The notes under the pieces were generated by a model. The model worked only from the letters and a program-made list of their open reading frames with translations. It searched no databases and was not told the origin of the DNA. Made by a program: the position numbers and the translations under genes. DNA of 58,959 nt, the filler included, from Sphacelaria rigidula (lineage: Eukaryota), in the NCBI GenBank assembly GCA_964200075.2. It is 10 parts of 10 records of this genome, joined end to end, with 100 filler letters (N's around TTAATTAATTAA, not from the genome) between each part and the next. Parts side by side here need not be neighbours in the genome. Positions count along the whole stretch, not along the records: positions 5,907 to 11,712 come from CAXNAA020024319.1; 9 more parts are not named here. One strand, given 5' to 3'. This document shows positions 1 to 58,959 of this stretch, piece by piece; position 1 is the stretch's first letter, and each line of letters opens with the position of its first letter.

Positions 1-249
1 AAACAAAGAAGAAAAAAAAAAAAGTCCCCCCCCCCCCCCCCCCCCCCCCTATCGTAGGAGGACTCCCAGCAACACTTAGGTCAGCTGAAGAAGGCTTGCT
101 ATTACCTGTGCGTGCGGCCGCTGAGGGAAGCCTTTGCCTCAGGGACTGGCGGTCGATCCTCCCACACCTCAGACTTATACTCGGCACTGACGGACCAAGT
201 TCAGGGCCCGGTGTAGATCTGAGTCGCGGGGTGACACGACTGTTACGCG

Positions 250-486
250 GTGTGTGGAGGGGTGAAGACAGGCGTCGATTTGAACGGTCGTCAGTTGCGC
301 TCCTGCATAGTGCCGGGGGAGCTGGGCGAACAACCTTAGTCGCGGGCTCTGCGGGCTGTTTTAAAAAGGGTGTGGAGGTTGGAGACGGGGGTCGATTTGA
401 ACGGCCGTCTGTGATGCTCCTGGATAGTGCCGAGGGAGTCGGGTAAACAATATTAGTCACGGGCTCTGTGGGCTGTGTTGAAAAAA
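250..486. repeat. Diverged tandem duplication, period 117 bp (39 codons), downstream of the gag relic
   Basis: gtcgatttgaacgg at 274 and 391, each followed by matching gctcctg..atagtgcc..gggctctg.gggctgt. Confidence 0.8.
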
Positions 487-541
487 TCTTCGCTACTGCT
501 ATCGGCGGCGCGGAAGTCCGTAGAACGCCGGCGTCGGCACG

Positions 542-1500
542 TCATGGGTCTACGCGATCCAAAGTGAAGGTACCAGGTTTTCTGGTGTTGGGGTTCGAGT
601 TGTATTTTGACCCCGTCCACTGATGTCCATCAGGGGATCGTTCGTTGTCGCGATAATTATGATCGTTCTGGCGAGGGCTTGCATTACTGTTGTTCTGTCG
701 GCGACCGCGATTAGAGCTTTTTTGGCCACCTTGATTCGAATTGTTACGATGATTTCGATTTGGTGGGCGATAGTCGCGCATGCGTTCTTGCCATCGGCGC
801 CACGCGGCTTCATTGTCCTGCAATTCAGGGTTCATGAAATCAAAGGCATTGGTGCATGGACTGTCGCAGTCACGCATACTATGGCCTTGAACACTACAGT
901 TGATGCAACTGTTGGCATGACTGCTGAAGACGTTGCGTATAGCAGGAGACGAAAGAAGTGGGTTCCACAAATGGGGATCATCTGTAATGAATGCCGTTGT
1001 TCAAGTCAAGTAAACATCATCCCAAGTTTCCTCGGAAAACGGCCAACCATCAAAACTCGCACTGAATGCATCTATGTTGCTTTGAACATGCATAACTGAA
1101 CTGGCAACCGAATCAAGGGTCCATGAAGCGCGAGATGAACTCGAATTTCTGCCGCGAGGCTCTTGGGCATGAGCGGAGGACACAACCGTAGGTTGTGAAC
1201 GCAGAGGCGTAAAAGGCTTGCCACGTATGGCGGGCGTTAGATTACCCTCCTGGTGTACAAAAGCAGACCACATAGCATCAACAGAGGCGTAAGGCACCTT
1301 GCGATGCGCCAAGACACCTGGAAACAATGGCGGCATCAGAGCCGGATACTGTTGACCAACACTATTGCAAACGGAAGTCTGACACATGGCGTCGCTCGGT
1401 CCGTTTTGGCGTCTGATACCCGTAGTACCAGAGACTAAAAGCTCAAATTCGCGAAGATAATCCGCGAAGGGGACATTCGATGTGACAGCAAAAGAGATCT
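542..1500 (-). pseudogene. LTR-retrotransposon gag-like relic with CCHC zinc knuckle
   Basis: ORF 542-970 contains CINCSVQGHSMRDC (C-X2-C-X4-H-X4-C). ORF 1001-1387 is in the same frame, separated by a TGA at 1001-1003. The frame continues upstream as PFADYLREFELLVSG. 5' boundary approximate. Confidence 0.75.
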
Positions 1501-3075
1501 TCAGCGGCGGGCTTCACACGCCCAAACTACGAACTCCGCTGCTCAACGAGCCCTGCAGGAAGGTCGCACTGCTTCCATGGCGGCCCAGAGACGGCTGCGG
1601 GATCTCGAGGACCATGTCCGACGGACCGCTCACGAAGCGGCTTATACGTCCGTGGCTCGCCTGACCAATCATCAGGCCTCTCCGCCGTCCGCCGGCAATC
1701 CGCTCAGTGGTTGCCCTTCTCACCAGCCCTCGGCTCACAAGGCCCAGCCCAAGACCGGTACGTCGACTTGCACTATTCCACGTAAGTCCGGCCAACCATC
1801 GCAGCGATATGACGGTGTGTATCGAACAGGCTAAACGGAATTCGTAAAGCGGTACTCGTTCGCTTGTTTTTAGCCGGCGTCAAAGTTCATGTGCATACAA
1901 GTATCGTATATAGTGTTTCGCATAGCACGCAGGCGCTCCCTGTACTCTGCATACAGGACGATTGAGAATATTTAAATCGCGTGCAGTTTTGCACTTCCTC
2001 TACTGTCCATGAGCTTGTTCGCTATTCGGTTGGCCACCTCAACATGCAACTCCGTTCGTGGACTCCATCACGAGATTAGGTGCTGAAGTTTTTGCCAACA
2101 AAAAATGAAAACGTCATGCCAAGAGGGGCGTGGTGTCGATTCTCTTGTCCCCAGCAGGGTATGTATCCCTTTGATCAGCTCTTGATCTATGTTGCAGGGT
2201 TGAGTTGGTAGCTGCGAATGATCCATGTGGATTTTGCATAGGTCTTTAGAACGCTGGTATCTGGTATGGTCGTCTGCAACATGCAGAAGCTATGTGTCGC
2301 TTCGTTCATTACGCTGCTCGTTTCGCTCGAAACATCCAAGCTCTTGGTTATGACTCAGCCCGTCGCGCGCTAATGATCATAAAATAAATTTGAAGCTACC
2401 TGAGAACATGGGTACCTCCGCCTCCCTCCCCCGCCCGCCGTTGGACACGGTACAGTCTGTACGTGCTCATGTACAGTACAATACAGTATTTGATACATCA
2501 GCCAACTGTTGAGAGCATCGTCTCATGCGCACCGCTTCTTCCCCTTCACTGTCTTTATTCGCCGACGGAGACATCATTAAGCCTTGACACGGCCCCGTTC
2601 GACCGCAGGATGAGCACCTGATCACCTACTCAACCATGCGGCGAGCCACTTCCTACACACAGAACAGACGCACGTACCCTGTTACGCGATTTTCTAGATG
2701 GCGGCCTAACTTCGGTACTACTGTACCATGTTGGCCGCGTCGATTTTGTACTGTACTTGCCTACTGCATTGATGAACGTCCGAATTGATCCATTTGCATC
2801 GTCGCCAGCTGCATCGTGTACCGGTACCGTGAGCGTGTTGGGGTGTATATCGTGGATCCTTCACGTCACAAGGGAAACTGCCCTTATTCAGATGAGGTAT
2901 TTCCCATTCCACAGCATATTGGGTTGGAACGCCTCACTTTCGACCCCTGTTACTGTGTGACCGTATGCCCTCTGGGATGCGGCTTTTTCTTCTTGCGCAA
3001 GTCTTCAGTGGGAACCGTGTTGAAGGATCCGAACCCCGATTGTAGTCAACCACCGTGACTCCCCCGGTAACCCGT

Positions 3076-3375
3076 AACAACGTTTTCGTGAGATTGAGAG
3101 TAGAGCGCTAATTGAGGGTGGCATTGGTCATTCGATTTTACTCGGCCATTTTTTCATGCCATGTGTGCTGTTCTTTTCCTCTATCACTAGCGTGTGCTTA
3201 AAGCTACACGTCGATATCCTACTCAGGGATATCAAGGGTCTTAGTGGCGGGCTATTACAGAAACCGTATCGGGCCTCATGGAGGAGCATTTCGGAACTGA
3301 AACGATTCAGTCACGATTTGACCGCTTTTCACTCTCAATCATATTCTCCACTCTTAATCTCACGAAAACATTGTT
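3076..3375. mobile_element. ~300-bp MITE, family A, ~30-bp TIRs (AACAACGTTTTCGTGAGATTGAGAGTAGAG)
   Basis: The left end is the near-perfect reverse complement of the right end ctccactcttaatctcacgaaaacattgtt; homologous copies in other contigs. Confidence 0.9.
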
Positions 3376-3704
3376 TCGTGCACAGGATATGCGAGACCCC
3401 CTCCTTCGAACCCGACGTACAATGGACGTGTAAGGGCACACGGTCGGCAGTTTGTATATAGCTTAACGTCAAGCACCGTGGTGGAGGAGGGGGTGAATGG
3501 GAAGATCACCTAGATGAGTTCAGCTGGCCACCACGCTCGACGAGACTACCTCAGCTTTGCAAATGCGGCAAATGCTGGATGTGTACAGGCCTCGGGACGG
3601 GAAGAGGAGCGGGATGTAGACGTGGAAGAGGAACCGTAGTCACGAACAGTCGATCGTTACCCGGTGTCTGGCGTCTGCTGTACCGTTATTTAATAGTGGA
3701 TACT

Positions 3705-3931
3705 AATTTTTGGGGTTGAGACAAAAAATGGGGTTGAAGTCGCATTTCTTTATTGCAGGGAAGATGCGAAAGAGTAACACAGAGCGAAAGTATCTTCCTC
3801 CTCAAAACTCCGCAGGAGGAGTTAACCGTTAGACCGCGAAAGTAGGTCACCCGCTGAATCGGCATCAATATTCACTTGGAAAAAGTACACGTGGTCCAGA
3901 TGGACTACCGGCACCGCGGTCCAAGGGTTAA
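3705..3931. mobile_element. piggyBac-type element end (..ccaaGGG|TTAA), truncated
   Basis: Ends GGG then TTAA (3928-3931); ~220 bp matches the reverse complement of 11813-12035. Confidence 0.7.
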
Positions 3932-5270
3932 GTAACTCTGGCTAGGTGCACCCAGCGAATGCGGCGTACACGCATGTCGATGACGATATCACCAGAGAGA
4001 GAAGCAACGACTGAGAGGAAGCTCCTCACCCGTGTCCTCTGCGTGTCCTCGCTCGGCAATTACCACTATCGCTCGAGTGACTCGCATCATCGATATTACG
4101 AGCATGTACCCAATTTTTCTATGCTGTGCCTAAAGACCGAGCCGCGGAGAGATTTCGTATCTTCTTGCTTGCTTGATGCGAAGATCAATTTCTCTCTGCC
4201 TCTCTTTTTGGACAAGACGCGCGTCTGTGCACTGAAAAACTTGTCGTGGAAAAATAGGGCAATGTTCCCATCACCGCTACTACTGTTCTCTGTCACACAC
4301 ATGCCCGCAAGGACGGTGCTGCGGCAAAACCAGATAGGTCCAATATGAGCTTAGGGGGTGTTATTCATCGTCGAGTTTCCCCCACCTCCCCCCGCTTAAC
4401 CACACGCCAGTTGGGGGGAGTGCACGAGAGATCAAACACTTGTGAAGACCTTCTTAAAATGCAGAGTGAAAAAAGATATCTATGGTGGTGACCTAACTGT
4501 TGCTAGCGTCGTGCAGAGGGGTGTGTGGTAGTATTGGAAAGCAGAGCAAGCCACAACCCAAGATGGGTGAGTATGTGACGCACTGGTCCTGTTTTTGGCT
4601 CGTAACTCAAACTGTGGGTTTCTCTCGCACAAGATACTCGTCAACAGCTGACAGCTGTTATTGAAAGTAAGCACTGAGCTCTTCCTGAAAAGGACACCAC
4701 TAGACATCAAGGGGTTATGTTACTTGTGACTTACTCGTGTTATAGTTCATCACAGCTTGCCGGCAGAAAGGGAGACGTCGCGCAGAACGATGAAAAGCTG
4801 ATGGTCCTTCTTGTGATTAGTTCTACGGTAGGCCTTTCTCTGGCAGATGAAACGCAAGTGGGCTTGGTGGGCGATGGTGCTCACGATTACCCTCAAAGCT
4901 CATAGCTACGCATACAATGTTGTCATATACATACAAATCAGCATGACGCACTGTACCTCAAGCCAATCAAAGCTGTAGTAGCAGCAGGTACACGCGGCTA
5001 ATCGGGTGCAATCCTCATCCGACTCCTGGGGCAAGATCAACGGTTCAATATTGCAATTTCATGTAAACACAAGCACACATTCGACTTGAATCTTGGCTTC
5101 ATACCCGCCGGTCGTTTCTGGGGACCATTGGCAATTCCCAAAGAACTAATTTAATTCATGCACTCGGTCATTTATCATCGCAGGTGCGTCAGCTGCGATC
5201 TGGAACTTTCGTTGATCTACCCTACTGACTGCCTGCCGTGCCTAGAGGTCACACTGGGTACTGTAACATG

Positions 5271-5735
5271 TTATTATGTACCCAAATTCGGAACACCTTT
5301 GGAAACGAAAGACTTCCTTTTTTTAAAGTACGCCGACATGGTTGAAATGACTCTCCTCACCCGAGGGATTGCGGCTTCCCGTCCGCCCGCCAGGTATAAA
5401 AGAAGGACAGCATAGTTATACATGTGACGCCCACGGGGTAACACAGAGTTTCTCCTCTATGAAAATGCCAGTCTTCCTAACTGCAAACAGTTCGATGCCC
5501 ATTGGTTTCTGATGAAAACGTTAAATTGTCGAGTTGTGATGGTACTGTACTGATTGGCACATGCCAATGCCAGGAAAGATTCATAGTGGTGTTCGACACT
5601 ATCTTCGAACGTTTGAACGGACCCAAAGCGAACACTTTCCCTCGGGTAAAGAGAGTAATTTCAACCATGTCGACGTACTTCGAAAAAACGAACTCTTTCG
5701 TTTCCAAATGTATTCCGAATGTGGGTACATAATAA
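5271..5735. mobile_element. MITE with ~100-bp imperfect terminal inverted repeats
   Basis: ttattatgtacccaaattcggaacacctttggaaacgaaag... at 5271 mirrored by ...ctttcgtttccaaatgtattccgaatgtgggtacataataa ending 5735. Confidence 0.85.
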
Positions 5736-5739
5736 TAAA

Positions 5740-5806
5740 CAGGGTTGCCAGAAAAATGAGAACGTATTTTGAAATGAGAATCAACCGCTCCCCGGGATTG
5801 TGTCCA
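5740..5806. mobile_element. Terminus of a young TIR DNA transposon (CAGGGTTGCCAGAAAAATGAG...), cut by contig end
   Basis: Identical sequence at both ends of contig 10. CAGGG termini are common in hAT-type elements (superfamily is inference). Confidence 0.75.
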
Positions 5807-5906
5807 NNNNNNNNNNNNNNNNNNNNNNNNNNNNNNNNNNNNNNNNNNNNTTAATTAATTAANNNNNNNNNNNNNNNNNNNNNNNNNNNNNNNNNNNNNN
5901 NNNNNN
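5807..5906. other. Artificial contig-joining spacer (44 N + TTAATTAATTAA + 44 N); identical spacers at 11713-11812, 17619-17718, 23525-23624, 29431-29530, 35337-35436, 41243-41342, 47149-47248, 53055-53154
   Basis: Nine identical 100-bp blocks at exact 5906-bp periodicity; TTAATTAATTAA places stops in all six frames. Confidence 0.99.
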
Positions 5907-5954
5907 TCCTCTTTTCCGGCGTGGGGGGGGGGGACGGGGGGGGGGGGGGGGGGG

Positions 5955-6432
5955 GTGTTGCTCATGGTCTTGCATGCCGTAATCATATGACCATTGACCT
6001 CGCATCCCTGCAAAGCCGGGACGGAGCACGCCCGGTTTTCGCCGGACCAGGCTCGCAATCAATAACCAAGCGCGGAGCGCCGTGATGTGGCGAGTCGCAT
6101 GAACGGTGAGCTGTATCCTGCTACGATTGTTCGGCCCTTTGTCTTACATCTGGATGGCAGCTTCCGATGACTTGCTTCATTTTTTGGTTTCATCACTTCA
6201 AGAGACAGCCACGGGTCACACACTGCCTTATGGGTACCTCACCATCTAAGCACTACGTAATACTCGTACGATCACCCCCTTTGCGCGGAGTTGAAGTTCT
6301 CCCACCCCGCACATTATGATCTAGCTCGACCACCATCATGACTACAGCAAAGAAAGGGCAACCTGGTTGCCTTGCTTACGCAGTAAGTGGCGTGCTTTGC
6401 AGCGTCGTTGCCAACCGATTCCAACCCTGTGG
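5955..6432 (-). mobile_element. ~480-bp non-autonomous (SINE-like) retroelement with LINE-derived 3' end and poly(C) tail
   Basis: Near-full copies at 50969-51467 and 52350-52787. The terminal ~70 nt align with the LINE 3' end at 6628-6695. Poly-G (plus strand) at 5922-5955. Confidence 0.75.
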
Positions 6433-6627
6433 GAAGGAGGGGGGATTACTCATGATCTTGCATGCCGTAGTTATGTCACCATTGACGGGGGGGGGGGACT
6501 CATCTATTGCTTGTCGTAGTCGTTCGACCATCCACCACNNNNNNGGGTGGTGGTGGTGTGGGGGGGGGTGGGGGTTGCTGCTGGGTGGTGGTGGCGGGGG
6601 TGGGGGGAGGTGGGGGGGGGGGGGGGG

Positions 6628-9453
6628 GACTCATCTATTGCTTGTCGTAGTCGTTCGACCATCCACCACGCATCCCTTTCGAGACGGAGCACCGTTCCAA
6701 CTCCCAATAGAGACACCTCCAACATTCCGGCGCTCGTTACGTTTCTTCCATACATTACACAAAAACCTTTTACATATCCTATCCCCGTCCTGTTTCGCCA
6801 TCTGTGGCCACCATCTATCTCCTAGTGTAGCCGTCGTTTTCTCCCCGTCTAATCCATCAAACGATTTCATGCCATATTCGTTTACTTCCGCACTTCCTCC
6901 TTCCTCTAGCACGTCCCGTTCCTCCTTGTATACTTCACATTCTGCCACTATATAACCTCTGCTCTCCATTGCTTTGCCACAGGGGAAATTCTGTGCACCC
7001 TCTTTCTCCTCCAATTTCCTCCTACACTCGACTACTGGTTTATCTCGCTCTTCTTTCTGGCAGGTCCAGGTCCCCCATCCGGAATCGTGGTTCCAACCTT
7101 CTCGCCGAGTCCATTGGGCCCTGTATATTTGTTTTCATCCCGGTCTCCTCTCTCAACCCCCCGTATATCTTCTGGTATTTTTCCTCGTCTACTTTCCGTG
7201 TTGACATTTCTTCCTCTCTTATTTCTACCATGTCTCTTACTTGTGTCTTGTACCCCCCGCCTTCACCTGTGGACATTATCTCGTCGTCTTGGTTTCCTCC
7301 CATCTCTTTCCATACTTTCTCTACTACTCTATCCCACCTTATTCCACCCTGCTCTTTCGTCATTTTCTTCCATACAGCCCCATCAACTATGGTTGGCAAT
7401 CTCCTTCTCTGCATATTCTTTACGCTATATAGTCCTTTCAATTTGCTCATGTCTCTGTTTGTTTTTAGTGAGTACATTCCCAACTCTGCTCTCAAAACTG
7501 TATTACTAGTCGTTCTCGAGCATCCAAGTATCTTCTTGGCTACTGCCACCTGTACTGTTTCCAACTTTCCCACCAACTTGACGTTCCCCTCCCATACTTC
7601 TCCTGCATATTCCAGCTTTGGTACAATCGCGTTCATCAGGAAACATATCTTAATCCTAGTATCTAGGTGTGAGCCTCTGAGGATCACGTCCATGCTGCCT
7701 ATCTGTGTCTTACCCTTTTCTATTACTTTATTCATATGTGCATTTCAATAACACTTTTTTTTTTACCTTCGCGCCAAGGTATGTATACTGGTCTACGATC
7801 GGCAGTTCCTCTTCTCCCCACTTCCATTTGAACTCTACCGGATTTTTCTTATTTTCGTTACGTACAATTACAGCGCATTCGTTTACGTTCGCTGTCACTC
7901 TCCATTTCCTAGTGTATTCTAGCGCCTCCTCTATTTGCTTCTGCAATCCTTATGGTGTTTCTGATATCCCCACGAGATCATTCACGAATTTCAATCCCGA
8001 TACCGTGTCTTACCCCACCATGAATCCTTGCTTCGCTGCTTCCATTGCTTTCATCTTAGGTCATTAACCCTTTTGAAAGTCAAAATGGAAAATTAATCAT
8101 TTCCAGTTGACGGTTTTTGAGCAAGATACGGTTGATGGTTCACAGCTCAGACGCAACAATATTCGCCCAATGCGTATTTTTCAGACCCGTGCGAGTGACA
8201 AGTTGAACAAAAGAAGGTTCCCTATTTACCGAATGTGCCGTACCAGACCCTGGAACCCATTGCTCTTTTTTGAATGGAATGTTACAGTGTTTTTGCTAAT
8301 TATTATCGACGGATACAACTGGATACAGTTCATCTGTTGCGTGGTATGATTGGATTAACCTCACCCGACCTCTCCAGGGAGGACACTTTTTCCTGCACCC
8401 GCCGCGTGTGCTACTTGATTCTTGTTCGGTTTTCCACCATAAAAATGGTTGCCGTCGGCCTTTTTTTCTTTCCATCTTTTCCTCTGTAAGGGCTTCTCAT
8501 AATGAGGCATTTGGCCCGGGGACAGGAGGGGAGGGTTCCAAAAGGGTTTGTAAACGCTCTGAATAAAGCGAGCGATAACGCACATTCTTGTGCAACTCCT
8601 TGTAAAATATCAGAATATTTTGATACCGTCTAGCATCATGGTACTTTCGGCAACATTCTGTCATCTTCTTCCATAGCCTATTTCTCCATACTGTCATGGG
8701 CCTTTTGCACGTCCAGAAAGAAACACTACGTTGTCAGTTGTCAGCTCGGCGTCTTCCCTACCTTGAAAAATTTTACCTGATGTGTACACATGGTCTACGC
8801 AACTACGGTTTGGCTTGAAACCTGCTTGTCCCTCGCCGATTTTTCTTTCCTTTTCTAGCATCCTTCTCTATCGTTCAGGATCTTGCACAGAATATTTTCC
8901 CTACGGTGCTCAGTAGCACCATCTCCTTATAATTCCCTGAGTCAGCCTTCTCTCCTTTCTTGAAACGGTTGGCTACTGCTCCTTCTCTCCACCTCTTGGG
9001 TGTGTACTCATTTTTCTTATATCCAGTTATACAGCATAACGGTGATAGTAACCATCCCCTCTCCCCCGTACTTTGAAAATTCATCCACTATTTCATCTGC
9101 TCCTGCTGCCTTCTGTTCTTGAGTTTAGCTACACACTCCTTCATTTATTCTCTGGTGAATTATCTCTGCAATTCATTGGGGCCACTATCCTCCCGCGTTA
9201 ATGCCTCTACATTTGCCTCTGCCCATGCGTTCATTTCTTTCTCGAATTTCGTATCGAACCTCTTATTACGTTCTGGTGTTCCTAGTCTACGGTAGTGCTC
9301 TACTAGTACCTCCCTCTTCCCCTTCTAACCACCAACCATTTTACCATTCTGCGAACGTAGCGTGGCTATCCCCTTGCCTATCTTTCCTGCCTGGTTTCCC
9401 ATGATATATTTTATCCCTACCCACATTTGTTTCATCCCGCCATCGAAATCTTC
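6628..9453 (-). mobile_element. 5'-truncated degenerate non-LTR retrotransposon (LINE) ORF2: RT domain, C-terminal Cys motif and 3' end
   Basis: Minus-strand motifs: PKRWREG..FKKGEKADSGNY..LLSTVGKIF, QAGFKPNRSCVDH, FFLDVQKA, QGVAQEC.LS, decayed catalytic KFVND, YTYLG, VPKLEYAGEVW, PCGKAMESR.YIVAEC. Many stops and frameshifts. Confidence 0.93.
8068..8546. mobile_element. piggyBac-like MITE nested in the LINE RT domain
   Basis: TTAA (8064-8067) then CCCTTTTGAAA ... TTCCAAAAGGG (ends 8546). The LINE reading (F-I-N-D-L region) resumes across the insert; right TSD decayed to TTTG. Confidence 0.75.
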
Positions 9454-9833
9454 ATTTGGGGGGAGGGGAGGGGCGATGATAATTTTTACATGGAGGGTTA
9501 GAATGTGTGTGTTTTGTTAGGCCTTGACGTGTCATTCGGTGTCCGAGTCTGGTCCGTGAAAAGATTACGTACAGCTCAAGTTGATGAAATATGACCACAT
9601 GCGCATCCGGTTCGTATGTACAGAACACAGGGTACACGAAAATGAGTGATAGTCAACGTGCTGAAGCGTCGTCTGATGCCTGCATGCTATATAGCCTTGG
9701 GTGCGTACGTCCCTCTTACGACAACCCATACGGCTGTATTCGTAGCAAATCAATGAATATGCAACAGTCAATTAATCGACCACTCAACTCCCATCACCCA
9801 CTACATCGTGCGTATTTTGGGTACATTTCTCAC

Positions 9834-9909
9834 CTTGAGGTGCACCCTCAGGGATCCCCACAAGTAACGAGCGATAGCGAGCACCTCTCCCACCACGTGC
9901 ACGCCACCA
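9834..9909 (-). CDS. GBF1: GBF1/GNOM-type Sec7 ARF-GEF, internal exon (GGVHVVGEVLAIARYLWGSLRVHLK)
   Basis: AG acceptor and GTGAG donor; phase-2 start matches the preceding exon; resembles the GBF1 segment ending ..REHLK. Confidence 0.65.
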
Positions 9910-10446
9910 CTTCAGATTCGTTCGAGTCCAACCAAACAGGGGGGGTGGGAACAGCACCACGCGGGGGTTGGAGGGTTGGGCGTCATCCATCCATCCCTTT
10001 TTCTTCTCCAATGAGTAAAAACGGAGTAGATACGCTGTAGACACTCACAAGAGCCGATGAAAGCGCTGCAGAAAGCTACGGTCCCGCCGCCTTGGTTCGA
10101 CGGAGGCAGCGGCGATACTTCTACTGTAGCCACGATGAAATAAAATAAAAAGTCAAGTGTGCTTGCGATGAAAATCGGTGACACGTGGCGGGATGTCTTC
10201 GTATGTATCTATCCGCTGCACGACATGACAGTCACGGCTCGCAGGGGAAAAAAAAGAAGAGTAGAATATCGAAAAAAAGCGCTCTCATTGCACCCTCCCA
10301 ACGTTCCTTTCGAAAAAGGTCAGTACTATCTCCACTTCCCCCTGCCTGCCTCACATATATAAATATATACACCATCCCCTGCCCGTGCCGCTATCCGCAG
10401 CCACAAGAGACACAAAAGCTACGTACACAAGCCACAGACGACGCAC

Positions 10447-11243
10447 CTTCCTTGCACCAACTGCAACAGTGCAAAACACAGATCATCCCGCACCATGTCC
10501 AACAGCGGCGGATGCATCCCTAGCGCGGAACCAGCCGCCGCGATAGCCGTCTTCACCAATCTCAAGCACAGCACCCTTCGGGGGGTAGGCGCCGACATGC
10601 CACCGCCACCACCGATGCCTCCACCCCCGCCCCCCCCGCCATCTCCACCAGCCCCGCCACCGGCTCCAGCAACCCCACCCGCGACACCACCGACGTGAGC
10701 ATTCACTCCGCCGCCGCCCCCGCCATGCCTCAGAAGCTGCGAGCAGAAAAAACCGAACACTTTGATTACGCATGGGAGGCCGCGACTGCCGCCGCGACGG
10801 CCGCCACCGCTGCCGGCACTACCGCTGGGAATCCCATCTGTCCTTGGCTTAGGGCTGGCGATCGGTGCTCGCCTGATGTCCTCATCCTCCGACGGCGTCG
10901 GCGTCACTGCCGTGGCCTTGGACGAATTTATCGGGAAATTTCTGGCGGTGGAACTGTTGTCGTCGGTGGCGTCATCGTCTTGGTCGCAAGGACCACGTGG
11001 TGTGTTGTCATGCGGTTGTGGTGACAGTGGTGGGCGCGGCGGCGAGCTATGCGACGGAGGTTTCCCCACGGACGTTGCTCGTGTCGACGTTGGCGTCGGC
11101 ATTGGCACTAGTGTTGGGGTTGTTGTCTGGAGGGGGTCGAGATTTGGGGTTTCCCAAGTGCCCGGAAGTCGAGAAAAGAGCCAGCGTACCACGGTGAATA
11201 CGCCTTCCTCAGCCGTCGTTCGGAGCAGCGGCGAGTGGGCCGA
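10447..11243 (-). CDS. GBF1: GBF1/GNOM-type Sec7 ARF-GEF, large internal exon (end of DCB to HUS region)
   Basis: CAG acceptor at 11244-11246 after a pyrimidine tract, GTGCGT donor at 10441-10446. Motifs HSPLLRTTAEE..VVRWLFSRL, GLPCVIKVFGFFCSQL and LCLRLVKTAI..GSALGMHPPLLDMVRDDLCFALLQL. Confidence 0.8.
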
Positions 11244-11638
11244 CTGTGATTTTTTGGCGGATGCAAACAAGAACGTTGAGGGTCATTTTAATGCGGTTTC
11301 GAAAAAAAAAGAAGGAAGATGTAATTAATTTTGATTCAATTCAGTACCGTACGTGCAGTACGATAAATTCGTTGAGGTGACTCAGAACAAAATGCATGCT
11401 CCAACCCAATACGGTCTATCGCGGGCGCCCTATCCGTGCTTTAGCCGTGAAGGCAGTCTATGCTCATGGATATATAGAGTGTGGAGTACCCACAAGCTGC
11501 TGAGTTCTAAATAAATTGGGCCTGTCGGGGGGGATGACCTTTCGTGAATGTCGCCTAGGAAATCGGAAATTGCGGGATCCAAGAAGCGTCGGGAACGTGA
11601 TTTCCACACGATATTTTATTTTCAGTTGTCGTTGCGCC

Positions 11639-11675
<37 letters not shown>

Positions 11676-11812
11676 GGGGGAAAAAAAAAAAAAAAGGAAA
11701 AAAAAAAAAAAANNNNNNNNNNNNNNNNNNNNNNNNNNNNNNNNNNNNNNNNNNNNTTAATTAATTAANNNNNNNNNNNNNNNNNNNNNNNNNNNNNNNN
11801 NNNNNNNNNNNN

Positions 11813-12035
11813 ACCCTTGGACCGCGGTGCCGGTAGTCCGTCTGGACCCCGTGTACTTTTTTCAAGTGAATATTGATGCCGAGTCAGCAGGTGACCTACT
11901 CTCGCGGTCTAACGGCTAACTCCTCCTGCGGAGTTTTTTGGGGGGAAGATACTTTCGCTCTGTGTTACTGTGTCGTATCTTCCCTGCAATGGAGAAATGC
12001 TACTTCAACTTCATTTTTTGTTCCAACCCCATTTT
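11813..12035. mobile_element. piggyBac-type element end (A|CCCTTGGACCGCGG...), at contig start
   Basis: Reverse-complement homolog of 3705-3931, which shows the TTAA flank. Confidence 0.7.
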
Positions 12036-12476
12036 CGAGAATTCACTGTTGAGCAACGAGCGAAGAGCTTATGTGAATCTATCGATGGGGCTATCAAAAC
12101 CACCACCACGAAAAAGAAACTGAATCGCTTCTGGAGCTGTGATCACTGTCCTGTGTTGGACGTATTCCCTCTTGCTATGCTTTTGCGGGTTGATTCCGGA
12201 ACACGGTAAGACAATACAGTACGGATCTCTGGACCATACTCGGTACGCCAGCATGTGATAAAGGTCGCCATGACAGCAAATTAATGAATTCAGTGCACGA
12301 GCAGATGGTGTACTTGGGGCATGTTCCGGCATAATCAACATGGTATATGAGTCATCACGTATTTGCATGCGCATGAAATGGCTCAACTGAATTTGTGTTC
12401 GAGACCACGAGACATATCGCCTTTCTGCAAGCCAGTTGCGATGCCTAATGCCGAGAACCCCACCACTATACGGTCG

Positions 12477-12619
12477 GTTTGTAACATGGTGCTTCCATAA
12501 CCGGGACTTTTGTGTCGACGGTTGTCATCCGTGATGTATTGATCACTCCTCTTGCGATTTTCCGAAATGTGTTTTTTCAACGAAGCATCAGCCAGCTTGA
12601 TGTTTCGGTCCCCATATAA
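12477..12619. repeat. Interspersed repeat shared with 57091-57200
   Basis: gtttgta.catgg.gcttc...accgggact...ctcttgcgattttccgaaatgt...tttcggtccccatata present in both contigs. Confidence 0.75.
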
Positions 12620-12834
12620 CAGGGGATTCTATACGATGAGATTCATCAATGAAATGGGGTTTGAAGACCCTAGCCGTTGAATATCAAAAAGCCCTCAAGA
12701 GTATCGCACGACGGCGCTTATGTGTAATTTTGGGGAGGTGTAGAAAATGCGTCCGTGGTTGCACATGCCGCCCATCCTTGGTTAGCTGCGGGCGACGGAC
12801 GGCGTCAAACTCCACCATGGTCAGAAGAAAAAGC

Positions 12835-12975
12835 GGGAACCATGTCAACAATTTGTCCATGGGAGAGCGATTGATTGTCCATGATGTTCTCACTGTGGTG
12901 CCTCGAGCCCGTGTCCAGCAAAAACTTTACGACCTCAAGCTGATCGTCACTGACGGGCATGAAGAGAGAAGTAGC
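12835..12975 (-). pseudogene. Degenerate ankyrin-repeat fragment
   Basis: Minus frame reads ATSLFMPVSDDQLEVVKFLLDTGS...HGQIVDM, similar to the ankyrin consensus TPL..A...G.LEVVKFLL..GA; frame broken upstream. Confidence 0.45.
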
Positions 12976-13372
12976 TTTTCAATATCCCGGAGACGAGCAC
13001 ATACCAAGTCAGGATATAAAAATGGGATATCATGGAATATTGTGACAACGCCTTCTAGAGAAGGCAATGATATCTAATATCCGTGCGGATTTTACCAGGT
13101 TCGAGCATACATGCCGCTGCAATGGTGAACGCTCGACACAGCAACAGCCCTACGGCGGGCGATAGTGTGGGAGGAACTCTTGGCAGGAAATAGATCAACC
13201 TCGTCACGGGTGCATGGGCCCTTGATTATTCTGGTCGCACTCCAACAGATCACCTAGGGATCCACCCGAGCAACCCGAGGCCTCACGTGCTGAATCACAA
13301 CATCACGACGATAGTCGAAGCCCCCGATCTTCCGCGACTGATGCGATGAGGAAAAGACAGGAATGCTACACA

Positions 13373-16300
13373 TCAACCCCTGGCCCTCTTCTCCATTGTA
13401 TCCAATCCTGGCTTGGAAACCCTGTCACCAACATTTAGCTTCTCGCACGAAGCGAAAACCAACTCTGCTTGCATCCACTCTACGTCCGGCACTAGCTTTC
13501 GCCTCTTGCTCTTACTGCCCATTGTACACCCTTCACTATTTCCCACTGTCTTGTAATCTGCTGTGATTTTTCCTTTGCCGTATTCGCCGATGTTGTAGCC
13601 AGAAGCGTTGTTTCGAATGGCGGAGGTGGCCGGCGACCACCAGCGCACCTGAGCTTCTGCTTCGCCGTCGGCCCCCTCGCGCTTGTCCGTGACCCTACCC
13701 ACCAAAAACGGAGCTTTGTCACCGAGAAAGAAAACAAAATGTCCCTTGCCGAACGAGGGAACATACCCTGCTGGATGGCCATCCCCGTCGCCCCCGCTAC
13801 CTAGCACTAAGTTATTGACACCACCTTTTCCCGGATCATCAACGACAGGCGGCTTCCGCCCCCCCACAGACCCCTCGACTACATCAACATCCCCAATTGC
13901 CCCCGCTCTCTCTTCCCGTGACCCTTCAGATGACTGCACGCCATTACGCTTGGACCAATGACACGAAAAGGTTCCACGGTACTCAGCCTTTCGCGGCCAG
14001 AAGTCGGTGGAACGTCGCCATGTCGTCCTTGATGGCCTGCTGTTTGTCGAAATCTGCGCGTTGCACGGGAGGGTGGAGGCAGTGTATCTAAGGTTCTCAG
14101 GGCTCGGATGCGCTCCTGCGGTGGGGAAAATGATATGAGAAATAAGGGTGAGAAACTTGGACCCGCCGTCCGCAGCGGAAACAAAATAAATAGAGTACAC
14201 AGCGATCAGGATACGGTGTCGCCACTTGGGGTGCTTGAGGGTGCAACGCACCGAGGGGGTAGAGGGCAGCTAGCCGACTGTGGACGGCGTTGTAGCGAGC
14301 CAGTATGTTTTCTCGCTGTGCGGCATCCACCTCCTTCAGGTCGAATGGAGGTGCACACCCCAGATCTGCAACACCGATGTGGAAGAGCGGGTGAGGGGCT
14401 CCCTCCTAGATCCCGGCGGCCGTCTTTCCCGTGAAGACTGTAGCATGCATGTGCTTCTGCCGACGGTCACCTGCTCCATCCCCGCTGGGCGGAACAGGAC
14501 TGAGTCACGCCACGAATGGGCAGCACACGGCCACCTTCACCGACAGCTCCTTTGAAGTTGCCGAGGGAGCGAAGAGTGGTGGTGAACACCTCCAGTGCCT
14601 TGTATGCCTTGCGAAAAGCTTCCGCCTGCTGCCTTCTCGTGAAGAGGCAAACTCCCTTGCAGTGAATGGGAATCCTGGTGAAAAATTCCAATGCTTTTGT
14701 CGTCGGTTCTTGCTGTATACATCTAGATTTCTTCTCATCGCCACCTCGCTGTGCACATAAAACATATCCCTGAATATGCCAGTACGAGATCAGACCGGTT
14801 TGTTCGACCCATGTTATTATGGTATTTAGGAGCGTAAGCACGTGTGCTGTGGATCACCGTGGATTCACGTCCAGTCCACCTACGGCGCTTCGAAAGCGCA
14901 TATATCTGGACACCGTGTCGGCGTGGAATATCGTTGGCGGAGGCGGTATTTCATCTGCTCTTGGGGTTTTGCCCACCGCGTCTGTGGAGGCAACGCATGA
15001 CGTGTGCGACCCGTGTCAACAACAGCAGAGGTACTCGTGCAGTGAGAGATCTCGTCTGAAACAAATACGACAACATGAACGAAAAAAATATACCCAAAAT
15101 ATGGCTGGAGTATTGAGTGATGGGTGCGGTTTCACGCCTGCAGTATAACAGTAGAACGCGAACGATTTCGTTTATCCCTTCCAGTGCGGTGGGGATGGTG
15201 TCTCCTTGCCCCCCATCGTATTCGCGGATAGATTACAAGATAGTTTGACGTGGTCACGGGGAGGAACAGCGGGGTCGCGGGTAGATGGTGTAACCATCAC
15301 CGGGTCTTCTGAGGGGTGGGTCCGTTCGTGAACTGGAAAAATCAACGTGTTGGATGGATTCACTACGGTTCGTATAAGGAACGACCATTTTTTCCCGTGA
15401 CATACACCTGCATGATTTCCTCCACTCGTCGCTGTTGTCTGCAAGGATAATCCCGACGCACCTCGAAAAGACCTGGTCTATCATGATGTGGGTATGTCCC
15501 ACCATCCTGAAATTAATCTCCGCGCGGCCGATTGTCCCACGGGCCACAAGACATTCGAGGTATCCCAGCACGATATGATTATTTTTCTCCCCCACACAGT
15601 TGTCGAGTTGCAGATACAGCTCATCGATGTAAGCTGGTGTGTCGCCGGTGCAGTGCAAGTCGAATAATCGGGTAAGCTCGAGGTGGATTGAAGTGAAAAT
15701 AAGATTGCTCCCTGCTCAGCGGCGAGCAACGACGGCGTCAGCGCGCGAAAGTCAGTATTCTCGGGGGTTGCTAGCTACGAGGAATGCCGTAACAACTCAT
15801 CCTTTGCTTGCGGTCGGGATACGAAAAAGCCTCCCGAGCAGATTGCTCGGATAAGAAAGCAAGACAGCCGAGTGGCTTAGGTCCCCCGCGGTGCGCAAGT
15901 CATCGCGGGCGGTGTCTGGATCACTAATGCCGTGTGTGCGTGCACATCGCGTGGGAGAGCAGGGGCTCACCTCCTCCGATTGTGAGGGGAGACAGGAAGA
16001 ATTCCACGAACTGGCCTTCCACAAGTACTGCCATAACGTTTTGGCGCTCCGCGTATCCCTTGCCAGACGTGGCGATCGCCAACAACCACGAGCAGAAGTC
16101 ATATGCACCACTAAAGCAACATGAATGGATATTCAGGGCATCAGTTACTCACGTACCTGTTATGGCGTCCCGGCTCATGACAGACACCCTCGAAGGATGA
16201 TAAGTAACTCTGTATATACCTTGACACCTCCTGCGGTCTCGGAAGAGACAAATATCCGAATACCGTATTCGCAGCAAAACGGTCGTGAAGAAAACACATG

Positions 16301-17618
16301 AGAACATTCGTCACACTTCATACAGGATATTTGCACCAAAACGCAGCATATTCCGGACAGGATAGGCTGAATTTTGGCAGGAAAGGGAGGGGGGCGCAGA
16401 AAAGGAGAGGGCGCACGTTGAGCACGGCAAAGACATAAACAAAGGGGTGGATATAACAAATATATAGACCTGTCGACTCAAGCTATTGGCCGCGCCGTAG
16501 AGGCATACATACAAGCGTTTTTGTAGTCTGCGCACACACGCACACTTAAAGATACATTTACACACATGTACTGTCAGGTTCGAGCTCCAATAACTCCGTG
16601 TGTCGCTGTCAACGTGGCAGCCAAGGACGATCACAGCCGTATCAGAAGCGGGTATGTGCGGTGCTAATGAGGGGGGGGAGTAACCACGTGATTTTGTTTT
16701 TGAGGTATCGACGGTGAGGGGCGCGTGTTTGCTATAACTAGTGATGTCCTCGGTCATCCAAATAGGACGAGCTGTCGCCACCTGGTTCTTGCAGTTTGGA
16801 CTGCTTGATCAGAGTGGTGTTCCGATAGCGGTAGCACTTTCGGGGCCGAATCCCGTGCGGTTCAGGTGCTCCTGAAGATCCTAGATGCTCAAGAATATGG
16901 TTCTGGGCACCTCCGTTTGCAAATTCATTTGGGACATCCACAGTACGTCTATTTTAAAACTCGTGTTGAGAACGTCATAAAGGGCTCCTAAACAAGTCTA
17001 ATCTGATACCGTGTTTGTGCACCCCTATCGCGGCATCGCTTATCATATTGTGGGGAGAAACCGTTTCCTTACTGAGCGAAGGAGAAACGTATCCAACGGT
17101 ATGTGGTGGCTGATACTCGAGATGATATGTACGTTCCTGTGGATGAATCGTGTTGTGGCCCGCGGTGTAGGTGCAAGCCCGAAACACTACATGTATATGT
17201 CAACCGCACCGCCGAAACGTATATGAGGGTGTGGAAAACGCAACATACTGTGTGGTGCCCTTGTGTTTTTCGAGATGAGGGGCAGAGAATGAAGGTATAA
17301 GGAATCGTCCAATTCTAGGGGCCGAAGAAAAGCGAGGGAAAATGTGAAGCGAGGGGGGGCGCAGACAATGACATAATGGTGTAGAACACACGTATACGAC
17401 GTGGAAATGTGCAGGGAAACATCATCGCATCAGACTGAAATACAAAGGGGGGGGGGATCATGCTTCGTTACCCGTGCTGTCGCGATAACCACTCTCTCAC
17501 CTGTCTGTGCCGTGTGTCAACGGCGAGCACATCGGTAACGCGAATGCCGTTTGGGCTGCTGCGTCTGCTTGCATGGACACGTACTTGAGTGGTTCCATGT
17601 TCGCCTTTGCTCTAATGG
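13373..17618 (-). pseudogene. Intron-containing DDD-type transposase-like gene (DUF7869/Sola-like), decayed, 5' end beyond contig
   Basis: Exons 17501-17618 (YVSMQADAAAQTAFALP), 15971-16059 (GYAERQNVMAVLVEG..FFL..IGG) and 15462-15711 (SNLIFTSIHL..LYLQLDNCVGEKNNHIVLGYL..LV.RG..FRMVGHTHIMIDQVFSR) join in phase. The 16059 acceptor reads CAA. Middle exons (~14200-14910) are frameshifted; the last exon (~13373-14039) is open. Confidence 0.75.
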
Positions 17619-17718
17619 NNNNNNNNNNNNNNNNNNNNNNNNNNNNNNNNNNNNNNNNNNNNTTAATTAATTAANNNNNNNNNNNNNNNNNNNNNNNNNN
17701 NNNNNNNNNNNNNNNNNN

Positions 17719-17827
17719 AGAGTCGCTCTCCACTGTTGAGCACGGAAGAAAAAATCCCAGATCGCTCCGAGAATCGAACCCCACAACTCAACCACCAGAA
17801 GGTTACGAGGTTACCAACTGAGCCACA
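17719..17827 (-). mobile_element. tRNA-derived SINE, 5' head, cut by contig start
   Basis: Reverse complement has A box TGGCTCAGTTGG and B box GGTTCGATTCT; matches the 34154 and 40663 copies. Confidence 0.85.
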
Positions 17828-19268
17828 GTATGAAACCAATATTTCGTGAACCCTTGGTTGCCAAGGCAAATTCCGCGGAAGCCTGTCCGGTGATTTTGTC
17901 GAACCCTGGGATCCCGAGACCCTTATAATCAAAAATCGTACCGCCATCTCACTGGTGACAACATTGTCAAGGGGTGATGTGACTTGACGGACCCTTGCGG
18001 GAATGCTTCTCTTTTAAACACAATACTTCACTCAAGTTATAAGTTTTACCACATATTGTACAAAAACAATACATGTCTCATGCACGGTGCTCCGCTACTT
18101 CCCGCGGCGTAGCCGCCCTGCCTTCTTGTCTCGTTCCAAAACTACGCACAGCACCACAGAAGAGAATGTCACGGCCAATTTACGCCGAAAAACGTATATT
18201 TCTTCAGTCCTTGCACCCGCGGAGCCTGTGGAAATCGCTCAGAAAGTACGGGCTAGGGTACGGATGCAGCGCTTCAGGTACTCAAGACTACCGAGCATTC
18301 CGGGAGCGGATACCCCAGGTACCTCAGGTACCTCGGGGGGCTCGGTGATGCAAGCGCCCCGGAAAGCCAGGGTAACGTGGGACCCAGTACCGCCTTGCCT
18401 TCAACACCTCCGGAATCTTCCCCTCGGAGTGAGGTACTTGATTGTCTCAGTGCGCAAATACGGCACGTTGGGGTCCAAGAAGATGGCATGAGCTTCATGG
18501 CGGCTGAAGTATTCATTATGACATGTATTCCCGAGCCGAAAGGAGTGAGTCGTCGATAAGAGTAACACCATAAACCACTCGAACCTCCGGGGTCCCTTGC
18601 ACGCAATAACACCGCGGCGGCAACTTCCCCTACATGGCCTCGAGATGTCACAGCTCCCCTTGACGTCCTCCCCTCACGTTTCCCACGAACCTATCCTCGT
18701 TGCACGCATCACACACATCAAGCTCTCGCTGAGCCTCGCCGCGGTCGACGAGGCCCCCACAAACAACCACAGAAGCAAACCAGCGCAACCAGCAGTGAAA
18801 TGAAGCCCGTGACCCGCCCTTGCCCGAGGGAAGCACGAGGTACTCAAGAAACACGCCGACTCATCAAGAATCCTATGGTAACATGGTGACCAGAACGATG
18901 CTTGCTCCGGTGCACAACACGGCGACTTTCGTTCACAGGAAACACAATTCAAATCCAAATCCACCACTTAGAGTACTCACGCATTTTACTTACGAACAGC
19001 GAAGAATATACGGTCATAAGTCAGAGGACCGAAGCAATGAGCGAAACAAGAATCCAACACGTTAACATCATCGTCGAACTAGCCTGTTTTACTATTTGGC
19101 ATCACGCGTATAGATCGTTCTTGCCCGCATCATGTTTCCCTTCATTTCGCCATCCATGTAGCGGCAATGATCCAAACCCCGTACATCCCAACCTATGACA
19201 AAAATGGCTCAACTCTAATACCCTACATGATTTTGGGCTCGGGAAATCATTTGAAATCAACCCGACGG

Positions 19269-19506
19269 CTACTGGCCCCCACTCGAACCATCCTCAATGG
19301 CCAGCTTCCCGCCGCCACTACCGCTGCCGTCGCTACCCGTGATCGGAATCTTGAAGCGGCTGCTGGGGGGAAGCGAGGCACGCTTGGGGAAGGTCAGGCG
19401 CAGCACACCATCGCTGTAGTCTGCACTGCCTTTTGAAACGTCCGCGTGCTGGGGAAGTCTGATGGAGCGGGAGGCCTTGCCGTAAGACCGCTCGAAATAG
19501 TGAAAT
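19269..19506 (-). CDS. HSP20: Small heat-shock protein (alpha-crystallin domain), last exon
   Basis: FHYFERSYGKASRSIRLPQHADVSKGSADYSDGVLRLTFPK...FKIPI; CAG acceptor; phase 2 matches previous exon; TAG at 19269-19271. Confidence 0.93.
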
Positions 19507-20417
19507 CTGGTGGACAGAACGGTGGGGGGGGGAGGGGGGGGGTTGGAAGGTGGGGGTGACCAAGCAGGTAAAGCATGGGTTGGGGGGGAGGGATGGGGGC
19601 GTGTACTCATGATCTTGCATGTCGCGGCCACAAGACTGTTGGCCTCGCTTCACTACAACGCCGAAACGGAGCGGCTTTAGCACGACATGTATTTCGTAGT
19701 CTTCACTCCCTGATACATGGAAGCATGCATATTCATTGAATCAAACAACCGTTATTTTGCACCTCTGTTCAGTTGCCGTTCCGGGGTCATTCTACAGTAT
19801 CTGACTCTCAATTACTTCACTTTCTCTACTTCCTTGTGACCTCTTGGCTGCGAAGTATTTTCGTGTTTTTTTGCAGGGCATTTTCTCGTACGCTTGCCCG
19901 AAACCACAGACGGTCACTTGCACCGAGTGTATCATAGATTACGTCGTGTATCAACCCCTTGGCTCCTGACCTCGATTTTCTCACACATAAACGACGCCCC
20001 CCGCACATTCCAATGTTAATTACACTCAAGAAGGTCTCGTTGATGATCCTCCACGGACAGACACAAATTGTATGGGAGATGCTTGTCTTCAGATAGACGA
20101 CAACAACAACAACAGTGGAGCGAAGTTTCAGCAGTCCATCACTTTTGTTGAACTCTTTTTTTCTTTCACGTCCTGGTCTACCATGTCGTTCTGTTGGACG
20201 TTTTTCTGCTCTCCTTTTCCTTGAGCGAGTGTTCCATTTTTTCTTTTCTTGGGCACGTCTCTCATGCGACCACGGCTGGACCCACGGGTTGTCAGCTCAA
20301 GTGCGACAATTATATGAAGAAATCATTAATCGCTCGGGGATGATGAACAACCGTACCCCAAGGTACAGCGACTCAAAGTGTCATCATCGCAGTCTAGAGG
20401 GGAGGGCTAAAACTCAC

Positions 20418-20616
20418 TTCCGTTGTCCGTCTTCTCCGTCTTCTTTTTCCTCGCGCTCTTGCTTCCTCTCGCCGGAAACAGTGAGCACGTTAGTGTCGTT
20501 ATCCACATCCACGGTGATGTCTTCCTTCCTCATCCCGGGGAGGTCCGTAACTACCTCGAATCCAGTGTCGGTTTCTTGAGCATCCATTCTCATGCCGAAG
20601 CCACCACGGCTACTTG
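20418..20616 (-). CDS. HSP20: Small heat-shock protein, internal exon
   Basis: MRMDAQETDTGFEVVTDLPGMRKEDITVDVD..NVLTVSGERKQE; CAG acceptor and GTGAGT donor; phases 1 and 2 consistent with neighbours. Confidence 0.93.
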
Positions 20617-20810
20617 CTGTGCCGAGACGCGAAAGCAAAGAACAAATACGATACATTTTAATGTTATTTGTTTGAACGCTGGATGGGTGTTGACTGGTTC
20701 TTGTCTACGTATACATGTTTCATGTGGAACCCAAAGTAGTGTGAGAAGGACCGGCGGCTGTTGGCGTGGGGTAGAGAGGATTGAAAATTACCCCCCGCCC
20801 CCCCACGCCC

Positions 20811-21381
20811 TGCAACCGGTAGTAAGAAACATGGTAGAACTAAGGAGAAAAGGAACGCTCAGACGCAGAATAGACGAGGAAGAACACCTGAAGGTACACG
20901 GGGGGTTGAGAGAGGGGATAGGGATGACAACATATCTGCATGGCCCAATAAACTGCGCACAACAATTGGAAGTGCGATTTCGGGCAGGGGACATGGATCT
21001 GTTAGAAAGAAGAGATTTACCAGTAGTCGAGAGGAGGAGGAAGATGATACGCAGAATTGCCTCTGTGGCGAAGCAATAGAGAGCAGAAGTCATATAGTGG
21101 CAGAATGTGAATTGAACGAGGAGGAACGGGACGTGCTACAGGGGAAAATGCGGGACGTGAACGAAGGTGGCATGAAATCGTTTGATGCATTGGACAGTAG
21201 CGGGAAACCGTGGCTGTACCAGGAGATCCCGATGACCACGGACGGCGAAACAGGATGGGGATAAAATATGTAAACGGTTCCTGTGTGATGTATGGAAGAA
21301 ACGTAGCGAGCATGCACCTAAATGTTGGAGGTGTCTCGATTAGGAGTAGGAACGGTGCTCCGTCTCGCAAGGGATGCGTGG
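20811..21381 (+). mobile_element. 3' fragment of the poly(C)-associated LINE family, inside an HSP20 intron
   Basis: Homologous to the reverse complement of ~6660-7250 (HLKVHGGLREGIGMTTYLHGP..RFRAG); preceded by a C-rich tract at 20791-20810. Confidence 0.88.
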
Positions 21382-22341
21382 AACAGCGTGATTCATTTGA
21401 TCATAATCCAGCCCCGCATTGGTGACGGGCGTGATCAACTGCTGCATTGGACACCGACGACACGACGACATCAGGGTTCAACACATTCAATGCTGAAGTA
21501 CTCGAGAACAAGGGCGATACACGCTACTGCCCCTGCGGTTTGTCTGAGCAAGATGCTCTACACGGTACATAGGGAGCCAGTACGACTCAGTGCGAGTTAC
21601 CAAGGAAACGGTTCGAGAACCAGCAGTGTACGGTACTACGAACAGGAGCGAGTACGGTTCAGTGCAAGTTACCGAAGGCAACGGTTCGGGGGAATCAGCA
21701 CTGTGGCCAGCGTGTTTCAGCCGAGCCAGAGCGGCTATATAGCTCCATATTTCAAGTCCCTTGGTTGGGTTTCAGGCCTGAGGTTCAAAAAGAAGGCTCA
21801 AATGGAAGGTTACAGAACAGGAGAAGTTCGATGGATATCGTGTTCGCGCAACCGCGAACCCTACCTGAACCACTTATAACCTGGCACCTACCGAACTAGG
21901 CCAAGGCTCATCCCGAGTGCCCAGCAGTAGTATTTGAGACGTATGTTGTAAAACAAGTGGGATGTGGGGAAAGAGGACTGAAAGGGAACTTTGAGAGATT
22001 GGAAAAGGGAAAGCATCACACACCCTCGACGTACACCAACGACACATTTTCTAGGTGAAGTCACACCACCAGCTACCCGCTGGTGTGAGATAATACCGAA
22101 CAAGGATGCTGCTACGCTACCGCGCGTTCGTAGAGTGTACGGCGCGGAACGATCAACACTAGCACGCTGGGTCCGTGGTTGCGTTTCGGAACAGTTACGG
22201 CAAAAACTGCCGCCCTTTTTTCATGAGATATTGCACACTGACTGACGAGAGAACGAATGGGTTCCGGAAGATGTCTCGCTACTGTTGTTGTAAAATAATT
22301 CAGCTTGACTGCACTATACGCGACCGACAGACCACACTCAC

Positions 22342-22445
22342 CTCCGGCAAAGTTGGGGAACAAACTGAGGGGCGACCGGGCGAAGCCCATGCCAAACGGC
22401 TCAAAGCTCCGTTCAAACGAGTCGAACATATCGTTCATTGCGCGC
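22342..22445 (-). CDS. HSP20: Small heat-shock protein, N-terminal region exon (any upstream exon not identified)
   Basis: RAMNDMFDSFERSFEPFGMGFARSPLSLFPNFAG; CAG acceptor and GTGAGT donor; phase 1 joins the 20616 exon. Confidence 0.8.
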
Positions 22446-22566
22446 CTGCACACGAGGCATCCACCAACGGATAGAGAACAGATTTGGGGGGCAGTTAGAG
22501 CCAGCTGGCGCAGCAATTGACTGAAGGATCTCAACCAAAGGGGAGGGAGGGGGGTGAGGGGCTAGG

Positions 22567-23034
22567 CCAACTCTAATAGGAGCCGTTCGAAATTCCTGTC
22601 GAAAACTGCCTTCTGGACCTTTCCCCATCGATTTACGCCCGAAAAGAGGGCTAGGCGGATGTTGACGCCTTGGGATGACTTGCTCTACTTGTCGAGACCG
22701 TTCTAGGGTAACTTTGCATTTCCCGCTGGCCGCACTTTTGTTTTTGGCCAAATGAAGCCAAACACAGATTTTTAGTAAAAAGCGCCCAGTTGATCGAAAT
22801 TTCCCTCTGTTTTATAGGCGCTTCACCGTTTTTTGTTGAAAACCCGTGTTCGGACAAAAATGAAAGTACGGCAAGCGGGAAATGCAAAGTTGCCCTGGAA
22901 CGGCCTCAATGAGTAGAGCAAGTCATTTCAAGGCGTCAACATCCGCCTGGCCCTCTGTTCAGGCGTAAAACGACGGAGACGGGTCAAAAAGACAGTTTTG
23001 AACAAATGTTTTGAAATGCTCCCAGTAGAGTCGC
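22567..23034. mobile_element. Foldback MITE with ~190-bp inverted arms; related half copies at ~25720-25900 and ~28890-29060
   Basis: ggcggatgttgacgccttgggatgacttgctctact..actttgcatttcccgct mirrored by agcgggaaatgcaaagt..agtagagcaagtcatttcaaggcgtcaacatccgcc. Confidence 0.85.
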
Positions 23035-23735
23035 TCTTATTAAACGTGTGGATCCTTGTAATCTAAATTCTGGGTGACTGGAATAAAAATTCATATGAAA
23101 ACATACACAATAGTACCATCACTGGAAACTAAAGGGAGAGCCAGCGCTTGAGAGAGAGCAAGCACTTGAGAGAGAGCTATCACTCTCGACTGAGATCGTG
23201 TCGTAAAACACACGTGGCGACGAAACGATGAGAGGTGGCACCTAACTAAGTGGAACCCCGGTGCGCCGTGCGAAACCCGTACCTGAAGAGTTCGTTTCAA
23301 AACTTTCGACAACGTGTTGATTCATTGCATGAACATCGTTCTCATTCAAGTATAGTAAACTGCTGTGCATACTCGTTCTCGATGCAGGAACATGCATGTA
23401 ATGGTAACAACAATTGCAAGGGTCGGATAAATAATGAGTCGTCTGGAAATGACTTGGTTTTAGTATCATTGATTCGAATCGTACGAATGAATCCCTAGGC
23501 TTTGTTTTCAGCGTTGCAACCGAGNNNNNNNNNNNNNNNNNNNNNNNNNNNNNNNNNNNNNNNNNNNNTTAATTAATTAANNNNNNNNNNNNNNNNNNNN
23601 NNNNNNNNNNNNNNNNNNNNNNNNTTTTTCTCCCTTTTAGGCAATAAGACCGAAGAAATCGTGAATTTGGTGATTCTTCGTCGTGATTCTTCGTCCTAAC
23701 CGTGATTCATTGTGCGTACTGGCGCAGATCTTTAC

Positions 23736-23834
23736 CTTATCGCAGACGGCTTCTACGGTGTCTCTCGCTCGAGCCTGCACGCGCCTAACGGACCCATCCG
23801 TCATCCGGACACGGACCGTCAGCTTCACAACCAT
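23736..23834 (-). CDS. First exon of a protein with an N-terminal ubiquitin-like fold (NPL4-like N-terminus)
   Basis: ATG at 23832-23834; MVVKLTVRVRMTDGSVRRVQARARDTVEAVCDK; AAG|GTAAAG donor. Confidence 0.65.
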
Positions 23835-24174
23835 CGGCAGCGGAAAAAGAACGAATCATCGGCGAGGGGGCGAGGGGGACGCGGAGGGGGGGGCGCAACC
23901 ACGGAGAGGGAACGAACGCATCGAGAGGACGCGATTGTTGAGGGGGAAACGACCTTCGATACGGAATTATGAGCGGCGAACAGGAAGCGAGCTCAGTCCA
24001 CGCCGCGGCGGGGAGCATGCATATCGCCGGTCGCTCCGATCGACGGCGCGGTTCAGATGTGAGCAACGCATGTCTTGCGTGAAAAACCGGCAACGTTCGT
24101 TTGTAAATGTCACACGTGGCACCACAATATTCTGGTGTCACTGCGTCCTTGGTCGGTTCGTCAGTTGTCTATAT

Positions 24175-24410
24175 TATGATGGGGATGGAAAGTCCGTGGG
24201 AAGAGTTTCGGTTGCCACGTGACGTTCGAGGCGAGACGGGATAGGATGAGATTCGTTCGTTCCGTGAGATTCAAGACGGGATGAGATATCCCGTTCGTCC
24301 CGATCGTTTGTGTATTTTACAGGGGTGGTCGTCCCGTCCCGTCCCGTCCCGTCCGTCGGTTTTTCCAAGGGCGGTCATCTCGTCTCATCCACTCCTTGTG
24401 CCGAGACGAG
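24175..24410. repeat. MITE-like element with GACGGGA/(TCCCG)n subterminal repeats
   Basis: gacggga copies on the left and gtcccgtcccgtcccgtcccgtcc at 24331-24354. Confidence 0.55.
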
Positions 24411-24513
24411 CCCTAGCGTTAACATTAAACGTTCACCTACTAGACTTCGTTCGATAATCGGGCACATGCTCTTCGGCACCAATTTAGGCCGCTTCTTACA
24501 GGCACAAAGCAGA

Positions 24514-24913
24514 CCTTCCGAGAACTGCCCTCTTTCTGAGCCCTTCATCGCGGATTCTTGGCGGAATACGGGCCTTGGCGGATTGGGCCTTCTCTGAAAT
24601 ATTTGCTACGCTCTCCAGGAGGATTCTAGCGCACTCTATCGTTTTTCGTACGCCCAGTTTTACTTTTGGCCGGATTCCAGATTTTTGCAGTCGACCCAAA
24701 AGTCTTCGAGTTGTCGGAGAAAGCTTTTTGGGGGCGACGGAAAAATTCAGAATCCGGCCAAAAGCAAAACTGGGCGCACGAATGATCGTAAAAGTGCGCG
24801 AGAATCCTCCTGGAAAGCGTAGCACATCTCTCAGAGGAGGCCCAATCCGCCAAGGACCGCATTCAGCCAAAGATCCGCGATGTGAAGGCTTGAAAAGAGC
24901 ACTTCTCAGAGAG
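24514..24913. repeat. ~400-bp imperfect palindrome (foldback element), centre ~24712
   Basis: ccttggcggattgggcc..ccaggaggattct.gcgcac..cgcccagtttt.cttttggccggatt mirrored on the right arm, with a short loop. Confidence 0.9.
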
Positions 24914-25014
24914 TTCATTTTTTCTTTTCATGAGAAGCAGCCTTGCAATTCCCTTCATAATTCTGAACATACTCATCTACCCGTCCATGTGACTATAATA
25001 GGCGTGTCGCTAGA

Positions 25015-25300
25015 AACAACGTTTTCGTAAGATTGAGAGTAGAGCGCTGATCGAGAGTGGCTCTAATTGGCCAATTTTTCATTGCATGTGCATTCTTCTT
25101 CGCCTCTATCACTGGCATGTACTTACAGCTACACGTCCATGTCCAACTCAGGGACATCAAGGGCCTAAGTGGCAAGCTACTACAGAAAGCATTTTGGGCC
25201 TCGTGGAGAGGCATAATGGAACTGAAACGATTAATTCACTAACTGACGGTTTTTCAATCTCAACCGTATCCTCTACTTTCAATATCACCAAAGCATTGTT
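25015..25300. mobile_element. MITE family A copy
   Basis: Homologous to 3076-3375 end to end. Confidence 0.88.
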
Positions 25301-25367
25301 TAGAGTAAAAGTTTGCGCTCTGAAGCGACCACAGGCGACATCGATCCGTCTACGGGGAGGTCACAAA

Positions 25368-25585
25368 GTGTGTTGTGTTGTGCGTGTTGTCCTTCCATCT
25401 ATTCTGGACGCCGGTCTACACATTTCGGTACATGTGGGCGCACCAGCCGGGGTCATACACGAGGAAGGCCTACACAGGACTACATCTCTTTTTTGTCTGT
25501 TTTTGTTCTCCACCTTCCTCATGCAGCGCTTGACCTTTTCTATAATCGCGAGAGGGGTCCAGCACTCCTTTTTCCTCGTCGACCA
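25368..25585 (-). mobile_element. tRNA-derived SINE, 3' portion
   Basis: Reverse complement of the body and tail of the 34154-34510 copy. Confidence 0.82.
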
Positions 25586-27095
25586 TTATGTCCAAAACTC
25601 GACGTTTTCCGTTGGCCGAAGTTTTGATTTTGGCCAAAACAGCTGTCCAATAACGGTAAAAAACAGTCGAGTCCAGAGAAAAGTGGCGATTTTTTCTAGA
25701 TTCGATTGTTTTTTTTCACCATTCTTGGACAAAAAATCTTGCTTGGCCAAAATGAAAACTGCGGCCGACCGAAAACGGGAATACGTCCTGGAACCGCCTC
25801 AACTACTAAAGCAAGACATTTCAACGTGTCAAACTCCGCCTTGCTCTCTTTTGGGGCGTAAAACGATGTAAAAGCTCCAAAAAGGCACTTTTCCAGATTT
25901 TTATTCTTGTCTGATATAAGTAGCGGCCCAACACCTCTTTGACCAATAATCCCAGTCTATACGAAGCGAAATCTTGGGCCGTGGCCTCAATCAAGACCGA
26001 AAATTCACCTAAAAAAATCAGGGTCTCGAAATTTGATTGATACCAACCCAGAAGGTTCGACTACTACTCATCAAGTCTCGGCGAGAATCCTACATATACA
26101 GCAAGAACTACTACCCCCGACCATCATCGAATCCCATGAGTTATACATCCAACGGGAAAGCGGCGGAACGGTCAGTACATATTTTGACGTGCTTGCCACC
26201 ACTATCGACTACCACCACACCGTGGACACTATACGGTCAATAGGTGCCATGGACAAAAATATGCTGGGCTAAGTATAGACATATTGCAAATATTGCCGAC
26301 CGACAATACACGTAGTTGCAATGTGCCTATACTTAACCCCGTAAATTTCTTGTCTAAATATATTGCATCTCTTGACCATATACTGTTATGCCCGTGAATG
26401 GGGCCTCACTTTGGGCACTATATTTCGGGAAAATGGACCGACCAACTACACAGTCAGTTCAATGCACAAGAAATGAAACCTAAATGAGCCAGTCAGTACG
26501 CTTTCGTATCGATTACAAAGTACACGCGTCACTCGAACTCACGACCACGCTCATACAAAATGTGCTATTACTGTAAACTATAATACATTCCACAACCAAC
26601 CTGTGACTGGCGTTGCTGTACACCTGAACACAGGATTGCAACAACAGGAGGATAAAAGATAAAAGCTGCTGCTCGTGTTGTTGTTGTGCCCCTCTTGTTG
26701 CAGTATGCTGCTGTGCTTATCTTTCAACGCGGTTTCCTCGGCAATGAAGCAGAGGATATTGGACTGCGGTTTGAAGCGTGCGCTTCCCACGCACCAGAAC
26801 TAGCCAGTGTGGTCGCGTATTTTCGTAACGCGTGCCGCAGCAATTTGCAAACCGCTGCACCAAACACAAGATGTACTTAAAAATAAAAACGAGTTTGCTT
26901 CAACGTTCTGGGGCTTTTCGGATCCGCTGTGGCGAATTGAGCAACTCCGCCGCTACACTGACTAGGTGTAGTGTGTGTGCGGGGGGCTGTGAAGTGCTAC
27001 ATGCCGGTTTGCTTCTTGTGTCGAAAAAAATGCGATGGAACAATTACAGCCGTCGTATACTAAACCTAGGTAACTTGGGATAAAGCGTGTGCTCT

Positions 27096-27146
27096 GTTCG
27101 GCAGAGGTTCGACAGAGGCTCGACAGAGGTTCGGCACAGTTCCGAC
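27096..27146. repeat. 11-bp tandem repeat (GTTCGRCAGAG), about 4 copies
   Basis: gttcggcagag gttcgacagag gctcgacagag gttcggcacag. Confidence 0.85.
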
Positions 27147-27550
27147 CTGTCTATAACATCTTCATTACTCCTGATTATTCCCCCGCGTTTCTTTTGATTG
27201 TCTTTTGCCCACGGATCTCTGGTCGCTAGAGTCTTCAGTCACGGGCATCACTGTCAATATCCACGGTGTGAGATATTTTGTCGCGCTTGACACCACTACA
27301 GTAGACTACATCGCAGTAGACTTTCGATTCGTCCCGCCGACGTAACGGGCCCGTCCTCCAGCCCCGCCACCAGGCATCCGGCGCGATGACAGCTGTAAGG
27401 GTAGGGCACCGCCCATGGCAGGCATAAATAGTCAGCTGAGAGCGATTCATATTCCCCCATCTTGCCCTTTGGTGCCCCCCCCCTCTCATGATGCTTATTC
27501 GCCATGGCCTCGCACCAGATTCCACAACATGAGACACGACACGTCGTCGG

Positions 27551-27829
27551 ACAGCGTTTTTATGAGATTGAGAGTAGAGGATACGATTGAGAGTGAAAAG
27601 CGGTCAATTACTGAATGAACAGTTTCAGTTCCGAATTGTCCCTCCATGAGGCCTGATATGCTTTCTGTAGTTTCTTGCCACTGAAGCCCTTGATATCCCT
27701 GGGTAGGATATCGATGCGTATCTGCAACCACACGCCAGTGTTCCAGCGAAGAAAAGCACACACAGGATGAAAAATCGGTCGAGTTGAAGCGAATGATCAA
27801 ACACACTCTCAATCTCACGAAAACAGTGT
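27551..27829. mobile_element. MITE family A copy, inverted orientation
   Basis: Both TIRs present; interior is the reverse complement of 3076-3375. Confidence 0.88.
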
Positions 27830-28067
27830 CGTCCGTCGCTATTCACGTGGTCAATCAAAGAAAGTGACGCGCCCCGATGCGTGTGATACGGGTGTCGGCA
27901 GCACGGAGAAGCGATAGGGCTGGTCTCGTACGTTGCTCTACGAGGAACGTGATTTCTCGCGCAGCCCAAATAACTCGGGATTTCGAAGATTGCGGATGAA
28001 TTATGTTTGAGGGTGAACCGTGGCGACGAACCTCCGTAAGCATCAAAACATTCCAAGGGTTCGGACA

Positions 28068-28325
28068 AGTAATGATCCGTCTTGAAATTACTTGTTTTCA
28101 GTACAATTGATTCAACTCGTACGAATCAATCCCTAGGCTTTATTTTCAGCGTTGCAATCCCGGTACACGCAGCTCAGACACGCGGAATGGAGCAAAAAGT
28201 TGCGTGAATACCCCGTTTGGACAAGCGGTCAACCTTTCCCCTTCCTTTTTGGGCAATCAGGCCGAAGACATCGTGGATGTGGTGTCTCGTAGTCGTGATG
28301 ATTCGTCCTCACCGTGAAACATTCC
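28068..28325. repeat. Interspersed repeat, also at 23430-23524 and 23625-23710
   Basis: cgtacgaat.aatccctaggcttt.ttttcagcgttgcaa and ggcaat.ag.ccgaaga.atcgtg..gtcgtgat..ttcgtcct.accgtga shared. Confidence 0.8.
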
Positions 28326-30259
28326 AGACGTGTTGGACAGCCCATGCGCTACCCAATATACTTTATTAATGTGGGCTCTCAGATTCGTTGTCCACGAACA
28401 AAAACACGTGGCAGGAGGGGCCGAGAAGCCTGAGTGCTAACTTCTCGCTTCTTCGCGTGCTCGGTGTCCAGCACTGTAGGGAGCCAGCATGGAAAAAGGG
28501 GCCAAATGAGGTAGCTCATGATCCGGACCTAGTACACTAATAAGAAGTGATGTTCAGGCAGCTCACGAGCTGTCTGTCCGACGTGTGACATATTCTCGAA
28601 AATAAAATTCACATGCACAATCCGGCCGTGATGTGTGACCTCGCTGATCCTCAAAAACATATCCATCCGTAGTTTGTGAAACCCCTTGTTAGCGGGGGAT
28701 TCTGACAAATAAGAACGTTTTTTTTTTTTCATCAAGGGGAATAACCGGAGGTCGAAAATGCTCAGTATCAACACGGGATCTCACACAATGTTGTGGATGA
28801 ATTCATTTGAGGATGGGTGAGGGCTTACATCACGACCGGAGAGGGCATTTGTCCTCTTTTTTTTTTTTATATTCCGATACGTAAAAGGCCGCTCCTTACA
28901 ACAAGCAAAAATATATATTTGGAAAAGTGTTTTTTTGGAGCTTCTACGTCGTTTTACGCCCTCGAAGAAAGCCAGGCGGAGTTTGACACCTTGGAATGAC
29001 TTGCTCTACTCGTTGAGGTGGTGTCACGATATCTTCTCGTTCTCCGGTTGCTCCAGTTTTTATTTTCTCTCTAGGCGACGCACGGCGCGATATTAGGCGT
29101 TGGGCGCTGATATTTTGACAGCAGCTTTTCATGATCGATATGCAGAACATCACGTGAGCAGCGTTTTTTTTTTTCAAACGGGAAGTTACTGGGATTTGAA
29201 ATTTTAGCAAAAACAAGGAAATGTCATAAGTCCAGCAAAAAAATGAGAGCCTGCAGCTGCTCACGGGACGTATCATCCTTGGGTGCAGAAGGTCTTCGTG
29301 AAATTTCAGCTGAAGAGCCGTCGAATTGGGCCGTGCGTGCAACGTTTTGCGTGACGCTGCTGCATCCCACTAATACCCAGTGCGGGGTGATTGCTGACAT
29401 GAACCCACCGCATTGAAAAAAAAAAAAAAANNNNNNNNNNNNNNNNNNNNNNNNNNNNNNNNNNNNNNNNNNNNTTAATTAATTAANNNNNNNNNNNNNN
29501 NNNNNNNNNNNNNNNNNNNNNNNNNNNNNNAAGCAACAAATGAGTCCGCCCCCCCCCCTCCCCCCCCACTCCCTTCCTCAAGCTTCCTTCAGCGATCGCT
29601 TCCGTTTTGTTTATCTTGCGTACATCCATCTTGACGATAATAAGCACAGTTGAATCCGTGGGGGGAGCCGTTAATGTGCGACAACCAATCAATGGATCAC
29701 ACAAACTACAGTGTTCGGCACGCGATTGAGTAAACCACGATCGACCCGCCATGGCCAAAATGACAACACGCTGTTTTCTGTGAGCGCAAGGCTTGATCTT
29801 ATCGGATTGAATCTTTTATGCCAAAATTAAACAACGTTTTACAAGGAAACATCTGAGTGCACGCCAAATTTGAATGTAACAACTTCGGTCGGTATCTACC
29901 GATCGACTGCATTTGAAGAAAATTCGGATTTTATGGTAGGGATCGGCAAGCTCTTTCCAAGGAGGCACCGGGGCTCGGACGCGAGTGGCTGCTCAAATCC
30001 TACGAAAGCTCATGTATAAAGGACGTATTTCGGTTGTCCGTTACTTGAAAAATAAGTAACCTTGACCGCTGAATACCCCGAAGCCTTGTGCGTGGAGCTG
30101 CTCCGATCTCTCGTGTTCTGAGCAACTTGGCGGCTGCACCACGATCAGTTTCACCGCCAGAACAATATGCACATATCCAACCCCTCCCCTCCCCTCCCCT
30201 CTCGACCCCCCCCGGAAAACATTCCTTTACAACGTCGTGTTACTGTACCACAATCTCAG

Positions 30260-30451
30260 ATTTACAGATGTTCTGGCGAGTCTAATTCACCTCGCGGCGG
30301 CGAGGGTTTGAAGGAGGCGTTTTCAATAGGGTTGGGTGAGAGTGTAAGATCGCTGGAGGGGGGCAAAGTATCCACCGACATCCACCCCGAAATCGTGGCC
30401 TGCACGTTTCGCGGGCGAGTGTGTTCTTTAACGACGCAGGCTCTGAGCAAG
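30260..30451 (+). CDS. BBS7: BBSome subunit BBS7, internal exon
   Basis: IYRC..LGESVRSLEGGKVSTDIHPEIVACTFRGRVCSLTTQ resembles BBS7 ESVTSIQGG..DEIVVSTYSGWV.GLTTE; CAG acceptor and GTGAG donor; phase 0. Confidence 0.85.
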
Positions 30452-31595
30452 GTGAGAAGCTTAGGTAGAGGGCATGGTCGACAAAATATATATATTTTTC
30501 ATATATGTTTTCACGACAACGATCGGGATTGGTTCGATCGAGCCAAGCTACTGAAGAACCAGAACTTGGGACTGTGTCGTCCCGAGACGCCCGAGGACCA
30601 GTCAGCCCTTGAGTCGTTCGATATTGATCGCAGGAATGGTTTCTTCTTCGGAATGCGGAGCGGATACCTATATCTCCCGATAATCGAAATATTGGGTACA
30701 AGCGTGCACTCATGATGAGCGATGAAACCAAAAGAACTTGAAAAAATCGCCCGTCACAGATGTTGATCGCTGTAGTTTTTACGGCGAGTACTCGAGTACC
30801 CGGAAGCATCCGATACTTCGAGTAACAGTACTCGCCTGTGTACCCAGCTCTCTTGGTGAAGACCACGTCTCATCGCAATGGCGCCCGGTGCTTTTTTTGC
30901 CAGCCAGCACCAACCTCTACCGTGGAAATCGGATGTGGAAGCAATACTCGGTGGGTTCAGTGATTATTCTGAATCCACCGCAAATGCAAACGAACGGTAA
31001 CATACATCTTGTGTACTTTTGATCAACGCCTTTCCCCCTCGTTGAAACGACCGCATCGTGTTCACAGCACCAGCAGTACTATTCTCGGGCTGGATTACTA
31101 TTTGCGGATGTGGCGAGGAAAAAGTAAAGTCGTGTTTCCAGCTGATGAACTTGTGTGATGGTAGAACCGGGATAGCCTTGCATTGCATTTGGGTGGTTGC
31201 TATTTCCGGGCGATTCAGCGTCGCGAGCGATCTATTTCGAGCGCGGAGTGCGCCTGCGGGGCGTCCTCTCGAGCATCCATGATTTCTTCTACGAAATGAT
31301 GCAGCTCGGTGACGATGAGACGTCGGCCATATGTTTGTATATGTTGTGGCGAACGCAGATGATGACGATCTTCCATTGAACGTAATAATGACAACGTGTA
31401 AAGTTTCGCACGCACAAAGAGAGTACTACAGCGATGTGAAACGATAGTGAGACCAGCCACAGAACAAACACGCCAACATCTACGTTCTTGCTCAATGTTC
31501 CCGTGTACTGTATCCAAGGATCGCCCACACTGAATTACGGGATGTTTTCGAATCATGGAACGGAACATTTCCCTTGCGCATTTTGTGCGTTCCAG

Positions 31596-31679
31596 AGGGA
31601 GGCTGGCGACGGCTTTGGCCGAACCGTGGGGCAGATTCATGACGAAAATCAGGTCAAGCAGCTCAAAAAGGAAGTCGCG
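31596..31679 (+). CDS. BBS7: BBS7, internal exon (start of coiled coil)
   Basis: REAGDGFGRTVGQIHDENQVKQLKKEVA; CAG acceptor and GTGAGT donor; 84 nt, phase 0. Confidence 0.8.
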
Positions 31680-32701
31680 GTGAGTTATTCAACACAGCAC
31701 CCACGCGCCAAGGTCCGAGTGCGCACAACCTGTGCTCTGTAAAACGCAGCGAAGACCAACTTCGGTTTTAATAGCTGCAGTATCACACCACAGACCTCAA
31801 AGTGCACCCTTCTGGTTTCGAAGCTGGCCGACACCCTTTGTCTACTGCTCTCGCTGGGCATCTTAACGCAAGAGACAGCACGGCAACCGCGTGTTTTTTT
31901 CTTTGACAGCCACCACGCCCAGCTGGTGTAACTGGCGGACTAGAAGCAAATGCAGGCACAAGGTAGCGGGTTGGACTTCCGACAGACACGGTCGTTCTCA
32001 GCAGAATCTGGTTTCCGCTGTTGAACGCATTAGGATGCGAGTAGCGGAGACGCTTCGACGAGAAGCGACGGGGAGCGGGAGTGCGGGCTCAATCCTTGTT
32101 GGGAAAATGTCAGGCGTGTACGGGGAAGATTAAATATTTATGGGTTGGTCCCTAGAGACCACGGACTCGTTTTGATGAGGGGGAGGGATTGAAATCATGG
32201 CAAGGAGAAAGAAAGTTAGCTAAGTTTCACTGCCCTCCGGCACGCTACACTACACGACAGGATATCGTTAGTCTGTGATGTGTTAATCACGGTGGAGTGT
32301 ACACTCTAAACCGCTTAATCCGCCGCATCTCTCGTGTAGACGATGATAAGATGAACCCATCATTTGTGTTTGAACGCGATGATGCTTCAAAATCCGAGAA
32401 GAACATACTTTGCAGACAACCTGGGAAAAATCCATAATGTCATTTCCAGACGATAACTGGACGGCACCTTCACCCTGCAGAAGAACTGGTTGCATGCCAG
32501 CGAAGGTGAGAAGAACGGCGGGCCAGGGGATGGGGTCAGGAGCAGCCACATTAACGATTAGGCGTGGTGGAATCCAACGACCAGCATTCACGGCAAAATC
32601 ATGATACCCCTACGGAATCAAAACATTTTCCCAACTCCGCAGCCAACAATTTGTCGGCAACGGTTCGTGTGTTGTGGCTGTCGTACCACCATGCTCACTA
32701 G

Positions 32702-32818
32702 GATCTGGAAAAGCGGGTGGCGCAGGAGGGGAAAAGGCTGGCGGCTCTAACCGGAGGGGAAGGAGATAAGGGCAGCGGTACGTCTGCTGCCTACACGGTA
32801 GCCACTCAACATTTTAAC
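32702..32818 (+). CDS. BBS7: BBS7, internal exon
   Basis: DLEKRVAQEGKRLAALTGGEGDKGSGTSAAYTVATQHFN; TAG acceptor and GTGAGC donor; 117 nt, phase 0; completes the coiled coil. Confidence 0.78.
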
Positions 32819-33913
32819 GTGAGCACGGCGTATCGACCAACTTGGTACCGCCGAAGCTGAAAAGACAAATCTGGTACTATCGATATGATGCGGTATTTCA
32901 TACATGCGCGGAGGTACTGTGTACGTCAGAGTACGCTGTAGATGAACACATATCCTCTTGCAAAAACAGAGCGACAAAACTTGTGATTGCAGGTCACCTA
33001 ACGACCATCATACTCTAGCATTAGGTGGTATGGATGAAAATGACATGATATACTATGCTTTCGTTCATATATATATATATATATATATGTGTATATATGC
33101 ACATACGTGTGTGAACGTATCTGCTTCAATCGCGCAGACAGCAAACGCCGGTCAACTGGCATTTCTGACATTTCCTGAGGTTGAGTGATGGGTTGTGGTG
33201 GCGAAAGACTTTGGCACACATACCGATCTATATACAAATCTCGGTCAGCCCTATCGTTGGCGCCGAATGAGAACAGCATATTCTTACGGAAAACTGGCTG
33301 CAGTGCAGGCTGTGTCCGCGCTGCACTCGTGGGTGCTACGTTGCTGGATGTAGAGTGAAACACGTACAGGTTACTTGGCTTAGAGGATGGACTTGTCATG
33401 AAAACCGAGTTGGCTGGCAAGCCGCCCGGCATATGTTGGACATTCGAGAGACCGAGGTTGGGGAACCTCATGGGCAGGAGCTGTCATGTCACCGGTCAGG
33501 TATACGTAAGAACATACAATGTACCGCCGACTGACTGCAACAGGAAAAGCTCAGTCTGACATAAATCGATCATAATGGAGAGGGCAAATTGTTCCCACAC
33601 CAACGACTTCAGCTTTGTGCAACGGAGCTCGTGACGATCACATTAAAATGAGCCTCTGGAGGGAGAGTATACTTGTCGATACAAGGAATACTGTAGCTGT
33701 AGCTCACCGAAAATATGGACAAAAGAAACAAGAGCGTCAGAGGTCATTGGGCTAGCAAATCGAATGCAGCAATCTTGCACGTGAAACACGGAAATTATTC
33801 TAAATGCGCAGGACAACATAATCACAAGTTTGTTTTGGCTCCCAAGACCGGGTACTATCCGGCCGCACGAGTGCACCCTTTCCCACCCTGCAACACGCGT
33901 GCACATGCTTCAG

Positions 33914-34057
33914 GCAATCACGAGCTGTACCCTAGACCGCGAGCAAGCAGCGTACGTGATAAGCGTGGAAACACCGGTGCCTTTGCACCTCGTGCTGTTG
34001 TACTCGCATCTGCACATGGACCTACTGGACTCCAGCGACGACGAAGAAAAGGGGCAG
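33914..34057 (+). CDS. BBS7: BBS7, internal exon (start of GAE domain)
   Basis: AITSCTLDREQAAYVISVETPVPLHLVLLYSHLHMDLLD resembles BBS7 FTL..DDASY.L..EV...ID.VL.QSDVPIDLLD; CAG acceptor and GT donor; 144 nt. Confidence 0.85.
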
Positions 34058-34153
34058 GTACATGTGTCTACTGTAGTATGTACATGTGCGCGTGGGTGTA
34101 TACAGTAGTGTGTGAACGAATGTGGTCGTAATTTCACAACCCATGAAGGAGCC

Positions 34154-34510
34154 GGTCGCCCCGGTGGCTCAGTTGGTAAGTTCGAAACCTCCTGACGGTT
34201 GGGCCGTGGGTTCAATTCTCGGAGCGACCTGAATTTTTTTCTCACATCATGCCCAACAGTGGAGAGCGATTGTGTCGTGGGTACACAAAATTCGACTGAG
34301 CGCTCGACGAGGGAAAGAGACTGTTGATCCCCTCTCGCGACAAAAAATAGAGGCAAGCACCGCAGAAGGAAAGTGGGGTGCTAAAAAACAAACAAAAAAG
34401 AAAACACTCCTGTGTTGACCTTCCTCCCGTGTGACCCCGGCTGGTGCGCCCACATATCCCGAAAGGTGTACACTGGTGTTCAGAATAGAAGGGACAACAA
34501 CACACAACAC
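34154..34510 (+). mobile_element. Full-length tRNA-derived SINE (~360 bp), in a BBS7 intron
   Basis: A box TGGCTCAGTTGG, B box GGTTCAATTCT, shared body and a CAACA-rich tail; four copies in the window. Confidence 0.88.
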
Positions 34511-35276
34511 GCGCATGAAAGAAACCCAAGGAGAAGCGGGGTCACTCTCGTAGTATCCGCAAGGGAAAATTACGGTATCAAAGCGACATCGTTTAGAGCA
34601 TAACCGCCTGTTCATCCGTGGCAGAGAACTAGCTGGGACCGCCGACATTCGCTCTCCGAGGAGGTAGGATATATGTCAAACTGACGCAAATGACCACCAC
34701 GACAAGGTTGCAGGATCAGGCATCATAGGGTCGAAGGCAAGCATTACTGAGGAGACCAAAATCAAAATGGGTCTTGGATGCTATGCAAGCACGGACTATC
34801 CCACCGGGAGTCCATTTCAGGCTGGGAAAGGACAAGGACGGAGTGATGCTATGGTAGGGGTGCACAGTTTGTTTCTGGGGTCGTAATTGTCGGGAACCCT
34901 CTATCTAATTCAAAACATCACCTGTGAAACGTGTGAGAGTACGCCAGGCTTACTGTTGTTTCAATGTGCTGGGCATACAGCATCCCGAGCGATTTTGTAA
35001 GCGGCGATGCCCTGACCCATGTTCTTGTGCATCTAGAATCGTTAGGAGCCCCTGAACCAGACAATATTTCGCGCGCAAAAAGTGCACCCCTACCGTAGCA
35101 TTGGTCGACGGTGTTGCAACGAGTCTGTCAAAAACCGGAGTGCTGGTGGTCCCGGCTTCTCTGTATGAAGCTGGCACTGCTGTAGACTAGAGCAAACAAA
35201 GCATCGCAGACTTCATACACAGGAATTCGTTTGAGTGATGATAACCCGTATGAATCATCCTACGATAGGGGGGGGG

Positions 35277-35336
35277 GTGTACTCATGATCATGCTTGCCA
35301 TAGTCATCAGACCATTGACCTCGCATCCCTACAAAG
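35277..35336 (-). mobile_element. 3' end of the poly(C)-tailed SINE-like element, cut by contig end
   Basis: Poly-G then tgtactcatgatc..gaccattgacctcgcatccct. Confidence 0.8.
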
Positions 35337-38300
35337 NNNNNNNNNNNNNNNNNNNNNNNNNNNNNNNNNNNNNNNNNNNNTTAATTAATTAANNNNNNNN
35401 NNNNNNNNNNNNNNNNNNNNNNNNNNNNNNNNNNNNCCTTGGCATGGAGACCGCTGAGACTACGGACGCACCGCCCCTCCAAGCTCATCACCTACCATGA
35501 ATACATTCAGGGGATCATGTTCCGTGTCGTGTGCCTCGGCCACCTACCACTTGTAGTCCGGGCAAATTTGGCGAGGCGTGAGATAATGTCGCTACCTTGG
35601 CCACAGGCTGTCGCTACCGTGCGCTCGTATAGTGTACATTAATGTGTGTGAGCATTGCCGGAATTCGAGGTCATCGGGACAGGGCGGTCAAGAAGCAGAA
35701 GCAAATCTCGCAGAGCCCGCCAGAGTTTTCGGTTCCTGTCAGTGTTTGTCGATCAATCTCTTTCAACAATTTCAAGAAGAAATCACAAAACAAAACACAA
35801 AAAAAATGTCGAAAATCATGACAATTTTCAAAACATTGCCCTCCGGGAGGGGGGAAGGGGGGGGGGCCTCCGTGTCCGATTTTTTTCTCTCGACAGATCC
35901 TTGGTGGCATCAGCAATCCTACGAGCAGTGGGCAAATGGCTAGTGCGCCACGCGTTCGCACTTATGTACTGGGTACTGGACTGTTGGCTCGTCGTGTCAG
36001 AATGTCTTCCGTGGAGAAATAACAAGATACACGACGGGTAGCCGCTGCGACTATTACAGTGCAACCCGATTCAAGGTTTCAAGATTGTGTTCTGTAGGGT
36101 ATACAGTACACCGACTGAAACTAGGGTATTTACAAGAGTACTAAATATGTTTCTTCTCGGCAATTGCCCTTCCGGACCATACCGGAGCGTTCGGTGCAGA
36201 TGGCGACATGATTGAGTATGCCAACCAAGAACCCCCTACTACCGGGCATACCCTACAAAACATAACATTCCGACGTTCACTCGCAGTGTTCGATTCATCC
36301 ATAACCTAGGCTAAGGGACGTTGTGAAATGTGAAAAACGTGTTCCAGCGACCACCCGCGTACATGTGCCCACGGTAAACAGACCGGAGCACACGTTTTGT
36401 ACAGGAAAACTCGAGTGTATGAAGCGCAAGACACGCGAGGGGTGAAAAAAAGAGGGGGGTAGCGGGCGAAGGTAGAAACGAGATACAGGAGGAAAACGTA
36501 GACTGACAGAGACACCGGACAATAAATAGTTCCAATATAAATGGTCGAGAGGTCCCCGACAGGCTCTTGGGAGGATGACGTCGTACAAGAACCAAGCCCA
36601 TAGGAACAGGCTACACCTTGGCTATCCGAAGGTTATCTTATCCCACGCAAAAGTTCTGAACTACCAAACCTGGAGTCAGAAAACATGGACAATTATGTGA
36701 CGCCGCAGGAGGGCAAATAGAATGAGGACAGGAGAGCGACCATCGTAGGTGAAGGGGCGTAGCGCCTGAATCTCGATAAACACCTCCCGCTGAATAACAC
36801 GCCAGGGTGAGGCACGCTTTGCTATTTTTGGCACCATATATATCGTGATCGACCGTAAAAATTCAGGGGTACATACTGTATCACCTCCTGAATACCAACT
36901 CTGCGTGGTTGATTTGTGGGTCCCAAGAAGTCATTACCTGGAAACCATTTACACCGTCCCCTGGGGTAGTGGGGGTAGAAGCCAGGGAGAAAATGAATGC
37001 AACAACCGACAAAACAGGGTCCTGTGTACTGCAGGGCAGACAAGGCCTTCACGGGGTTTGGCGGTAAAGTCTGTCCTTCGTTTGCGCTTCAAGTGTTGAG
37101 AGTTTTGTGCCGATACTAAAATCAGCACAAGATCGCCTGCTAAACCGCAGAGAATAATAATGCACAAGAAGCTACGGACGAGAGGTTTAGTTGGTGGCGA
37201 AACAGTAGCGGTTATTGCACAGTCGTCCGAGATCATGGTACTTCGCATGGTTCATGTAATTCCCCCATGAAAATGCGCTGATTCCCCTTTCACTTTTCTC
37301 CACTGTCACCACACATGAATCACGCCATGTCCTCGACATCGGATAGCACACGCTAACAAACCCCGAGCATGTTTTTTTATCGCTGCTATCAAACGAACCA
37401 TACCACGTAGCTTGGCCACTATCAACTCAAGGCTATAGATGTGGTGCTTTTACGCTACCGTAGGCCACGGAGCACAACACCCAGGCCGATAAAAGACCCA
37501 TCTTCGATTTTCAAGCAGACTGCAGCAGCTAGCCGCGCCGGCAAGAATAATGTCGTTGAAAACATCTTGTCGACATTGTATTCATCGGGAAATGGTATCT
37601 CACAGCAGTCAGCGCGATGAAGGGCCTTGTGTATCGAGGTAAAATCAAAATCCTGGTTTTTACTGCTCAGGGTATTCGGTCACACGACTTTACATGTTGT
37701 CGTGATCGTAATCGCACCCATCGCAGTTGAGGAAAGGCAGTTGAGGGATTATAGCTGTTTCGAGGGAAACCCCATGGGCCACGACTAGATTTTTTGCGAA
37801 GCTTGACAGCAACACACTCCTTAACATCGACAAGAACAACTGCTACACAAGCAACGGCTAGGGCAGTACGGGGCATCCACTAACGAAGAGCACAAAACAC
37901 ACGTCATGAATCGCCAACACCTGGCCCGTGTAATTTGCAAGCTATCTTCTGATTGCCCTCGCATGGGCTGGTCATTCGTAGGATTGAAATTGTGGTGACA
38001 ACCCGCGTGTAGACATCGTCTATCAGTCTACTGACGATCAAATGCAGACTCAGAGCTAGGGGCTGTGAAAAGCCGCGAACAGGGCATAATAAACAAGCGA
38101 ATAGTAGATTGTTGCCGTCTACACCCATTCCATACAACTTCCACTGAAGCTAACCAATCCACGCACGGAAATGGAATGACCTTACGACCGAATGGTATAC
38201 GCGAACGGACTCGTCACAAAATACGAAAAAAAACTTTCAGTTGAGGCGAAAACATTCAGTAGCCTGCCTAGCTTGATGCACTAGCGGAACCGAACCACGC

Positions 38301-38422
38301 TACGAATGGTATCCTTATCTCTCACCGTGTTGCTTCATGTGTGAAATATGGGATATTTTTCGAACAAAAAGTGAGTACGTTGGGGTCTCCAAGAGTGACT
38401 AGCCACCGAAAAACTATGACGA

Positions 38423-39390
38423 ATTGATTGATTGATTGATTGATTGTCGCACTATAACTGACCCCCCAGGGATCTAGCCGTGGCCACGTGATGGACGTAC
38501 CCCAGAAAAACAAAACTGATATACTCGCTGAAAAAAAAGAAGGAACAGGAAAAAAAATCCAACAGAAGGATGTAGTAGACTCGGACACAAAAAAATAAAA
38601 AATACAATGATAAAGTCAACAAAAGAGAAGCCCAGAAAAAAATGGCCGATCTAAACAAAAAGGGAAAATAAGAGGAAACAAAAGAGAAAGAAAATGAATA
38701 ATGATGAAAGATAAAGAAGGAAAAAGCCCAAGGGGTTCAGGGCAGCAGAGTAGGTACAGACACACACCAGTGGGCGACGCAAAGCAACCGACTAAGGTCA
38801 TAATCAACAACTTATATGAGCAGACAGGATTCTTCGATCGGCAACCCTCGACGCAGCAGCCTCTCGTTTGTGACGGTGGTCTGATTCTCGTTTGTCCTCG
38901 CGGCACCACGTGTCCTCCAACTCTTCCACTCCTTTTTCGACTCCAGTATGCCATTTACCCATGCCCTTCACCGCAGTGACCCAATCATGTGCATCGTTAA
39001 CCTCTACACCGTAGACGAACCGCTTCCGTCGGACTCCTTCGTACGGGATAGCCCCTAGTGCACGTATGTTCTCCTGGAGGGTATCCTCCCATTGCTTGGG
39101 GGGAGCGGCCGGCCTCCTTGGGCCCTCGTGTGGTTAACCGATCGTCCATGACACGCTCAAGAAGGCGTGTTTCCTTCTGCCGGACAAGGGCTCCCGCGAA
39201 CGGATAGACGTCTCGATACGTTCGCAGTTGGTCATCTCGAGCACCGCTCTGTACGAAAGAGTCTTGTAGCCATTTCGATATTTCCTGTAGGTAAAGAAGC
39301 AAGAATACTAATTTCGTCCTTTTGGAACTCGCGACGGGCCGCAATTCGCGAAAAATAGCACCAATTCCCAATATGCGAGCTTTCGTCACC
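38423..39390 (-). mobile_element. 3' fragment of a second (RTE-like) LINE with a (CAAT)n tail
   Basis: FAGALVRQKETRLLERVMDDRL..GPKEAGR resembles the RTE ORF C-terminus; T-rich 3' UTR; (ATTG)n at 38423-38446. Confidence 0.7.
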
Positions 39391-39856
39391 AGGAAACGTC
39401 ACTTCGAGTTCGGTGCATGAATCTGTCACATTAGTAAACTTAAACTTAGATTGGTACACCGCTTCGGTGGGCTGCATCATCAAAACTTGTAGAAACACAA
39501 CCATATCTTGCCCAAGAAACGTCTATTGTAAATCGTCACTTTTCCATCAACGGTTCCAGAAGGGTTAGCAAGACCTATGGTCACGAGAAACGCTCTACCG
39601 TGCCGTGAAACAACACTCGCCCGCTAGAATATGCAGCTTGCACACCCTGGACATTAGATTACATTGTGGAAAGTATACTGCGTGCAGTATGAAATCTATT
39701 GTCCATGTCATTAGATCAGTAGTCGATACTGTACGCTGTACACTTTTTGACGATGTAATAATCTTTTGTCCAGGATGTGATATTTTGCTGTTTACTGTCC
39801 GTTTTTACCCTCGGCGTTCGTCTTGCCTGCGTTCATCATGTTGGGAAAAAAAACAG

Positions 39857-40005
39857 GCCATCACAAAGCTAGAGCGGTGGGACGGAGAGCGAACAGTAAC
39901 GTTCATGCTGACGAGCCGGATGTTCTTAACCAAGATCCTCAATGCCTTCCTCCAGGCCCTGTCCTACCTTCTTCTGTCCAACCCCTACCTCTTCGCGTCG
40001 GAACA
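39857..40005 (+). CDS. Exon of a TMC (transmembrane channel-like) family membrane protein
   Basis: AITKLERWDGERTVTFMLTSRMFLTKILNAFLQALSYLLL resembles the TMC 'i..lE.W/Y........R.fl.k' segment; CAG acceptor and GTGAGT donor. Confidence 0.55.
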
Positions 40006-40662
40006 GTGAGTATGACGTAGCCACACCTATGTACTTGAATTGCGGAAAACGAGTTTTTAGTTTGCCGAGCATCATGTAAGTGTCCCTAAACAGACGAATA
40101 AATATGCTCACGATCCCCCCCCGCTCGAGCACCCAAACTTGCAGTACTTCCCTGGAGAAGAAACGGGATTCGTCCGTACCTCCTGCAAGATCTCCTTCTA
40201 GTTTTTCCTCCTATTTGTCTACTATCGCTGTTCTTTCCTCCGCCCTCCCGCAAGATGAACCCGTCGTTTTGAGGGCTTATCAATCTGTCTCTCCCCCGAA
40301 ACTGGCCTTGCACCATGCACTCTGTTGTCGATCATCGGATCAGCACTCACACAGTCCGTCCGCCGACTGGCGTCCAATTGTCATACTGTAATGGTTACCA
40401 GCTCTCGTCCTCAGTTTTCCCGGATGATGACAGGTAACAAAGGAGATGACGTTGTTCTGTGTGCTACTGTCGGGATGAACGTCAACATAATCCGCCCGAA
40501 CTACGAGAATTGTTCTAGTAGTGTGACCATCAAACCGCGGTGGCGTTCTAGACCTCGTTCCTCTACCTGCAAGGAATTAAATATCGTTTGTTCCACGAAT
40601 ATTTGTTTTTGCAGATATGTTTATGAACAGATGTTTTACCCCCTGAGGTATAATATTGACAT

Positions 40663-41020
40663 GGTCGCCCCGGTGGCTCAGTTGGTAACGTGGAAGCCTT
40701 CTGACGGCTGGGACGTGGGTTCTAATCTCCGTGAAGTCACACGATCTGGGGTTTTTCTCACACCATACCCTGCAGTGGAGAGCGACCATGCCCTGGATCC
40801 ACTATTTTCTACTTCACGGTCGACAAGGGAAAGGGACCACTGACCCCTTTTCGCGACTGAAAAAAAGGCAAGCACCACAGAAGGAAGGTGGGGTACTCAA
40901 ACAAGAATTAAAACAAGTCCTGTGCTGACCTACCTCCCGTGTGACCCCGGCATATGCGCCCACATATACCGGAAGGTGTACACTGGCGTCCAGAATAGAT
41001 GGGATGACAACACAACACTC
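40663..41020 (+). mobile_element. Full-length tRNA-derived SINE
   Basis: Homologous to 34154-34510; ACATG occurs on both flanks (possible TSD). Confidence 0.88.
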
Positions 41021-42719
41021 ACATGGTTGAGGTTACGATATGGCCGGGGCCTCAGGATCTCCTGAACCGAAGAGATCCCGTAGAGCTGCGGTATATAGTA
41101 GCAGCCCTTTTGACGCCTAATTGTGAGTCGGTAGCTCTTGTAGTTGGCCGAGCTGTTTCCGGGAGGGGGGGGGGGGGGGGGGGGGGTTACGAGTAGAAAA
41201 CTTCTAAGGAAGTCTGGGTGATAAGCTTCAACTCAAAAAAAANNNNNNNNNNNNNNNNNNNNNNNNNNNNNNNNNNNNNNNNNNNNTTAATTAATTAANN
41301 NNNNNNNNNNNNNNNNNNNNNNNNNNNNNNNNNNNNNNNNNNCTGGGGACCATCTGCATATCCACAAGGAAACTAGTTTTAATTCAGTCTCTCAGTCATT
41401 TACCATCACAGGCAATAATTAGTTTTCAGATGTCGGTAAAATGCCCCTAGCTCATGAAAAACAAAATCTCTTGTGTACGCCGGTTATTTTTTTAATTATG
41501 CCCTGCTCATTGTCCATACCAAAATTTAGGGTCCAACTCCAAGTATTGGTCGTATAATCGGCCTGCAAACTGCAGAATCGCTTCTCGGCTGGCCCAGCTC
41601 GTACGAATGCAGAGCCCCCCCCTACCTCGAAGCCCCTCGTTGACCTGTCAGCGGGGGTGTAATGACGAAGACTTCATAAGGTGTCAAATCTGCTTCTACG
41701 ACACCCGTGCTGAGCTCTTGTCTGCTTTCCAACGGCAATTGTTCCAAGAGAAAGAGGTGTTTGCCTCGAGAAACGACAACTCCACTCTTCGGAAAGTACC
41801 GCGGAACACTACCTTCCTCCCCTCTCCTCCCGGAGGGAACCCCGTGACGCCACCAAGCAAAATCGACCCTTAACCCCACAATAAAAAACAGAACCCAACT
41901 CGACAGTGTACCCGGCCTACGGCCACCAGGAGCGGAGCCGGACACTGGACCACCGCCTACGGTAAGCATTACCTCCATACATTTATTTTCGCCGTTGAAC
42001 CCCTTTTCTACCATGTATAGTCCCATTTTCATCCTGCCCTCTCCCACCTACATCAATAGAGAGTTTCGGAAAACGTTTTTTCAAATCTTAGAGTGGGAGT
42101 GGGAGGTAAAATAGCCGGGAAATAACGGTTCACACTCCGCTATAAAGTATTTTTCAGAGATTGTTTTTCAAAGTGGGGGTGCCGTTTGCACCACTCCACT
42201 CTGAAAACCGTTGTTCCTCTTCAGAGTTCATAGCGGAATAAAAAAGAACCACGCCCATCTTCACCACCATGGTCACGTCCAGCCCAAAGTCAATACATCC
42301 TGACAAGCAAAGTGATGCATTCATCATCCATCAAAACTGTCATACTCATCGCAGTGGGCCAATCACGAAGTAGAAAAGCTTGGCATTGCAATCAGAAGAC
42401 CTCCCTGACGCCGCCATGGTATCAGCATTCGCTTGGTTGTGTTGCGTGAAAATCAAAATGCTCGACGGGTACACGTTGTGTTGGGTGCAGTTCCTCACTC
42501 TTGCCAGCTTCAGCTGGAAGAACACAGTGGTGGGAACGATTCGTTGTCTACAGCGCGCAAACAGTACTACACCTGGTTGTATTCCCATCCCGTGAGAGAT
42601 CATAACGTCTTGCACCACCGTTATGGGTGGCATGTGGAGAAATCATCGCAATGCAGCCGAGGTCTGCTGTTTGAAAGTGCTGCGTACCGTACTGTCTGTA
42701 CTACTGTTTGTACAACTGA

Positions 42720-43147
42720 TGTCATGAAGCTACGAGGCGTCTATGATCAAATCTGAGGTTCTATAGTTGCGGGTCTGATTGAGCTTGACTAGGCCTGATG
42801 TGAGACTGATAAAAAGGTACAGGCATGGGTCCTTCAGCCCTCTTGCGGTACTCGCCCGGGTGGAGCCGATTATGGAGCCATTACTATAGCCGGAGAGCAG
42901 CTGAGAGAGCATTGAAAGGAGCGATAACGAATACAAGAGAACAAGAGTCTTTTGTATCAAGTGGGTACAGCTTACTGCGTAAAGCTATTGTGGTGTTTAC
43001 TGATTTGAACACGCCTATAACCCGATCCCTTGTGAGGACAGAGCTGCCCGTGTTGGCCTTGGAAGTATCTGACCTCTGACCCGACCGGCCTGCATCAAGA
43101 GGGTGCATCCCGCCTAATAACACTATAACAATTGGCGTTCGACATGG
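42720..43147 (+). mobile_element. 5' LTR (42720-43130, TG...CA) and primer-binding site (TGGCGTTCGACATGG from 43133)
   Basis: Termini TGTCAT..ATAACA; TGG 2 nt after the CA; followed by a long leader and ORF. Confidence 0.7.
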
Positions 43148-43832
43148 AGTATCTGCCTGCTAGCTTGTTTTCCCTTTCCAGAGTAGAGCAGTTGTTTGCT
43201 TATCTACTGTCTGTACTGCCCTCTAGTTGTTGTTTTCCCTCTCTTGCTGTCGCTTTGTCTTGCATTTTGTTTTGTGAGTCATTTGCTTTTCATTCGCTTG
43301 ATTGCTTTTTACAGTAGCCCGCGGTACCGTACACGTGCACACAAAGTTGCCCCAACGGAGCGTTCTCTGCTGTTCGTCCCATGCAGCGATTTTCAGCAGT
43401 ACACTTTCGCTTGAATCGCGTTTTGCACGCGCTCCTCGACGTGCCGCTTCTACTGCGTTCGCACTGTCTCCTCTGCGACCTTTTCTTCGGCCGCGCAATT
43501 TTACTGTATTGGCCACCCGACTGTTAACCTGTACTCTGTTGCTTTTTCTCAGTACCAGAAACCTATCTGCCCCATTCTCTTTAACAGATATACACTATTT
43601 TCGGCAGTTATCCCCGAATTTGCTCCACTTTCCCCATCCTATCTGGCCACACGTATTTCCTCTCGTTTTTTTGGGCGGTGCACAGCTGCACTTAGTAGCT
43701 GCCGAATTTCTATTGTTACTTGCCGCTGTTTCCGTAACGTGCGGCGTTGAAACTCGGCGATCGTGGTCAATCACGTACATTTTTTACACTGACACTTTGC
43801 CTTTGTCCACTGCCTCCCCCGCTTTTTGCGGG

Positions 43833-44206
43833 GTGTTCCGCTGGACTATTTGTAATTGTCCTGCACCCACCCAGGCTACACTATTACAGGCTGCTTTTCC
43901 GATTTTTCTACCATTTTCCGGTTTGAAGTTGCGTTCCAATCAGACATTCAGTGATTTGTATTCGGCTGGACCATTTGTAATTTTCCCGCACCCACCCAGG
44001 CTACACTATTACAGGCTGCTTTTCCGATTTTTCCACCATTTTCCGGTTTGAAGTTGCGTTCTAATCAGACATTCAGTGATTTGTGTTCGGCTGGACCATT
44101 TGTAATTGTCCCGCACCCACCCAGGCTACACTATTACAGGCTGCTTTTCCGATTTTTCCACCATTTTCCGGTTTGAAGTTGCGTTCTAATCAGACATTCA
44201 GTGATT
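43833..44206 (+). repeat. Three near-identical 125-bp tandem repeats in the retroelement leader
   Basis: ctggac at 43841, 43966 and 44091; units differ by only a few substitutions. Confidence 0.95.
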
Positions 44207-44442
44207 GCCTTTTATTGGTCTTGTGCCTCTGTGTTGTGGCTACTACATACCCTCTCGCACATCCGTGATCCAAGATAAATAAATAAAAAAAATAAAACAA
44301 GAATAAAAAATTGAAAAAAACGAAAAATAAAAATATCAACAAAAAATAAAATAAAATAAAAATAAAATCACGTGTTGGCTTTCGCTTCTTGCTCTGGGTT
44401 CCCTGAACGTATCCCTCTGTAGACGCTGTATACGCTTCACCC

Positions 44443-47090
44443 ATGTCGCAACGTATCACCACCGCTTCTTCTCCCAACACGGGAGCCAAGCCGCCCCGTC
44501 GTACGCGGAGCCAAACTAAGGGATCTTCTAGTTTTTCCGGACCCGATGCTGATTCTTCTTCAGCCTTACGGAAACCAGCCTCGAGCGCTGCTCGATCCAT
44601 CGGTTTTGAGGATCAACCCGTGCAGTTCTCATCGCCCCCTCCCAGCTCCGATTCCGATTATAGCTCGGATTCTCGTACCCTTCCGACCCTCCCTCGTCAT
44701 CCCACCCGTGACCACTCCTCACAGACACGCTCTGTGCCCCAACCCTTCACGACGCCGGTGGCACCCGTCGTAGCACACACCCCATCGGACGCAGCCGTCG
44801 ACACTGGGCACACCTTGACACACCCCGTGTTCCATCCCTCAACCACGCTGGTGTTACCCGGGGCCCCAACCCAACCCCCAACCACGCTGATGGCACCCGT
44901 GGCCCCTACCCAACCCACGAGCAAGCTAGTGGCACCCGTGGTCTCTACCCCACCCTCTGACTCTACTGCCAGCGCGGATATCGTCGTACAAGGTTCAGTC
45001 CAAGATCGTTCCGTCGTGCAGGTGGCACCCACGTCCGGACCCCCGACTGCTGGCACTACTGCCCGCGCTGCCCTACCGGCACACACTTTGCCATCATCCG
45101 CGGCTACTTTTCGTGCCCCGGCTGATCATGATTTGTTGACAAATGTTTCAACTTCTACTTTGCCCAACTCAGGACACCCCTCTTCGGCCCCAGCGACTGC
45201 TTCTGGCATCAATCGGGAACCAGCCCCTGTGCCAGACGTTAGTATCGCCACAGCACTGCAAGTTTTATGCAATACCTTGCTCCGCTCTCCTTCGGCTTTC
45301 GCCGACATGCAAGCAGCCCACAGTGCACAGCCCCACCAAACCGCGCCCACCCCCACCGAACCTCGACTTTCACCCACACCGCCACGCCCACCTTCCCCCC
45401 GACACAACCTAACCACCCCCGCTCGACGGATGACCGCGCGTGACGACAATTCGAGACATACCTCTCGTTCCTCCCGTATTTCTACTGGCTCAAGGCTTTC
45501 TTCACATCGGCGCTCCCAACGTAGTGATGTTACAGTGCACGCCGACGCCATGAGGGACATTTTTTCCGATCTTCCTTCTGCAGGGGAATCGCCTATTACG
45601 CACTCCAGCGGTCAACCGCCCTACGACTCACGCCATCGCAGCCGCCGTGCCCGACCCACACGCGATAACGCTTCCCGCTCTGACGCGGCAGCCATCCGTT
45701 CCTCGCGGCGACAACTGCCGATTTACAGCGCACCGTACAAACACTTGTGAACAACCCTGTATCTCCGCCCCCCACCGCGCCCCCGAAACCCACAGCTTTT
45801 GCTGCCCCGGCCCCAGCTCCCGCTGCCGCCACCGTCACCGACACTGACGCCGACAGTGGTACCCATACTGGCTCCGGGGTCCCTTACGCACTCGCACCCG
45901 CCCCAACCCCCCCTGCATCTACTATCGCGCCGTACAACCCTGCCCCTTCGTCGCAGCAGGACCGCCCAAAGTTGGATCCGGAGCACTGTCCTTTCGGGCT
46001 GCTTCCGCATATGTTCATGGACCATGGCCGCATTGCCCCAGAACAACGTGAGTATGCTGACTACGCACCAGCCATGATGAATGATTTCGTCAATCGGCAA
46101 CGCAACACGGATGCAGCGGCGTCGACATCTTCCACCGAGGAGTGTCATGCTTCTCCCCGCGAACTAGCGGGGGAGCGCTTACGCGCCTCGCACGCCGTAG
46201 CCGCTCCTCGCTCCCACCGCACGCCGTCCCCACCCCTCCCTACTTCGACCTCCCGCCCCGACACCAGTGCCAAACCGCGTCGCTTCTCCATCCACTGCGA
46301 TGACGTCCCTTGGTTCACGCTTTCTGTGCAGACTCTTGCAGGCAAATACATCCCCTCGAATCCTTTGCAAAGCTCTCGCGATGCTTGGCTAGCGCTCGCT
46401 CGACCGCTTCAAAGCGCCGTAGTTTCCTATTCGGACTATGACGGGGTCTGTCCTTCCGATGGTCCCCTTTCGATCACCATTGGCCAGTTAGTCCGCCACA
46501 TCGAACAAAGCCACACCTCCTACAAACTGTCCATTGTGGAGCTCTTTGACGCGTTGCGAGCCGCCTCCAAATCGGCCACAGCCCACGTTGATGACGGCTG
46601 GACCCCGGTGACTTCTCACCGCCGACGTCACAGCCATGATGTTGCCGACCCTGAGCGCAATCGTCGCGGTGATTCTCACAACCACCACGGAGGATCAAGC
46701 CCCTTCCCTCGGAGGACCCCATCACCCCGTGTGAACCGCCCCACCATCGGTTTGACCAAGACACACCAGAGCAGCGGCTCGTCGAGCTCTTCTTCTACCA
46801 AGCCCAGGATTCGGTCTGCCACAAACTCGCCTGCGTCGACTTCTGCCACCCTAAGTCGCGCCACACCGCGTTTAGCAGATGTTTCGCGCCAGATCTTAGG
46901 CCTTTCGGACGACAACTCAGATGAACCGATATCTTCCACTTCGGCTCCCACTCTGGCTGCCGCTGCCGCCCAGCAAGAGCAAGGCGCTGCTAGTGCAGCA
47001 GCAGCAGCCGCCGCTCGAGCGGAATCTGCCCGCACCGCCGCCATCGAGAGAGAATACGAGAAAAAACTTTGGCATGTGGAATCCATGCCT
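44443..47090 (+). pseudogene. Long P/S/T/R-rich ORF1 (gag-position ORF) of the LTR element; one frameshift near 45700, interrupted by a MITE
   Basis: ORFs 44443-45750 and ~45684-47090 overlap in different frames and lie downstream of the LTR and PBS. No recognisable capsid motif within the window. Confidence 0.6.
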
Positions 47091-47148
47091 AACAGTAGTT
47101 TCGTGAGATTGAGAGTCTACGATACGATTGAGAGTAGGCTTTTCATTC
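47091..47148. mobile_element. MITE family A terminus, cut by contig end
   Basis: aacagtagtttcgtgagattgagagt..gatacgattgagagt matches the start of the 27551 copy. Confidence 0.8.
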
Positions 47149-49515
47149 NNNNNNNNNNNNNNNNNNNNNNNNNNNNNNNNNNNNNNNNNNNNTTAATTAA
47201 TTAANNNNNNNNNNNNNNNNNNNNNNNNNNNNNNNNNNNNNNNNNNNNACAAACGATTAAAAGCCCATAACGGACTTTACCTATGGGACAGAGAGAGTAG
47301 TACATGTCATATGAGCCAGGTCGTTGTTTTTAGGTGACGCGTGTATTTATGGCTCACCTCCCACAGATGGGAGTCACTCAAAGTAAAATGAAATATCTTC
47401 GCGTTTTTGATTGACAGCTGCACAGTCATTATTTGCTCGTTTCAACTCTGTGTACAGCACTTTGATCTCACCCCACTTCTGTGCAGGCCGGAACACAGCA
47501 TGCAGCACTACAAGAACTGTTCAGGCACTCTCCAGCAAAGATCACACTGTGATCGTTGTAGAGTGTGAAGATGCACAACAGCCCAGCGACGACTACAGCG
47601 AAGAAATGATGGGTGTGGGAAGCGCCGTGTTCGTTTGACTGGAGTGTCTAGAGACCGCTGCGTGCCGACAGCACTGTTTTTCGAAGCGAACGCCATGACA
47701 GAAGTAAAGCAACTCAGGCAGTCAGTCCCGGCGGAGACCAAGCCGTCTTCGAAGCGGCCTGGAGACACCAGAGCGCAGCGACAGCTACAGCGCAAGAGAC
47801 AGCGCATGAGTGTGTTTGTGCTGCGGCACAGTGATACAGGACATGTCCCATGCGATAGTTCTTCCCTTGATTTCGGATGGGCTCGATTTTGGCAAAGGGG
47901 CGGGTTTCAAACGCTGAGCCAAGTTATTTCACCTTGAGTTATCTCCCTGCTTGCTGATCTGCCTCGCCTGTTGCGGGATCGGATGATCAGCGGTACGGTA
48001 GCTCCCTTGCGGGATTGGATTATACACCATCGTTGTACTACAACTTGTCTGCTGTGCGGTATCTGTGTGTACAGTAGGTTCTAAGAAGCACAACACTGTA
48101 GGCGTGTTAAGGTTTTGAAAAGTAACACTGCAAACACTGCAAGACTGTGTTGTTTTCAGTGTATTACCCTGTACTCCATACAATGGGGTCATGTTTTGAG
48201 CAGTTTTTGAAACGTTCTCGAAAAGTTCTGCTTGTTTTTCTGTCACAGAAATCCAATGCCGAATCTGGAATGGCCTGAGGCAACAGCCAATTTGAAAATT
48301 GGAATTGTGTATGCCGTGAATTGGCGATCCACGCCACGACGAGCTAGAATATATTTGCCCGAACGAAGTCACACGCTTCGTGCCGACGGCCGCATCATTG
48401 TATGATGTGGTTGGCGATGTCGAGAAGAGTGCGAAAACGACATGTTCGTAGTACATGGAATCAGGAGTTTCGGAGACAAACAGCCAAGTGGTGACAGACA
48501 GACATCTGCGCGCGGCAGAAAGCCCTTGAAAAGAGCTTCAATCGATACAGGCTTCTACCCTGCAGGCCTCATAAAACTGAAGGTTGAAACAACCGAGTGC
48601 CGCGAGATTACTATCGTTTCCATTACTAGTTCGAGAAACTCAAATACCACAAAAATAACATCTCTACTACCTCGTACAAAGTTTGTATCTTCCGCGCAGC
48701 ACCGCAACCGCGGTGGTCGGGTCTATCTTATCCCCCAAAAGCACGTAAATAACTACATATTCGTTGTTGCATATGGCGGACGTGTTGTACTTGAACAATA
48801 CTGTTAATATCGAACACAAGGACAAGCGACAGAAAAAAAAGGAGAACGTAGCCATCAGACGACTGGGACACCCGCGAGTGAAGCAACTGAACTACCACCA
48901 GAGTCAAACATACATGCACAAGTAATCGATGGCGTTATGACAAGCTGAATCAAGCACCGACTAGTCCACCGAGTAACAAAAAAAGGGATCTTCGCAAAAG
49001 AAATCGGAAAGAGAACACCGTAATATAACCTAAACGTACACTATCGTCCGCATTCCGCCCAAACAAACATCTTTTTACTCCTCACTATAGCCGAGCTTGG
49101 GAAATGAACGAACAAAACAAAAACGTGCAAGGTGCATACCCCTTCGCCACGGGCGTCCTCTAGTAGTGAGTAACAAAGGTAATAGCAGGTACTCTAACAA
49201 TGAAAAAGGGGCAGCAACAAGCACGGACACAACACAAGAAAAGAAACGCGACCTATCGTGTCAGTACAAGGAGGATATGATGCGTACGCTGGTACGATAA
49301 AGCCAAAGACATCGATCGAACGGCCAGGTCGAGCAGCGCGGGTAGGCTCCATCGCCGTTTCATACTAAAGTCCTTCCTGCTAGAAGGTATCATCTTCGTG
49401 TTGTGTGCGCCAGGCAGTACAAACACTGAGGACTCAGTGTCCTATCCATCTTTGTGCGACCCCGCCGGGAACGTTTCCAGTCGTCCAACGATGATTGGCT
49501 CGGCAGCGAGGGGGG

Positions 49516-49579
49516 CGTACTCATTTGTTGCTTGCCTTAGTCGTTTGACCATTGACCGCGCATCCCTTTCGAGACGGCC
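49516..49579 (-). mobile_element. Extremely 5'-truncated LINE 3' end with a 14-bp TSD
   Basis: Matches 6628-6690; flanked by CGGCAGCGAGGGGG at 49501-49514 and 49580-49593. Confidence 0.85.
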
Positions 49580-49636
49580 CGGCAGCGAGGGGGTGGGCCG
49601 TCAGATTCTCCCACTCGCAGTCACTAGCGATACTCA

Positions 49637-49690
49637 CTAATCGTCCTCCGGCAACGGTCCGCAGTCGTCGGGGAACACATTGGGGCAACG
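49637..49690 (-). CDS. Pmp-like/adhesin-like protein, last exon (RCPNVFPDDCGPLPEDD*)
   Basis: CAG acceptor after a pyrimidine-rich tract; phase 0 matches the 50591 donor; TAG stop. Confidence 0.6.
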   Translation of the reverse strand, partial: RCPNVFPDDCGPLPEDD

Positions 49691-50590
49691 CTGATGGGAC
49701 GGGTCGGCAGCGGCAGGAAGCGAGACGAGATGCAAGCGTTGACGAGATCCAAGTCGTGATGTGTGATGGGCGTGCGAGCAAACGAATACGTGCCAATTTT
49801 GCCGTCGCATCGCCACTGGCAAAAATAATGGTCATTGTGCTATTCCCGCCTCCCGTGGTCTACAACTTAGTGCTGCGCATTGCCAAGAGGAAAGAGAACA
49901 AAATATACTCAGTACTGAGCCTCGTGCGCAGTGCACTGCACAGCGGCACCCACTACCACAGAGTGAGTTGCAGTAAAGGTGAGTAAAACACAACGAAATG
50001 CACTGCTTCGATCAGCGGCACAAGAGACCTGCTCCGACCTCACGGGGGAACAGCTCGTGCCGACAATTTTCGGAGCAGGTCATCATGCACTCACTGCGAT
50101 ATATTTGCACGAATCTGAACGCGTTGAAGGCGCTCGGTGAGAGCACCAGCAGCGTAGCTACTATGCTAATATGCTGCTGGAACCGGCCGTGGCACCCTCG
50201 GTGTAGAGTCCGTGCAGGTTACGAAAACCTCCGTTACTGCACGCAAAGTTTTTCATTGGTTTCGACATTTAACAATATGCAGAACTCTCAACATGCTCTC
50301 GAAGTATGTTACTACGTGCTCCCATTGTGCTTTAAGCAATACTATATGTGCATGTTGCAGGGGTTGGGCAGGGGTGTTGGAGTATAACGCGACGCCGTAG
50401 ATAGGAAAAGATACGTCATTATAGTAAAGGGGCCAAAAGTACGACAAATTGCTGTCCATGAGGGGGGCGTAATTACCGTGTGGGTTTTGCGTAAATCACC
50501 GCTAGTCATGTGTACTATGGCCATCGGTAGTAATGATTTGCGACGCGAGGAGGGCTGTACATCCAATGTACCAAGTGGAAAGCGGCTTAC

Positions 50591-50732
50591 ACTGGCATCG
50601 TTGCCCTCGAATACGGTGTCAGACGGGTATGTCGTGGTAGTCACCACGGGATCTTCTTCGCGTATGCTGTTGTAGATAGCCCCACCGTCCTCTTGGGCTG
50701 AATTGCCGGTGAAGGTGGTGGGCCCCGTGAGC
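50591..50732 (-). CDS. Polymorphic-outer-membrane-protein-like (FxxN/GGAI beta-helix repeat) protein exon
   Basis: TTFTGNSAQEDGGAIYN...TVFEGNDA; CAG acceptor and GTAAG donor. Confidence 0.8.
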
Positions 50733-50821
50733 CTGGTACGATCCCGACGACGGCGGCGATGGGAACGGATATCAATGAGGACTGGACAGGCTGGCATGTT
50801 ACCATTTCAACGGGCATGGGG

Positions 50822-51467
50822 TGCCACTCATGAAAATCACGCTGTAGTCATCAGATCGTTGACCTCGCGTCCCGAAACTTCAGGGGCTGAGCGGTATACT
50901 CGGTTTTCGGGTGGCCAGGCTGCACTACAAAATGACCACTTACAAAATATAAGAGTGGGCAGGATGAGAGTGTACTCATGATCTGGTATTCCATAGTGAT
51001 ATTGATCGTTGATCTCGCACCCCTATAAAGCCGGGACGGAGCACGCCGGATTTTCGTCGACAATCGATTCCCCAGCGCGACGCGCGGTAATGTGTTCGGC
51101 ATGTCGCATGAAGGGTGAGCTACATCCTGCTAAGATTGTCGGGCCCGAAGCGTACTGGTTATCTTGCATTTGGATGATAGCCTACAATGAGCTGCTTCAT
51201 TTTCTGGTATCACCGTTTCCAGAGACAGCCACAGGTTACACACTGCGTCATGAGTGTCTCACAATGAATACACTACGTGGTGTAAGCATCCCCTTTGCGC
51301 GGGGTCGAGGTTATCCCATTCCACACAATATGACTTTAGCTCCACCACCATGAGGGTTACCGCAAAAACAACGCAAGCGATCAAAACAAATCGGTAACCT
51401 GGTTGCCTAACATACGCAGTGAGTCGCGTGTTTTACAGTGTAATAGCCATCCAACGCAAACCCCACA
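50822..51467 (-). mobile_element. Poly(C)-tailed SINE-like element: short 3' fragment (50822-50925) plus near-full copy (50969-51467)
   Basis: Homologous to 5955-6432. Confidence 0.8.
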
Positions 51468-52349
51468 GGGGGTGGGGGTGACGGACCGACGGAGTTACCC
51501 ATGGGAAATGATTTCGGCCTGTAGAACTGAAGTTCATACCCGATGATCAAATCATGAGCAATTGGTCTGAGGCGTTCTCTTCCGAGTTCCAGCGATGCAC
51601 CTTGACGAAACTAGAATGAGTGGTGGGTGGGAAAATATGATGTGGAGGTGACCGGGCACGTGAAAACTTCGTTGTGTATACCGATCCTCTCTTGCGAGGG
51701 CAACACATCCGGAAAGGTATATGAACACCCGAGCATCTTCTTTACTCGAAGTGTACGAACACACCTCACCCCGTCATTCATCAAGCAGGTAGCCTGCAAC
51801 TCGTGCAATACGGTACTAAGTGCCTACACCCACCCACCGCGGCACCCACCAGCCAAACAGAAAGAAACATGTGGTCCACCAAGGAACTATGGCACTTGCG
51901 ATAGGGCTCAGCCGGAGCGTTCTCAGTCAAGACAGTTAATTCACCAGCGGTGATCGATAGCACCGTAATAGTGGGTTGGAGACGAGAAAATGTAGAGTTA
52001 TGACGAGGAGTGTGGGTGGGGAAATGAAAAATTTACCTACAGGAACAACTTCCCCCCAAAACCAAATTCGTGGAAAGGAACAGGCCAGGTTTCTCCGAGT
52101 GCAAGGGAGCATCCAAAACATGATGAACGGTCTTACTGAGTACGAGGGTGCTTCCTCCAGCACGGCGTGACAAAGCAACGCAATAGCGGTCACACAGGGT
52201 GGAATAGTTCGAAGGCTTGCGCCGATGTATGTCAATAGAGAACAGGATTTAGTGCAAAGAAGTATAAAACAGTCGCACCAGTGACGGGTCGAAAACAGGG
52301 CAACAAACCAACGTCGGAAACATTCTTCATGAGGGGAAGGGGAAGGGGG

Positions 52350-52787
52350 GGTGTACTCATTGACATCGCATCCCTAGAAAGCTGGGACGGCAATCACCAA
52401 CACGAAGCGCCATGATGTGTTCGGCGAGTCGCATGAAGGGAGAGCTGCATCCTACCACGATAGTTCGACCAGAAGCGTGCTGATTATCTTGCAACTGAAT
52501 GACAGCCTCAAATGAGGTGCTTCATTTCATCATATCCTCACTCTGAGAGACAGTCATGGGTTACACAATGCCTCATGGGTGTCTCACCATATAAACAACA
52601 CGTAGTACGATCATCGCCTTCGCACCGAGTTCGGGTTCTCCACCCCGCGTAATACGATCTAGTCCGACCACCTTCATGGTTACGACAAAAAAAGTGCAAG
52701 CGAAGAAAACCGCGGTAACCTGGGTGCCTAGCTTACGCAGTGAGTGGCGTGTTTTACACCGTCGTTGCCAACCGATGCCAGCCCTGG
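52350..52787 (-). mobile_element. Poly(C)-tailed SINE-like element, near-full copy
   Basis: Homologous to 5955-6432; G-rich tracts on both flanks. Confidence 0.8.
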
Positions 52788-53154
52788 AACGAGGTGGGAG
52801 GGGGACGCAAACTGTGCAGTACAAAAAGCAATGGAAAAAGGTGAAAAATCATGCCAGGTAGAGTACAGAGAGCAGTGCTTCGATAGTGCAGCACATCGTC
52901 GCTGGAGTATACATTTTTCATAACTTCACGACTTCGCCAATTGCCTGCACCTGAGAGGCTTGACCCCAGCTCTGAAAACGTGGGGTATGACTCTCACGTG
53001 AAATTACCCAGGCATTCTTGAAAAAGGCGAGGGGGGGGGGGGGGGGTAATAAAGNNNNNNNNNNNNNNNNNNNNNNNNNNNNNNNNNNNNNNNNNNNNTT
53101 AATTAATTAANNNNNNNNNNNNNNNNNNNNNNNNNNNNNNNNNNNNNNNNNNNN

Positions 53155-53225
53155 AAATGGACACAATCCCGGGGAGCGGTTGATTCTCATTTCAAAATAC
53201 GTTCTCATTTTTCTGGCAACCCTGT
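53155..53225. mobile_element. Young TIR transposon terminus (reverse orientation) at contig start
   Basis: Reverse complement of 5740-5806. Confidence 0.78.
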
Positions 53226-53979
53226 TATAGCCGTGACAGGTCAAATCTTGTCGTGTAGACGTGATTGAGTAGACTCACGGTGGATACTAGGATTGCATGA
53301 CTCTCCACACTGCTTTGCTAAATAATTCCATTCAACAGCTGCTGTGTGCTTTCTGCTGTGTGATGCAGCTGAAAGGAGCAACACAGCACAATTTTGCGGT
53401 TAGATACAGCTGAAATGGAACCACGCTATCCTGCTCCACATGTACTCAAACTCGACAAGACCCGCTGGATGAAAAAATCGCTTGTGTCTCCGAACATTGG
53501 GTTGGATGTCACCCTTCGGTTTTACCACATGCTACCGTTTTATTTATTGTGATGCTGTTACAATATGGCTATGCGGGATGATGGTACCGGCCGTTTACGG
53601 CCTGCACCATCTCCTCGATGAAACCGTTGACTTTGTACTCAGTCTAACAGTGCATGAGTAGTGTGCTTTCACTGTGGGAACAAAACTGTTCCGAATCACC
53701 ATCGAATATAAAATATCGGACTATGCATGCGGAAGAACCTCTGTCGTGTACTGTTTATTCGAGTCTATATACTGTGGGGAAACATGAGGTAGTGATGGCC
53801 GTGTCGCCTGAGTGAAACTACTGAACGCGATATCAACCAGAAGATGGGAGTTAACAAACTGCCTGTGGAAGAAATACACAGGAGCTATCGAGATATTGTC
53901 GGCTACAATTAGTACCAAGTACATACAGCATAATATATATATTAATTGAGGAACGCGAACCACTTGCTCGAGTTTCTCA

Positions 53980-54800
53980 TGCATGACCACGTATGCAACG
54001 GTGGAAGAATATCGTTTTACTCTATGCTATGCAAATTCACGAAACTGCTTGTGTGACCGTAATACCATACAGGTTGTGCATACATGCTACAAGGCATGAT
54101 ACCATGTGAGCCGATTCGTCGTGAACGGAATTTGTGAAGCTTGAATCAACATGAGGCATTTACCCTACCCCGGTCAGGGGGGGAGCAGGTCATTGATGCC
54201 TTGAATGCGTGTTATTGTCATGGAAATTGAATGTCACTTCAATGTGGTTCCCCCTGATTGATAGTTTTGCCCTTGGTGGATAGCTCCAAAGGGTATGGGC
54301 GAGTCATATATGTTTGAGAACTTCGGGGCTATGTGATGTCTGCGCCGATTTTAAGAAATCAGACCCGATCATGTGCTTTGACTTTACTTCACGACTTTCA
54401 ATACATGGATGATTGTTCCCGTGTGCACCTAATAACCGCACCTCGTACATGACCGTGTATGCAGCTGATGGAGAATGACATTGTTACGCTACCGTCCGCT
54501 AATGCACGGAAATCTGTTTGTCTAACCGTAATGTCATACTATCTGAACACATGCTACCAGGCACGGTGCTATGTAAACCGATTAGCCGTGAACGGAATGG
54601 CGAAGCTTGAATGAACGAAACATGGAGTATTTACCCTACCCCCTGGTCAGGGGGGGCGAACAAGTAATGCTCGAAATGCTTGATTCGTCATGGAAAATGG
54701 ATGTAACCTCTACGTGGTTCCCCTGTTTGATCGTTTGCGCCCTTGGTAGATATCTTCAAAAAGTGTGTGCGAGCTATGCATGCGTAAAACAAACGGAGAG
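53980..54800. repeat. Diverged tandem duplication, period ~466 bp
   Basis: gtgaacggaat at 54121 and 54588; atttaccctacccc..ggtcaggggg, gtcatggaaa, gtggttcccctg and gcccttggt all repeated in order. Confidence 0.8.
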
Positions 54801-54825
54801 TCATGTGAAGTTGTATGAACCACAT

Positions 54826-54859
<34 letters not shown>

Positions 54860-54938
54860 GCTCGCACCATACAGCGAACAAGCAGGATTTGATTACATAC
54901 AGGAAAATGGGCGAGGACGAAGGCTCAAGATGTCAAGA

Positions 54939-55300
54939 CCATGCTTGTTCGAACAGGTTGACAGGGGAGTCAGGATTTCCCATGTGTTTTCGAACGGTTG
55001 ACAGGGGGCCAGGAGTTTCCCATACGTGTTCGAACAGCTTGCCACGGATCCAGGATTTCCCATGTATTTTTCAACAGGTTGACAGGGGGCCAGGCGTTTC
55101 CTATGCGCGTTGAAACAGGTTGACAGGTGGCCAGGAGTTTCCCACGTGCATGCAAAAAGGTTGACAGGAATCAGGATTTCCCATGTGTTCTCGAACAGGT
55201 CGGCAGGTATCCAGGAATTCCCATTCCGTCCGAACAGGTTGACAGGTGGCCAGGATTTTCCCCTGTGTTGTTCGAACAGGTTGACATGAAGCCAGAATTC
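54939..55300. repeat. ~40-bp minisatellite, 9 diverged units (ccatgtgttttcgaacaggttgacagggggccaggatttc)
   Basis: Head-to-tail units with no unique spacers. Confidence 0.92.
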
Positions 55301-55560
55301 CCTTGGGAGTCCATGAATTTATACCTGGCTGTCCCCGACACGTGATACCCTGTCCAAATGCACACGCATGAACCTCTTTTGTCCGGTTATATTGCTGCTC
55401 CCTTCGTTCTCCTTCCCCTCTATGTTTTTGTTCGCTATCGTTATACTGGTGAAGCGCGAATGCCATTTTTGCCGAAGCGAGTAGGAACGGTGCACAGCAA
55501 CTGTGGGTACAAGCTGAAGTTTGGAACCACAGCAAGAGTAGCCACCGCTCACCAGTAACA

Positions 55561-56856
55561 GTGTTACTGGGCACCGGAGCAGGGGGGGGAAGCTGTGCAT
55601 CGAAACAGTGGTGAAGGTTGTTGGTAACGTGGGGTAATACAGCAAATAAGTTGCAACGGCAGGCAGCAGGAATTTTGAGGTCCGCTAACCCCAGTAACAG
55701 TAAGATACCTTACATGAAAATTCTAGGGTCAGCGGCATTTCCTATTATTTTTCGCACAAAGGATAGGTTAATAAAGGTATGGGTCCGGGTGGTCCATGGA
55801 TTACCGTATGCATTTATTCTGGCAGCGAGTTTCTTCAGGAAAAACAAGAACACGTCATCTTTCAAAGGGCGATTGAGATTGCGGCCTTCGCCGTAGGCGC
55901 CGTGAGTCCGGTGTGTGTCTAACAGCCCCCCCAAACTCGGAGCTGTTGATACCGACCACCTCACCAACTAAGGAGGTTCGGCAACTTTGAAACTCTTCCG
56001 TGCTGTCAAGCCAAGCGCGCTTGGTGACGACTCGACAGTAAGGTTGCCTGGTCGGAGCGAACTGGCAGCATCGAATGAAGTGTGGAAAAGCCTTGGAGTG
56101 GCGTGACAGGACGATGCTACGCTACAGTGGCTGCTGTGTCCCACGGAAGACGGCGGTCAACAAGATCAAGGACTTCTCCGGAATGGATGAGATCGTTTCT
56201 GCACGGTGTTTAAATTCCCTACGTGGTCTAACCCGGCAGAGCGGTCTACAAGACAGCGGACCCCCCCCCCCCGGGCGAGGTAGAATCGTTGCTGCGCGGT
56301 GTTGAAGTGCCCTACGCGGTCTAACGCAGCAGAACGATTATCAAGATCGACGGCTACACCAAGACGCCGAATACTCGGGAAGGGGGACATGGTAACGCGG
56401 CGATCCATCGTGTAAACCACGTTCAGTCCCAGGGTTTTTCAATCCTAGGACTGAGGGGGAGTGTTACGGATCGCGGCGTGGCGGGGTGAATGGAGATAGT
56501 ACGATGATGGGCCGTCGGTTTCAAAACGACACTACCCCCGGAGGGCTGATTGCGGGAACTGGCTAGTACCGTGATCAAGGGTGAAGGCGGTGTAATCCGT
56601 CAAAAGACGGCATGCATAAACATGCCTCTTTACATCTGGTTGGATCCGATTCATTACAAGAATCGATCCAGTCGGCACGCTGGGGTTCACTCTCTTTTGA
56701 GTGCTGAGGTAAGTCCCACCAAGTGGAAAAAGAAATCGAATTGACCTGAAGCGGTGATCAAGATATCGTGACGTTCGTCGTGTATCGTTCTGCATTGGAC
56801 TTTCCCACGTGCTGTGAGCTTGCTTGTGTTTCAGACATAACGGTGAGACTGTAACG
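55561..56856 (+). mobile_element. Internally deleted LTR-retrotransposon relic: decayed retropepsin, polypurine tract and probable 3' LTR
   Basis: VLLGTGAG (decayed LDTGA) at 55561; MKILG..VRVVHGLPYAFILAASFF; PPT GAGGGGGAG then TGTTAC at 56462; possible LTR end GTAACG at 56856. Confidence 0.55.
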
Positions 56857-58897
56857 AGGTTGATTCAGGCAACGAGCAGATGCAAGAAGATCGGCATGAC
56901 AGTAGAACGAACTTTGTGCACAAATGTAATGGTGAAATGATTAGCCCTATAGTAAAAGTAAGTCATATCATGCATGAGCTAGCGAGACATCGTAACTTGC
57001 ATGACCGAAATGCTAGTGTTGTTCGCTCTAGTACTCGGCTTGTACAGTTGAGACACGCATGTGGACGACCACTATGGCCAACACTATTCTGTTTGTATCA
57101 TGGCGCTTCTGCAACCGGGACTATTGTGATCTCTTGCGATTTTCCGAAATGTATTTATTCAAGTAAGCATTAGCCACGATGATATTTCGGTCCCCATATA
57201 TGAAAAATCTTTGTTCACCTCAAACGATAACCCCGCATGTGATGATGAATTTTGCTTGCTGAGAGTGTGAAATAGAGCGAACTGGTTCTCGGTCAATCCC
57301 GTATGTCCTTGAAGTCGCTGCATGCTGTGTTTATCCTACGCCACTGAAGATGCGTGTCCATGGCGATGGCGCAGCGGTTATTGCTAAAACAACTGAAATT
57401 GATGTTGGAGCTGCAGCCATAATCGCCCTTCCTTATATGTGTATTTTACAGTATAACGGGTATTTGAAGTACGATTGCCCGCCGTCAGTAGCCACGCCCC
57501 AAGGTGGATATAACACCATATGCTGCAACATGCTGACATCGTCTCCGCACTGCGCTATGAAACGGCTCTAGGCTAGCGTTGCATACCACGCAGCGAGTGC
57601 CGGGGGTACGTACCCCTCCCGCGCGAGTCAGCGGATGACGGACACCGCATGTTATGTGCAGCCAATATATATATATATATATATATACTGTATACATTTC
57701 AGGTACAACGCGGATATTTGAATCCTATTTCGCCACCTCTCTGGATACAACGTTTGGGCAAGTTTGAATTCATGAGTTTTTTCCTAGAATTTGATGATGA
57801 TGAACCAACTTCCAACCTTACTTATTGTCATGACCAACTACAAATCAAGGGAAGGAAAGATAATGAAGAGTTCATGCTGATAACACCGAGCTACCCGCTT
57901 GACGTAATTTCACGGTTTACTGGATGACGTGGGGATGGCGCTTGGCCTATGCTGCATGTGGGTTAGGTTTAAATTCGTGAACCGTCACTCGCTACTGTGA
58001 AACGTGGGACTGATTGTGCAGCCAGAGATATACCGAACAGATGCGCTGATGCTGTCGTTATGAGTCCAGTTACTGCATCCATGCAGCGCTTACTCTTGGC
58101 CACGTGAAGCCGCGTTTCTACCGCATCTCGTGTCTGCAATAAGCGCACACATGCACATCTGTATCCTGGGGTGCAGGGATGCCGTTTCAGTGTTGCCTGC
58201 TTAAATTGGAGCTTGCTGTACCCTATTAAAAATCAGAGATATCCTCCACCTAAACTGATTGAATCAAAGTGTTGATGTACTATCTCTTGCTGTTGAACTT
58301 GTATTACAGCAGGCCATCTGCTGTGTGCATGCTGTGACTAAACATGAATTTGCACAACGCTTGGACAGTGCACGAATCAGGCTGATACCCATATTACTGT
58401 AACATGATGTGGCGTGCTGTTGTTATGTGAATGCTACCAGTTAACCCTCATCATTATCCTACATCAATCGTGCCTTACTGTTCGACGAGATATTACCTCA
58501 TGTCGCTAAAACCGACCCACTTGAGCCAAATTTTCGGTCACCATGCATTGAGTAAGCCCTATACACATTGCCATATAATTGCGGCGGGTTTTTAGATATG
58601 ATATATGATCTCCCTTACGCCTTGAAATAAAAACTTGCCCTCACGGGTGAGTGCACATGATCGAAATGAGAAAGCCGATCGTGCGAGGAGCTGTGAGATG
58701 AGACAGCTTGATGCTTGCTTTATACACCACATCACGGTTGACGCCAAGATAAAATGATTCTGTACACCGCTTTGCTAAATTCTTGGATGCCATGACTGCT
58801 GTACGCCCGAGTTCTCCTGTGTAACGCAGCTGCTCAGTTTTACTGTAGGCTCTGATTTCGCCGTGTGATGACACAACGCCATGCTTGCTTCATAGAA

Positions 58898-58959
58898 CAG
58901 GGTTGCCAGAAAAATGAGAACGTATTTTGAAATGAGAATCAACCGCTCCCCGGGATTGT
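58898..58959. mobile_element. Young TIR transposon terminus at window end
   Basis: Identical to 5740-5801. Confidence 0.78.

Follow-up and report, generated by a model that had tools for sequence, protein, structure and literature searches.

A brown-algal LINE and its short partner with C runs at their 3' ends: a case for possible C:G target priming

We describe an APE-type non-LTR retrotransposon from the brown alga Sphacelaria rigidula which, together with a ~490-bp non-autonomous partner, has runs of C at most of its 3' ends. The family is very abundant; in four public runs its 3' module reaches a summed depth of 0.16-2.8 million, whereas unique bins have depths in the tens. The best reading of its anatomy, and one we hold to be fairly probable, is that reverse transcription is primed by a G run on an RNA that ends in C's. 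For the wider proposal we consider the chances to be about even: this would be a brown-algal LINE/SINE system with C:G and not A:T target priming, with a C-ended RNA, a nick at a G run, targets renewed by the C tract of each insertion, and very many G/C tracts and arrays of a ~75-nt tail module scattered through the genome.

The window, i.e., the whole stretch of 58,959 nucleotides that was analysed (assembly GCA_964200075.2), consists of ten separate 5806-bp contigs with artificial N/TTAATTAATTAA spacers between them, and the sites listed below are therefore independent, unlinked loci. All assemblies used come from short reads, so that neither the lengths of the runs nor the structure of the arrays is certain.

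C runs at the 3' ends

The runs in the window are the following, given as they read on the plus strand.

5923-5955: G11, AC, G20 (C20 GT C11 on the element strand), after the 3' end of partner copy S1 and 16 nt from the contig start; length unreliable
6487-6497, plus strand: G11
6612-6628: G17 (C17 on the element strand), directly after the LINE 3' end, with G-rich low-complexity sequence and an N gap beyond; length unreliable
19582-19588, plus strand: G7, then agggatggggg
35268-35277, plus strand: G10
49510-49515, plus strand: G6
52345-52351, plus strand: G7
29549-29567, plus strand: C10/C8, the reversed case

All G and C runs reported in the earlier note were found in place next to element ends, and the alignment shows that each adjoins a LINE or partner copy at its conserved end, ...CATGAGTAC. 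The association of 3' ends with such runs goes far beyond chance: a C run of at least 5, starting within 4 nt of the conserved end, is present in 8 of the 10 window copies, while the background for the same run at a random position is 0.68%. By the same measure the run is found at 8/10 external LINE-type loci (present in L001-L006, L008 and L017, absent from L020 and L021), including the family of L005, which is only 49% identical, and in two of five diverged partner copies from another assembly. Overall the run is missing in 7/25 copies, the window cases being those that end at 50972 and 50826; this is consistent with decay of the run, without proving it. More generally, the window contains 132 G8/C8 words, where 1.9 are expected.

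As had been claimed, poly(A) follows none of the copies, neither at the 10 window ends nor at the 10 external LINE-type ends. The L1-type combination of a poly(A) tail and a polyadenylation signal is not found; after the stop codon come GTACG and C's, with no A run. The public data, four runs from three studies seen as contigs, give the same picture. For the loose ends lying just past the element, contributed by 461, 407, 431 and 49 contigs, the consensus terminates in 8-20 G (the run with 49 contigs, X6, is only guessed to be RNA). Farther out the agreement falls to 0.40-0.49, so the flanks are heterogeneous.

Random or A-rich junctions would have spoken against the proposal in the earlier note; neither is seen, as the run is present at 8/10 external LINE-type loci and is the plurality consensus of the public runs. 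Nor is there conserved sequence past the run: nothing is conserved beyond it in 18 loci, and the flanks are unrelated except for a 10-13-nt motif at a minority of loci. This TATCGTAG-type motif (TATCGTAGGA or a variant) stands directly after the run at four 3' junctions (window 50-59, window 35258-35267, L004 and L020) and is unexplained by G-run priming. The idea that it is the head of another repeat finds no support, since the flanks in the window, in contig 6 and in L004 share only 10-13 nt.

That the runs are nothing but poly-G sequencing or assembly artefacts is hardly credible. In favour of it, a run of at least 8 lies within 100 nt of 7/20 contig ends, some with homopolymer junk such as C34 G7 A15GGA15 at 11640-11712, and together with the N gap that adjoins 6612-6628 this makes the lengths of the two longest runs, 5923-5955 and 6612-6628, unreliable. 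Furthermore, across the N gap at 6539-6544, positions 6487-6538 are 100% identical to 6618-6669, i.e., 6498-6538 repeats 6629-6669; this duplicate is probably a scaffolding artefact, and the pair was entered once in the copy counts. However, independent (short-read) assemblies pass through runs of 6-13 into unique flank, here at 35268, 49510 and 52345, and elsewhere in 8 external contigs; the strand of the run is constant relative to the element, and runs lie within the target duplication 49501-49514 / 49580-49593.

The LINE, its partner and their shared 3' module

The copies in the window are these.

6629-9457, minus strand: LINE copy, 5'-truncated and decayed, with reverse transcriptase, C-terminal region and CCHC motif (tblastn, ORF)
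6631-6633, minus strand: stop codon TGA of the LINE ORF (sequence and ORF list)
20811-21381, plus strand: second LINE fragment, 5'-truncated (P0002 residues 1158-1349), last ~40 nt missing, preceded by C-rich 20791-20810
6498-6538, minus strand: exact duplicate of the last 41 nt of the LINE beside the N gap, then C11 at 6487-6497
29531-29567, plus strand: LINE-type end, last 18 nt, at a contig start, then C10 T C8
49516-49577, minus strand: LINE-type 3' module copy, 62 nt (nhmmer E=3e-17), followed by the plus-strand G6 at 49510-49515
5956-6430, minus strand: partner S1, full-length, ~490-bp type (blastn to 50975-51463 and 52391-52799; 3' module alignment)
50972-51480, minus strand: partner S2, with a C-rich 5' head at 51467-51480 and no 3' C run, a counter-example (blastn, flanks)
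52345-52801, minus strand: partner S3 (52352-52785), 3' tail C7TTC4TTC4, C-rich 5' head (blastn, flanks)
50826-50925, minus strand: partner 3' fragment without C run, the second counter-example (profile match, flanks)
6445-6486, minus strand: partner-type 3' module of 42 nt, an extreme 5' truncation (nhmmer E=6.7e-9)
35268-35336, minus strand: partner-type 3' end (35278-35336, cut by the contig end), then C10 and unique flank (profile match)
19582-19675, minus strand: partner-type 3' fragment of ~72 nt (19604-19675), then a degenerate C-rich tail (profile match, flanks)

In the longest LINE copy, residues 571-1360 of a relative, P0002, match 9456-6634 in several frames by tblastn, and a 234-aa ORF at 7040-7744 is 63% identical to it. 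The LINE is interrupted at 8066-8548 by 483 bp that belong to a foreign element. The endonuclease domain is missing from this copy, which is truncated at residue 571, and a Pfam search of eight window ORF fragments gave no reverse transcriptase match. In full-length relatives a single ORF of ~1360-1380 aa encodes the APE endonuclease and the reverse transcriptase, with a CCHC motif in its C-terminal part. Pfam finds RVT_1 in P0002 (E=9.8e-31) and in P0004, as well as Exo_endo_phos in both (3.4e-12 and 8.1e-15, respectively), and in locus L009 the frame is intact (1382 aa); the ~1 kb that precedes it has no match in the other copies compared. Near the C terminus a peptide ...GC(V)VNG... recurs in several relatives with roughly 45-50% reverse transcriptase identity.

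Among solved structures the best match of P0002 is human L1 ORF2p (E=6.6e-21) with R2 close behind (8.8e-20), scores so nearly equal that membership of the L1 clade is not established by them. From its motifs the reverse transcriptase may be nearer I/Jockey-like groups. A protein cluster search with it (Atlas) returned generic RVT_1 clusters only, and the viral contigs searched contained no relative.

The LINE and its partner have in common a 3' module of ~70 nt that ends ...ATGAGTAC(G/A) and is followed by the C run; their similarity is limited to this stretch. An alignment of 14 sequences contains 10 invariant and 22 nearly invariant columns. A 3' end common to both elements is the mark of stringent LINE-SINE pairs. 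The module is the last ~70 nt of the LINE ORF and thus lies inside coding sequence; behind the stop codon stand GTACG and then the C's. From the stop codon to the run there are 2 nt at 6631-6633 and 5 nt (TGAGTACG) in better-kept copies. All external loci have AAATGAGTACG and then C's, and in each intact copy among them 5 nt separate the stop from the run. A single fold of the module is not significant (z = -0.43), and the alignment fold gives 10 pairs, only one of them with a compensatory change, i.e., no clear covariation. In the window, Rfam reports no family at gathering score, ARAGORN no tRNA, and no head of tRNA, 7SL or 5S RNA origin is seen; the partner may be a deletion derivative rather than a pol III SINE.

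Target duplication, junctions and proposed priming

One copy is bracketed by a target-site duplication, and the third feature below is the 5' junction of the truncated LINE.

49501-49514, minus strand: target-site duplication, 3' copy, CCCCCTCGCTGCCG on the element strand (exact 14-nt match between 45-nt flanks and independent scan)
49580-49593, minus strand: target-site duplication, 5' copy (flank comparison and independent scan)
9458-9473, minus strand: C-rich 5' junction CCCCTCCCCTCCCCCC

The exact 14-nt duplication CCCCCTCGCTGCCG brackets the 62-nt copy 49516-49577 and starts with CCCCC, from which it follows that the priming strand ended ...GGGGG-3'. The 3' run here, C6, exceeds the duplicated C5 by a single C, and this copy therefore needs no C's on the RNA. 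In a window-wide scan for CCC plus a 10-mer repeated upstream this is the only case accepted; the remaining matches, which were dismissed on inspection, belong to tandem repeats of contig 10 or to a pair without relation to it (24720/25186). No target duplication is seen at the other window copies or at the external loci examined.

The 5' truncation points vary, lying at residues 571 and 1158 of the LINE, with others 42-72 nt before the 3' end. The 5' flanks had been described as C-rich on the element strand, and they are, both at 9458-9473 and at 20791-20810 (CCCCCCGCCCCCCCACGCCC); overall, a C run lies within 20 nt at 10/12 5' junctions, at differing truncation points, the exceptions being 19675 and 50925. 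Head-to-tail arrays of tail, (C)n and next element are common, as at 6445-6628, L005, L006 and L017. Within the first of these, the 42-nt module 6445-6486 sits between the C11 run and a C-rich junction CCCCCCTCCTTCCC (6431-6444). A "goes back 68" joint is present in 43, 23, 44 and 4 contigs of the four public runs.

From this anatomy we infer a nick specificity, a pairing of primer and RNA, and C's on the RNA. We suggest that the endonuclease would nick the bottom strand immediately 3' of a run of G's, that the G-ended strand would pair with the C's in which the element RNA ends, and that the paired strand would then prime reverse transcription. The C's on the RNA would most simply be transcribed from the source copy's own run and not added later; a post-transcriptional "poly(C) tail" is less likely than such copying. 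If priming works in this way, new copies would end in a C run and duplications would start with C's, while earlier tails would be favoured as targets, giving head-to-tail arrays and C runs at 5' junctions. The earlier note had proposed a mirror image of L1 priming. Its G-run targeting receives direct but thin support from the one C5 duplication, the 10/12 5' junctions and the arrays; the C tail it ascribed to the RNA would, if present, more likely be copied.

A different reading, which we regard as unlikely, makes the C run a templated terminal simple repeat with a one-base unit, comparable to the short 3' repeats of stringent LINEs, inside which the reverse transcriptase starts and perhaps slips, at nicks without any G preference. 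The C-rich 5' junctions and the arrays would then be due to jumps of the reverse transcriptase between templates, or to insertion by chance into the abundant earlier copies. The ~70-nt module common to both elements is of the stringent recognition type, the run is kept even in the family of L005 at 49% identity, and tandem module-(C)n units are as common as template jumping would lead one to expect. However, a clean duplication starting with C5 has a chance of roughly 1 in 1000 at a random target, and C-rich 5' junctions also occur in unique sequence with no element before them (S2, S3, and the LINE copies at 9457 and 20811).

Alternatively, a tail-less element could be site-specific for C/G mononucleotide tracts, with the C's on both flanks as duplicated target. 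We judge this to be quite unlikely. It differs from G-run priming, with which it otherwise overlaps, solely in whether there are C's on the RNA. Copies in a microsatellite-type target would have the target repeat on both sides; here C-rich sequence lies at 10/12 5' junctions and 18/25 3' ends. In favour of this reading, S3 and the LINE copy at 9457 have C-rich stretches of similar length on both sides, C6 is close to C5 in the clean case, and microsatellite-specific APE LINEs are described in the parts of PMC3812793 used here. On the other hand, the clean duplication shows no more than C5 plus unique sequence in its target, which makes a long tract unnecessary, and C8-13 runs that pass immediately into unique sequence (L001, L003, L004 and 35268) would need long prior tracts everywhere.

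Relation to known systems and what it would mean

L1-type LINEs and their Alu/B1-type partners have a poly(A) tail and use a T-run primer at a TTTT/AA nick. Like these, the family described here has a 3' homopolymer, a duplication starting with the base of the tail, same-orientation arrays from insertion into earlier tails, frequent 5' truncation and a non-autonomous partner, and the best structural match of P0002 is, as given above, L1 ORF2p. Unlike L1, the base is C and not A, AATAAA and poly(A) are lacking, the 3' UTR is only ~5 nt and there is one ORF; the partner, unlike Alu, has ~70 nt of LINE 3' sequence in addition to the homopolymer. Stringent LINE-SINE pairs that end in short tandem repeats are known from eel UnaL2/UnaSINE1 and from the CR1, L2 and RTE clades. 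They too have a specific 3' module common to the LINE and a non-autonomous element and a simple-repeat end without poly(A). Here, however, the repeat unit is a single C, the module lies within coding sequence, and the duplication starts with the base of the tail, suggesting an L1-like pairing of primer and tail.

APE LINEs that target microsatellites include Waldo (ACAY), Mino (AC), Kibi (TC), Koshi (TTC) and Dong (TAA), according to the portions of PMC3812793 consulted. A preference for simple repeats and the reuse of earlier insertion sites are common to them and to the present family; no C/G mononucleotide target is among those named in these portions. As the only target here is 5 C's followed by unique sequence, it indicates a nick preference and not strict residence in a repeat array. 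In lizard and frog L1 3' UTRs, as far as the excerpts of PMC5381506 go, a poly-C or C-rich tract is internal and followed by AATAAA and poly(A). The C-rich tract near the LINE 3' end is thus similar, but in the 18 loci here nothing conserved comes after it.

A literature search found no account of a C-tailed LINE or SINE, although the bracketed spelling "poly(C)" could escape it, and a C-ended variant of the usual LINE copying mechanism seems to be without prior description. If true, it would be the first LINE with a homopolymer tail other than poly(A), and a natural comparison for the target choice of LINE endonucleases and for how the reverse transcriptase engages its primer. Should this model of priming prove right, the pairing of tail and nicked strand, which is the rule in L1, would not be bound to polyadenylation, and an element could bear another homopolymer together with a matching nick preference. 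With a 3' recognition module inside coding sequence, a single stretch is under two constraints at once, which is unusual. For the genome of this alga, the abundant G/C tracts disrupt short-read assemblies, as the long runs near contig ends show, and these transposon-seeded tracts can form G-quadruplex or i-motif structures.

Structure of the LINE, its partner and the C run

The LINE is a decayed, 5'-truncated copy, and its overlap with the non-autonomous partner of about 490 bp is limited to the last ~70 nt of the partner, the 3' module.

Family members in the window, and the insert in the LINE
9457-6629, minus strand: LINE, aligned to residues 571-1360 of the relative P0002 in several frames
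8066-8548: 483-bp insertion interrupting the LINE, bounded by the 13-nt inverted repeats AACCCTTTTGAAA and TTCCAAAAGGGTT
5956-6430, minus strand: full-length partner copy S1
50972-51466, minus strand: full-length partner copy S2
52352-52785, minus strand: full-length partner copy S3

P0002 is a metagenomic protein of 1360 aa that, like the relative P0004, contains Exo_endo_phos and RVT_1 domains, and its C-terminus shows a C-x-C-x8-H-x4-C motif on inspection of the sequence. The named relatives of the LINE are unnamed Ectocarpus proteins (60-77% identity). The 483-bp insert looks like a small DNA-transposon derivative. A full-length intact LINE copy with a 1382-aa open frame is found on L009, a contig of algal origin that had been placed in a bacterial MAG. 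At its upstream side (L009 4193-5259, minus strand) this copy has a V, without ATG, at the position where P0002 begins; some 600 nt farther upstream, a run-less fragment similar to the 3' module stands in antisense orientation. The algal LINE/SINE contigs L006-L031 lie inside three bacterial MAG bins (G001-G003) and are host-DNA contamination. Of the public runs that contain window contig 9, one is labelled an algae metagenome. The Ectocarpus relatives and this label make a brown alga the most likely host.

In the LINE, the ORF extends through the shared 3' module right up to the terminus (...AAC AAA TGA GTACG, then C's), so that the module is coding and a 3' UTR of about 5 nt is left, or of 2 nt in the copy at 9457-6629. 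Six relatives with RT identities of 39-52%, about 50% for most (P0009, P0014, P0016, P0022, P0036 and P0050), carry, within a few residues of the stop, the ending ...GC(V)VNG... or ...VNG/VDG.... The codons of this ending form the core of the module (GCGTGGTCAATGG), and the ending is absent from many other listed relatives. The module does not fold better than shuffled sequences (z = -0.43), and no convincing covariation was found in it; its specific recognition is argued from its conservation in the non-coding partner and not from a demonstrated structure. Neither Rfam nor ARAGORN detected a tRNA, 5S or 7SL head in the partner.

Directly past the module, a C run follows on the element strand. 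Counting a run as at least five C's beginning at most 4 nt from the last conserved base, 8 of 10 window copies carry one (exceptions: 50972 and 50826; 6498 and 6629 were entered once), while 0.68% of window positions satisfy the same definition. This bears out the claim of the earlier note that LINE and partner both end at a C/G run. The external LINE-type loci give the same fraction, 8/10, after L006/L009/L018 and L008/L011/L019 were each merged into one locus and L007 was dropped because its 3' end is missing. Their runs are C8 (L001), CCTC7 (L002), C11GC5 (L003), C10 (L004), C10 (L005), C13 (L006), C10TC9 (L008) and CCCCAC7 (L017). The two exceptions, L020 and L021, are old copies, 76-81% identical, with C-rich sequence only. 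Among diverged partner-like copies from another assembly, two of five have a run (L026, L027 and L031 do not). Since the L005 family is only 49% identical in protein and yet carries the run, the trait predates the window family.

C's also follow a second sequence end, ...TGCGCCA, both in the window (11624-11673, C34 at a contig end) and at about 1456-1474 of L020 (CCCCACCCCCCCCC). These ends hint at another C-tailed family.

Assembly quality, abundance and sequence beyond the run

The 58,959 bases consist of ten pieces, each 5806 bp except the last (5805 bp), separated by nine artificial spacers of 100 nt, N44 + TTAATTAATTAA + N44 (5807-5906, 11713-11812 ... 53055-53154). Each piece is a contig of its own from a fragmented assembly of short reads, and the G-run sites listed in the earlier note are therefore unlinked loci. 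A G or C run of at least 8 lies within 100 nt of 7 of the 20 contig ends, and some ends combine long G/C runs with A/T homopolymer junk (1-49; 11640-11712, C34 G7 A15GGA15; 41165-41242; 53031-53054). The assembly thus breaks at long G/C runs, and run lengths at contig ends are untrustworthy. The presence of runs at element ends is, against the possibility raised earlier, judged to be no artefact.

The window holds 25 runs of at least 8, most of them unexplained by recognisable ends of this family. Runs of 10-22 away from the module are seen at 41165-41186, 53031-53046, 17447-17456, 35857-35866 and 56261-56272, the last with a direct repeat on either side (CCCTACGYGGTCTAAC...). Contigs 1 and 10 have identical ends (5738-5801 and 58896-58959), with the reverse complement at the start of contig 10 (53163-53229), either a contig-end repeat or an assembly-graph effect. 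Tandem repeats occupy 43833-44206 (three units of ~125 nt) and 54947-55261 (an array of ~40-nt units). A repeat at 34154-34220, 40663-40729 and 17780-17826 (GGTCGCCCCGGTGGCTCAGTTGGTAAG...GGGTTC) appears tRNA-like by eye; ARAGORN and Rfam called nothing there.

Contigs from Logan for four public runs, drawn from three studies, were aligned on window contig 9. Summed depth across the 3' module is 2.43, 0.97, 2.78 and 0.16 million, with 0.4-1.1 million in partner bins, whereas unique bins reach tens. Summed depth is not copy number, but it leaves no doubt that the family is very abundant. Loose ends directly past the 3' end (85+321+55, 75+266+66, 89+342 and 49 contigs) give a consensus with 8-20 terminal G's on the plus strand and an overall agreement of only 0.40-0.49, that is, a G run adjoins the element and the sequence farther out is heterogeneous. 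This pile-up is the nearest substitute for the genome-wide junction logo proposed earlier, and it agrees with a G run at the element end.

Beyond the run, the flanks are unrelated from locus to locus, which speaks against the run being an internal tract of a longer element. The exception is a minority TATCGTAG-type motif directly past the C run in four loci.

The motif directly after the C run
Window 50-59: TATCGTAGGA
Window 35258-35267: TATCGTAGGA, as reverse complement
L004 2482-2494: TATCATCGTAGGA
L020 about 1444-1455: variant TATCGTAGAA

The flanks of the first three share only 10-13 nt. The motif may belong to the target, or it may stem from a short 3' transduction.

Target sites, 5' junctions and arrays

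The cleanest insertion is a 62-nt copy at 49516-49577 in unique sequence, with an exact duplication of 14 nt on its two sides (49501-49514 and 49580-49593; CCCCCTCGCTGCCG when read on the element strand), which reaches 16 nt with one mismatch. By our arithmetic, flanks of 45 nt would show such a match by chance with a probability of about 4e-6. In the standard geometry of target-primed reverse transcription, a bottom-strand nick at the left edge of the duplication means that the primer ended in ...GGGGG-3'.

A C run also lies within 20 nt of the 5' junction in 10 of 12 cases: in the window, LINE 9457, LINE 20811, S1, S2, S3, a 42-nt fragment and the 49577 copy; externally, the partner in L006, the fragment in L005 and the LINE in L017. 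The junctions at 19675 and 50925 have none. Loose ends 5' of the 49577 copy (115, 90, 133 and 34 contigs in the four runs) read AGCACCG(TT) and then become G-rich or a G run; truncation at about 77 nt from the 3' end is therefore frequent, and such copies have a C run upstream too. At 6445-6628 and in L005, L006 and L017, elements follow one another head to tail in the order tail-(C)n-next element, and the 'goes back 68' joint is present in 43, 23, 44 and 4 contigs of the four runs.

Proposed priming at G runs and relation to known elements

The family resembles L1/Alu in that a homopolymer tail would pair with the nicked strand, the duplication begins with the base of the tail, and arrays form in old tails; it differs in the tail base and in the absence of polyadenylation. 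Stringent LINE-SINE pairs share a 3' end with short terminal repeats, and the 3' module common to LINE and partner is a likeness to these. The listed targets of microsatellite-specific APE LINEs are ACAY, AC, TC, TTC and TAA repeats, with no C/G mononucleotide run among them (PMC3812793). In lizard and frog L1 3' UTRs, poly-C tracts are described as internal, with AATAAA and poly(A) after them, unlike the terminal run here (PMC5381506). No description of a C-tailed LINE or SINE was found in a literature search that covered unbracketed spellings; the family may have been catalogued before, for instance in Repbase or Dfam.

The earlier note proposed a mirror image of L1 chemistry. Of this, the C-run terminus is solid, G-run priming is backed by one direct and several indirect lines, and the C tail of the RNA is putative; the interpretation as a whole is partly supported. 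The 3' run of the 49516-49577 copy is C6 and exceeds the duplicated C5 by a single C, so that this copy is compatible both with an RNA ending in C's and with an RNA that had no tail and was inserted where a G run was nicked. The best reading is a more cautious form of the original idea, in which the nicked target strand would end in G's, these would pair with C's at the 3' end of the element RNA, and reverse transcription would begin at this G:C-paired primer. The C's on such a putative RNA probably come from the run of the source copy rather than from post-transcriptional addition. Taken as a whole, the duplication, the C-rich 5' junctions and the arrays are consistent with insertion into G/C runs, which would mostly be tails left by earlier copies.
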